The notes beneath the pieces are model-generated. The model worked only from the letters and a program-made list of their open reading frames with translations. It was not told the DNA's origin and ran no database searches. DNA of 64,000 nucleotides from Octopus vulgaris. Lineage: Eukaryota. The stretch spans positions 126,914,001-126,978,000 of the forward strand of contig OX597814.1 in the NCBI GenBank assembly GCA_951406725.2, read 5' to 3'. How positions within the stretch are numbered: the first letter of the stretch is position 1; every line of letters begins with the position of its first letter. Positions 1 to 64,000 of this stretch are shown in pieces. The position numbers were made by a program, and so were the translations under genes.

Positions 1-566
1 TGGTTGGTGTTAAGAAGTGCATTTACTCATGGAAACTAGGCCGATAGTGAAATTTAGGAGTAGATGTGCACCAAATAGGAGAGCAGAAATGACTCATCTA
101 AACCCTGCCAGAATGTAATGGAAAGTGGGTACACACAGAGACTTAATGTTCCGTGTAATTCGAGAATATTGATATTAAGATCTTTATCTATTTCTTGAGT
201 TTTTTTCTTTTTTTTCGGGCGTACCAACATTCTCCGAGACTGATTTGAAACAGAATGGCTATGCTTCATTAAATTACATTCAAATGAATTTTTTTTTACA
301 CAGCACATAATAAAGCAGCTGTAAATTCTATGAGCCTTTCCCTTCACAACAATTTCGATACATAGTATTTTTGGCAATAGTCATGTAGTATTCTTGGCTG
401 TTAGAATAGCCTTATTCTATCTTAGGTCATTATTGATTCTCGATATGCGCTTTATTATTGATTTTGTTCCCTTTTCTCATCGATATTGTTAATAAGACAC
501 ATCGTGTGCTTTGGCAACTACCTCGGTTTTTGATAACTGATACTGTCGACATGTCTTTTAATGTTG

Positions 567-597
<31 letters not shown>

Positions 598-600
<3 letters not shown>

Positions 601-740
601 CTTTTACTTGTTTCAGTCATTTTGAGTGCGGTCATGCTGGAGCACCGCCTTTAGTCGAGAAAATCTATCCCAGGGCTTATTCTTTGTAAGCCTGGTACTT
701 ATTACGTCGGTTTTTTTCCGAACCGCTAAGTTACGGACAC
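598..740 (-). mobile_element. SINE family A, 3' fragment
   Basis: cttttacttgtttcagtcat... matches the family tail. Confidence 0.75.
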
Positions 741-1753
741 GCACATCAAGAAACTGAACTTTTGCTATCTTGAAATAAAAAAAAATAAAAACCTCAATGT
801 AGACAATTTGTAATCTGTGTAGGTAACACTAACAGCAGACTATTTACCATATATATATCAGTATTTAAAATTTCAATAAATGGTTAAATATCGCAGTATT
901 TTCCCTATCATTATGAGATGCAATTCTATATTCAAAACAGTCCTAATTTCAATAGATTTTTCACTAAATAAACGGCAACGCCGTAGCCTGAAATGTAGCG
1001 ACACTGACACTCCTCTTTCTCCCTTACTCACACACCCATCTTTGATTTGATCATAACGGTTAATGTTTACATTAACCATAATATCAGTGCCCTTATTACA
1101 TGTTTATCGTAAAAAAAAAAGAGTGGGTGGTAAAACAAAAATGCAGTGTTAGAAAAAATTCTTTTAAAGCACGAAAAAGTGAGTAGCCCGTCATCCTAAG
1201 TTTGCTCAATCAGAATTGGGTGGAGCCAAATGACAAATTTTTCTTCGAGAAATGTCAGGTAACACATCATTTAATGACAGTATTACCCACACTTTGTTGT
1301 TGCGAATGCTCGACCATCACTAGACTCTTAAGTGTAATTCACAGCAATTGAAAAGTAGCCGCAAAAGTAACAGGTTTATTTCGTCCTTGACACACAGAAT
1401 GCTAACTATTGGATGGCAAAAATTAGAAAAATTGAGAGCAAATAAATTACAGACAGAAGGTGCCCAGAGAGAGTATAAATAAAAATTGAAAAAAAATCGG
1501 TGTTATACTGCGAGATCGTCAAATGATCTGAGGGAAATGTATTTCTCTCCTTTATTCTTTTAAACATATATTTATATAATATAAATATATATCATTTCAA
1601 CGTTGTATCTGGCTCGAAACTCGGAGAAAACTCTCCTGTAATTCCTAGTAAATATATCATCTATTGAGCACTTCCTCATTCATTTGTAAACTATAATATG
1701 CATATAAAATATTCAAGTATTCGACAATAAACTATTAAGTCTATTTGATTACA

Positions 1754-1771
1754 GTCACGTGTAAACGTGAC
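1754..1771. promoter_or_regulatory. Palindromic double ACGT/E-box site in a CpG-richer patch, candidate POMGNT2 promoter
   Basis: GTCACGT-gtaa-ACGTGAC perfect 7-bp inverted repeat containing CACGTG. Confidence 0.3.
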
Positions 1772-2109
1772 CAGAAAAAAAGAAAGAAAAACCGGGTAAC
1801 ATCCGGCTTACTATCTACGGATGTCAATAAAGGTCATAATATTGAATACTAATACTGTAGGCGTCAGTAATAGTTATGAAAATACTTGACTCCCGACCTT
1901 TTCCGTTATAATAATAATAATAAAATAATGAAATTATTGTATACAGTGCTCAGGTGCACCACAACTTGTCAAAAGTGCGTATAAAGCATATGCAGTAATG
2001 TACAAATGTACGTTGTTAATTTAAAGTAGAAAGTTTATATATACATTTTTCTTGTCTTTCGTCCTTTTCATATAGTTTACAGAATAAGATTTTAGATTGG
2101 ATGCTTCCT

Positions 2110-3000
2110 GTTATAGTGCCCCATTAGTGTGTATCAGCGTGTCTGTCTCTGAATGGAGCTCTTAATCCAGGTGTATCCCAGGGTTCAGGTATCTTTCATA
2201 TCCTTCCATATATGAATGACTTTATTGCATTATACGCCGCTTTACAAATTATTAAATACCCGGTGTTCTTCCTTAATCTTCAGACAGTATTCACATACAA
2301 CACCAGGCTAAACATACACAACTTCTATGTAACTTTGAGAATATCTTTCAGTAACGCCAAGCCCACCTAATTTCTTTCAACCAAGCGTCACTACAAGCAC
2401 AAACATACAATCACTGACGTATAAAGCAACAATCTTGAATCTTGCCTTCTCTACTCATGAACTATACATAACTGAAACTCTGAAAGTCACTATAAATGCT
2501 AGGCTTCACAATCTCTGACAGTCTTTCATGGCAACTCCACATCACTAAAATTTCACCACAGAGACAAAGCTTCTTCAGAGCCAGGAAATACTTCAGTCTT
2601 GATCAGTTTCCTAGCTCTTAGAACCATTTGACTGATTGGTAGAATGCCAACTACCAAAATATTATAACCTCTAGCTCAGATCTACTCTATTTCTGACCGC
2701 TATCACATTTATAGTAACCATTTTCTCTGCTCTTCTGGACTAGCTAATTATACCCAAACCTACTCAACTTGTCAGTCTCTCCTCTTCTCATCATGCTTAC
2801 TGTGTCATGCCTCTCAAATCCCACACTAAAAACTTCATCCAATCTTTTTCATGAACATCAAGATGGTAGAAAATCTTCCCCTCCCATTTCTTACTTGCAA
2901 ACATTAACCTACAGATGTTTGATGTGGGCATCAGCCACACTAGTATCATCAGTCTGAAACGACCTATAAAGGGCATGAGCACTACCCTACCATGTTTAAC
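2110..3000 (+). mobile_element. Highly decayed non-LTR retrotransposon RT remnant
   Basis: Traces of PQGS (cccagggttcagg) and a YMND-like motif, many stops. Confidence 0.4.
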
Positions 3001-3821
3001 TTATAAAAATAGTGTACTCACAATTTTGTTACATAGCATTTGCTGGAGTTAGATGGGTCCAATGTGGCAATAAATGTTGCACTGATCTTGGTGTAGATGT
3101 ATTTTATATTTGTTTGGATCAGGTGAGGAATATAGTTTTTTTTCTGTTGCTGTGTTGTAGTTTTGTAGTGTGTGTTTAGGTGTTAATAGATTATTAAACA
3201 AGTGTTGTATGGACTTGAGCAAACTTTAGTCATGAACTGTGCTTATCAGTTGTAACTTCCTAAACAACTGATACCACACTCTAAATATTTAGTGACCTTT
3301 TATTATCTATTAAGTGTCCATATCCCTTCCAGCTTGGAGTTCGTATAGGGAAGAGAGAGGGGATATAGTTGTAGAGATGAATGAGAGAAAGCTGCAGTTA
3401 TGGAGATGAAGATTTGAGCAAAGTACAGAATCCACAAGGTAACATTGTAGTGGAGGTAGTGGTGCATAGCTTAATAGTTCAATAGAACTGGTATTGGATG
3501 TTTAGTTTCGAACTTTAGTTGTGTGAGGGATGTAGAGGGTAAAACATGTTAAAGGATAATTCCACTTGGTTGGGCTATGGATGATCAGCATATAATTAAC
3601 ATTGTTGCATCATTTGAACTGATTTGAAGGGTGTGAAGTTGTGTCATAAAGTGATATGTGAGTTGCCTTGATAACATATCTACTTTTTCCATGAAAAAGA
3701 GAAATTGATTTATGTACTTCAGTTTTAGCCATTTTTTAACTTCATTTCTTTTTATGTATAAAAATGTTCAGTTGTACATCTAAGAAAAAAATATATACTT
3801 GAGCCATGTATCCAATTTCTT

Positions 3822-3844
3822 GATTTTTTTTTTTCTATTTGCAG
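3822..3844 (+). other. POMGNT2: Splice acceptor of the POMGNT2 coding exon (5' UTR intron)
   Basis: Long poly-T tract ending ttgcAG at 3844, about 90 nt before the ATG. Confidence 0.65.
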
Positions 3845-3935
3845 GAAGAAGAAAACATTCTATTGTTGCTCAAAGGAACAGTTTATTTAAACATTACTTA
3901 GCTATCTGAAGTGATATAAAGTAGTTTCTGTGAAA

Positions 3936-5732
3936 ATGCCGTCTCTCCATTATATTTCACATGCTGTTGCTCTTGCATTGATTGCAATGCTGATCAGAAA
4001 ATACATAGAACTGAAGATTTACCATGATGATGTCATGTCTTCATGTTACTTTTCTGAAGCAAACCATGAAAATTCAGAAGTAGAAAATGAAATTGAACAT
4101 GAAACACCTCCAAAAGCTCCTGTGCCAACTTCTGATGACCCTAGATTTCTAACACCAGAGTATTTGAATCAGAAACTATTTTCTGATGGCTCATCTGTAA
4201 CCTGTAATCCTACAGACCATGCTGCTCAACGGACTTGCCATTTTGTCAACCTGTGTTATTTTGCTGAAAGAGACAGTTACTTGTTTTTTCACAGTGATAA
4301 AAGTATACTCGAAAATATTCCTGTTAATCGATACTCTCCAACTTTAGTTGAATTATCTTCAGTTACAAACCATACTTACAATCATTTTAATTATATTGAC
4401 ATGCCTGTAAGTGCTTCTAGATTGTTCCACATAAAATGGGTGACAACTTCCAGTTTGATTATAAGAAGATTTAAACCTGACAATCTTATGCATGTCATTC
4501 ATGATGATATTCTACCTCTCTTTCAGACTCTCAGACATTTTAATCTTGCTGCCAATACTTCAGACCGCTTTCATTATAGATTAATATTTGATGATGAGTG
4601 GGGAGAAGGTCCTTTCTTAAAACTCTATGATATTCTCTCAGTGTATCAACCGATTTTTAAGTCTATGCTTCGTGAAGCCCCAGGATTGACTTGTTTTCAT
4701 CAAGCCTATGTTGGTTTAGTAAAATCTACTGCATGGTATGATTATGGCTTTTATAAGCCACAAGGTCCTCTTCCTGAAAGAAAGGTGAGCAGTGTTGAAA
4801 TTAACAGCTTATTGGAGTATACACGGAGAGAATTAGGTCTAAGCATCAATACTGATAATTCAGATTATTTAGTTCTCGTATCAAGGAAATCAACAAGGCT
4901 TATCTTGAATGAAATTGAATTAAGTTTAGCTTTGTCACGTGAGGTCCGTACTAAAGTGATTCATTTAAGTCAAGAACAGTATACAATTGAACAGATGATT
5001 GAAGTTGTGTCTAATTCTATAGGAATAATTGGAATGCATGGATCATTATTAACTCTTGCTATGTATTTACCTGCTGGTAGTATTTTAATAGAACTGTTCC
5101 CATATGCTGTAAATCCTGATCATTATTCTCCATATAAAACACTGGTTTCTTTGCCTGGAATGAACATTCTGTACAGAGCATGGCGTAATATGGAACAAAA
5201 GAAATCATTTGGTCATTTAACTATGGGAAATATTGAATATCTTCCTCATGATGAACAACAAAGAATTATTTCTCAAATGGAAGTGCCAAGACATATTTGT
5301 TGTGATGATCCATCATGGCTTTACCATATTTACCAAGACACTGAAGTTGATATTGAAACTATAATCTCCTTGACAAAAGAAGCTATTTTGGCCACAAAAA
5401 CTGAAAATAATCGGGCCGTGGATAAAATAGCTACAAACTTTGTCATACCTGATAAAGTTACACATGATAGTTGCAAAACTATGGTTGATGGCTCCAAGCA
5501 GATAATTATTTATTGGGAAATTCCTTGGAACTTACAGTTTTTCAACTATGAAATAGTTGAATATGAAGTGTTGTTGCAATACACCAAAAGTCCTGAAAAA
5601 TCTACAATTTTTAGAGTTTCAGCCAACTCCATAACACTAGAACCATCAGACAGTTTTTACATTGTGTGGGTTCGCTGTTGCTTGGATGAGATTCATATAG
5701 GACCATTTAAGCAAATTGCTTGTGTTGAATGA
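3936..5732 (+). CDS. POMGNT2: Protein O-mannose beta-1,4-N-acetylglucosaminyltransferase 2 (GT61 family), single coding exon, 598 aa
   Basis: First ATG at 3936 (the ORF track starts at a GTG). N-terminal signal anchor; motifs RFKPDNLMHVIHDDILP, IIGMHGSLL, ELFPYAVNPDHYSPYKTL and CCDDPSWLYHIYQDT; C-terminal FN3-like WEIPWNL. These match recalled vertebrate POMGNT2. Confidence 0.93.
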   Translation: MPSLHYISHAVALALIAMLIRKYIELKIYHDDVMSSCYFSEANHENSEVENEIEHETPPKAPVPTSDDPRFLTPEYLNQKLFSDGSSVTCNPTDHAAQRTCHFVNLCYFAERDSYLFFHSDKSILENIPVNRYSPTLVELSSVTNHTYNHFNYIDMPVSASRLFHIKWVTTSSLIIRRFKPDNLMHVIHDDILPLFQTLRHFNLAANTSDRFHYRLIFDDEWGEGPFLKLYDILSVYQPIFKSMLREAPGLTCFHQAYVGLVKSTAWYDYGFYKPQGPLPERKVSSVEINSLLEYTRRELGLSINTDNSDYLVLVSRKSTRLILNEIELSLALSREVRTKVIHLSQEQYTIEQMIEVVSNSIGIIGMHGSLLTLAMYLPAGSILIELFPYAVNPDHYSPYKTLVSLPGMNILYRAWRNMEQKKSFGHLTMGNIEYLPHDEQQRIISQMEVPRHICCDDPSWLYHIYQDTEVDIETIISLTKEAILATKTENNRAVDKIATNFVIPDKVTHDSCKTMVDGSKQIIIYWEIPWNLQFFNYEIVEYEVLLQYTKSPEKSTIFRVSANSITLEPSDSFYIVWVRCCLDEIHIGPFKQIACVE

Positions 5733-7126
5733 TTTGTTATGCTTGGCAATAATTGATAATATTCAAATTATGCTGGGGTCAACTTTGCCTCTCATCCTTC
5801 CAGGGTAGATTAAAATATAACATCAGTCAAGTTCTGGTCTTGATATAATTGACTAAATCCTCCCCAAAATTTGAGGCCTTGTGCCTGTATAAGAAAAAAA
5901 AATCAATGATTGATATTTGATGAAGTCAGTTCTCTATTTATTTTAGAAGGGTTATTTTCTTGAATTTAACTCTTATTCCAAAGTATTCATGTTGTAAATA
6001 ATTTGTCAGACATAAATAAATAAATTCCAGTTTACAGTCATTATCTAAGTATAAAAGCCTCTTTCCTTCTGAAAAGAGGAACATACCACTTAAATGCTTT
6101 TTTGTTTTTAGTCTGAAAAATGTATTTTCTTGTGTCAGCCAATATTTTAATGATTCATCCACTTCTCTCTCATTTCTGCCTCTCAATTACACACTATACA
6201 TGCACACACATACTTATGACAGACAGATATGAACCAGGAGTCATTCAGACTCAAGACTGGATTGGACTTCAAGAATAAAATTGTATATGTCATTAACTTA
6301 AAATGATTCATTACAGTTGGCCATATGTTTCACACTTATTTTCTAAGAAATGAAGCATTTAGTGAAGTTGATGAAATTTATACTCAAAATTTAGATTAAT
6401 TGTTTGTAGGGATATTCTAAATATAGATGTAGAAATTTGAATTGAATAGAAGAGAGTATAAAGGTAAGAGGGAATGTAGTGATGTAGATGAGGGTGGATA
6501 ATGACAAATGTACTGGTAGATATTTGAATTGGTAGAGAGAGAAAAAAAAGTTAAATAGGGAAATATTTAAGAAAGTATATTATGGAGGGGAATGAGTAGG
6601 AGAGTAGCATAAGGATGTGAGTAATAACTTATCTGTAAATAGTGAAAATATACAAAATATATAAACTTTACTTGTAAGGAATGAAGAAAGAATATGAATT
6701 TAAGATTGTATTTAGTATATATAGTAAAGAGTATTTAAATTGAACAAAATATAACCATAATCAAAGTATTTTTTTTTAAGTATGTTAAAACAAGCTAAGA
6801 AGAATGTATTTCTAGCTGTTGTAGATGTTTGAAGGAGGAGAGATGAGGAAGACAAATGAGATTAAGGGGGAGGTATGGGATAAAGAGATGAAGAAAAAAA
6901 CTAACCAATCCTACTGCATGGTGCCTTGGGCAAGTGTCTTTTACTGTAGTTCGTGGTTCAATTGCCTTTTGAGTGAAACTGTGTGTGCCCATGTGTAAAT
7001 AAAACTCAGTATATGCAATTGAAGCAGCATTAAATGAAAATTGCCATCTGTGTATCATAGTAAATGTATACACACTGAGAAGGCATGAAACTGGATTTGT
7101 TCAAGCTAAAATCTCTTCCTAGGCTT

Positions 7127-7480
7127 ATCATCATCATTGTTTAAACATCTGCTTTCCATGTTGGCATGAGTTGAACAGTTTGATTGAAAACTGGTAAGCC
7201 AGGGAGCTGCACCAGGTTCCAATCTGATTTGGCAAGGTTTCTACAGCTGGATGCCCTTCCTAATGCCATCCACTCCAAGAATGTAGTGGGTGCTTTTTAC
7301 ATGCCTCTAACGTGACACTGGCATCGGCCATGACTAGGATCTCACTTGGTTTGACAGGTCTGCACAAGCACAGTGTATCACCAAAGGTCTCAGTTACCTG
7401 TCACTGCTTCCATGAGGTCCAACATTTGAACGGTGCTTTTTATGTACCACCAGCACGGGTGCAAGCCAGATGACACTAAA
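7127..7480 (-). mobile_element. RTE-tail repeat, family B, (ATG)n tail
   Basis: catcat..tttaa..tttccatg..ctacagctggatgcccttcctaatgcc. Confidence 0.75.
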
Positions 7481-7580
7481 TATATATTGGAGTGAGACAA
7501 ACGTTGCTGCTGCAAAGACTCATGAGAATGCAATGCCAGTGAATATTTTATTCAGTTTCCTCTCTCTCTCTCTCTCTCTC

Positions 7581-7624
<44 letters not shown>

Positions 7625-7812
7625 GAAAAATAACCACCTTTATCAATTCAATAATGAAAAATTAAATTATATCATTTAGAAAAATTACATATTATAGGTG
7701 TTTTTTTTTCTAATTTATATATATATATATATTATATTTTGTGAAATTTGATTTAGTATTTCTAAATTGAATTTTTTCCCTGTAAGTTTGGAATAATATT
7801 CCCTCATATTAT

Positions 7813-7848
<36 letters not shown>

Positions 7849-7958
7849 AAGAATGAATTTTGTTTAAGCTGGTAACAATCAAGTACTTAGCACTGACAAA
7901 GGGAAAATATGTTGTGAGTTACTATAGCAACAATATTTGTTTCATTTGGATATATATA

Positions 7959-8155
7959 CAGTAATACTTCGACTGTCCTGGGTGTTATGTTCCAAAACCT
8001 CACCACAATAGGTGAAAATCCACGAAGTAGAATCAGTACTGTACTGTATATTATTATAATTTGTATATATTTATTTTATTATAAATGCAAACCAACACCA
8101 TGGTGGAATCGACGTAAGCTTAAATAATAAACCACAATATGGCAAAAGATTACTA
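7959..8155. mobile_element. Tc1/mariner (Tigger-type) MITE
   Basis: TA-flanked CAGTAAT start and a degenerate ATTACTA end. Confidence 0.5.
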
Positions 8156-9664
8156 TATTTTTTTCCTTTTTAACACAAGTGTATGATCTCCAACAAAAAC
8201 AGCTTCTTGCCTTATAACTGTGTATATATTTAGTGAGAAACAGATGGCAATATATGTATGTATGCATGTTTGCTTGCATATTTACATGTGTGTGTGTGCA
8301 CGTGTGGAGGCCCAAATATTCTCTAATTTCACTGGTCCCACTCCTGAACTATATGGTCGTTACATTGACGACATTATCGGTGCCACCTCACTCTCCCGTG
8401 AACATCTAGATTCCTTCCTCTCTTTCGTCCAATCTTTCCATCCAGCCCTCCACTTCACTTCCACTATCTCCAACACCTCTGTCTCCTTCCTCGACATTTC
8501 GGTTAGCATTCTTCACTCCACTCTTACCACCTCCATTCACTACAAACACACAGACTCACACTCATACCTCAACTTCTCTTCCTCCCACCCAGAACACACC
8601 AAGCTTTCCATCCCCTATTCCCAATTCCTCCGTCTACGTAGGCTCTGTAGTGACGACCATGACTTTGAGACTCAGTCTCAATGTATGGCTCACCACTTCA
8701 CCCTACGTGGATACCCCCTCACCACTATCCACACCGCCCTTGCCAGAGCAGATACACGGTCCGTGGACCGTGTATCTGCTCTCTCTCCCCGAACCCGCCC
8801 TGTAGTCTCCCGCCTCCCTTTTCCCCTCACTTACCACCCCACGACCCTACGTCTGCAACGCACCATTCTTCGAGCTTTCCGTCATCTCCAGTCCGACCCG
8901 TCCACTTCACACCTCTTCCCTAACCGATCCCTCCCCTCTTTCAAACGAGCCCACAACCTTCGAGACCTTTTGGTCCATAGCTCCTTCCCTGACCCTACCT
9001 CCCAACCCGGCTCGTTCCCCTGCTCCCGCCCACGTTGCCGCACTTGCCCTTACCTCTCCAACACCACCCTCCTCACTAGCACCCACCATCGACCCTATCC
9101 CATCATCCACTCCTTCACTTGCACCTCCAGCAATATTATCTATTGCGTCTCTTGCTCTCTCTGCCATTCCTTGTACATCGGACAAACGGGACGCCGCTTG
9201 GCTGACCGGTTCGCGGAACACCATCGTGACATCAACCTTGCGAACGACACACCGGTCTCACGCCATTTCCGCTCCACCGGTCACTCCTTGCAACACCTAT
9301 CTGTGTTCGGTTTGTCCTTACACAGAGGCCATCCGGATTCCCGTTTGTGCCGTGAACAGGAATTAATCTTCTCTCTTCCCTCTTATACGCCATTTGGTCT
9401 CAACTCTCCCCCTTCCTCATCTAACCCCTCCTCACCTATCCCCCCGACCCCTACTTCTTCAGTCCTTCATCCTTTCACCCCTACTCCCCTTCCCTTCTTC
9501 CCTCTTTCTCCCTCCCTCCTTCCCTCTTCCCCTTCCCTCTGCTCCCTCACTCCCCTTCCCTCTGCTCCCTCACTCCCCTTCTCTCTCCCCCTTTCCTCCT
9601 CCTCCCCTCCCCCCTCTCCACACTACACCACACGACTTTACACATCACATCATATATGATGTGC

Positions 9665-9960
9665 CATACTAATACATGCACCAACTAATACATACTAATA
9701 CATACACCAACCCTATACATACACACGTCCAGACCTCTCATACGCACTTATACTCTCTCATACACACACACACACACACTTATACATACTAATACGTACT
9801 AATACATACTAATACATACACCAACCCCATACATACGCATGTCCAGACCTCTCATACGCACTAATACTCTCTCATACACACACACACACACCCTTATACA
9901 TACTAATACATACACCAACCCTATACATACACACGTCCAGACCTCTCATACGCACTAATA
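9665..9960 (+). repeat. About 3 tandem ~95-110 bp units in the Penelope 3' region
   Basis: catactaatacatacaccaacc...gtccagacctctcatacgcac repeated. Confidence 0.85.
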
Positions 9961-10113
9961 GCTGGTCATTCAACCCTATTATCTCCCCTTATTTCGCTCT
10001 CGCGTCTCATGTTTGATCTTTGACCTCTGGCCGAAATCAGATCGCCATGTTGATTCGTTAGTTACTGCACGCATTTTTTTCTCTCCTTTCTGTGTTTTTT
10101 TTCTCTCTGTGTA

Positions 10114-10151
10114 TCTTTCTGTTGAAGAGCGTAGGCTCGAAACGTTAAAGA
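10114..10151 (+). ncRNA. Minimal type I hammerhead-ribozyme-like motif (A6U core variant) in the Penelope tail
   Basis: UCUUU-CUGUUGA-A-GAGC(GUAG)GCUC-GAAAC-GUU-AAAGA; stems I and II pair perfectly. Confidence 0.6.
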
Positions 10152-10761
10152 CTTGTTTTATTTATATTTCCTGAGCGCCATACTAATACAATTGTTTGTT
10201 TGTTTCCCACCTGCCTTCGTCTTTGTCTATTTTCATAAAGCTTCCCGTTATATATATATATGTATATACACCTATGTATATACATGTGAGTATATATATA
10301 TGTATATACACATGTATGTATAGTTGTGTATATGTATTTGTAATTGTATTTGGATGTTAACCCTGGAGTTTACTCTATAAAGCTCATCCATGGGTCCAGG
10401 CTATCAGACAGATGGTAATCTGGAGATTGATTGTTATATCAAACACATACCTGAAAATCCACAAAAACCTGCAATTTCTCTACAATTATAACCGGAGAAT
10501 GGAGTGAGCAAGTTCTATTTCATTAATTTACAATTGTTTCCTGGAAAATCCATCTTGTGAGCATTACTGTATTATGCAATAATATTGAAGGTCAGAATCA
10601 TACAAGAAAGTTATTTGCAGTGGAAAATTGAGTTAACAATAATTTATACCTATATCGAGTAGGACATGCTTAAATGATTATATTTACATATTACAAGCCA
10701 AACAAAAGAGACCCAGGTTTGAGTTGACTGGTCAAGGAAGAATCAGAAAAAAAAAAGCATA

Positions 10762-11160
10762 TAGGCGTAGGAGTGGCTGTGTGGTAAGTAGCTTGCTTAC
10801 GAACCAAATGGTTCCGGGTTCAGTCCCACTGCGTGGCACCTCGGGCAAGTGTCTTCTACTATAGCCTTGGGCCAACCAAAGCCTTGTGAATGGATTTTGG
10901 TAGATAGAAACTGAAAGAAGCCCGTCAATGTATATATGTATGTGTGTGTATATATATTTTTGTGTCTGTGTTTGTCCCCCCCAACATTGCTTGACAACTG
11001 ATGCTGGTGTGTTTACATCCCCATAACTTAGTGGTTCAGTAAAAGAGATCAATAGAATAAGCACTAGGCTTACAAAGAATAAGTCCTGGGATTGATTTGC
11101 TCGACTAAAGGTGGTGCTCTAGCATGGCCACAGTCACATGACTGAAACAAGTAAAAAGAG
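10762..11160 (+). mobile_element. tRNA-derived SINE family A (CORE-like, internal microsatellite)
   Basis: A/B-box head, gggcaagtg core, tgactgaaacaagtaaaa tail; many copies in the window. Confidence 0.85.
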
Positions 11161-13997
11161 TTTAAAAGCTTTCAGTTTATAGCTAACTGCTAAGATGGAA
11201 ACTGTTGACAAGATTATAATTCATTATATGATGTCTAAAAACAAAATCTTTTCTTGTATGTGTTTATTTTTTATTTATCTAATTTTTTGCTTTTTCAATT
11301 CATTCTTCTTGACCAATCTAAACATGCCCAACTCAATATAGGTATAAATTATTTTTAGCTCAAGTTTCTTCGGCAAATAACTTTTATACATGATTTTGAA
11401 GGATCCATTCCACAGACATACTTCTTCTTAGTAGGCACTCCCTACAAAGACTAAAGCTTCATATATAAATTATTAAATATAAAACATAAATGGTTAATTA
11501 ATTATAAAAATGCTTTATTTGATGCATAAAATTCAATGTATAAATCAGTAACTGGCCAATATTTTTATGTGTAACAGGCACAATATTCATATACTTTTCA
11601 ACCTCACTATATATACATGTTTGATGTTAACAAGCTGCGAGTTCAGCTATGGGATACATTAAATGTTGTGCATTAAAGGCGGAGAAATTTTTCCTTTTGC
11701 TCAGTGTCATACTGATTATTATATAAAATAGCAATAATGTATGTATATATGTGTGAATACAATGGTATGAAAAATTCTGTGTATCTACAGTGTTTACATG
11801 TAAATGAAGTTAGAATTTACTCCCCCTCCCTTCACTGTATACCTACATCATTATAATTTTGGGGTTGGACAGATCACCAAGCATTTTACCTGCTGTTTCA
11901 GCTCTGATATGTTATGCACATTACAGAAAATATTTTTTTTTGATAATTGGAGGTCTTTCTTCTACACCGACCACTCTACAACTTGGAGTGGATGCATTTT
12001 ATTGTGCTACTGGCTCTAGAGAGGTTGTCTATTGTAGATTTAAAGAATACCTTTTACTAGTTCTTATTTGGAGATACTATTTTCCTAAACAGATTACTTG
12101 CAGTGCAGACCAGCTACATTAAAACCTGAATTAGATACATTTTATCATGTCACTGATTAAAGTATATATCTTTAAAGTATCTTCAGAGATTACTGATCTC
12201 TAGTGATTACTCAGCTACGATCACTTTTTTTTCCTGTCAAAACATTTTGATCAATCATATAAGCAATAATTTTGCAAGGTAATTTTTTAAAAATATAGTT
12301 ATCTTTATTCTTCAGTGAACTGACTATAGAAAGAACACATCTTAGTCCATCATTGATATTAATTCAATAGATAAAAATGTAACTGACAAATTACAATTCA
12401 TAAGATACTATAGTAAAATAACTACTTTAGATTACAAGCTAATTGGTGTAAAAACTGCCCAGTCCTGTTCATAAATCGTAAATCTTGTTTACGCATAAAT
12501 TTCTTGTCTAGATACAAAGCAACTTTTGTAATAGTTAATCATCAAGTATTAATGTAGTTAAAGTAGTGAGCATAAAAAATTCTAATTAGAAATACAAATG
12601 TGATGAAAGAATCACTAAATAGATTGTTCACAAGCAGATGTGAAAATGACTAATTGAATTGTGTGTCACTAATGCTTCCTTTATAGGACACATATGGATA
12701 AACTGGAAGATAGAGCATTTCATAGGCAACTACTTTTTTCACTCCCTTAACTGCTGCAGGCATGGTCATGTTGAAGTTAAGTCAACTGCAGAGTTTTCTA
12801 CTACAGCCCTGAGTCAATCAATGCCATGTGAAGGAATTTGGTAGACAGAGACTGCAGGAAGCTTGTCATATATATGCATGAGTGTTTGTATACACTTACA
12901 TTCCACACAATCCTCATTTGATCAAAGTGGTGCTCATGTTCACATTATGATTGGTCACTCAAGGCTTTTGAAGTCTTGTGGAATAATTAAATCCCTTACT
13001 TGAAAAACAGGTAAGGTGTAAAAAGGGTTGGTGACAGGAACATTTGGCCCTTAAAATCCTGTTTCAATTCTCCATCCAAACCCATGCTAGCCTGGAAAAA
13101 CAAATGTAAAATAAAAAAAATAACATTGTGCTAATTGATATCCACTAAGAAATTGTATGTGAAACAAAGGTCATAAATTCAGAAAACAAAATTCTATCCA
13201 TAAATATTATCATTCAACAATGAAGCAAGAAAATTATTTGTTAACAACAAATAAATAAGGCTTCAGTAGCTCCTAAAAGATATATTTGATCATGCACAGT
13301 ATATATGAATATATTTTACTACTGGTTTGACTGTTAACATTTGTATATCTGCAACATATGATGTGGGCTTCCTTTTCTGCCAGCTTATCTATCTTGCTAG
13401 ACCTCTTGTGTCCAATTAAATAACATTGGATACATCATACAAAATTCCTATTAACTTATCAGTATTTAATGTCCCATTTTTCATGCTGGCATGGGGTGGA
13501 CAGGTTGACAGGGGACTGCACCAAGCTCCAATGTCTGTTTTGGCATGGTTTCTAAGGATGGATGCCCTTCCAACTACTACTCATTTTATAGAGTATATTG
13601 GGTGCTTTTTATGTGGCACCAAGTAACTTGCAAAACAAAACCCCCTCAACTCAAGGGGTTTAGTATTAAGACAGGTGCCTATTGAGCAAAAGTAATTGAG
13701 ACAAAGCATAAAGAATTTACAATAAAATTTTTTCCTAAAGTAATCAAGGTGAATATCAATTCAATATATTACGGTGTTATTGTATCACCAACATTTATGG
13801 AAATAGCCACCCAACAGAGTTTTGTTTACATAAAGATAAATCACACATGGAAGTAGGGAACCTCTATAAAAAATACTGCCTTATGACATTACATGACTAT
13901 TTGTTTGGTTACCAAAATACGAAGGGTGACCATAAAATAGTGATCTAATCATTCACATAAAACATTTCGCTTCCAAATTTATATTTCTGCAGCTTAA

Positions 13998-14218
13998 CCC
14001 TTTCGTTACTAACCTGGCTCTGACTGAGTACAAATATCTTGTGTTTTGTAAGTTTTGAATTAAAATCTTCCACGAAACCTTAGTCACAATTTATATTCCT
14101 AACACTAGCTGAATGATAACTAAGTTATTTTACCAAATTCTTTGTTATATTTAAAGTAATTGAAAGAAATACAGAGCATCTAAAAAAAAAATTTTTTTTA
14201 AATACAGTAATGAAAGGG
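13998..14218. mobile_element. piggyBac-type MITE
   Basis: TTAA|CCCTTTCGTTACT ... AGTAATGAAAGGG|TTAA. Confidence 0.85.
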
Positions 14219-14583
14219 TTAATTATATTTTATTAAATTTGAAAAAAAACTCCCAATGTTTACTTGTACTAACTTACCCAAATATCAGATTATTAATTGT
14301 GGAAACTAATCCAGTTTTATAAAACATTAATTGTAGTAGTAGATACCTCCAGACAGGCAGATTACCAGCCTATCACAGATACATTTTCTTTAAAGATGTT
14401 TCTAGTACTCTAATAAGATAAATTTTTCTAACTGATTTAGTATTTTGCTTATAACAATCATATGATTTGTGTGAAAAGTCAAGTTAACAAACAAGCAATT
14501 TACATTATAAAAATATGAACAGGAAAATATATCAATTCTGAGTGTATGCAATACTAGTTAAATATCAAAATTTATGTGTTTAA

Positions 14584-15654
14584 CCCTTTCGTTACTATAT
14601 TTCTGACCAAAATACCCTTAGGTGTTTCAATTAATTTCTAACATAATCATAAATTTAGTCTGGTTTCATTAAACAACTATAACTTTTTTATTTATCAATA
14701 TATTAACGTGAATTTTGGAAGATAATTTAATGAAATGTTCTCAACCAATTTTATACTATAATTTTTGTCACAAAGTGACTCTAATTGTAGGTAGATACAG
14801 GTAAATTCAACGAAATATAAAATTATTAAAATTTTGTTCAAACATTGCTATAGAAAATGGGTTATTAGCTAATATTCAATTGGGTATACAACAAAATTTT
14901 ACGATAGAATTTGTTATTCTGGGTAACTTTCTGATACCCATAATATTTATGGCAAAATAGTCTTAATTTCATTTAAGGTTGTGGGAAACCACTAACTACC
15001 CTTTCTTTTGTTTTGTTTACATTTAGCATAACAGTTCGTTTCCGCCGTAATGATTTCAAATAGGCTCATTTGAAAAAGTAAAAAGAAATAGTCTAAGGCT
15101 TTACTCTTCTGGGAAAGTCTGTAGCTTGGTCCAGTTTCTTCAGAAAAATCACCGAAAGAAACAGTTTTTAAATTTTCACTCCATTCAGGTGCCAATTCAT
15201 TTTCTTTATTGCTGTCGGAGCTCTCGGATTCACTGTTTTCACTTTCGGAAAATGAAACATCAGACTCATTATCAAATACCACATGCTTTTTTTTTTTTCA
15301 GTCATAGAGTTAGATTTATGAAGGTCTTCAGTAGAAAATCCTTCGAATTCTGACTCGCTGCTTGATATAATGAAATTCGTATCCATTTTTTGTCAGAATT
15401 ACAAATTTTGAAAACACAATAGGAACAAATTTCGGAAAAAAATCTCCCAAAATTCATGGAATTAAAATTACACTTCGATTTTTGTACAAAACTGTAGTTG
15501 AACTCTTTACGAAGTATAACACGTATTTTCACGAATGTACTAAAGAGATTTGCTCTGATATTCTCATTTAAATATGAATAGGTAAATTCAGGCGGCTTTG
15601 GGTGGTTTGGTCACATAACCAAAATTTTTTTCGAGCAGTTTGGTAACGAAAGGG
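14584..15654 (-). mobile_element. piggyBac deletion derivative retaining the transposase N-terminus
   Basis: TTAA TSDs, 12-bp TIR CCCTTTCGTTAC, acidic N-terminus and DYFFLLF...IITAETNCYA (14992-15386, frameshifted). Confidence 0.85.
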
Positions 15655-16229
15655 TTAAAGAATAGAACATAATCAAAGATAAGCCTTCATATAAGCTAAA
15701 AGAGAGCTGCTTTTTGTACAGAAACAGCAAAAGACACTTTAAAGCCTACTGGCTAGTCTGTTTATTTACACATAGATGCAAGCATGTGTGTGTACAACAT
15801 GTATGAGCACCAGTCTGTGAGAGCAGCGGCCCTCAATAAGAAAGACACAAACCATGATAACCTATCTAACCCATGCCAGCAGAGGAAGAGGATGTAAAAT
15901 GATTACATATATACATCTGTGTATATACACACTCAGATGAGAAAACCTCGACATGGCTGCTTGACCATGTAGAAATATTAACCAAATCAGATTTAAGACA
16001 GTAGTGCAACAAGTATAAGCATATTAAATGGTGAAGACCTTCGGTCCGAAATGACCATGTGATTACACCTAGAAAGTTCCCCTCTGAAGCACAAGTCCAG
16101 GCAAGGTTGTTTATAGAAGACTAACAGTCGCCCATGCATACCAGCCTCCCCTCTCATAATGTATATATTTGTTGTTTATATAGGAATAGAATTAGCTTGA
16201 TTTTTGTCAAAGTGAGGCAAAAATACAAA

Positions 16230-16445
16230 AGAATGTCTTAGAAAAGAGCAATCAGCTCAGAGAAGAATTTAGAGTACAGGTAGGTATCTATGAAGGTTTG
16301 GTTCTCAGCCCTCTTGTAGTATTATAGTAACCAAAGTTATCACAGAAGAGTTTGAGACAGGCTGTCCATAGGAACTCTTATGCTGATGACTTAGTTCTCA
16401 TAGCTGAATCCGTCAAAGAATTACAAATGTGGAAGCAAAGTCTAG
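16230..16445 (+). mobile_element. RTE-clade RT fragment
   Basis: ..VLSPL..EEFETGCP.EL.YADDLVLIAES. Confidence 0.65.
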
Positions 16446-16464
16446 ATTAATAATAATTTTACAT

Positions 16465-16797
16465 TTTACTTGTTTGTCATTTGACTGTGGCATTGCCTAG
16501 AAGGGTTTTAGTCAAAGAAATTGACCCCAAATCTTTCTTTTTTTTTAAAGCCTAGTACTTAGTCTATCGATGTCTTTTGCTGAACTGCTAAGTTACAGGG
16601 ATGTAAACACACCAACACCAGTTGTCGAGCAGTATATACGATGGGCTTCTTTCAGTTTCTGTCTACCAAATCCACTCACAAGGCTTTGGTTGACCTGAGG
16701 CTATAGTAGAAGACTCTTGCCCCAAGGTGCCATGCAGTGGGACTGAACCTGGAACCATGTGGTTGGGAAGCAAGCCTTTTACCACACAGCCATGTCT
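16465..16797 (-). mobile_element. SINE family A
   Basis: Reverse complement of the 10762 family. Confidence 0.8.
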
Positions 16798-17029
16798 GTT
16801 TCTAACTTAACCACAAGGCCAGTAATTTTAAGGGGATGATGTTAATTGATTGTATCCCAGTACTAGACAGGAACTATATTTTATCAACCCCAAAGCAAAG
16901 CTGATCTTGGTAGCATTTGAAATCAGAATGCAAAGAGTCAGAAGAAATAATAATAATGTTTTCTTACATAAATACAGGGCTATATCATTTTATGAATGAG
17001 CAGTTTTGAGCAATTTAATTCAAGGGTAG

Positions 17030-18520
17030 AGGGGCTAGTGATGGTTGTCATCTTACAGATATAGGGATAGGTATAGCAAATGTTGCTAGTGCATTTGAAG
17101 GTACTTGGTTGGGTGTGGCTTGGAAACTTCTACCTAAAAGGCTGCAGAGATTGAGTTGATCTCTGGTCAGTGAGTGGTGTCAATGCAGTTATCAATACTG
17201 AAACTGTCACGCTCTGGGGTGCATCCAGTGAACTGTACAAAACTCCTGGCCTTGACATGGTTGGCATAAAAGATCAGTGTCCACTGTTGACCTGCTGATA
17301 AAATTCATCAGAGAAGAAGCAATTCAAAGAGAGAATGTGTTTGACCAAAGGAGGAGGCTGGTATTACTGGGTTTAAATAGGAGTTAACAGTCAAGAAAGA
17401 GTTTAAGAGTGAAAAATGATTGCTGTCAGGGAAGACTGTGTAGAATGATTTTTATATCCATGTATGGCTGTGTGATAGCAAGAATTTTGCTATCAAACCA
17501 CATGGTTCTGAGTTCAGTCGCACTCTGTGGCACCTTGGGCAAGTGTCTTCTACTATAGCCTCAGGCTGATCAAAGCCTTGTGAGTGGACTTGGTGGACAG
17601 AAACTGAAAGAAGCCTGTCATGTATATTTGTGTGTAACTGTCCCCCATCACCACTTGACCGGTGTTGGTGTGTTTACGATTTGGCAAAACAGACTGATAG
17701 ATTAAAGTACAAAGCTTAAAAAAAAGTCCTGAGGTCGATTTCTTTGACTAAAACCCTTCAAAGTGGTGTCCCAACATGGCCACAATCAAATGGCTCAAAC
17801 AAGTAAAAGATAAAAATAAAATGTGTGTATGTGTATCACTTTGTCTTGACAGAGTATGCCAGTTGTAAACAAGCATCACTGTTATACAAAAGGTGTCCTT
17901 TGCTTCCAATCTTTGATGATAACATGTCCAACCATGGGGAATGTTACTTTGCTTGGAAACAAAAGGCATCAAGCCATAGAAAATCTGCTTCAACAAATTG
18001 TCTGATGCATAAAGCATGGAAAAGTGGATATTAAAACGACGATAATGATGGTAAAGGGAAGTTTGAAGAGTGAATGAGATCAACTTGAAGAGCTTTAGAG
18101 CATGATTGGCATTCATGTGTGATGGTAAGATAGAGACGAATGACAGTAGTTTGTTGAGGTACTCAGAGAAGAGTTCGGTAGAACAATTACAGGTGGAGAT
18201 GATGGTGTGGCTGAGATTTGGAAACAATTGGTGGAAATTCAGAGTGTAGTTATGATAAGGTTAGTGACAGCTGGGAGATGTAAATTGAGAGCTTCTGCAT
18301 AGTTGCAGAGATTTATTTCTGGCTGTAGCTCATAAAATCCATAGGCAATTGTTGTAGAAGTGAAAACTGTCGAGTTGGGTGTACTTCTTATTTGTAGAAG
18401 TCAGTTTTCTTGACTACTATGGCACCATCACATTGGTTAGCTTAATGATATTCTCAATACCTTGGAGTTTCTAGAAAACATCAAATTCTGACAGGAAATA
18501 TCTAACCACTTGTGCTGTTT
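17030..18520 (-). mobile_element. Old Penelope-like RT remnant, interrupted by a SINE A copy (17460-17812, +) and a family B-like tail
   Basis: IISTCNCSTELFSEYL..LPSH..ANHAL resembles PLE RPIIS.C.CPTE; decayed IIK.ADKG near 18430. Confidence 0.6.
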
Positions 18521-19384
18521 CCTAAAATCAAAGTTATTTAAATCATACACTTCTTGACAAATATGTTGAACAAGCTGTGTAGACCCACCTTAAAAGACAT
18601 TTAGAGGAAGTCTGTTTTAGTCGGTGAAGTCATCCTCAGTTGGCAGGTTCCATCCCTCTATTAAAGAATGAAGTCTTTAGTTGCATATACATTATGTGTG
18701 TTTGTAAATAAATATATATATGAGTGTATATGAGAGAGAGATACAGACACGGGAAAAGTTCTTTCCAAAGTCATTATTACTAGTTGATATTCTTGTAGCT
18801 TGGTTGAATTCAAGCTGATATTGATATTTACTGTACACAAAAGTTCTGAAAATTTAAAGCAATAAGGAAATGATAAACAGCATCAAATAAAAATATATTG
18901 TGTAAGTTCAAGGTTGACTAACAATATCAAAATACTGCCATTTTTTGAACTAAAACATTTGTTTTAACAAACAAATAAAGATGTGCAGTGTTCTTATAAA
19001 ATGTAGTCCTGAAATGTATTCCATCATAAAAGTGGTTGGGTCTTTGTCTTCAATAGAAATTTTTTTTCTTTTACTTGTAGAGGATATGAAGACTTCATGC
19101 AAACAGGAAGCAACAATTGGAGAATAGCTTGAAACATTTAGCATATAACTGTGTTCTTTGTTTCAGCAGTGTAGATCATAAAAGTGTTTGAGATGCTTCC
19201 TTGAAATTAAATAAAATTCAATTCTTCCATTCTGTTGATGACTCAAAACTCAAAGGTTTCAATACAGAAAGTAGTTGGATGAGTAAGAAACAAACTAAAT
19301 AGTGAAGTTGATATTTTAATAACTAAATATTTGGTGGAGAAATAAAATAAAAAAAAAAAATGAAAAGATATGATTTTTGGTTAG

Positions 19385-19390
19385 TTTATT
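19385..19390 (-). terminator. Candidate PRMT5 polyadenylation signal AATAAA
   Basis: tttatt on + strand, about 75 nt past the stop, followed on the - strand by a T-rich tract. Confidence 0.4.
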
Positions 19391-19463
19391 TCTATGAAAG
19401 CTGTTCAGTCAACATATGAATGTCATGATTCTATCCATGTGCACAGCTGCTGCTTTGTAAGAA

Positions 19464-19616
19464 TTACAGACCAATTGTATAGGACCGTCCCTTTGGGTTA
19501 TGGATTGGAAGAATCTGAGGCTCACGAATACACCATTCATACCAAACTTTACGATCTGTAACAACTCGCCAGAAATCAACAACAACACGGCTATCTTTCT
19601 TTAAGAATATTGGTTC
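19464..19616 (-). CDS. PRMT5: PRMT5 exon 17 (153 nt) EPIFL...VWYEW...[13 protein letters not shown]
   Basis: Poly-T plus ccAG acceptor; TAA at 19466-19464. Confidence 0.95.
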
Positions 19617-19751
19617 CTGGAAGAAAAAAAAAAAAAAAACGAATTTATTAATTAGGTTTTAACTGAAAGAAATGGCAATATAAGTAAATGACTTAGAAGC
19701 TTAAGTTTTAAACAGAATTAATATATACCCAGGTATTGCAATCTGAATAAC

Positions 19752-19788
<37 letters not shown>

Positions 19789-21161
19789 TTCATTGATATT
19801 TGCATTTTTATGAAAACTGTTCCCACTATTTTACTGTATTTATTGCACAAGTCAGTTGCTTCTTTATTAAATCTATATTTCACAATATAACAATGTCAAT
19901 GGTAAGCACATTGCTAAAATGCTTCCATCACCAAATAAATTAGCTCAGTACAAATGATCTAGTTAATAAAAGTAACAATTATATGATGTAGAAGTTTCCT
20001 AATACTAATTGAAACTTTCTAGTATTATGTAAAAAAGTGAACCAGCAATACCTTTATGGGGAAGAGTATTGGAAACCAACTAAACATTCCTGCAGAATGT
20101 GTTGAGGGGAGAATACCTGTAGAAAGAGAAGAGAAAGTGTGAGAATAATAAAATAGAGTTTCAAGTAAAAACTGGATAAATACAATTTCAAAACTAATTT
20201 CTAAGCAATATCAGATAAAATGTTAAATATTTAGGGAATATAGTGATTTGGAGAGGAAGATAACAACTTAGTAGGAAACGAATGTATGGAGTGTAATTGT
20301 TGTGATGAAACATGGAAATATATTTGAACATTGGATGGTAAATTAACTGATACAGTATACCAGATACACTCAGGACTAGAGTCACCTAGCTCAGTGTATC
20401 ACTCTCAGAAAGACAACGATAAGATTTTGACCTAGAATGTGACTAAGCTGGATAATTATCAGGTCTAATTTTACAGTCTATCATTAAGACTTGGAATAAG
20501 TTGTACTAACACTCCAGATATTAAAGTTTGTTTAGGGGGAAAAATTAAGTGAAACATGAAAACATTCTTTTATGATAAACAGGTGAGAAGTGTTTAGAAA
20601 AGGTGAAAATGTTTACAAGAGTATAGAGGCAGGTACAAGTTATAGAAGAGTAATTAATACAATCATTAGAAGGGAAGAGACATCTAATGAGAGAGAAATA
20701 CATTTTAGTGGTGAGGACAAAAGTAAATTTGAGAGAAAAATAGAAAGCTAATTGGATTGAGCAAAAGTTAAATGAAGTAAATAGTAAAGTGAAATCAAGA
20801 AACTTACTTAAAGTTACATTTCCATAAAGTACAGAATCAAAATATCCAGCAAAACCATGTAAGACGGCATCAGACTTAATATGAAACTGTATGCTCACAT
20901 AACGAGAATTATCAATCACTTCACCTAGAAAACAGAATTCATATCATCAAAGAATTTCACATGGATGTTAAACAAATGTAGGTGTAGGAGTGGCTGTGTA
21001 GTAAGTAGCTTGCTTATGAACCACATGGTTCTGGGTTCAGTCCCACTGCGTGGCACCCTGGGCAAGTGTCTTCTACTATAGCCTCGGGCCGACCAAAGCC
21101 TTGTGAGTGGATTTGGTAGATGGAAACTGAAAGAAGCCCATCGTATATATGCATGTATGTG

Positions 21162-21210
<49 letters not shown>

Positions 21211-22932
21211 GTTTGTGTTTGTGTCTGTCCCCCCCAACATACTGGTGTGTTTACGTCCCCATAACTTAGCGGTTCAGCATAAGAGACCGATAGAATAAGT
21301 ACTAGGCTTACAAAGAATAAGTCCTGGGGTCAATTTGCTCGACTAAAGGCAGTGCTCCAGCATGGCCACAGTCAAATGACTGAAACAAGTAAAAGAGTAA
21401 ATGTAGCTACAATACTCCTTTCTACTATAGGCACAAGGCCTGAAATTTTAGGGGAGGGGACCTGTCAATACATCAACCTTTGTACTTTCACTGTGCTGAT
21501 TAAATTTTTGCAAACTAACATGCAGATACTGAATTAATTTCTTAAAATTGATTGAAATTGATAAGTTATGTACACAAGCAATACTATGCCATATGAAATG
21601 TGAAGAATTCCAGAATGTAAACTTGGTTCTTAACTTCTAGCACAGTTAAGGTTAAGCTTTGTTTATCACATCAATCTTGAGACAAGCTAGAAGTGAGATC
21701 ACAAGGTTTGCTACATGATGAAGATAATGTTGCAAATTTAAGGAGGTCTAGTTTGCAAACTCCTTTAGTGGTTCCTCATAAAAAGTTTCCTGTGTATTTT
21801 ATACTGAATCAATCTTCTTACTACAATCTTGATCTTCATGGTTGTTGGGAAGTTAGAGTAGATATATATATATCTGTGGGTGTGTGTATGTGTTTTTAAA
21901 ATACATTCTTTGCAGAGAACAGTTATTGTTTAGAGAAACTGAAGATATGTCTAGTTCACGCTAGGTATGAAACCAATGGGAATTTCCCTAAAACTGTTAC
22001 TTTACACATACAAATATATATATATATATATATATTAATAACTCACAGATAGAGCAGCATCATTAGTAATATTCTAATGACATTAATATGCTAATAAAAT
22101 CATTTAATAGCAAATACCTCAATTTATTTAATATTACATGTTATTTTCTTTTCTTAATGTTAATATAAGTTGGATTTTAGTTGTTGCGCAGCTCCAGACC
22201 AGCCTTGGTTCAGCAGATATATGATCAAAGAAATTCTAGTAGTGACCATTTTTTCCATTTTGTTGACTTAGATAACATATCAACATGTGTTACATTTATA
22301 AAATTTGTGAGGGTTATTGCAGCAGATACCCTAAGAATGAAACAGAGAAATTACCACCACCAAGGTGGTAATCATTGGACAAATTAGAACATTGTCATAT
22401 TTTCTTCAGTATCCTCTTCCATTTACATAAAGAGTACAATATAAGGGATGATGTGCACCCAACCATGTCTGGTAAGTTCACTGTCATCAATTTACTGCAA
22501 GGAAAGTTCACTGTCATCAATTTACTGCAAGGAAAGTTCACTGTCATCATTCACCATCATCAATTTACCATTTTTTTCAATAAAATACTTTTTAACTATT
22601 AATAATGGTGAGATAATATTGATATATTTTCTCAGTAAACTTTCCTCATGTTGAACTTTCTTCACAGTGAACTTCCCCTGTGGTAAATTGATTGCAGTGA
22701 ACTTACCTGTAATTACACTCAACACTGGCCAATGCACTTTCATCTTATCTATAGCAAAGCCAGCAGGTTTATTAAATTTAACATTGTCTGACTAGATCCT
22801 CATTAATAATAGCTAACCTTTGGCATCTGGAGAAGTTTCCAAAACCTTAGCAAAAAAGAAATTTTATGGACATTTTTAGTAGACACCAATAATATAATTT
22901 TAATTTACGGCTATCTAATAATCCAATGGCAG

Positions 22933-22964
<32 letters not shown>

Positions 22965-25900
22965 ATGATATATATATGCCTACTCTACTCTAGCTGTGAG
23001 GGGAAATAAAAGTTACTTAGCCACCTTCAACTTAAGCTAACAAAGCAGTGCTTTTGGCTCTTATGAGTCTCACTAACTTTAAAAACAATTGCTTTACAAA
23101 ACTCTATTCAAATGCATACATTTATTAATCTATCCTACCTACAGAAAATAAAAAATAGTTCAATAAACTGTGAAGAAAAAATGTAATAAATTTGGCAATA
23201 AACTTACCTCTATTTGGGTGTCTAAAATTAAAAACTTTCTTGGGTTCAGATAAAATCTGACAGTTGTGGAGCCGTACAACATAAGGCATCTCAAAAGGGG
23301 CCTGAAATATTAAATTATATTAAACAGATATGTGGAGTTGTTGTTTAGACTCAAGTTGGCCCTGACTGAGCAATCCTATGATCAAAGGCTTTACAGCTGT
23401 CATCACCTTGTTTAATTCCCATTTGCAGGGAGCTCAGACCCATATTATCTAAAGTAAACATTTTTAAAGGCAGTTTGGTATGATCTGAGGGAGATTTGGC
23501 TGCTATTTCTGGCAAACTGAGCATCCATGCAGACACACCTTTATTGACATGTATGAAGGAAGTAGTTTATGTTTGTGGAAGTTGACAAAATAACTAATTC
23601 ATAATCTAATTCTTCTTCTACTTCAACATTAACAATTAATGACAGTATGCCATTTCTGAAAATGTCAAATAAAATTAGACATGATACAGAGCTTTGTGTG
23701 ATGCCATTTATTCTTCCACTCAGAATTAGTATCAGCTGTTAAACATTTTGGTTTCTTCCAAAAAGGAATTTACTAACTCATAAATATTCCTTATATTTCA
23801 ATAACACTTCCATAAAAGTCCTTTTAAAATTTTTCTATGATTTAGTCACAAGTACCCATGATCATTTTACAAGACATCCATGACTGATGGGAAAAAACGA
23901 GAAAATATCAATGACTTACAAGTCACCATCTCTCTGAGAGAAAACCTGGTCCTTATATTTACGATAGAGTAGAAACAGCTAAGGCCACTTAAGGATTAGT
24001 TGTAATATTATACCAGTCAATAGATTAAGTTTACCATGAAGTTTCTGTCTACCAATTTCACTAACAAGGCTTGGCTTAGGTTTATTCAAAATTACAGTAG
24101 AAGAAACTTGAATGATAATCTGCACAGAGTTATTAGAGCTGAAGCAACATGATTGTGAAGCAAAATTATTAGATGAAGATGAAAGAGTGAGTGGAAATAT
24201 TTAGCACAGTCAGCATTTATTTTTAAATGTCTCAGATAAAAGTAAGTTCTGTGCAAATATGAAAGTGTATCATACACTATTCTGCTCTTCAATGTGGTGA
24301 AGTATCTTCACAAGGTTTACACTGAATTCTAAAATGTTTTTCAAGTACATCAGGAACAGTCAAACACTTACAAAAATACAGACAACAAAACTTCAAAAAG
24401 GTTTTAGATTTATTATCTATTTTATTTATTGTGAATCCCAGGTCAGCATACCTATAATCAGATATTTTAGCTATTCCAACTTTTTCAGGTATAGTGTTAT
24501 GCCTACTCCACACTCTTATAACCTACCCAATCACATGTCATTGCTTCCTTATCATTCTATTCTTCACCACCTCCTTTTCCCCACAGTCAGTCATCTCCCT
24601 TCCCCTACTCCACCAACACTACCTGATTTCTACAGTCATCACCTACTCTCCCCTACTTATCATCCCTCAACACTTATTCTTCATTATATTCTCCCTCTCA
24701 TCCTTTCCCTACCTCTAACCATCACTTCACTCTCTTATTCACACTTGCAAATTCAACCCACCCACACCTCTTGTTCTCCTACTTCCATTTATTTCCACTA
24801 TCTTTATCTTTTTTTCAGTCTCCACCAACCACTCCCACCCTCTCCTCTATGTGAGTAGACATGTAGCTCTTCTACAGCAAGAAACCTGTTCTGTTTCTAT
24901 TACCTCTTCTCACACTCTAATTCCTCATCTAGCATAAAGCCACCTCCCTGCTACTCTACTGTAACCCCACTCAGTTGAAAGAATTGTAGTCTTGCAGGCT
25001 GCATGGTGACCTCACTAGTGCTGGTGCCATTAAAAAAAGTAGCCAGTACATGCTGTAAAGTGACTGGCATTAGGAAGGGCATCTAGCTATAGAAACCACG
25101 TCAAAGCAGACATTGGAGCACGAGGAAATCATTGGATTCATCAGATCCTATCAAACTGTCCAACACATGACAGTATGGAACATGGATGTAAATGACAATG
25201 ATGATGATGATTACTGAATGTGTCATCCATCCAACTGACTCAGATCATTATAAAGGAATATTTCTGTATAAGCTGGATTAGTAGATTAAATCTATTGTTG
25301 GTTAACATAAGATTAAACAATAAATACATCTTGATATTTTTAAATACAGCAAAATATGCTAATATAAAGAACAAAGAAATGGAAGAAAATTCTCTAATTT
25401 TACAAATAACAAAGTCGTGTATTGATTCAAACCAGAATGAAAAATTATAAATTAACGAACCTCTGGGGATTTGTCTTTGTCTTTACTTAATCTGACTTCA
25501 TTATACAGCTTAGCAGATTGCAAAGGAGCCAGGTATGAGGTATATTCTTTGGGGATACTGATTCCATCATCTAGAAATCAAAGATAACAAAAGTCAGTAA
25601 TCTGAGTAGTGAACCTACAAGAACATTAAACTCTGGAGGTTTACAGTTCTTCCTTAAAACTGTTGAAATAGAAAAAAGACGTTTACGGTAGTGTGGTTGA
25701 AGGCAAGATGCAAGTTCTTAAATAAAAAGAGTAAGGACCATTTAAAATATAAATTAGGAAGTTTTACGGATGGGAGCATGATGAAAGGCATTCAGAGAAG
25801 TATTTCGAATCGTAAAGAATTCTCAGGAGCAACAGGAATGAGCTATAGAACCATTACCCTTGTTTCCCAACTAATTCCCAATGCACTTTACTATACAATA

Positions 25901-28900
25901 TCATCCTAGGCCTGTAGCTCATTCCCAGTGTTCCTTACTAGATATCATTACTCATGAGAATATAATATATAAGACTGTAGATTTAATACATATCCAATAT
26001 ACATGAATTATGCTTTCATTAGTATATACTAATAGTGCACCTTTTATAGAATAACACAGTATTATTAGTAGAACTTATGCAAGCATAGAAAAGTGGAAAC
26101 AATGATGACATTTCACCTCCATTATAAGTATCTGGTATTTATATAGTGACTTCCATTAAATGTGCTTCTTATTTATACAGTGACACTGTACCATCACTAT
26201 ATGTATCTAGTCATGTATATAATGATACTGCATCTCCACTATATGTATGTGGTATTTATACAGTGATGGAGCACCACTAATATAGCTGACTGGTATACAG
26301 TGATACTGCATTATTAGTATTTCTATATGTAATGTTATACTGCATCTCCACTGTTGTGGTATTTATAGAATGATATTGCATACAAAATCCAGTATGGACC
26401 ATTAGAATTAAGTTTCATTTAAATGCCTGATATGAAACATAATTTAACCTTTTCACCTGGTTAGCACATAATATTGGCATTTGTAGCATTAAACAGATAA
26501 GAGTCAACACCTCTCCTGAATAGTATGCCAATTTATTACAGGTAATACTAGGTTGTTCTGTTCTAGGCATCAGAATGAACAACAGCAAATCTGTATTGAA
26601 TTAAAAATCTCAAATTATGAACTGGTAATGCAATATTGTATCTGATTAGCCATGCAATATCTCTATATGGAATAGAGAAAAATACAGAATTGATATGATA
26701 TAAAAAATTGGTGTCATATATATTATATGGTATATAGAAATGTTGATGTTTTAAAAAAGTAATATAGAAACAGTGTGAGATGTAATGAAGGATATATAGA
26801 AGTGGTGTGAAAAACATAGGAGGGTATATTGAATTGGTATGATATATAATATAGAGAATTCAGAGACAGTACGATGTAATAGAGATTATATAATAAAGTA
26901 TGCATAGAAATTTGCGATGAATAACAGAGAGTAATATAAAAATGATGTGATATATAATACAGGGTATACAAGAAATAATGTCATATGTATCTCTATATAT
27001 ATAAAGCTGAAGTTGTCTATGTATGGCAGGTTTGGTAGCCTTCAACTAACACTATCTCCTCCGAGACCCTGCGGTGCAAGTTGACCAAAATTGAGAGTAT
27101 GATAGAAGAAGGCTTGCTCTTTCTTCCGTAGAAGGAAAAATTCACATCGGACCAGGTTAATATTATTTACATCAAAAAGGTGCTTTTTTTCTATGAAAAT
27201 CCCTATTTTTTACGATTTTTTGACTGCTATGTTGCCATTTTTCGGTGTATTTCAACCAGAAAAATGTTCACTTAAAGAGAATAACAAGCTACATAATGCA
27301 AAATTTTTACTTTTCAAAAATTCCAATTCCAAAGGGTCGAAACAAACCCGAGCAACACCGGGCGATACTGCTAGAATATATATAAGAGGGTATATAAAAA
27401 TGACATAATGGATAGTATATAGAAATGATGTGGTATAAAGTACTATACAAAAATGGCATGATATAAAGACCAAATGAAGACAAAACTCTAACAAAGGATT
27501 ACCTTTGAGAAAACGTTGTGCACCATCCAAACACTCTGGTGACAATTCATTGTCACCAAATGAGCCCAAAAGTTCGCTAACAAGTATATCTGCTTTCTCT
27601 GGAGCTTCCCATTCTCTCATGTCTTGAAATACAACTTCTACTTGCTCTCCCCACATTTCATCTTTGTAATTCTCTAGTCTGGAGAAAATACAAAAACATT
27701 AGTTAGCACTTGTGAGAAGATAAAAAAACCCCAGAAAACAAACAACCATTATTCATGTAGTTGAACAGAAATTCATCAAGTTTAACGAGAGACTAAAATA
27801 TACTTACGTAACTATAGCATTGGGGTTTTTTTCCACAGCATACACTTTGATGTTTCTATCTGCCTTTTTACTTGCTGTTATTGCAGCTCTGACTAGTGGA
27901 CCCCGTCCAGCGCCAACCACCATAATCACACTGCAACAACAAAAGCAACACAGATTAAAACAGAAAGAGAAATAATTTTTAAAATATAAACTGTGAATAT
28001 TGAGAATGTTTTTTTCTTCCTGAGAATGAAAAAAAAAAAGGAGACATTCTTATCTGTACTGAGATTAATGAAGTTGTATTGTGTACTTACACCGTTTTCA
28101 TGTCTTTTTCCTCTTCCTTTACTCGGTCTAATAGGGCAAAATAGATGGCCTACGAAAATAAAATGGCATAATTAGATTAGCACAAATATTTTCAAGGCTG
28201 TATGAGATACATTTTAGATATGTCTATCAAGAACTTTAGATTTTAAAAATTAAAATTTGGTGCTTTCTCTCAGAGCATCATCAGCACTTAACAATTACTT
28301 TTCCATGCTTAGATGGAATATGTTGCATGGTTAGATGAAATTTGTTGAGGCAGATTTTCTATGGATGAATGCCTTTCCTGTCTCCTCTGTTTCCAAGCAA
28401 GGCAATATTTCCCCATTGCCAGATACATTTTACATGGAAGACTGGAAACGAACAACACTGCTTGTATGAAGGTGATGCTTGTTTACAACCATCACATAAT
28501 GTCAAAACAAGGAAATACACAAACACATGTATATATCCACTCATAAGGCTTTGGCTGGCCTGGGGCTATAGTAAAAGACACTTGCCCAAGGTATCATACA
28601 GAGTGACTGAACCCAAGACCACATGTTTGGGAAGCAAACTCCTAAACCACACAATCATGCCTAGACCTAAATGTACATCATTTAAGATAATCAACGTCAA
28701 TGATAGAAATTTCCAGACAACATGTCAACAGTCTAAAATTACAATAACAGCATTAGTTTCCACCACCACTCACAAAGACCAATTACTTTATAAACTACCT
28801 GTGTTACATGTTAAGATATAGTAAAAAGAAACATATCTTACCTCTTTATATTGGGTATATTTGACTGGATCTTTTTCAAATACCTCATAAGTCAGTGACT

Positions 28901-31900
28901 CCAGATTGTCCATTAACGGCTGAAAACAAGATACAAACATTAGAGATTTACTTGAAAGAAGACAATGGCTGTTTGTTTGAGAAGGTTGATACCTTTTACA
29001 AGCAAGACTTTTCTGTTGATGGAAAAATGGTTTTTTACCTTATACATATTATGGCAAAAAGTCTCACTTATGGCTCAAGTGAAATGAAGGTCTGACTTTG
29101 AGTGAAACAAGACTGCTAATAATTCTTTACATTAGCATAAAGCCACAAATTTGTTGGAAACAAGTTTAGGTTGATTATATCAGTCTCAATATATTACTGG
29201 TATTTGGTATTTATCAACTTGAGAGGAAGAAATAGCAACCTTAAGTGTATTTGAACTTTGAACTTTTATGGTGTCATGTAGACGTGCCTGTGCTAGTGCA
29301 ATGTTAAAAGCATCCAGTACACTCTGTAAAGTGGTTAACCTTAGGAAAGATGTCTAGCCATAGAAATCATGCCAAAATAGACAAATGGAGCCCAGGTAGT
29401 TCTCCAACTGGCCAACTCCTGTCAAATGGCCCAATCCATGCCAACACAGAGAATGGATGTCAAATGATGATGATGATAATAATGAATGTAGTGAGTGAAG
29501 GCCTTCCCACTCATTAATAAAAATGAAAAGTACTACATCAGTAGTGTGAATGTAAATATAAAAGACATCCAGGAAAGAATGAAAAGTCAGTTCCCAGTTT
29601 GAACTGAAGCCATATCTTCTAGTTGACACTGCTTTGCTACCAGCATGTCATCAGTTTTCAAACTGGCACACAAATCTTGTCATATCAACATTCCTAAGAT
29701 GGATATTGGTTTGATATTTTGTAATAGCTAATCTAATCAGAGAACATACAAGTTTAATATCAAAGCCATTCACATTGGTTGTTATGTTAAAGTTCAAAAC
29801 CTGCTTTTTGTTTGTGTTGTACTCAGGAGCAAAACACAACCCTTCTTGCTCCAGTTTCACCTCTATTTTATATATGAGGGATTAGCAGTAGGAAGGACAC
29901 TATCCAAGTGGTCACCGTCAATCTCCCTTCTTCACACACATACATAGGAAAAAAGGGCTTCTGTAATTATCATTATCAATTAGACTATTTATTAATCTGT
30001 AAAATTTGTTGGAATAAAACAATAAAACTAGAAATTTTAGCTAATGAAAGAATAACTTATTTTTTTAGATATTAATTTTATAGTTTCTTTTTGAGGTCAG
30101 TACCTATGAATCTGCAGACTCTCTGAGATTGAGTTCAATTTCAACATTTGTAGGTCTCAACAAATGCAGGGAAAAAAAGGGAGCAGGAAGGAGAGGATTT
30201 TAGAGGAATGTTGTTAAGGGAGGAAGGATTATGCTTACTTGAAGTGGGCATTGTAAATAATCTTCATATCCTTTAGCAAACTGGCTGAGAGCATCAGGCG
30301 TGGGACGGTTCTGTAAAAAAAAAGTTTATTTATATTTTAATATATATTTCTCATTATCTATTAGTTATCCAAGAAAAACATTTTAAAACTGTGGTTAAAA
30401 TTATATATTTGGACATTATTATTTGTTTCTTCAACCTAAAGTGATACATTTAATCATCAATCATCATCATCATCATCATCGTTTAACGTCCGCTTTCCAT
30501 GCTAGCATGGGTTGGACGGTTCAACTGGGGTCTGGGAAGCCCGAAGGCTGCACCAGGCCAGTCAGATGTGGCAGTGTTTCTACAGCTGGATGCCCTTCCT
30601 AACGCCAACCACTCCGAGAGTGTAGTGGGTGATTTTATGTGCCACCGACACAGGTGCCAGACGAGGCTGGCAGACGGCCACGTTCGGATGACTTTATAAA
30701 AACAGTTAATCTCCAGTTCATAGCTTACTATTAAGCCACCTCTCCTCTTATGAATACTATTAATGTTACATGAATGGTACTGAAATCATTCACTTATGAT
30801 ATAATAATGTTCTCCTTACACTTACTTATGCCTGTTATCTAAAAAAATATGAGCTCCTCACCACCCTGTCTGAATACAGTCCTTCTTGATACTCTAGCAT
30901 CTTTTGAAACTAATCTGTTCCCTCCATCATTTCAATATTAAGATCACATTTCTTTCTGATTAGACCACACCATCATTTTTCTGGCAGCTTTCTTGAATGA
31001 AAGGCAAGTGTTATTGTTCTGCATAGATTTTATTTAGATGTCCTGTTAGACTATTCTCAAACAGACAGCATAGAATTGCTCTAATTTGAACAATATTATT
31101 GTTCTCCAAAAATATACTAACATTTGGAAATATAAACTAGAATCCTCTGCCTGAAGAGACTGAAGCTAGAATAACAAACACAAAAATTATACTTTGAAGA
31201 CTGCGAATTACTATAGGAGTCATCATATCTAAACAATCAAATATAGAGAGACACTCAAAGGCTGCACTCTCTAGCTATGTCACTGGGTCTTCTACTTGGC
31301 TCTGGGTAAATTGAAGCCTTCCAACTGAAAGAAGCCTGATGTGTGTGAGTATGCATGCATAATGAGTGTGTGTATGTGTATGAATGTGTTTATGTATCTC
31401 TATAGATATAAACGGCAAAATGTCTGTGTGTGTGTGTGTGTGTGTGTGCATGTCCTTTATACAAATCCACAATTTTTCAGTTAGAGGGCTCACACTTTCT
31501 ATGGTCATTCAAAACCGTCCAAGGGTGGTCGTGCACATCTTTACATTTCCTCAGTCACCCTGTAAAGCCATTAAAAAAATCAATATAAGTGACTTTTTTG
31601 TGAATTTTTTATCGAAAACCCAATCAAAATGCCCGAAACTTGATACGCCAATTGAATGCCAGCTAGCTGTATGTGATTGGTTGGAGATTTGGACAGTACT
31701 CGAGTGTATGTGCGCACGCACGCAGCTGTATATGCATGCACTAGCACTATGACCTGGCGTTGCTGGGTCATAGTGCTAGTTTTTATACATTTTCACACTC
31801 TATGGAAGTTATTTGCTTCATGTCTTCAAAGATGCATGAAATAAGAAAATCCTTGCCTGACAAACAGGTAAGGGATAGTGACAAGAAGGGCATCCAGCTG

Positions 31901-34900
31901 TAAAACAATGCCTCGATAATATATACATCTGATCCATACTAGCATAAAAAAGCAGACTTAAAATAAATGAACAAATGAATGTTCATATATTCTACACACC
32001 TGCCACAGATGATCCAGATATTGGACATATGATGTTATTCCTTTGTCTGTATGACGATTTGCACCAGTCAATATTAATTGCACATCCAACTGCAAATAGA
32101 AAATGAAGACATTAATAATTTCACAGAAGACAGACACTAATATGTGATTTGTGTATACAACTAGCTGACATTTGTAAGTGATATGTAAACATAACTACTC
32201 TTTTACTTGTTTCAGTCATTTGACTGCAGCCATGCTGGAGCACCGCCTTTAGTCGAGCAAATTGACCCCAGGACTTATCCTTTGTAAGCTTAGTACTTAT
32301 TTTATCGGTCTCTTTTGCCGAACTGCTAAGTTACAGGGACGTAAACACACCAGCATCAGTTGTCAAGCGATGTTGGGGGGACAAACACAGACACACAAAC
32401 ATAAACACACACATACATATATATACATATATACGATGGGCTTCTTTCAGTTTCCGTCTCACAAGGCTATAGTAGAAGACACTTGTCCAAGGTGCCACGC
32501 AGTGGGACTGAACCCCAAACCATGTGGTTCATAAGCAAGCTACTTACCACACAGCCACTCCTACGCCTGTATGACATTTGTGACATAGATACTAAAAAAC
32601 ATGTCTTATATACAATTAGATAACATTTACAACATTGGCACTTGGTAATATGAATATACAACTAGGATGCATTACTTTCAAAGTAATATAAAAAGACACA
32701 ACACACAACCAGTCCATGTGTTGTAAAAGCACTAGGTAAGTGTAATGTATACACACCTAAGTGATAGTTCTCATATAAACACCATGTATTTAAGGTCTAT
32801 CATGAGCCCAAGGACTCACAAGGTGGGAACTTAAACTGGTTTCCATGGCATATTGGGATTACAACAGACCAGCATCCAATGAATGGGATGCTAGTCTGTT
32901 GCAGGGTTAACTTTCCAGCTAATGCTGGAATTCTTTTATAGCTGAATAGATTGGGGTAATGTGAAATAAAATGTTTTGCTCAAGAATACAATGCACCAAT
33001 CTATTGCCCAGGAATCAGAACTGTGATCTTGCATCTGTCAGTGTAACACTTTAATTACTAGGCAATGTACCTTCACTAAGTGATATGTACATAGAACATA
33101 TTTCTGTAGATCTAACTCATTAACAATCTCTTGTATAATTTGTTATATTTAGCAATGACAATATAACATATAGTTCAAATCTATAGGAAAATACGTGGAA
33201 CTGGAGAGTTGTGATGAAATTGTAAAACTAAAATAAACAGGCATGACTGTGTGGTAAGAAGTTTGCTTCCCAACCACATGGTTCTGGGTTCAGTCCCACT
33301 GCGTGGCACCTTGGTTAAGTGAAACTGAGAGAAGCCTGTCATATATGTGTGTGTGTGACTTTGTGTCTGTGTTTGTCTCCTGCCAACGAGTGACCACTGG
33401 TGATGGTGTGTTTATGTCCCTGTAATTTAGTGGTTCATCAAAAGGGACTGATAGAATAAGTACCAGGCTTAAAAAAAAAGTACTGGGGTTGGCTGAAAAC
33501 TGCTCAAGGCAGTGCCCCAGCATGGCTGCAGTCTAATGACTGAAAGAATAAAATATATAAAAAGTAAAGGTGGTAAGTACCTTGAATAGTTTACGAAGGT
33601 AGGACTGGTGAGCACGAGATAAAACAGGGTATCCCTTTTTATTAGTTAAAAATAAACTAGTAGACAAAGAAATAGCTTTGATGGGCTCAGATAACCATCG
33701 TTCTAACACATCATCATCTGGTAGGTCAGCAGTTAATTCTAAGACAATGCCCAGTTTTTTGTTTGGTTCACATAATGTTCGGAATGTGTGCCACCTAAAA
33801 AAGGAAGATAAGAAACAAGAATAAGAAAATGGTGCTTCAAGACATATTTTATAATTATCATCAACCATATCCCTCTTTACTATCATCACCATCATATCAT
33901 CATCATTGACATTATCCTCCTCCTCTGCCGCTGCCACCATGAAACATCCCCTCTACCACCATCATGAAACATTCAACCCTATCACTGCACCCACATTCCA
34001 TCATCAGCATTACCAAAACTCTTGGATTATGTGTTGTGGATATAAAACAGATGAAGATATTAATAAATAGCATCAAGAAATGCAAAATCATTACATGACA
34101 GGGTACAGAAAGGGTTTGAGGTGAAAATTGGCAGTTTAGCAACCCTGAGTTGCTTAAGGGAAAATTAGGAGTTGTGCTTTTGAGTGAGACAGACTCTCAC
34201 ATAGTATTACTTCTTCATGACTGAGTGGTTAGTGGTAGGAAAGACAATTTAATTGCTTTAATAATACATAATTTTTCACAATTACAACATCTCACCCAAA
34301 ATAACACAATACATTTTTTTCATCAAATGGATTAAAGAAAACTATCTGGAAGTCAACACATTTAATTCCAGTCATTGGACTGCTCCAATCATTGTTGTCA
34401 TCGTTTTCATCATCAAACGTTTGTTTTCCATGCTGGTATGGGTTAGACAATGAAGGATGGAAAATGGATGGATGTTAAGAGAGACAGAGTTAACTGGTTT
34501 TTATATTTGATGGAAATGTTTGAACTTACATGGAACAAACATGACATTGGATTAGAGCAGAAACCAACTAAGTTCTGGTGAGAGATAGTCTATGAAAGTT
34601 ACAGATGAACAGTATAGAAGCACTACTGCTGATTTGTTGTAACCATGACATTGAAAATATATAAGAAAGTATCCACCTACCAGTACCAGGTATTGTAGTC
34701 ACGGTGATCTCTGTCAATTTCTTCATCTATTCCTTCAATAAGGTTTTCTGTTTGGAATTCAGGAGCGATGAGAGGTACTTGGATCCAGTATTGCTGGAAG
34801 AACACAAAACAAACATCAAAGTTATGTTACTAATGTTGGAAATATACTACCAAAATACAGTTGAGTTCTTGAATATTTAGAATTTTAGCTTTAGTTGTCA

Positions 34901-37900
34901 TCATCATTATTATTAGGAAGGTGGTAAACAGGCAGAATTGATAGAACATCGGATAAAATTGGGGTATTTATTCTGCCTCTTTACATTCAGAGTTCAGTTC
35001 CTGCTGGGATCAACTTTACCTTTCATCTCTCTTGGTCAATAAAAGTACCAATCAAGTACTGGGGTTGATAGTATCAACTAATGCCCTTTTCTCAAAACTG
35101 CTGGTCAAGTGACCCAATCAGATACTATTATTACTACTACTATTATTTCACTGAAAGAGGAAATAAGATATTATGATGGTTATACTTTTCTCAAGAACAT
35201 TAGCTATGAAATAAAGAGAATTACTTTTAAGAAGTTACCTGAGCCGTGTTTCACTGTGTTCACAGCTGCCCCCACCACCACCACCTTCATCATCATCTTT
35301 TAGATAATGTAAGTGAAGAATAACTAAACACCTAATCAGAATTAGTTTTGTTCATACAGAGTTTAAATTTCACCTGGGGGAAATTTGTAGTTGAGGGCTG
35401 GTTTTGCAGATCCATCAAAACTGTCAAATGTATTTCAAAATAGGAAAACAGGCTTCAGAAAAACCTTAAGACAGAGGATTATATATAAAATGTATTTCAT
35501 AATTCACAAATCCTCTGTTCTCTGTTTCAGTTTAATCCGTCATGTTTTAAGGGTCAATAAATTAGTACCTATAATATTAGATTAAAATAGCCTTACTGTT
35601 TGTACAGAGGAAAGTGTCCCACACACTGTTGAAACAGGGGTAAGAGTATCTCCTGTCTTATAATTTAACTTGGTAAAAGTAACTACTAGCTAGAGTGCAA
35701 TTATTAAAATAAAAGACATCATTGGTTAAATTATTCTAAAGTGGAATTGAAGCCATTCCTGTTACTTACTTGCTGCCAGTAAGAATGGATCATATGTGTA
35801 TTGAGAATGCGGGTCATATTAGTTACTTTATTGTTCTGAAGCTCTATAATCATCACAGGTACACTCAAATACGTTGCCCATGTAAGTTCTTGTTTAAATG
35901 CCTGGAAAATAGAAAACAACAAAAAAAATGGTTTTACAAACTTTTCTTCAGCTGATATTTTATAACGTTCAGTTTTAGAAAACTTGCTTTCTCCCATTTA
36001 TTCTCTTCATTTAGCAACCTTTCATAGTAACATCTCCAAGTCTCTCTCCTTGCAGCCTCATTAAATGCAAGTGAATGGTCATCCATGTGGATACATTTCT
36101 CTCCTATGACATATATTATTTTCTGGTTGTAATGTAGTAATTTGGGTATGCTGTGTAGGTTGAAAGAAGGGTGTATAACATGGTAATTAGGACGTGTTGT
36201 GTGGGTGTAGAGTGAAAGTTAGGTATTGTGTAGGAGTTCACTGTAGTATTATGTGTATGTTGTCTTGATACACACATTACAATGGCATTGATTGAACTCA
36301 AACAGCTCAGTGTACTGGTGGTAACATTGTTAACAACCAAAAGATGATCATCAATGATGTGAGAAACAATGATGATCAGTGCCAGTCTAACACCAATAAT
36401 AATCAAGACTATTCAGTATCGTTGATGGTCAGTGTAGCTCTCTCATCCGGCACAAGTGAAATATGACTTAAAATTATATGAAGAGAGAAATGTGATATAA
36501 ACTTCATATTATATGAAAATGAAAAGAAAATGTAGTATTATATGTTTCTGGTATTATATCAAGAGGGACAAAAATGTCATAATAAACACTGGTAGCAAAA
36601 ACCAAACATTTTACTGAATACAAAATTTTCTTTCTGCTCTCACTAACCTGTTCTGAATTTCTACGTATTTCTTCATTAGTCGAATCAATTTGCAGCCAAG
36701 GGGAAATCTTTAAGCCAATGAACATACTCCAGTCTACAATAAAAGTATGAAAGAATAATTGGATAAAAATATCCAGGGGCATCTGTTGCATGAAAAACAA
36801 ATAGTGAAATAGATGCTAACAAACTAGTGAGCAAAGGAATTTTAATTTATTAAAAGTGCAACTAAATGAAGAGAAAAAATAAATCATTATCTTAATGACT
36901 GGTTTTCATTCAATTTTAAATAAATTTAAATTCCACAGTTGTCTCTCCTGTCTTTTTTTATCAGAATTAATCATGAAGCTAATGGAATTTTTCTCTCCAA
37001 GAGCAATTTCAACTAATTAAAATTTCTTGGCTCACTATACATTATGTTAACACCTACTTTACAATAAAACTAGCTGGATATGTGGTGAGTTCTGTTATAC
37101 CTATGGATCAAACTAATGTTCTTGAAATTTGATGTTATGTTGCTAACAAGTCAAAACAATTTGTAAAAAAGATGCTGTTACACTAGTTTTAATAAACAAA
37201 CAACCATTAAGTCATTTCCAAGTTTTAATACATGAAACTGAATGCGATTAAGAACCTCCTTTAACAATATTATTTCAAGAAGTCACAAACTTATCAATTG
37301 TCATATCTTTGTTTTCCAAAGAAACAACAGAAGCAAGACTAAAAGAAAGCCCTCTTCCTGATGTCATATTCTATGTTGGTAAGAAATGAAATCAACAACC
37401 AATATTCTTTCCCACTCTAGGCACAAGGCTTGAAATTTTGGGGGAAGGGGCCGGTTGATTAGATCACCCCAGTATGCAACTGATACTTAATTTATTGACC
37501 CCAAAAGGATGAAAGGCAAAGTTGACCATGGCAGAATTTGAACTCAGAATGGAAAGACAGATGAAATACCGCTAAGCATTTTATCTGGCATGTTAACGTT
37601 TCTGCCAGCTTGCCACCTTAAATCAACAACCAATATTACTTGATCAAATTAAAAATCAACCCACATGTTTGTGGCAGCAGTTGGAGACTATCATCTCAGT
37701 TCAACTCCCATTGCAGTTATTGCCAAGACTGATAGATACTTGTACTATATTAGTTTCAAATTTTGGTAAATGGCCAGCAATTTTGAGGGATGGAGTTGGT
37801 TGATTACATCGATCCCAGTGCTCAACTGGCATTATTTTATTGAAGAATGAAAGGCAAAGTTGACTTCAGCAGCATTTGAACTCAATATAAAAATGGATGA

Positions 37901-40900
37901 AATGCCACTAAGCATTTTGCCAAGGATGCAAACGATTCTGCTGGCTATCCACCTTAATTATTTATTTATTTATGTGCCCTTTTTAAAGCCTAGCCAGGCT
38001 CATGGGCCCAGTTTCTATGGCGTATGAGTTCCCCCCAGCTGGACGGGACGCCAGTCCATCACAGCATTACTCACAGGAAGTTGGGGTGAAAGAGTACAAC
38101 AGGGGTCACCACCACCCCCTGCCGGAGCCTCATAGAGCTTTAGGTGTTTTTGCTCAATAAACACACACAATGCCCAGTCTGGGAATCGAAACCGCGATCC
38201 TCTGCTGCCCTAACCACTGGGCCATTGCGCCTTCACATCCACCTTAATTGCTTGTAATATATTAGAATTAACTTAAGTAACAATATCTCTTCCTCTATTA
38301 TCAGGCAATAATGGAAACAGTTTTGTACTGTCAACCTGCCTTTTAAGATTATCAATAACTCTATAACATATCATATAATGATATAAGTGATTAGAGAGTG
38401 AGGAAGATAAATGAATGGGCGATAAGAGGAAGTGGGGAAGAAACAGGTAATTAGCATTTATAGATAATCATTATTTAATGCAGTTAAGATAGTGTTTGAA
38501 GATTACACTGCAAACAAAGAGAACAGAAGTTAAAAATTAAAAAGAAAAAATGGTTATATAAAGGTATGTTATAATTATACAAAAATTGCTTTGCTTACCA
38601 TGGCTACTGAGTACAAGGTCTGATCTCGTTAAAGGGCCAGATCGCTTTTTACTGGGTCCACGAACAAATTCGCGTTTGTAGCGAGGATTCACAACAGGGA
38701 TGCACAGAAAGTCAAAACTGGAAGATATAAATATGTAAAATGAGGGGAGCTATTTTGATTGTCAATTGTATTTTAAATGAAATTATTAAATAATATATCA
38801 TCCACATCATTATCATCATCGTTTAACGTCTGTTTTCCATGCTGGCATGGGTTGGACAGTTCAACTGGGGTCTGGGAAGCCAGGAGGCTGCAGCAGGCCC
38901 CAGTCTGATCTGGCAGCGTTCCCACAGCTGGATGCCCTTCCTAACGCCAACCACTCCGAGAGTGTAGTGGGTGCTTTTTACATGCCACCGGCATGGAAGC
39001 CAGTCACAGCAGCACTGGCATCGGCCACATTCAGGGGTCACAACTACAATTTCCATTTGATTTGATTTTGATGTACTTGACTCAATAGGTCTCCTCAAGC
39101 ACGGAATGTTGCCCTATGATCCAAGGTACTTTCGAGTGGGCTGGTTATGTGACACTCGTGTAAGTTATAGCTGTGAACTCGCTTTATTTGCTAGGTCTTC
39201 TCAGTCACAACATATCTCAAGAGGTCTTGACCTTTTGTCATTGCCTCTGTGAGGCCCAACGTTCGAAGGTCATAGTTCACCACCTCATTCTATGTCTTCC
39301 TAGGTCTCCCTCTACTCTGGATTCCTTCCACAGTTTGGGAGTGGCAGTTCTTCACACAGCTCTCCTCGTCCATCCACAGTACATGACCATACCAACGCAA
39401 ATATCTCTCTTGCACACCACATCCACTGCTTCTTATGTCTAACATTTCTCTCAGGGCGCTTTCTCTCTATCGTGTGTGCACACTGACATTACACATCCAG
39501 TGGATCATGCTAGCTTCATTTCTTTCGTGCTTACGCATGTCTTCAGCAGTCATGGCCCATGTTTATATATGCATATATATATATATATATATATATATCT
39601 GACACAAGATCAACTTCATCATCTGACACAAGGTCACCTCGTCTAATGCTCCCTACTCTCTCAAAAGATTTTTGTCTTGCAAGTTACTTGGTGACCTTAT
39701 CACTTAAAAAGCATCCAGCTGTAAAATCCTTGCCAAAACTGACCTCGCCTGTGCTTGTGCCATGTAAAAAGCACTAAATCCACTCTACTGGGTAGTTAGT
39801 GTTAGGAAGGGCTGATCTGTCAGTGTTTCTACAGCTGGATGCCCTTCCTAACGCCATCTACTCTGAGAGTGTAGTGGGTGCTTTTTTACATGCCACCGCA
39901 CAGGGGCCAAAGGGGGCTGGCATTGACCACGATCCGATGGTGCTTTTTACGTGCCACTGGCTCGGGAGCCAGTCAAGGCGGTGCAGGCATCAGCCATGTT
40001 TGGATGGTGTTTTTTTACATGCCACCGGCACAGGAGCCAGTCTGCAAAGGAAAAATATATAAACACTGAGACAAGTTGAATTAAAATTAAAAACTGGCTA
40101 GTTTAAATCGTCTATACCCATAGAAACTGGTATTAAAACAAATACAGAGAATGAGAAAGTTTTTATCAGAAATAAGCTGTTACAAGTGATCAAAATGAGA
40201 AGGAAAATAAAGATTAAGATGAAAATTTATATAAGGGCAAATGAGTGTCACTGATACATAAAAAGAATAAAGATATCACAGAGAGGATCTTTTAGTCTTG
40301 TCAGGGATAAGACAACCTTTTTAGTGTTGTTGCAATAATAATAATATGCACCCAGTGCATTCTGTAAAATGGTTGTCAAATGAAAGGAGACAATGTAGAG
40401 TAGAGAGGCTAAGGACATAACCTCTCCAGTGCTGGTGCTACAATAAAATGCACCCAATACACTTTGTAAAGTGGTTGACATTAGGAAAGACATCCAGCAG
40501 TAGAAAACTTGTCAAAAATGAATTGTATGACTGAGATGTGGTCCCTGATTTATTTAGGGTAGCAGTAACTCGAAATAAGAACTGACACAGTCTGTGAAGA
40601 TCTGTCAGCATGATTGGGGTGATATCTCTGAATCAGCTCCATACATGTAGGAGGAATAAGTAGGATCAGAGATGACATAATCATGAAATTGCAAGAAGTG
40701 AAACATAACATGAGAACTTATAGAAAGAACTAAATATAAAGAAACCCCAGGTTAAATATTCCTCTCAGCTTAGATGTTGAATATAACCAGATCAATTGCT
40801 TACATTCAGAGATGCTACAATTCAAAATAAAATTGGTTAGTTATCTTTATCCCATATTTACAGAGATATACCACAACCAGACTCGTGTATCTCAACAATA

Positions 40901-43900
40901 GCAACTAAAACTGAAGGCATAGCAATGTGTGAGCCATCTTTTATCAAATGTGTTCAAGCTTTAACTATTAACTTGTAGCTTTACAAGACTGTAATTAATT
41001 TAATTACAACTATTTAGGAGAGACACCTGAATATAACCTAGGTGTTCTAAGTAATTGTACATTCCTGTTATATTTCCCAGCTTGTCACCTGGTAAAGAAG
41101 AAATTGCTCTTATATTTAAAAACTGCCCCATTGAAATTCACATTGAAACATCATGGTGATACCCCACCATATCCACAGAAACTACTGATGGCAGTGACTA
41201 AAAGACTTTTAAAAACTGTGTAAGTTATGTCTGAGGAGACTAAAAGTTGAGTAACTGATATTAGACAGACATTAAGAACAACAATTTGAAGAAAAAAAAG
41301 AACAATGGGCCATTGATAATTTCTCATGAGCCACTAATATTCAGATGATGTATAATGTTTCATATTTGAGAAGCAGGCACGGGTGTGTAGTTAAGAAGCT
41401 TAGTTCCCAACCATGTGGTTGTGGGTTCTTTGGTTTCAGTTCCACTGTATGACACTTTGGGCAAGTATCTTCTTCAATAGCACTATGCCAACCAAATCTT
41501 GTGAGTGGATTTGGTAGATGGTAACTGAAAGAAGCCCATGTATATATATATGTGTGTGTGTGTGTGCATGTATGTATGTATGTATGTATGTAGGGGGAGA
41601 ATTAACAAAAAAACAAAAGACGAAGACAGGTGGTGTAGTCTTTAATGTTTCAAGCCTACACTCTTCCACAGAAAGAAACAAGGAGAGAAAATATGAATGT
41701 ATGTATGAGTTAATGTGTGTGATGGTTGTAAATGAGCAGCATCATTATACAAGTAATGTCATTTGTTTCCAGTCTTCTGTGAAAAACATGTCAGGGCATG
41801 GGAGATATTACCTTGCTTGGAAACAAGTTAGGGTTAGAGGCAAGTATGGGCATTTGACCATAGAAAATCTGCCTCAACAAATTCCATCTAATCCATGCAA
41901 GTATAGAAAACCAAATGTTAAATGATGACAATGATGATTTATAGAAGTAGTTTAAGAATAGAATGTATAAGAGAAATATTGTTCTAGATAAGGAACTCTA
42001 TTGCTATAGGAAAGCAAACAAATTAGTAAAAGAACTGCTGTGATAGTAATGGTAGATCACAGTAATTCCAACAGTTGTATTACAACTAGAAAGATTATTA
42101 TTAATATAGATGAGGCTCTTAATATTCATCATGAATTGGAGGAATAATATAATCCTTTCCACTACAGGCACAAAATCTGGGGGCTAATCAATTTTATTGA
42201 CCCCCAGTATTTGACTGGTACTTACTTTATCAATCCCAAAAGGATGAAAAGCAAAGTCAACCCCAGTAGAATTTGAGCTCTGAACATATAGACAGACAAA
42301 ATGCCACTAAGCATTTTGTCCAGCATGCTAGTGATTCTGCCAGCTCGCTGCCTCAATGGTAGGAATAATAACAATAATAATAACCCTTTCTACTAAAGGC
42401 ACAAGGCCTGAAGTTTTGGGGGAGGAGGCCAGTGTTTCACTGGTACTTGTCAACCATGAAAGGATCAAAGGCAAAGTTGACCTCAGCAGAATTTGAACGT
42501 AAAAAGCACCCACTACACTCATGGAGTGGTTGGTGTTAGGAAGGGCATCCAGCTGTAGAAACACTGCCAGATCAGACTGGAGCCTGGTGCGGCCTACTGG
42601 CTTTCCAGACCCCAGTCAAACCGTGAAACCGTCCAACCCATGCTAGCATGGAAAATGGATGTTAAACGATGATGATGATGATGAACATCAAGGTAGATAA
42701 AATGCTTTTTAGAGCTGAAATTGACTTGCAAGCCTTTCACACACTACACATGTCAAATCACCGAGTCTAGGAGTAAAGATGTTGTATACAGTTGATCTTT
42801 TATATGAACAAAGATGGTTGACAGACCCAACCTTAAAATAGAGTACATGGCTACTTGTTTCACACCTCCAACACATTGTGCACTTCACTTTGCACATACA
42901 TTACATACATTGCTAAGATCACATTTGCAGGTGATGTAAAGTCAATCATGTGAGCATTCTTAGATCTTGTTAACCTGTACCATATTAAGCCAGCTATCAG
43001 ATAAACTAGACACAATCTGAGTTAAGAAGTTGACTATCAGTGTTGTAGGAGCATGTACTTTGGGTATGCCAGGTGAATACTTCATACTTACCAGAGGTAG
43101 TAAAATCATTATAAATATTAAGTTCACTCAATAGTCATGTATTATGATGAGCAACTAATTTTTCTATTATCACTTTTTTCGTGCATACAGGCTTGTCCTT
43201 TCAGGTGCTAGTGCCACATAAAAAACACCCGGTGCTGGTGCTGCATAAATGCACTTGTGCCAGTGGCACATAAAAAGCACCCAGCACACTCTGTTAAGTG
43301 GTTGGCTTTAGGAAGGGCAACCAGCCATAGAAATCATGCCACAGCAGACAACTGGAGTCTGGATAGCTCCCAGCTGGCCAGCAGCATGTCAAACCATCTA
43401 ACCCATGCCAGAATGGAAAACAGACATTAAATGATGAAGATGATACTCTACTCTTTTACTTGTTTCAGTCATTTGACTGTGGCCATGCTGGAGTACCGCC
43501 TTTAGTCGAGCAAATCGACCCCGGGACTTATTCTTTGTAAGCCCAGTACTTATTCTATTGGTCTCTTTTGCTGAACCGCTAAGTTACGGGGACGTAAACA
43601 CACCAGCATCGATTGTCAAGTGTTGGGGGGACAAACACAGATACACAAATATATACATATATGACGGGCTTCTTTCAGTTTCTGTCTACCAAATCCACTC
43701 ACAAGGCTTTGGTTGGTGTGAGGCTATAGTAGAAGACACTTGCCCAAGGTGCCACGCAGTGGGACTGAACCTGGAACCATGTGGTTCGTAAGCAAACTAC
43801 TTACCACACAGCCACTCCTATGATGATGTAATATTGTGACAGTTGTTCTGATATAACACTACACACCTCACAATTAGTTGTATTATGATATGTACTGGGC

Positions 43901-46900
43901 AGATAGCAAAATAATGGGAGAGTGACAAAAATGAGGACTGTAAGTGACATTTCACCAATTTTGCCAGTACACAACCCCTTTATTATTTGCTTCTACACCT
44001 CTCCCTAAAAATTCTGACCCTCCTCAACTAACATCTTAATTCACCTACTTTTCTAATTCATTCATCCCTCACCTCTCCAATTCTTTCAGTCTATATTAGT
44101 CTATTATATAAGACTCATATTTGCTTCCCCATTCCTCTCTAATAAATACTATGAGAGAAGTTGCATATATAAATTCTGAAAACATTTCTTTTTGAGTAAT
44201 ATATTATTCAAAAGTTTAGCATAGTAATATTGTGCACACTGTGACTATAAACACCATTCACAACAAAATATGACAAGGGTTGCCTTGCAATTTTCATAGG
44301 TATTTTAGTGATTAAGCACCCTTTAGCCTGTATTTTACATCATTACTTTAAGGAAGAATAATAAATTAAAGAAGACACATGTGAGCTTCTGGATAAACCA
44401 GAAACTGGAACTTAAAGAAAGAGATTGGCACATTTACAGTGAGAGTTTGTGAAGATTATAATGTTAAAAAATAAAGTTTTAGACACACACAACGTAAAAG
44501 ACAAACTCATTGCATTTTCCTTTAAATATAATGTTGATGTAAATTCTGAATCATCTGCTGGGACAAGGAAGTGTATGAATGTCACAAAGGATATCTTGGG
44601 GAGGCACATGGCCTAGTGGTTAGAGCAGCAGACTTGCGGTCGAGGGATCGTGAGTTTGATCCTCAGACCGAGCGATGTGCATGTTTATGAGCGAAACACC
44701 TAAGCTCTGTGCGGCTCCGGCAGAAGGTAATGGCGAACTTCTGCTGACTCTTTCACCACAACTTTCTCTCACTCTTTCCTCCTGCATCTTGCAGCTCACC
44801 TGCGACGGACTGGCATCCTGTCCAGGTGGGGAACCTATACGCCAAGGAAACCGGCCCTTATGAGCCAGGCGTGGTTCAAGAAGGAACAAACAACAAAATG
44901 ATGTAATGAGTTATCTATCAATAATCCTGAGGTAACAATGTCCACAGTGGAGAAATTCGGTTCTACTGCCAAACTAACTAGACATACGGGTATTGAGAAC
45001 GTCAAAGAAAGTGACAAGTGGTTATTATGATTTAGATGTTGCTATGGAATGGGTAACAAAGTGACCCATGGCGAGTCAGGGAGTGCATTAAGGAAATCAA
45101 ACCATTCAGGAACATGCTAAATAATGTAATTAAATATGAAGGGTACTAATCTCTCAAAGTAGAAGTGTGATGAAACTGGATTATATTGAAGTTGGCTACC
45201 TTGGAATAACTAAGCTCTTAAGAATAAAAACTCCACACCTGAACATCAATGAAATAAGGAATGCTTTTGTGGTATGGTGTTGCATGAATGCAGACAGTCT
45301 GTACTATCTACAATTAGTGGCAAGAAAGGGGTAAATCAGCATATCCATGTTATCATTCCAAAAATTGAGGTTGAAGATGCAAATCTTTAATGACTGGTTT
45401 TTCTTGCACTTCCCTGCATGTGTGAATACCAGAAAGTTTTCCTCAAACTTTCTGTTAATGAGATGAAGGCACTACTAATTTCGGACATTGCACCTACTCA
45501 GCAGATGGTCATCAAATTCTCTGTAAAGCTGGTGAAATATAATGTATGTTCTTACCACCCAATGTTATTGCCACAATCCAGTCAATGAATCAAGGAATAA
45601 TTGTAGTCTGTGATAGACAAAAATATTAAGATGAAGTTCTTGTTATCATCTTTATTTAACATCAGTCTTGTTGTCAAGCAGTAGTAGGGGACAAACACAT
45701 ACATAGATATACACACACACACATATATATCTTTTATCTTTTACTTGTTTCAGTCATTAGACTGCAGCCATGCTGGAGCACTGCCTTGAATTTTTCGTCT
45801 AATGAATTGAGCTCAGTACTTATTTTTTAAGTGTGGTACTTATTCTATCAGTCTTTTGCCGAACTGCTAAGTTACAGGGACATAAACACACCAACACCAG
45901 TTCTCAAGTAGTAAGGGGGGGAACAAACACACATAGATATATATACATATACTAGCAGTATAGCCCGGCGTTGCTCGGGTTTGTCTTTTAGGTGCGCTTA
46001 AAATGGCAGACTTTGATGTCGCGTTAATAAAGTTTTGACATAGTTTCAATCTTTCTTGAAAAGTAAAAATTTTGCATTATGTAGCTTGTTATTCTCTTTA
46101 AGTGAACATTTTTCTGGTTGAAATACACCGAAAACTGGCAACACAGCAGTCTAAAAATCGTAAAAAATAGGGATTTTCATAGAAAACCCCCCCACCTTTT
46201 TGATGTATATAATTTTTGGTTTTAACATGGTTCGATTTGAATCTTTTCTTCTATGGAACAAAGAGCAAGCCTTCTTCTATCATACTCTCAATTTTGGTCA
46301 ACTTGCGCTGCAGGGTCTCAGAGGAGATAGTGTTAGTTGAAGGCTACCAAACCTGACACACACACACAGACAACTTCAGCTTTATATGTATAGATATATG
46401 ACGAGCATCTTTCAGCTTCTGTCTGCCAAATCCACTCACACAGCTTTGGTTGACCTGAGGCTTGGAAGAAGACACTCCCCCAAGGTGCAGTAAGACACAC
46501 ACATAGAAACCATGCCATAAGAGACCACTGGAGTCTGGACAGCTCCTGTCAAACAATCCAACCTACGCCAGCATGGAAAACAGACATTAAATAATGATAT
46601 ACATACACACACACAACAGGTTTCTTTCAGTTTCCATCTACCAAATTCAGTCTCAAGTCTTTGGTTAGCCTGGGGCTATAGCTGAAGACACTTGCTCAAG
46701 GTGCCTCAAAGTGGGACAGAACCTGGAACCATGCATTAAGTAAACTTCTTACCACAGCCATGCACGCACCTAAAATGTATCAGAATCTACTCAGACTTGA
46801 ACTCTGATTGCTGGATTTGTAATATACAAATATATCAATTAACTCAGACAACCGGCTAAAATGAACACCCTTTTCCTTATCAGTATAGTTAGAGGAGGGT

Positions 46901-49900
46901 TTACTGCATGTGTGGGTGTGTGTGTGTACCTTCCAGAATACTTTTCCTAGTTTTGGAACTTGAAAATTTTTTTTCAATTACTCATTATTCTCAGCATTCA
47001 TTGGTCTAGGGAGTGGAATAGGAATCCCTAGAGAATCATTATATATATATATAAAATCATCATCATTTAACGTCCATTTTCTATGCTAGAATGTGTTGGA
47101 TGGTTTGACCGGGGTCTGGGAAGCCAGGAGGCTGCACCAGGCTCCAGTCTGATCTGGTAGTATTTCTACAGCTGGATGCCCTTCCTAACGCCAACCACTC
47201 TGTGAGTGTAGTGGGTGGTTTTTACATGCCACCGGCTCGGAAGCCACTCAAGGCGGTGTTGGCATATATATATATATAAACATTATGGATGTGTGTATGA
47301 TGAAGATGATGACTTATTGCCCAAGAAAAAATCCCTTGCTAATATCATTTTGTACATTAACTTGTCAACAGAAAGTGATGAAGCAACAGTGGAAACTTCA
47401 CATACACACATTGCAAAAATGAAAAAAAAATGTATTTTCTATTCCTAAAATAGTAAAATAAGCTATAGCAGAGTAGTGAAGGCATGGAACCAATAAAGAT
47501 TAGAAAAAATAAAATATGCATTATGCATTGGATGTGAGAAATATCAAAGGTATGGTCATGTGGATAATAAGTTCACTTTGCAGCTACACATTTTCAAGCT
47601 GGATCAGAGTGACACCTTGGCAGGTGCTTTCCACTAGAGCCTTGAGTGGATCAAAACCTTATGAAACTAGTTAAATCGAAACTGTGCAGAAGCCTGTCAT
47701 TTTTTGTTCCTTCTTGAACCATGCCTGTCATTTTTTGTTCCTTCTCGAACCATGCCTGGCTCATAAGGGCCTGTTTCCCGGTTTCTGTGGCGTATAGGTT
47801 CCCCACCTGGACGGGACGCTGGTCCATCACAGGTGAGCTGCAAGATGCAGGAGGAAAGAGTGAGAGAAAGTTGTGGCAAAGGAGTCAGCAGAAGTTCGCC
47901 ATTACCTTCTGCCAGAGCAGCATGGAGCTTAGGTATTTCGCTCATAAACACACACATCGCCCAGTCTGAGATTCGAAACCGCGATCCCCCGACCGTGAGT
48001 CCGCTGCTCTAACCATTAGGCCATGTGCCTCCACAGAAGCCTGTCAGAGAGACTACAACTGTTCTTGGATGGTGGACTAAATCTGTCATCTGATTTAACA
48101 TCACAATTTTGCCCTTTGATGATTCTAGTAGTGTACAGACTATTGCAAGCATTGAAACTAGGTCTCAGTCTGACATCTTCACACCAATCACAGAGTCTGA
48201 AAAGGAACATAGGTATTGCCATTCCTCCTTTGGCTTAAGCTATGGAAAAAAACAAAGAGAAAGTATTTAAAATGAGTGAGAAGTAGAAACAGTTGTATGT
48301 TGATAGTGATGTGTATGGATGCTCCAATCAGGCTTAACCGAACAGATCAATGACTGATTAAAGATGTTTTAGTTATGGTTGTTCTTTCATCATCATCATT
48401 GTTTAACGTCTGCTTTTCATGCTAGCATGGGTTGGACGATTTGACTGAGGACTGGCAAACCAGATGGCTGCACAAGGCTCCAATCTTGATCTGGCAGAGT
48501 TTCTACAGCTGGATGCCCTTCCTAATGCCAACCACTCCGAGAGTGTAGTGGGTGCTTTTACGTGCCAGTCAAGTGGTACTAGCAATGGCCATGCTCAAAT
48601 GGCGCTTTTTATGTGCCACCTGCACAAGAGCCAGTCCAGTGGCACCGGCAACGACCTTGCTCAAATGTTTTTTCACGTGCTACCAGCACAAGTGCCAGTA
48701 AGGCGACGCAGGTAACAATCATGCTCCAATGGTTTCTTTTTTTTTTTTTCATGTGGCAAGAGAGGACTGAAGGAGTTTGGTTTTTATTTCTAGAAGTTCC
48801 ATTGTTGCTTCTGCTATTGTATGGAGAATAATTAGGTGGAATGAGGATTGGAAGTTGAAAGAAATAAGAATCTGATCCCACAGAAGAAAGAAGACAACAT
48901 CATTGGAAATAGAATGTGTTCATATTCGGTTTTTATCAACAAGATGATAGATGAGTCATTTTATGTGGAGCAATTACAGATGATACAATACTTGTTGATC
49001 GGCTACTTTACCATACATTTACTGTAGAGTGGCCACTAACAAATGATAGAATACTATGGGAGTACTCAGTTACAAGTGATAAATTACTGAACACTCACTG
49101 TAAAGTGGCCAGTTACAGACAATAAATTACCCAACACACTATCAAGAGCCCAGTTACAGAATATAAAAAACTATACACTTATTGTGAGTTGGTCACTTAC
49201 AGGTAATAAATTACTAAAGAAATACTCTGCAGAGTGGCCACTTACAAGTAATAAATTTACATTTGACGGATATTTGTCCTCATCTTGTTTGTTGTTAACA
49301 CAACGTTTCGGCTGATATACCCTCCAGCCTTCATCAGGTGTGTTGTGGAAATTTCGAACCTGGGTTCTCATTCCTAAGGTATTTTTCGATGTTAGGAATG
49401 AGAACCCAGGTTCGAAATTTCCCCAAGACACCCGATGAAGGCTAGAGGGTATATCAGCCGAAACGTTGTGTTAACAACAAACAGGATATGGACAAATATC
49501 CGTCAAATGTAAATAATTCCTCATCTCTTAAATATAGAACTGAAGCAATAAATTCTACACACTTTTGTGGTGATCACGTTTATATATATAAATATATATG
49601 TGTGTGTGTGTGGAGAGAGAGAATGATATTGTTAAATATATATATATAGGCATAAGATAAAGTTAATCCTGTTGTGAAGTTGATTGTACAATATAGTAAC
49701 AAGTGTGAAAATATGACCATCAGTTTCTATAAATACAATGGATCAACAAATATTGAATTTCTATTTTAGTGAATGATGAATCAAAGTTTCGGTTTTCTGT
49801 GATAAATTTCCAAAACCTGTTCAGTTATGTGATAGAAACCTGTCTCTTTACGTTATGGACTGATAATAAAGAAGACAAATGAAGTTGAACGACAAAATCA

Positions 49901-50511
49901 AGCCGAAATTTCTGGAGGAATCAAAACTACACGAAGAATGAGAAAATATCAAAAGAATTGAATTCAATTATTTATCTAAAAACAAATGTTTGAAAAATAT
50001 CGTTGATTTCTAAAATATCAATATACAGAAATCAAGCTGCAATTAAAACAAAAATTTATTTAATCCTAACAGAGCAGACCTATGATCAAAGACATTTCAG
50101 CCGTGACCACACCATCTCGTTTTCAGACAGTGTATCCCGGACCAAGTTATCTGAATGTGGGCGCCTTTTATCTTAATGCGGTGGAGTCGGTAACTTGGAA
50201 GGCTATTTTATAATATTTACAAGGTTGAACGATCACAGAAAAGTCGGCTCGTTTAAGTATTTAAGAGATGGTTAAATAAAAAAAAAACATGCAACTATGA
50301 AGACAATTCTGAAACGATAATGTCACAGAAAAATGGACGAAACTAGGAAGAGGAAAGTAAGAGTTTAGGAATGCCAGGAAAATAACTGGGTACTTGTATC
50401 AATAGAATATTGAACTTACCCTGATTTGCAGGAGCTATCAAGAACAGTATTAATATCTGGACAACAATTAAAGTCCCGAGCACAAGAAACACGTGCAACC
50501 GAGTTGGCCAT
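19464..50511 (-). CDS. PRMT5: Protein arginine N-methyltransferase 5, 17 coding exons, 630 aa (gene span)
   Basis: Exons sum to 1893 nt, all introns GT-AG, phases compatible. Motifs [48 protein letters not shown] and C-terminal GRSYTIGL*. Confidence 0.96.
20052..20116 (-). CDS. PRMT5: PRMT5 exon 16 (65 nt) [21 protein letters not shown]
   Basis: FSW loop; tacAG acceptor, GTATTG donor. Confidence 0.94.
20808..20924 (-). CDS. PRMT5: PRMT5 exon 15 (117 nt) EVIDNSRY...[18 protein letters not shown]
   Basis: ttctAG acceptor, GTAAGT donor. Confidence 0.94.
20980..21398 (+). mobile_element. SINE family A, full length, PRMT5 intron 14
   Basis: Head, core, (TA)n(TG)n and tail present. Confidence 0.88.
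22471..22707. mobile_element. Foldback-type MITE with tandem 30-bp units in inverted arms
   Basis: GGTAAGTTCACTG...CAGTGAACTTACC termini; unit aagttcactgtcatcaatttactgcaagga. Confidence 0.65.
23208..23301 (-). CDS. PRMT5: PRMT5 exon 14 (94 nt) [13 protein letters not shown]...FRHPNR
   Basis: tttcAG acceptor, GTAAGT donor. Confidence 0.94.
25461..25570 (-). CDS. PRMT5: PRMT5 exon 13 (110 nt) [25 protein letters not shown]...PE
   Basis: ttctAG acceptor, GTTCGT donor. Confidence 0.93.
26110..26382. repeat. Degenerate ~40-bp minisatellite
   Basis: ctccactatatgtat.tggtatttata.agtgatactg, about 7 units. Confidence 0.65.
26990..27374 (+). mobile_element. Non-autonomous Helitron-like element
   Basis: 5' TC, subterminal CCCG..CGGG hairpin, 3' CTAG; homologous copy at 45952-46394. 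Confidence 0.7.
27503..27678 (-). CDS. PRMT5: PRMT5 exon 12 (176 nt) [11 protein letters not shown]...[25 protein letters not shown]
   Basis: Double-E loop; tccAG acceptor, GTAATC donor. Confidence 0.95.
27808..27930 (-). CDS. PRMT5: PRMT5 exon 11 (123 nt) [13 protein letters not shown]...VEKNPNAIV
   Basis: SAM-binding motif I; ttgcAG acceptor, GTAAGT donor. Confidence 0.95.
28091..28149 (-). CDS. PRMT5: PRMT5 exon 10 (59 nt) [19 protein letters not shown]
   Basis: cgtAG acceptor, GTAAGT donor; supplies the phase required between exons 9 and 11. Confidence 0.92.
28842..28919 (-). CDS. PRMT5: PRMT5 exon 9 (78 nt) [26 protein letters not shown]
   Basis: tttcAG acceptor, GTAAGA donor. Confidence 0.95.
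30239..30310 (-). CDS. PRMT5: PRMT5 exon 8 (72 nt) [24 protein letters not shown]
   Basis: ttacAG acceptor, GTAAGC donor. Confidence 0.93.
30455..30690 (-). mobile_element. RTE-tail repeat, family B
   Basis: (CAT)n-gtttaacgtccgctttccatgctagc. Confidence 0.8.
31397..31779 (+). mobile_element. Helitron-like element with a long terminal hairpin
   Basis: A|TC start, CTAG|T end, ctagcactatgacc..ggtcatagtgctag. Confidence 0.7.
32000..32089 (-). CDS. PRMT5: PRMT5 exon 7 (90 nt) LDVQLILTG...[10 protein letters not shown]
   Basis: ttgcAG acceptor, GTGTGT donor. Confidence 0.9.
32197..32569 (-). mobile_element. SINE family A
   Basis: Near full-length copy. Confidence 0.88.
33238..33548 (+). mobile_element. 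SINE family A, internally deleted
   Basis: Head and tail match the family. Confidence 0.8.
33581..33794 (-). CDS. PRMT5: PRMT5 exon 6 (214 nt) WHTFRTLC...[19 protein letters not shown]
   Basis: ttttAG acceptor, GTACTT donor. Confidence 0.93.
34681..34793 (-). CDS. PRMT5: PRMT5 exon 5 (113 nt) [13 protein letters not shown]...DYNTWY
   Basis: ttccAG acceptor, GTAGGT donor. Confidence 0.9.
35770..35901 (-). CDS. PRMT5: PRMT5 exon 4 (132 nt) [15 protein letters not shown]...HSYWQQ
   Basis: ttccAG acceptor, GTAAGT donor. Confidence 0.92.
36648..36733 (-). CDS. PRMT5: PRMT5 exon 3 (86 nt) [28 protein letters not shown]
   Basis: tgtAG acceptor, GTTAGT donor. Confidence 0.93.
37405..37956 (-). 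mobile_element. Two copies of tRNA-derived SINE family D (Nin/Deu-like core)
   Basis: aaaggatgaaaggcaaagttgac core, same family as the 59348 array. Confidence 0.75.
37960..38236 (-). mobile_element. tRNA-derived SINE family C variant with 13-bp TSD
   Basis: TSD atccaccttaatt at 37947-37959 and 38237-38249; (TAAA)n tail. Confidence 0.85.
38599..38717 (-). CDS. PRMT5: PRMT5 exon 2 (119 nt) [17 protein letters not shown]...[10 protein letters not shown]
   Basis: ttccAG acceptor, GTAAGC donor. Confidence 0.93.
38805..39560 (-). mobile_element. 3' end of an RTE-clade LINE that carries the family B tail
   Basis: Decayed [28 protein letters not shown] followed by the family B 3' UTR. Confidence 0.75.
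41595..41692 (-). mobile_element. Penelope tail fragment with a decayed hammerhead-like motif (41639-41676)
   Basis: Reverse complement matches 10075-10230: UCUUU-CUGUGGA-A-GAGU(GUAG)GCUU-GAAAC-AUU-AAAGA. Confidence 0.65.
42498..42683 (+). mobile_element. RTE-tail repeat, family B
   Basis: ggaagggcatccagctgtagaaac...(GAT)n. Confidence 0.8.
43446..43820 (-). mobile_element. SINE family A, inserted in the (GAT)n tail of a family B copy (43190-43444)
   Basis: Full-length copy flanked by gatgat repeats. Confidence 0.85.
44600..44893 (+). mobile_element. tRNA-derived SINE family C
   Basis: ggaggcacatggcctagtggttagagc A-box head; homologous to 47700-48033. Confidence 0.85.
44900..45620 (+). mobile_element. 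Decayed pogo/Tigger DDE transposase
   Basis: [36 protein letters not shown]. Confidence 0.75.
45952..46394 (-). mobile_element. Helitron-like element inserted in the microsatellite of a SINE A copy (45730-46490)
   Basis: A|TC..CTAG|T termini; homologous to the 26990 copy. Confidence 0.75.
47700..48033 (-). mobile_element. SINE family C with 13-bp TSD and a duplicated 3' end
   Basis: TSD cagaagcctgtca at 47687-47699 and 48034-48046. Confidence 0.88.
48387..48750 (-). mobile_element. RTE-tail repeat, family B (another copy at 47057-47265)
   Basis: Family consensus match. Confidence 0.8.
49020..49254. repeat. Degenerate ~42-bp minisatellite
   Basis: agagtggccacttacaagtaataaattact-like units. 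Confidence 0.65.
49255..49514. repeat. Inverted repeat, 123-bp arms (7 mismatches), 14-nt spacer
   Basis: 49255-49377 is the reverse complement of 49392-49514. Confidence 0.95.
49298..49341 (-). ncRNA. Minimal type I hammerhead ribozyme motif, PRMT5 intron 1, sense orientation
   Basis: ACAC-CUGAUGA-A-GGCUG(GAGGGUAUAU)CAGCC-GAAAC-GUU-GUGU. Confidence 0.72.
50420..50511 (-). CDS. PRMT5: PRMT5 coding exon 1 (92 nt) [31 protein letters not shown]
   Basis: ATG at 50511; RVSCARD resembles the PRMT5 N-terminus; donor GTAAGT. Confidence 0.9.
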
Positions 50512-51899
50512 GATGAAGGTGGAACAAAAGTTGAGGAGGGACTAAATGTGTCAGTGAGTTAAGAGATCCGGGCACTTTGTCCTCAACACCACCATATAGA
50601 GAGGGATAGACACACGCGCTCGGGGCAGACCTTGTTGGCGCTTAGTACTTTTTAATATCTTGTAATTTTATTTAAGAGCCTCATCATACATTATCCAATG
50701 CTAAATTTATCAGACGTTATTAGCTATATTTCTATATCCTACATTATAGTGTCTATAATTCGTTTTCCTCGCTTCTGTCGTTTTTCCTCATCGCAATTAA
50801 GAATAATTTATAGAACATTATATAACTTCAAATTTTAGTGTGTACTTCCTTATTAATATTTTAACCCTTTTGTTACCAAAAAGTCCGAAACTTATCTAGC
50901 TATTTATATTTGAATGGCAATATCAATGTAAATCTCGTTTCTGCGTTAATAATAACACGTGAATTCAACAGATAGAACATTTTTGCTTGTTGAATATTCT
51001 GTTTGGAGTTTTTTTTAGGTTTTTCGAATTCCCCAACATTTTCTCCCGATTATATAAACTTCAAATTTAGTAATAACGACTCTGAATTTGAATGACTTTC
51101 AATATATTATGATCGAACGTAATATCAACTTTTTGTCCGAACTTATATTTGATTGATATTTTCTAATCCTTCTTACTACTGTTGCTCTTGTCTTATTCAA
51201 CTAAACTAATTCCAGCGAAGATTTCTCTCAACGATAAAAATGTCATTCTGTCGAGAAATTTGATACCAACTAAAGAAGCAGCCAGGAATCCTTGGCAAGG
51301 AATTTAGGCAGGAAGAGAATGTTTATTATTTTCTTCCTGTAACCCTAAATTTAGAAAAGTTCTAAAAGCTGTAAAAAAAAAAGTAAATGATTAAAAATTT
51401 ATTGTAGAATTACTGCCAAGTTCTTAAAACTTTATATTACGATCCGAATTCACTAAAATTTTCTAACTGTAAAAATAAAAAAAATCTTTTATAGATTTTA
51501 AAAGATCTGGCTTCTGAAAATTATGATGATATAGGGAGTTTACAATGTGTGTGGTACCATGTATAGTGCAATGTATTTTAAGTTCAGAGGCTTATCTGGC
51601 TGTCCCCCCCCCCCAAAAAAAAAAACAGTGGCCTCATACCTATGCAAAAAATATCCTCTCTTCTGTTATGTACCAAATATCATTGTCTTGCCTATTCCCA
51701 TTTTATGGTTCTTGTACTTTGATAGCTTTTCAACTTCCTGGAGGTGTTTTGAGATTGATGCCTATCAAAGCACATAGTTTTTCCTTTTTGTTCTTGGTTA
51801 TATTTGGAAGATTTGTTTTTTTGGAAATGTCCACCTCGTTATTGCTAGTAAAGGACTAGGATGGTATCTTAGATACATATTAGGATTGTATGGGAGCGT

Positions 51900-52600
51900 C
51901 TATTTGAAGAGAGATCTAAAAGCCTTGTAAACCTGCTCAGGAGTTATAAATTGTCTGACAGGTACCCACTAAATTTTCTGAAAGTGCCAATGTAAACATA
52001 GATAAATCAGACTGGGTCATCCAGATTAAATCTGGATTAATAGTGTTTGTTAGTTAAGCAGCTAAAGATAATATAACAAGTCCACAATTTTGGCAAGGTA
52101 AAATTTTGGTTGTTAATGAGGACACATGAACAGCCTATTCCAAGATTTTCAATTCTGAGCCTAAAGATAATCTTAAGAAATTCCTGGTCTGGCAGCACCG
52201 CTGGGGTACATTGCCAGTTTGGGATAAACTCTACTAGCATAGTGGCACCATTAGCTGAGTGAGTCTGAGATGCATGTGGGCTGCTGATATTATCCTGCAT
52301 ATATCTATTTGGAGTTATGCTTCAAAATAAATTATGCAAAAGGAAATCTAGCTATCAGCCAAATTCATTGAGGTGCCTTTCCATCTTTGATTAGTTTCAT
52401 CTGTGAAAGAGATTATAGACTGAACAAGAATTGAAGAAAGACACTTCAATTAATTTCTTCAAATTTCACTTGTAGAGGAAGAGAATTTACTGTAAGGTGG
52501 ATATGATAGTTTGAAGTAATACAACAGCAAATTTTCTTAGAAAATTTTTGAAGCTACTGGTTTGAAAATGAGCAATAATAGAAGATAAAAAAAATAAAAT
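51900..52600 (-). mobile_element. Decayed Tc1-like transposase
   Basis: FTDET, MQDN..PH and RIENL traces of the DDE motifs. Confidence 0.45.
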
Positions 52601-52629
52601 GGGTTTCAAATTGTAACATTAATAAAAAC

Positions 52630-53100
52630 TCATCATCATTTAACGTCTGCTTTCCATGCTGGCATGAGTTGGACAGTTTGAGTGAAAACAATTAAGCTGG
52701 GGAGCTGCACCAGGTTCCAATCTGATTTCACTTGGTTTCTATGGCTGGATGCCCTTCCTAATGCCAACCCCTCCAAGAGTGTAGTGGGTGCTTTTTATGT
52801 GCCACTGACATGACATCAGCCATGACTATGATCTCTCTTGGTTTGACAGGTCTACACAAGCATGGCATATTGCAAAAGGCCTCAGTCACTTGTCATTGTC
52901 ACCACATCTCATGTCTTTCTGGATCTACCTCTTCCACAGGTTCCCTCCACTGTTAGAGTGTGGCACTTCTTTACACTGCTGTCCTTGTTCATACACATCA
53001 CTGATATTACACATCCAGCGAAGCATACAAGCCTACACATATCCTCTGCAGCCACAGCCCATGTTTCACTGCTGTGCAGCATGGCTGTTCGCACAAGGTT
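52630..53100 (-). mobile_element. RTE LINE 3' fragment with family B tail
   Basis: MLHSSETWAV...TVEGTCGRGRSRKT. Confidence 0.75.
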
Positions 53101-53419
53101 TTCTATAAATGCATTTGCAAAATCAATTGAATAATTCATGTGTTGCGAAAAATGCTCATGAATTAAAACTGTGTTGAATGCCAAACTAGTTAAGATGAAT
53201 AATGTCACTGTAGGGAAAAGGAGAAAAGATTACGAGAAATTAGTAGAAAATGAGACATTGAAAATTGACATTGCTGATATTTTAGATTACCTTAAAAGGT
53301 AGCTCTGTACAAAAAGGAAAAGATTTAGTTGTTTCCTGTGGTCCTGACTTCTGTCAGACAAAAGAGAGAGTGAAGTGAAACTGATTGTGAAACACTCGAG
53401 ACTTGGGAATTCTCATGGT

Positions 53420-56400
53420 AACTCACTTTATTATTGTTATGTGATTTCAGTCTATAGAAACATATTAATAGTGAATTTAATCTTTCTTTTATAGCATAAT
53501 TAGTTGTTGTTCAAAATAGTTTATTATTGGGTGAACTAATTTTGTGAATAAACATGAATTCCATCAAGGAATTCAGATTCATTCCGAACTATAGAGCCCA
53601 GTAGCAAGCAACATCCCAAAGGAATACATATGCTTCCTATTGGTACACTTGTGGCAAACAATTTCTAAATGAATTCAACAATTCGCTGTCACTAAACTAG
53701 TTGCAGACAATTTCAAAAGAATGTTTACTGTGTAATAAAGTTCAATTTCCTTGAATACAGCCAAACTCATATATAAAGTGCTTGGGCTAATGCATACAGT
53801 GTCCTGTTGTTCATACAGTTACTGATGCATTCTGTATGCATATTGATCATGTAGTCCATATGGTTACACAAGATGCTGAAGGAGACCTGACTTATCTCTC
53901 ATTTCCATCCATCCTTTGTATAAAGAAAAGAAAGATAAAAGTGGGTTTCTTGTCAAGAAAGTCAACTTTGAGACCATCAGTATTAACAATCTGAACTGGA
54001 AATTCTTGAGTGTCCAACAGATGACATTATATGATCAGATATATGTTAACTACAGTGGTTTGTTTTCTCTCAATCAAAAACAGTCTTTCAATTCCTTTAG
54101 CACAATAAAATGTTTTGTTCTTAATATGGATTGGTTGACATATGTACTGCATGTAGCAGTGAAGTGTCTGATTGGTTGGCATCCTTTCTGTCTCGGGAAA
54201 CAATGGAGTTGTGCATAAAGTGGTCTAGTCCGGCTTTTATATTTCATGTCCTGATACATTTCCTGCTGTGGCTGTGTAGTCCTATCCTGGACAAACACTC
54301 CCTCTGGCAGGTACCGCAAATGTAGTGAAGACTGTTCCTGGCTGGTTGTAATGCCATAGTCTCTTGTTGACGTCTCTTCTTTTCTTTCCATTTCTCCTCT
54401 CTCTCTCTCTTCTTTTACGGTACGTCACCATTCTCCATGGTTGCCGGCAACTGCCTCCCAACCGCTAATATTGATGTTGCAGGCCTTCATGTCCCTTTTG
54501 CAAACATCCTTGTAACGTAAGATCGGTCTACCCACAGACCTAGTACCCCTAGCAAGCTCTCCGTAGAGTATGTCCTTGGGGATTTTGCCATCTTTCATAC
54601 GGCTAACATGCCCAAGCCATCTCATACATCTTTGTGTGAGGAGTGCAAACATGCTTGGTATTCCTGCTTGCCTGAGGACATCTTTGTTGGGGATATGATT
54701 CTGCCATTTGATGCGGAGGATTTTTCGGAGGCAGCGCAGGTGAAAGATGTTTAGGCGATGCTCTTGGTGTGTGTATAGCGTCCAGGTCTCACTTCCATAC
54801 AGTAGAGTGCTGAGTACACATGCCTGGTAGATCTTCATTTTCATGGTCTTGGTCAGCTTATTGTTGTCCCAAGCCCGTTTGGAGAGTTGGGCCATCGCAG
54901 CAGCTGCCTTGCCAATGCGTATATTGAGCTCAACGTCAAGGGATAGGTTGTAGGTGACGGTAGAGCCCAGATAGGTAAACTTCTACACCTCTTGTAATCT
55001 GTGGTCTCCAATATGTATGTTTGGGATGTCCGATGTAGCCTGGCCCATGATGTTGGTCTTCTTAAGGCTGATAGCTAAGCCAAAGTCGTTACATGCTTGC
55101 TCAAAACAGTTAATGAGCCTTTGGAGGGCTTCTTCTGTGTGTGTTACCAGAGCGGCATCATCAGCAAATAACATCTCCTTGATCAGGACGTTTCTGATTT
55201 TGGTCTTGACACGCAGGCGTGAGAGATTGAACAATTTCCCATCACTTCTACTGTGCAGAAACACTCCATCATCTGATGTCTGAAAGGCATGTGAAAGTAA
55301 GAGCGAGAAGAAGATGCCAAACAATGTAGGAGCGAGGACACAACCTTGCTTTACCCTGTTTTATATTTGGAAGGCGGCTGATGTTGAACCATTGTGCTGT
55401 ATGGTGCCTTGCATGTCATCATGGAAAGACTTGATGATCCTCAGCAGCTTTGGTGGACATCCGATTTTTTGGAGCAGGATGAAGAGGCCTGTTCTGCTTA
55501 CCGAGTCAAAAGCCTTCGTTAGATCAATGAAGGCCATATATAATGGCATTTTCTGCTCTCCGGGCTTCTCCTGAAGTTGGCGTATGGAGAATATCATATC
55601 GATAGTTGATCTGCTTCTTCTAAAGCCACACTGCGATTCCGGATAGATTCGAGAAGCAAGTAGTTGTAGCCTGGCCAGGATAACGTGGACAAAGGTCTTT
55701 CCAACAGTGCTTAGAAGGGATATACCACGGTAATTGTTACAATCACCACGGTCACCTTTGTTTTTGTAAAGCGTAATGATGTTAGCATCCCGCATATCCT
55801 GAGGGACTGTACCCTCTTCCCAGCACTGACACAGAAGCTCATGAAGGTGCCGAAGCAGGATGGTGTTTTTGCCGGCTTTGATGATCTCTGAGGAGATGCC
55901 GTCTTTTCCCGGAGCCTTATTTCTTGCTAGGGAGTCAACAGCCTTGGTGAGCTCTGCTATAGATGGCAGACTGTCAAGTTCGCACATGACTGGCAAGATT
56001 TTGACACTCTCGACTGCAGCCTCAGCCACTGTAGTCTCCCATGAGCAGAGATCCTGGTAGTGCTCCACCCATCTATCCATTTGCTTGCCTTGATCCCTGA
56101 TGAGATCTCCAGTAGTTGATTTCAGAGGGGCTGACTTGGTTGCGGATGGACCGAGGGCCTTCTTCAAACCGGCATACATCCCACGGGTGTCGCCCCTGTC
56201 AGCAGCTGACTGGATACTCTGACAGATTTCCTGCCAATACCTATTTGCACAGCGTCTGGCTGTCAGTTGGGTTTTATTTTGTGCCTTTCTGAGTTCTTCG
56301 AGTGACTTTGTAGAAGAGTCACTCTTGTATTGCATCAGAGCTGCACACTTTGCTTCGATAACTGGCTCCAGCTCTGAGAGCCCAGCATTGAACCAATCTG

Positions 56401-59200
56401 GGTTTTGCCTTCCTCTCATGCCGAAAGTATCTATTGATGTCGTATACAAGGCTTCCCTGATATAGTCCCACCTACTTTCAGCAGAGGAGGTTGGGCAGCT
56501 ACTAAGGGCAACCTTGATAGAAGCAGCAAAACATTTTCGCAGTGTAGGGTCCGAGGTTCTGGCGGTGTTGATGTGTGGTTGGCCCACTTTCTTGGAGCGA
56601 TGGACTTTTTTAGGCAGAATCCTCACCCTACTTCTAATTAGTGAGTGGTCTGTGTCACAATCCGCGCTGTGGTAACTGCGGGTCTATAGAGTAGAATTCA
56701 GAAAGGATCTCCGTGTAATGATGAGATCCAGCTGATGCCAGTGGTGAGATCTTGGATGTCTCCAGGATGCCTTGTGGGATGGCTTGTTGGTAAAGAATGT
56801 GTTTGTGATGCACAGGTTGTGGTATGTGCAGAATTCGAGTAGTCTCTGACCATTGTCATTCATGTTGCCAATACCAAAGTGTCCAACACAAATGGGCCAC
56901 GAATCATGGTCAGATCCCACGCGAGCGTTAAAATCCCCTAGAAGGTAGATATTTTCAGTTGTTGGTATATTTTCTATGACCCAGTTGAGATCTTTGTAGA
57001 ACTGTTCCTTGGTCTCCTCTGAGCTGTAGAGAGTGGGAGCATAGATGCTGAGTAGATGTACTGAGCCAGAAGAAGTGTCTGATTAAAGTAACACTAACTG
57101 TACAGGTAGCTTCACATACTAACTCTGCTATGGGACAACCTGAACCAGCCTTCTATATTGTATAGATACTGAGTAGGTATCAGAGGGTAATACATTGCAA
57201 TCCATATTTGTTGACAGCCACAGAAGTTGGTCACTGAAGTAAAAAGTGCCAATTCTAACTGCTTGCTTTTAGCATGTGTGACAGCAGAGAGCCTAAATAA
57301 TAGATAATTGGCTCTCTTACTCCAGTGAGATCTATTAAGGCTTTCATTACTGTCTCTGCTATAACATCTGCAATTAGTATAGTCTTTGGTTATGGAGTAC
57401 AGAGATCTTACATGTCAAAAATACCAGAAGGAAAAAGTGCCAAGTCAATATGCATGAGGTGTAACCTAGTGATCAGTATAGCAAAGGTGTTGACATGATA
57501 GTTAGCTTTGGCATGCTGACACCTCATGCAGTTCTAGTCATGCAGATGTACATTCTGGTTAATTATGGGCCAGGTAAATCTTGAAGCAATCAATTTCTGA
57601 GTTGCCTGAACTGTTATTTGGTACATTTAGAACAGATGTGGCGATTCGCATGATGTAGCATGCCAAATGTCCTGTTCACCTCTGGAGAGAAAGACTTTCT
57701 TGAAAACAAGTAAGGAAGTACCACTGAGCAGCAACTGAAGTTCCTCACCACCTTTTTGATCAGTGGCTATGCATGTGAGATCAATGGATGAGGTAATGTG
57801 TAGAGCTGACATTTCTTGCTATGAAAACATGTTGGCTGCAATATTGTTCCTGTTTGAAATGTGCTTCATATCTTAAATGAAGTGAAATATTTAATCAAAT
57901 ATCTTAATTCCCTGGGAGAATATCAATCTGACTTTACTTACTGTGTAAATGGGGTTTATGGTATGTGTAGACAGTAAACTTCCTGCTTTCTAAATAGTGT
58001 GGATAATGTCTTACGGACATAACCAGTAACTCATGACCAAATACACTATCTTGTTTCAGTAGGTTTTAACTTTTACAAAAGCAAAAAAACTCCATGGGTT
58101 CCCATACGTCTCTATGTAGGCCTTGCAACATTCCAGTGATAGTGGAGTCAGATTCATAGGCCATAAGACATATGTCAACATCTTCAAACAGATGTGCTAA
58201 CATCACAGCTTCAGTGAAATCATTCTTAATGCGACAGAAATCGGTTTCACACTCTTCATTCCATGCAAGGGATTATGTGTTAATACATGGGATACTTCTG
58301 AAATCAGTCTGGTGATGAGTATGGTTGCTTCTCATGGAAGAAAATGTCGATAAAAGCTAATGCTACCTCAGAATCATAATAGTTGTTAGACAGTAGTTGG
58401 TGTGAAGTTGGTCTATAACTAGTGACCTTCACCACCAATGGAGAAATGCCTTCAGCTATCATATGGTGTCTGAGAAAATCCAAACTTCTAACGCCAAATC
58501 GTAACTTCAGTGCATTGATAACAACACTGTGCTTAGTTGAGTGTGTAAACAAGAGATATATGTGTTGTAATATATCAGAAAGTTACATGTTCAAATCACA
58601 TCAGTGCTAGTTTGACAAGCATGTTGAACAAAATGATGTGTTGTTTAATCATGTAAGGATCTCCTAATGTAGAAAAAGAGATACTATGGATCAATTGGTC
58701 ATTTAACTGTGATATGTCTAATATTTTAGACCAGCTGAAAAGAGAGTTCTATACAAAGAAGATTCTGTTAATTTCTGCAATTCTGACTTTAATAAAAAAA
58801 AAAAGAGATAATGAACAAAGCGAAAACAACTTGCTTAAAGCTTGTAATTCTCACAGTGGCTCACTGTATTAGTGTGGGACTACATCTGAAGCTGGTCAGT
58901 AGAGAAAAGTTAATGGTGAATTTACTCTTTCTTTTATAGTAGCATAATTAGTTTCTGCCCTGGGTAGTCCATTGTTGAGTCAGTTCATTTTATGAATAAT
59001 CACAAATTGAGTTGAATGAAGTTGTATCCAGGAATTCACTGGTTCAATTAGAATTAAGACACCATGTGGAAAGAAATATTCTAAAGGGATACAGAAGCTA
59101 ACAGTTGCCACACTAACAGCAAACCAATTTTCAAAGAAATACAATAGCTCACTCAGTCATTACACCAATGGCAAACAGTTTTTCACAGAAATATAGAACC
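53420..59200 (-). mobile_element. Ancient Gypsy LTR retrotransposon remnant hosting the RTE
   Basis: VIN..K.RFGVRSLDFL.HH...GISPL..KV (RT), IADVIAETV (integrase); diverged direct repeats at 53420-53720 and 58860-59190. Confidence 0.6.
54174..57071 (-). mobile_element. 5'-truncated RTE-clade (BovB-like) LINE with frameshifts and 13-bp TSD
   Basis: APE endonuclease (LGDFNARVG, DTDH), RT (NYRGISLL, QCGFR, FIDLTKAFD, LFADD), C-terminal CGTC..SRIGLHSH; TSD gaagtgtctgatt at 54161-54173 and 57072-57084. Confidence 0.95.
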
Positions 59201-59347
59201 TTGCCAAGACTATGCCAGCAGCAAACATTTTCAAAATATGGAGAAATTCTTTCGTTTAAGTTATGGCATACAATTCTCAAAGAAATATTAAAGTTTGTTG
59301 CTGCTACACAAACATCCACTTTATAGTTTCATTATTATAACTATATT

Positions 59348-60665
59348 AAGGCGGTGAGCTGGCAGAATTGTTAGCACACTGGGCAAAATGCTTAGTGGCG
59401 TTTCATCTGTCTTTACGTTCTGAGTTCAAGTTCTGCCGAGGTCAACTTTGCCTTTCATCCTTTAAGGGTCCATAAAATAAATATCAGTTGAGTAATGGGG
59501 TCAATGTAATTGTCTATCCCTATTCCCCAAATTTCAGGCCTTGTGCCTATAGTAGAAAAGATTGCTATAACTATATTAAATGTGGTGAGCTGACAGGATT
59601 GTTAGCATGCTGAGTGAAAAGCTTAGCAGTATTTCACCCATTGCTACATTTTGAGTTCAAATTCCTCCAAGGCCGACTTTGCCTTTCATCTTTTCAAGGT
59701 TGATAAAATAAGTACCATTTGCACACTGGAATCCATGTCATCAACTTAACCCCTTCCCCAAAATTTCAAGCCTTGTGCCTATAATAGAAAAAGGTTATTA
59801 TAATAACATTAATGGCAGGGAGCTGACAAAATCATTAGCATGCTGGACAGAATGCTTGGCTGCATTTCATCTGTCTTTACATTCTGAGTTCAAATTCTGC
59901 TGAGGCCGACTTTGTTTTTCAACCTTTCAGGGTTTGATAAATTAAGTACCAATCAAGCACTGGAACTGATGCAATCAACTAGCCCCCTTCCCCCAAATTT
60001 GAGGTTTTGTGCTTATAATAGAAAGGGCTATTCTAACAACATTGATGGTGGTGAGCTGACAGAATAATTAGCAGCTGGACAAAACGCCTAGCAGTATTTT
60101 GTCCATCTCTACATTCTGGGTTCAAATTCTGCTGAGGCCAACCTTGCCTTTTATCCTTTTAGGGTCAAAATAAGCACCAGTTGAATATTGGGGTTGACAT
60201 AATCGACAGTTAATTTGCTCCTTTTTAACAAAAATTTCAGGCCGCACACTTATAGTAGAAAAACTTTTATAGCAACATTAAAATGGTCAGAAAAAAGGCT
60301 TTGTAATATTTGTTCTGGCTCTTAACATTCTGAATTCAAATCTCACTGAGGCCAACATTGCTTTTTGTCCTTTTAAAGTCAATACAAATAAGTACCAGTC
60401 TAGTACTGGGGCTGATAGTATTGGCTTCCTCTCAAAATTTCTGGCCTTATGCCTAAATTAGAAACCATAATTATAACATCATTTGAGGTGGTAAGCTTTC
60501 AGAATTGTTAGCATGCTGAGCAATATGCTTAGTAGCATTTTGTTTGTCTTTACATTCCAAGGTCAACTTTGTCTTTCATCCTTTTGGGGTTAGTAAAATA
60601 AAATACCAGTCAAGTACTGGAGGTAACAGTATCAACAAAGTACATCCTCACAAAATTGCTAGCCT
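59348..60665 (+). repeat. Head-to-tail array of six SINE family D copies, ~230-bp period
   Basis: Heads near 59348, 59578, 59811, 60044, 60280 and 60484; gagttcaaat B-box; ctttgcctttcatccttt core. Confidence 0.9.
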
Positions 60666-60714
60666 TTTCTCTCTTATTGCATGTGTTTCATTTTTCAATA
60701 CACTTTCAAATACA

Positions 60715-61097
60715 TCTCTCTCTATATAAACGGCAGTTTGTCTGTGCGTTTTCTGTGTGTCTGTTTTCTCGTACCCTCACTCTGACCACGGCTTTCAACC
60801 GATTCTGATGAAACTTGACACACACATAGCCCAATGTCATAATTCAAAACTAACGCAGCGAAAATTTTGAAAAGTTCCCCCAGTTCTGAAAAAATCGATA
60901 AATTCGACATGGGGTCGAGAATCATAAACCCAAACCACAGACCGTCTAGGGGACGCAACTCCACCTTTTTTAACTTTCAAAACAAATTTACCATCATTTT
61001 TTCCCCATTTTTTTGCTATTTTTGGGCTATAACTCTCTAAAAATGCTTTATAGTTATTTCCCTTACAAACCTGAGCAACGCCGGGCGATACTGCTAG
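60715..61097 (+). mobile_element. Helitron-like element
   Basis: A|TC..gagcaacgccgggcgatactgCTAG|T; 3' end shared with the 26990 copy. Confidence 0.75.
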
Positions 61098-61559
61098 TTA
61101 ACTATAATTATGAACAATATTTTATTTCTTTCACTTTTGGTTATTTACATTTTATAATTGCATTCTTTTTGCATGTAAATTTCTTGCCATGTAACTGTAT
61201 TGTTTTCATTACAATTGTGTTATTTTCATTAATTTCTCCTTCAAGCTCTCTAGTGGAGGACTGATGTTTTCTGTTATTAGTGTAACTAGGAATTACATTC
61301 ACTTCTAACACACCATTATACACTAGCACATTCACTTCTAGCATGCCATTATACACTACTGGCAAGCAATTATGTAAAAATCTAAATATTGTAATATGCT
61401 TCAGTAAAAATAAATGTTATTTAAACAACATTGGATTTGGGTTATTTATAGGACAACATACAGTCCATCGTTATACCAACATATAAAGATCCATATAACC
61501 AAAGCCACAGTATAATAATTTTGTATTATTAATAAACATGACAGCTCTATGGTCATAGG

Positions 61560-61930
61560 TGTAATAATTAATGTAATATCAATAAATATAAATTCCTATA
61601 TTATAATTAATATTATAAGATATTATTATATTATGAATATCATTATATTATTAATAAATATAATTATTGCTATTATAAGTAAATATACAAATCAGTGTAA
61701 TCAATAAATATATTCACTGTATCATCAATAATTATAATTACTGTTTTATGAGTGAATAATTACATGTCTATTAATTAACGTAATTAAAAAATAACAATGA
61801 ACTTATTACTATTTCATCAGTAAATATAATATTTCGGTTCCATCAATAAATATAATTACTATATCGGCAATAAATTTAATATTGCTGTAATATCAATAAA
61901 TATATATTGAAATATAGTGATAATATATAA
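61560..61930. repeat. AT-rich degenerate ~30-bp repeat
   Basis: atcaataaatata recurring. Confidence 0.5.
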
Positions 61931-62759
61931 GTTGGAAAGAACGAGTGAGAGTTGGTAGAAACGATATCCCGTAAAGCAAAATGCCATAAGATACATCTTT
62001 TTACATTTCGAGTTCAAATCCTGGCGCAGTAACCATTGTATTTCATTTGTCTAGGTGTCGATAAAATAAGGTACCAATTAAGTACTGGACTTTATATTAT
62101 CAATTATACACGCCTCCAAAGTATCCCATTACTATTCAAAATCAATTATAGAGTGTGGACAGCTGTAGTCACTGAATTGATAGGTGGAGTTACTTCCCTT
62201 ACAATCTGTTATCATTGTAATTAATGTTGACATCATGGGGATATTCTTTGTAATTATTCCTATCTCCATCCTGATATTAACTATAGTCTTACATTTTATG
62301 TTCCGATCTAAGACTATCCGAAACATCCATGGTTATCATATTGTCGTAAGTTTTTTTGGTATTGTTTTCTTGTTTTTTAAAAAAGAATTTTACCGTTAAT
62401 ATACCTAGTCAGAAATAATAACGTGCCTAAAAGGATGTCAGTACTTCCTAGTTTCATAATTTAAACTTGATCAAAGTTTTTTTTGACCATGATATACTAT
62501 CGTAGGATACTAGATTTTACTCATATACGCACCATAATATCACTGTGCTTTCTAGCAGGAAATCACTTTACTTCTGCTGTTTCGTCTCTCCGCCGTCTTC
62601 TTTGATGTTTATTTTCGTGGTCTTATTAATACAGTCAATAATTGTATGATGCTAATTAAATGTTCGTGCTTAAACTTACATAATTTAAAATAGTTAATTC
62701 AATGAAAAAAGGAATATATTTTAAAAGGAAAAACAAAAAAAAAGGAAAGGACAGAAAAA

Positions 62760-63020
62760 AACATCAATGCAGCACCAATGCCTCAATTGGTCGCACACCA
62801 CAAGGTTCAACGGAACCTACGGAAGCAAGCCAACACGCTCGCGGTATTACCACGGGTGATGGCGAAGCTAAGACGTTGGAAAAGCCAAACACCTTCACGG
62901 ACACCACCTGACACCTCGGTAAAGGGGCTGCCAGTGATGACAAGAACTTCGTCGTTAGCAGCCCAGTCCCTCCAAACGTCTCAAACAGACTAGAAGAGAT
63001 AGTTCACTGCCAGGTTCCGA
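62760..63020 (-). mobile_element. C-terminal restriction-like endonuclease fragment of a CRE-type non-LTR element
   Basis: ETFGG.G....FL, then after a frameshift REGVWLFQRLSFAITRGNTASVL*. Confidence 0.7.
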
Positions 63021-64000
63021 TACTTTAAGGTTCTATTCCGTTGAGACTTTGATCAAAGGCATTCCAGCCGCGACTGTCTTATTTTACCCCCTGATATTGT
63101 GTATAAAGAAGTGTTATCTAACGTGTTATTGTTTTTTTAGGATAATCATGTTATCCAGTGTGTCGAGACAATGCAGTGTGGTTCAATGGACAGTGACTGC
63201 TATTTCTAACAAGTTTGCGCGACGACGAATTGCGTGTTTGTCATAGATGTTTTGTTTGTCGATGTAACTTGTATTTCGTAAACATATGCACCGCTAACGA
63301 TTTTGGAGTAAGAAACAAAGTTGTGGCAAGACTTCCGCCCGTTCCGCCCCCCACCGCCCTTTTTGACTACGGGAATCTCTGCAGTGCAATTAATCCTGTG
63401 TCTTGTCAAAATGAATTATCATTATCGGTGTGATAGAAAAGGCAGAACAACAGGCAAAGTGCATTGTGGTATCTAGTTAACAGGCTTTCACGTTCTGTGT
63501 TCAAATCCTGACGAAGTCGATTTCACTTTTTCACTTCGATGTCAATTAAATAAATACCCGCAAGTACTGCAGTCAACGGTACCCTACCCGCCTCAAATAT
63601 ATGTCCATGTGCTGCTAGTAATCATTATTTGTTGCAAAGGTTGTGAAAGGTACTTAATCCTTTTTACACGGAGTTCAAATCCCGACGTCTTTGACTTTTC
63701 ATACTTCTAGTGTCAATAAAATAAGACTCTTTGTCAGAAATTAATCATTTTATTGATATTATTTGAAGTTATTTCCACCAAGCTGTTGCACATAAAATGT
63801 CAGAACCATGAAGTATATTAGAGGCAGCATCAGATATTTTGTGCAACAACCTAACAAGTAGGTGTGTCAGACATCTGGGTAGTAAAATAACATCCAACAA
63901 AATCAACAGGGTTTTAGTAATATTCTTTTTAATACTTAAGCTGTTCAAGTCGGCAAGCTGGTTAGTCATTAGTGTGTCAGAGGAAATGTTTGGCAGCATT

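What the first reader, a model, noticed from the sequence alone, without database searches (positions are those of the whole stretch)
49255..49514. Hammerhead-ribozyme palindrome in PRMT5 intron 1: intact copy in pre-mRNA sense, mutated copy antisense
Seen: two 123-nt arms with 7 mismatches and a 14-nt loop, about 900 nt into intron 1. The - strand arm (49341-49298) has CUGAUGA, an extra A, a 5-bp stem II, GAAA, a palindromic ACGU stem III, a GUU triplet and a 4-bp stem I. The + strand arm has a U4C core change and a stem II mismatch. Known: Penelope-like elements carry minimal hammerheads that usually need dimerisation and often leave inverted pseudo-LTRs; cephalopods edit dsRNA heavily. Inference: the transcript makes the antisense arm first, so the hairpin should sequester the ribozyme and form an ADAR substrate. 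This could be a self-locked cleavage switch in an essential gene, or just a neutral relic.
Basis: partly seen in the sequence, partly recalled or inferred. Interest (0 to 1): 0.75.

Follow-up and report, generated by a model that had tools for sequence, protein, structure and literature searches.

The report
Back-to-back Penelope retroelement relic
The mirror-image sequence in the PRMT5 intron is one of thousands of similar leftover ends of a Penelope-type jumping gene, and its self-cutting RNA motif is likely locked and inactive there, so it is probably an ordinary relic and not a switch for the gene.

Summary
The palindrome and the minimal hammerhead are real, in the first coding intron of PRMT5 (49255-49514). 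But they are one 5'-truncated, head-to-head insertion (49258-49542, 12-bp target-site duplication) of a high-copy Penelope/Poseidon-type retroelement. Its 42-nt hammerhead core occurs exactly 1,055 times in the genome; 16 of 30 core-picked copies have an inverted partner; the arms encode the first ~50 codons of the element's RT-endonuclease ORF. 'Antisense arm first' follows from the geometry of any such pair. The intact/broken asymmetry fits neutral decay: 2 vs 5 changes (p=0.45), and core positions mutate like flanks across copies (3.6% vs 4.0%). Forcing the ribozyme fold inside the hairpin costs about 72 kcal/mol, no dimer partner of this family lies in the window, and published motifs of this type do not cleave as monomers. 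The left junction is shared with three other coded organisms, at a divergence that fits the arms' decay. Editing could not be tested. The arrangement is in print (Cervera 2014; Craig 2021). The unusual part is family-level: a tRNA-like head opening the repeat, and a one-long-end/one-short-end rule (39 of 42 pairs); this scan noted both before on other DNA.

The parts
49246..49257 (+). Left target-site duplication copy (12 bp, last 3 nt ATT shared with the element's short end)
   Evidence: 11 of 12 identical to 49543-49554
49255..49391 (-). Short-end arm: 5'-truncated pseudo-LTR copy, sense in the PRMT5 pre-mRNA; carries the 14-nt 'loop' (49378-49391) as its own 5' extension; 2 changes in 137 nt from the family majority
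49298..49341 (-). Minimal type I hammerhead with intact core; predicted cut between 49302 and 49301; stem I reduced to 4 bp
   Evidence: descriptor from PMC4209133
49392..49542 (+). Long-end arm: pseudo-LTR copy with the ~30-nt tail, ending at the family's fixed terminus; 5 substitutions and one 9-nt unit missing; encodes the first ~50 codons of the element ORF from ATG 49398, with a stop
49428..49471 (+). Second hammerhead copy with U4C (49433) and stem II change (49444); antisense in the pre-mRNA
49392..49394 (+). Inversion junction with TTA microhomology; the identical junction recurs at 8 of 28 structure-picked loci
   Evidence: (loose ends)
49543..49554 (+). Right target-site duplication copy
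50420..50511 (-). PRMT5 first coding exon (host context)
38718..50419 (-). PRMT5 first coding intron, 11,702 nt, GT-AG (host context)

Best explanation
This is one 5'-truncated, head-to-head insertion of a high-copy Penelope-type retroelement end with a 12-bp target-site duplication, and its hammerhead is predicted to be locked in the hairpin and likely has no role for PRMT5. Inferred mechanism of origin: the element's GIY-YIG-type nuclease cut both strands of an AT-rich site about 12 bp apart; each nick primed reverse transcription on element RNA, one at the distal start site (long end, 49542) and one about 30 nt upstream (short end, 49255-49258); both cDNAs stopped near the (AAT)n tract and were joined through TTA (or the centre was deleted later through the same TTA). 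Since then both arms have decayed neutrally. In the pre-mRNA the antisense arm is made first and pairs with the sense arm as it emerges (computed end state; kinetics inferred), giving a 123-bp duplex that would be a passive ADAR substrate and is removed with the intron.
For: Copy number: 1,055 exact 42-nt cores, 5,472 matches to a 31-nt pattern with 3 free places, reversed controls 0. Same arms join an ORF in frame: L090 reads openly from the hammerhead into the ORF; RT hit RVT_1 E 1e-9; C-terminal domain aligns with a relative (P0012, 34%, E 1e-16) whose matching region has a weak GIY-YIG hit, E 0.0098, below cut-off. Inverted partner within 1.4 kb in 16 of 30 core-picked loci. Exactly one long end in 39 of 42 pairs; duplication score >=7 in 22 of 39 vs 125 of 1,482 mismatched flank pairs. 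Neutral decay: core 24/668 vs other sites 215/5,425, p=0.75; stems 56/1,146, p=0.16; only 20 of 69 copies not picked for an exact core are fully intact; this locus 2 vs 5, p=0.45. Ribozyme fold costs 72 kcal/mol in context, and stem I pairs at only 0.002-0.05 even without the partner arm. Only these two arms of the family lie in the 64 kb. Papers: opposite-strand dual minimal hammerheads 100-700 bp apart and no monomer cleavage (PMC4209133); inverted 5'-truncated copy and one-sided 30-40 bp tail (PMC8557442); two RT start sites bounding the tail, cleavage of both strands at ATT, protein-assisted hammerhead at the ORF start (PMC11167929).
Against: The insertion is retained in four coded organisms (A, C, D, E; left junction only), and the pre-mRNA-sense arm is the better kept one (2 changes, none in the core); 7 changes give little power, so weak selection is not excluded. 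The state of the hammerhead in the orthologous copies could not be read from contigs. No RNA data. The GIY-YIG call has no Pfam hit on this genome's own copies. The two arms of a pair share derived changes more often than arms of different loci (17/334 vs 206/13,995), which does not fit two wholly independent templates without some shared source or gene conversion. TSDs were not found in 17 of 39 pairs.
Confidence: 0.88

Rival explanations
1. Self-locked cleavage switch: the sense hammerhead can cut PRMT5 pre-mRNA when the hairpin is opened (by ADAR, helicase or element protein), and the host keeps it for that.
For: Intact core on the transcribed strand, broken core on the other; insertion shared by four coded organisms; intronic hammerheads are suggested regulators in amniotes (passage in PMC6765202).
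Against: 72 kcal/mol barrier and poor folding even alone; no stem III without a second sense copy, none in the window; the 4-nt palindrome duplex is only -1.7 kcal/mol; sense arm lost a stem I pair; asymmetry common (6 of 22 pairs); editing enough to open the duplex would likely also hit core adenosines (inference from the hammerhead core).
Confidence: 0.03
2. The ribozyme is irrelevant but the hairpin is used: it is a kept dsRNA that recruits ADAR or Dicer/Drosha, affecting PRMT5 splicing or making small RNAs that silence the element family.
For: Near-perfect 123-bp duplex, 73 adenosines in the arms; the tightest of 7 inverted pairs of 60 nt or more in the window; octopus has the highest editing rate of 22 species (passage in bioRxiv 10.1101/2020.01.19.911685).
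Against: No compensatory change among the 7 differences; many equivalent hairpins exist genome-wide; 877 nt from the 5' splice site; editing of repeats is expected without function. No RNA evidence either way.
Confidence: 0.07
3. A non-autonomous palindromic unit (MITE-like or a palindromic RNA master) that spreads as a whole.
For: Identical 14-nt-loop junction at 8 of 28 structure-picked loci.
Against: Ends are asymmetric and the short end varies; junctions in the 30 core-picked loci vary from overlap to 820 nt apart; the loop sits on the long arm in some copies and on the short arm in others; TSDs are 9-17 bp and vary, not TA-type; the loci were picked for likeness to this junction.
Confidence: 0.04

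Closest known systems
Penelope/Poseidon-clade PLEs, e.g. Poseidon_Ac of the green anole (Frangieh et al. 2024, PMC11167929; parts 1-2 of 4 read)
   Same: RT then C-terminal nuclease in one ORF; hammerhead at the ORF start inside the pseudo-LTR; a 30-40 nt tail between two ends; ATT at the short-end junction here.
   Different: Here the repeat opens with a tRNA-like head and an (AAT)n tract; the ATG lies about 35 nt before the core rather than at stem II; all copies I read are decayed.
Minimal type I hammerheads of metazoan PLEs (Cervera & De la Pena 2014, PMC4209133; parts 1-2 of 4 read)
   Same: Core, extra nucleotide between A9 and G10.1, G10.1-C11.1 pair, palindromic 15.2-16.2 with no loop 3, 4-5 bp helix I; dual motifs on opposite strands 100-700 bp apart already reported.
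   Different: Helix II is 5 bp (6 with G-U), shorter than the 7-8 bp given for schistosomes; this sequence has not been assayed.
Inverted PLE insertions (Craig et al. 2021, PMC8557442; passages seen)
   Same: Inverted 5'-truncated copy at the 5' end, tail at one end only, variable-length TSD.
   Different: Here both copies are truncated to the pseudo-LTR; the one-long/one-short rule is near strict (39 of 42).
Schistosome SINE-like hammerhead repeats, Sm-alpha/Sj-alpha (passage in review PMC6765202; primary papers not read)
   Same: Pol III-type promoter followed by a hammerhead.
   Different: Those are non-coding repeats with hammerheads that cleave in vitro; here the tRNA-like head is part of a coding PLE, and this locus lacks the head altogether.
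Non-LTR retrozymes (Li et al. 2026, bioRxiv 10.64898/2026.07.22.740005; part 1 of 5 read)
   Same: Type I hammerhead related to PLE pseudo-LTRs.
   Different: Retrozymes are head-to-tail tandem arrays; this is a head-to-head pair and the sequence is the ORF start of an autonomous element.

Membership tests
EN+ Penelope-like elements (family of origin) | Reverse transcriptase ORF joined to the repeat | tested here: met
   RVT_1 E 1.2e-9 on L062; frame open from hammerhead into ORF in L090; 4 of 20 ORF-5' loci carry the sense repeat directly upstream
EN+ Penelope-like elements (family of origin) | C-terminal GIY-YIG endonuclease with CCHH motif | tested here: inconclusive
   No Pfam hit on 3 of 3 own C-terminal fragments; aligned relative P0012 has GIY-YIG at E 0.0098, below cut-off; two Cys between the tyrosine motifs and two His are visible in alignment A1
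EN+ Penelope-like elements (family of origin) | Pseudo-LTR at both ends of the ORF carrying a hammerhead | tested here: met
   Repeat downstream of ORF stop and upstream of ORF
EN+ Penelope-like elements (family of origin) | Inverted 5'-truncated copy, one-sided 30-40 bp tail, variable TSD | tested here: met
EN+ Penelope-like elements (family of origin) | RT phylogeny placing it in the Penelope/Poseidon clade | not tested
   No tree built; clade name inferred from domain order and likeness to PMC11167929
Minimal type I hammerhead | Conserved core CUGANGA / GAAA / UH with helices I and II | tested here: met
   (minus arm); plus arm fails at U4
Minimal type I hammerhead | Extra nucleotide 9/10.1, G10.1-C11.1, palindromic 15.2-16.2 | tested here: met
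   against PMC4209133
Minimal type I hammerhead | Self-cleavage as a dimer or with protein help | not testable with these tools
   needs bench assay
Rfam hammerhead families | Score against an Rfam hammerhead model | tested here: not met
   no hammerhead hit at E<=10
Non-LTR retrozyme | At least two head-to-tail units with complete hammerheads | tested here: not met
   two arms, head-to-head
tRNA-derived SINE | tRNA-derived head with A and B boxes | tested here: not met
   Absent at this locus. In other copies A- and B-box motifs are present but the tRNA model scores only 10.9 bits, E 9.7; ARAGORN 0 of 37 loci
MITE | Symmetric terminal inverted repeats with short fixed TSD | tested here: not met
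   ends asymmetric in 39 of 42 pairs; TSD 9-17 bp
Host-co-opted intronic ribozyme | Conservation above neutral expectation at the orthologous site | tested here: inconclusive
   site shared; arm divergence 2 vs 5, p=0.45; orthologous core unreadable

The most novel reading that the evidence does not exclude
The parent element is a protein-coding Penelope retrotransposon driven by a captured tRNA-type RNA polymerase III promoter at the start of its terminal repeat, and it inserts by priming from both DNA nicks at its two RT start sites, which makes back-to-back, self-quenching hammerhead hairpins as a routine product. For: A- and B-box motifs in the head; head-(AAT)n-repeat-ORF order in L094; 7 of the 13 core-picked sense arms with an upstream match begin within 7 nt of the head start; no run of four T on the sense strand in 2,585 nt of majority sequence against 2.5 expected, p=0.09; 39 of 42 pairs with one long and one short end. 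I found no paper on it, but the library lacks Repbase and most subscription papers, and this scan noted both points before.
Probability: 0.3. Interest if true: 0.6.

Novelty: new member of a known kind. Interest (0 to 1): 0.2.

Why it matters
As a locus it matters little: it is a typical Penelope insertion scar. It is useful as a clean example of how these insertions are built (TSD, long end, short end, microhomology junction) and as a reminder that this genome holds thousands of ready-made intronic dsRNA hairpins that would feed ADAR. If the family-level reading holds, a coding retroelement read by Pol III and a two-nick priming rule would bear on the open question of how Penelope elements transpose.

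Tried and rejected
Rfam: only microRNA-hairpin hits below gathering score, no hammerhead; tRNA not found by ARAGORN or in 7 whole loci. No RNA holder listed by the run search; all runs were contigs, so editing, strand and cut ends could not be read; I laid DNA-type runs only. Organism B gave no cover of the left flank: no conclusion. U4C as a source subfamily: 10 of 69 in my loci but inflated by picking with a query that has it; 4 of the first 100 genomic matches, like the 5 of 100 for T>C at N7; rejected. ADAR footprints in genomic copies: A>G 16.9 and T>C 21.4 per 1,000, below G>A 45.9 and C>T 32.7; none seen. One vs two RNA templates from arm differences: undecided. Synonymous-codon null for T4 absence (p=0.037) discarded because the majority sequence had lost its frame (21 stops). 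The dimer cofold gave a non-hammerhead structure; the crossed dimer cannot be scored by that program. ESM Atlas gave no result; Lunse et al. 2017 (PMC5785218) is not held and was not read. Rows dropped: L059 and L064 (duplicates) from all counts; L001 (this locus) and L017 (tandem array) from the rate counts; pairs with an arm not covering the motif from the intactness count. The 30 core-picked loci are the first 30 matches along contig C1, not a random sample. No supplements were read; PLE consensus files there could already describe this family.

Full report
Observation. The palindrome is as described: arms 49255-49377 and 49392-49514, 123 nt, 7 mismatches, 14-nt loop. The minus-strand RNA folds into one hairpin at -205.7 kcal/mol, z -33.8. 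The minus arm holds a complete minimal hammerhead with the predicted cut between 49302 and 49301; the plus arm has U4C and a stem II change. Rfam has no hammerhead hit; the motif matches the published minimal descriptor instead (PMC4209133, parts 1-2 read). PRMT5 lies on the minus strand; the first coding intron runs 50419-38718, with exon 2 a strong match to human PRMT5 and exon 1 a weak but collinear one.

What it is. A search of the own genome gave 2,392 candidate places, 40 scored, most of them full palindromes. The 42-nt core occurs exactly 1,055 times, a 31-nt pattern 5,472 times, reversed controls 0; with about 4.5% divergence per copy this points to 10,000-20,000 arms (inference). Other copies show what is missing here: upstream lie an (AAT)n tract, a tRNA-like head and the end of an ORF; downstream the sequence runs in frame into the same ORF (L090; 4 of 20 loci carry the sense repeat directly before the ORF). 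The ORF has an RT domain and a C-terminal domain that aligns with a relative bearing a weak GIY-YIG hit. So both arms are 5'-truncated pseudo-LTR copies and encode the first ~50 codons of a Penelope-type ORF.

Anatomy of this insertion. It extends past the palindrome to the family's fixed terminus at 49542 and is framed by a 12-bp duplication, 49246-49257 and 49543-49554. One arm carries the ~30-nt tail, the other stops short, overlapping the duplication by ATT. This is the rule: of 68 loci scanned, 42 held a head-to-head pair, and 39 of the 42 have exactly one long end; 22 of 39 show a duplication scoring 7 or more, against 125 of 1,482 mismatched flank pairs. Among 30 loci picked only for an exact core, 16 have an inverted partner within 1.4 kb. 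The 14-nt loop is the 5' extension of the short arm, joined through TTA; the same junction recurs at 8 of 28 loci picked for likeness to this one, with the loop on either arm. Papers describe the parts: an inverted 5'-truncated copy with a tail at one end (PMC8557442, passages), two RT start sites bounding the tail and cleavage of both strands at ATT (PMC11167929, parts 1-2), and dual minimal hammerheads on opposite strands 100-700 bp apart (PMC4209133). Priming from both nicks is my inference from these; a later central deletion through the same TTA cannot be told apart. Arms of a pair share derived changes more than unrelated arms (17/334 vs 206/13,995), so fully independent templates are not shown.

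Is it a switch? In any head-to-head pair the first arm transcribed is antisense, on either strand, so the order is geometry, not design. The asymmetry is within chance: 2 changes in the sense arm, 5 in the other (p=0.45); one intact and one broken motif in 6 of 22 scorable structure-picked pairs including this one; 20 of 69 copies not picked for an exact core are fully intact; core sites mutate at 3.6% and other sites at 4.0% (p=0.75). U4C stands in 4 of the first 100 genomic matches, while the free position N7 varies in 27 of 100 (my count of the listing), which suggests the motif was kept in the source elements rather than in the inserted copies. The sense arm has itself lost the fifth stem I pair. 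Forcing the ribozyme fold in the hairpin costs 72 kcal/mol, and even alone stem I forms at 0.002-0.05. No third copy of the family lies in the window. A published monomer of this type showed no cleavage and dimers little (PMC4209133); the anole motif cut only with element protein and was not needed for insertion in vitro (PMC11167929). Against my reading: contigs of organisms C and D run from the left flank into the element, as do three of three runs of organism E, which has one extra 9-nt unit, so the insertion is shared. But E differs by 14 of 342 flank letters, about 2% per lineage, close to the 7 of 288 that the arms have drifted: a neutral insertion just older than that split fits. The right junction and the orthologous core could not be read, and X2 may be this DNA's source.

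Editing. No RNA holder was listed and all runs were contigs, so this is untested. A 123-bp duplex with 73 adenosines should be edited in an animal with high editing (bioRxiv 10.1101/2020.01.19.911685, passages), but six other inverted pairs of 60 nt or more lie in the window and editing of repeats needs no function.

What is unusual. At family level the repeat opens with A- and B-box motifs (tRNA model only 10.9 bits), 7 of the 13 core-picked sense arms with an upstream match begin within 7 nt of that head, and the sense strand has no T4 run in 2,585 nt (expected 2.5, p=0.09). Searches (listings only) showed no Pol III-driven coding Penelope; the nearest precedent is the schistosome Pol III hammerhead SINE (passage in PMC6765202). 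Earlier notes of this scan report the tRNA-headed repeat and the short-end/long-end rule on other DNA of this genome; they are unchecked notes, and I tested both points here. This locus lacks the head.

Verdict. Observation confirmed; interpretation partly supported (relic yes, switch unlikely). New member of a known kind; interest 0.2.

Noticed in passing
window 48991-49257: Degenerate 76-84 nt tandem repeat into whose last unit the element inserted; organism E has one more unit.
   Followed up: partly
window 50041-50162: Another high-copy repeat end between exon 1 and the palindrome, seen as very high contig depth.
   Followed up: no
window 44597-44854 and 47778-48035: 258-nt inverted pair, 88% complementary, 2.9 kb apart, also inside the PRMT5 intron; a further likely dsRNA.
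   Followed up: no
L017 1-1499: Head-to-tail array of about 19 units of ~76 nt, each a degenerate hammerhead part of this family, next to a palindromic copy: a retrozyme-like satellite.
   Followed up: no
L044, L051, L054, L056 upstream of the (AAT)n tract: Copies abut the 3' ends of other repeats through a shared (AAT)n run, suggesting insertion into or template switching at such tracts.
   Followed up: no
L022 2161-2690 and L003: L022 has a second repeat inside a near-complete pair; L003 has two long ends, the one exception of that kind among 42 pairs.
   Followed up: partly
G000:C1 21.17-22.16 Mb: Three head-to-head pairs whose arms carry A and C at hammerhead position N7; possibly local duplications of one insertion.
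   Followed up: no
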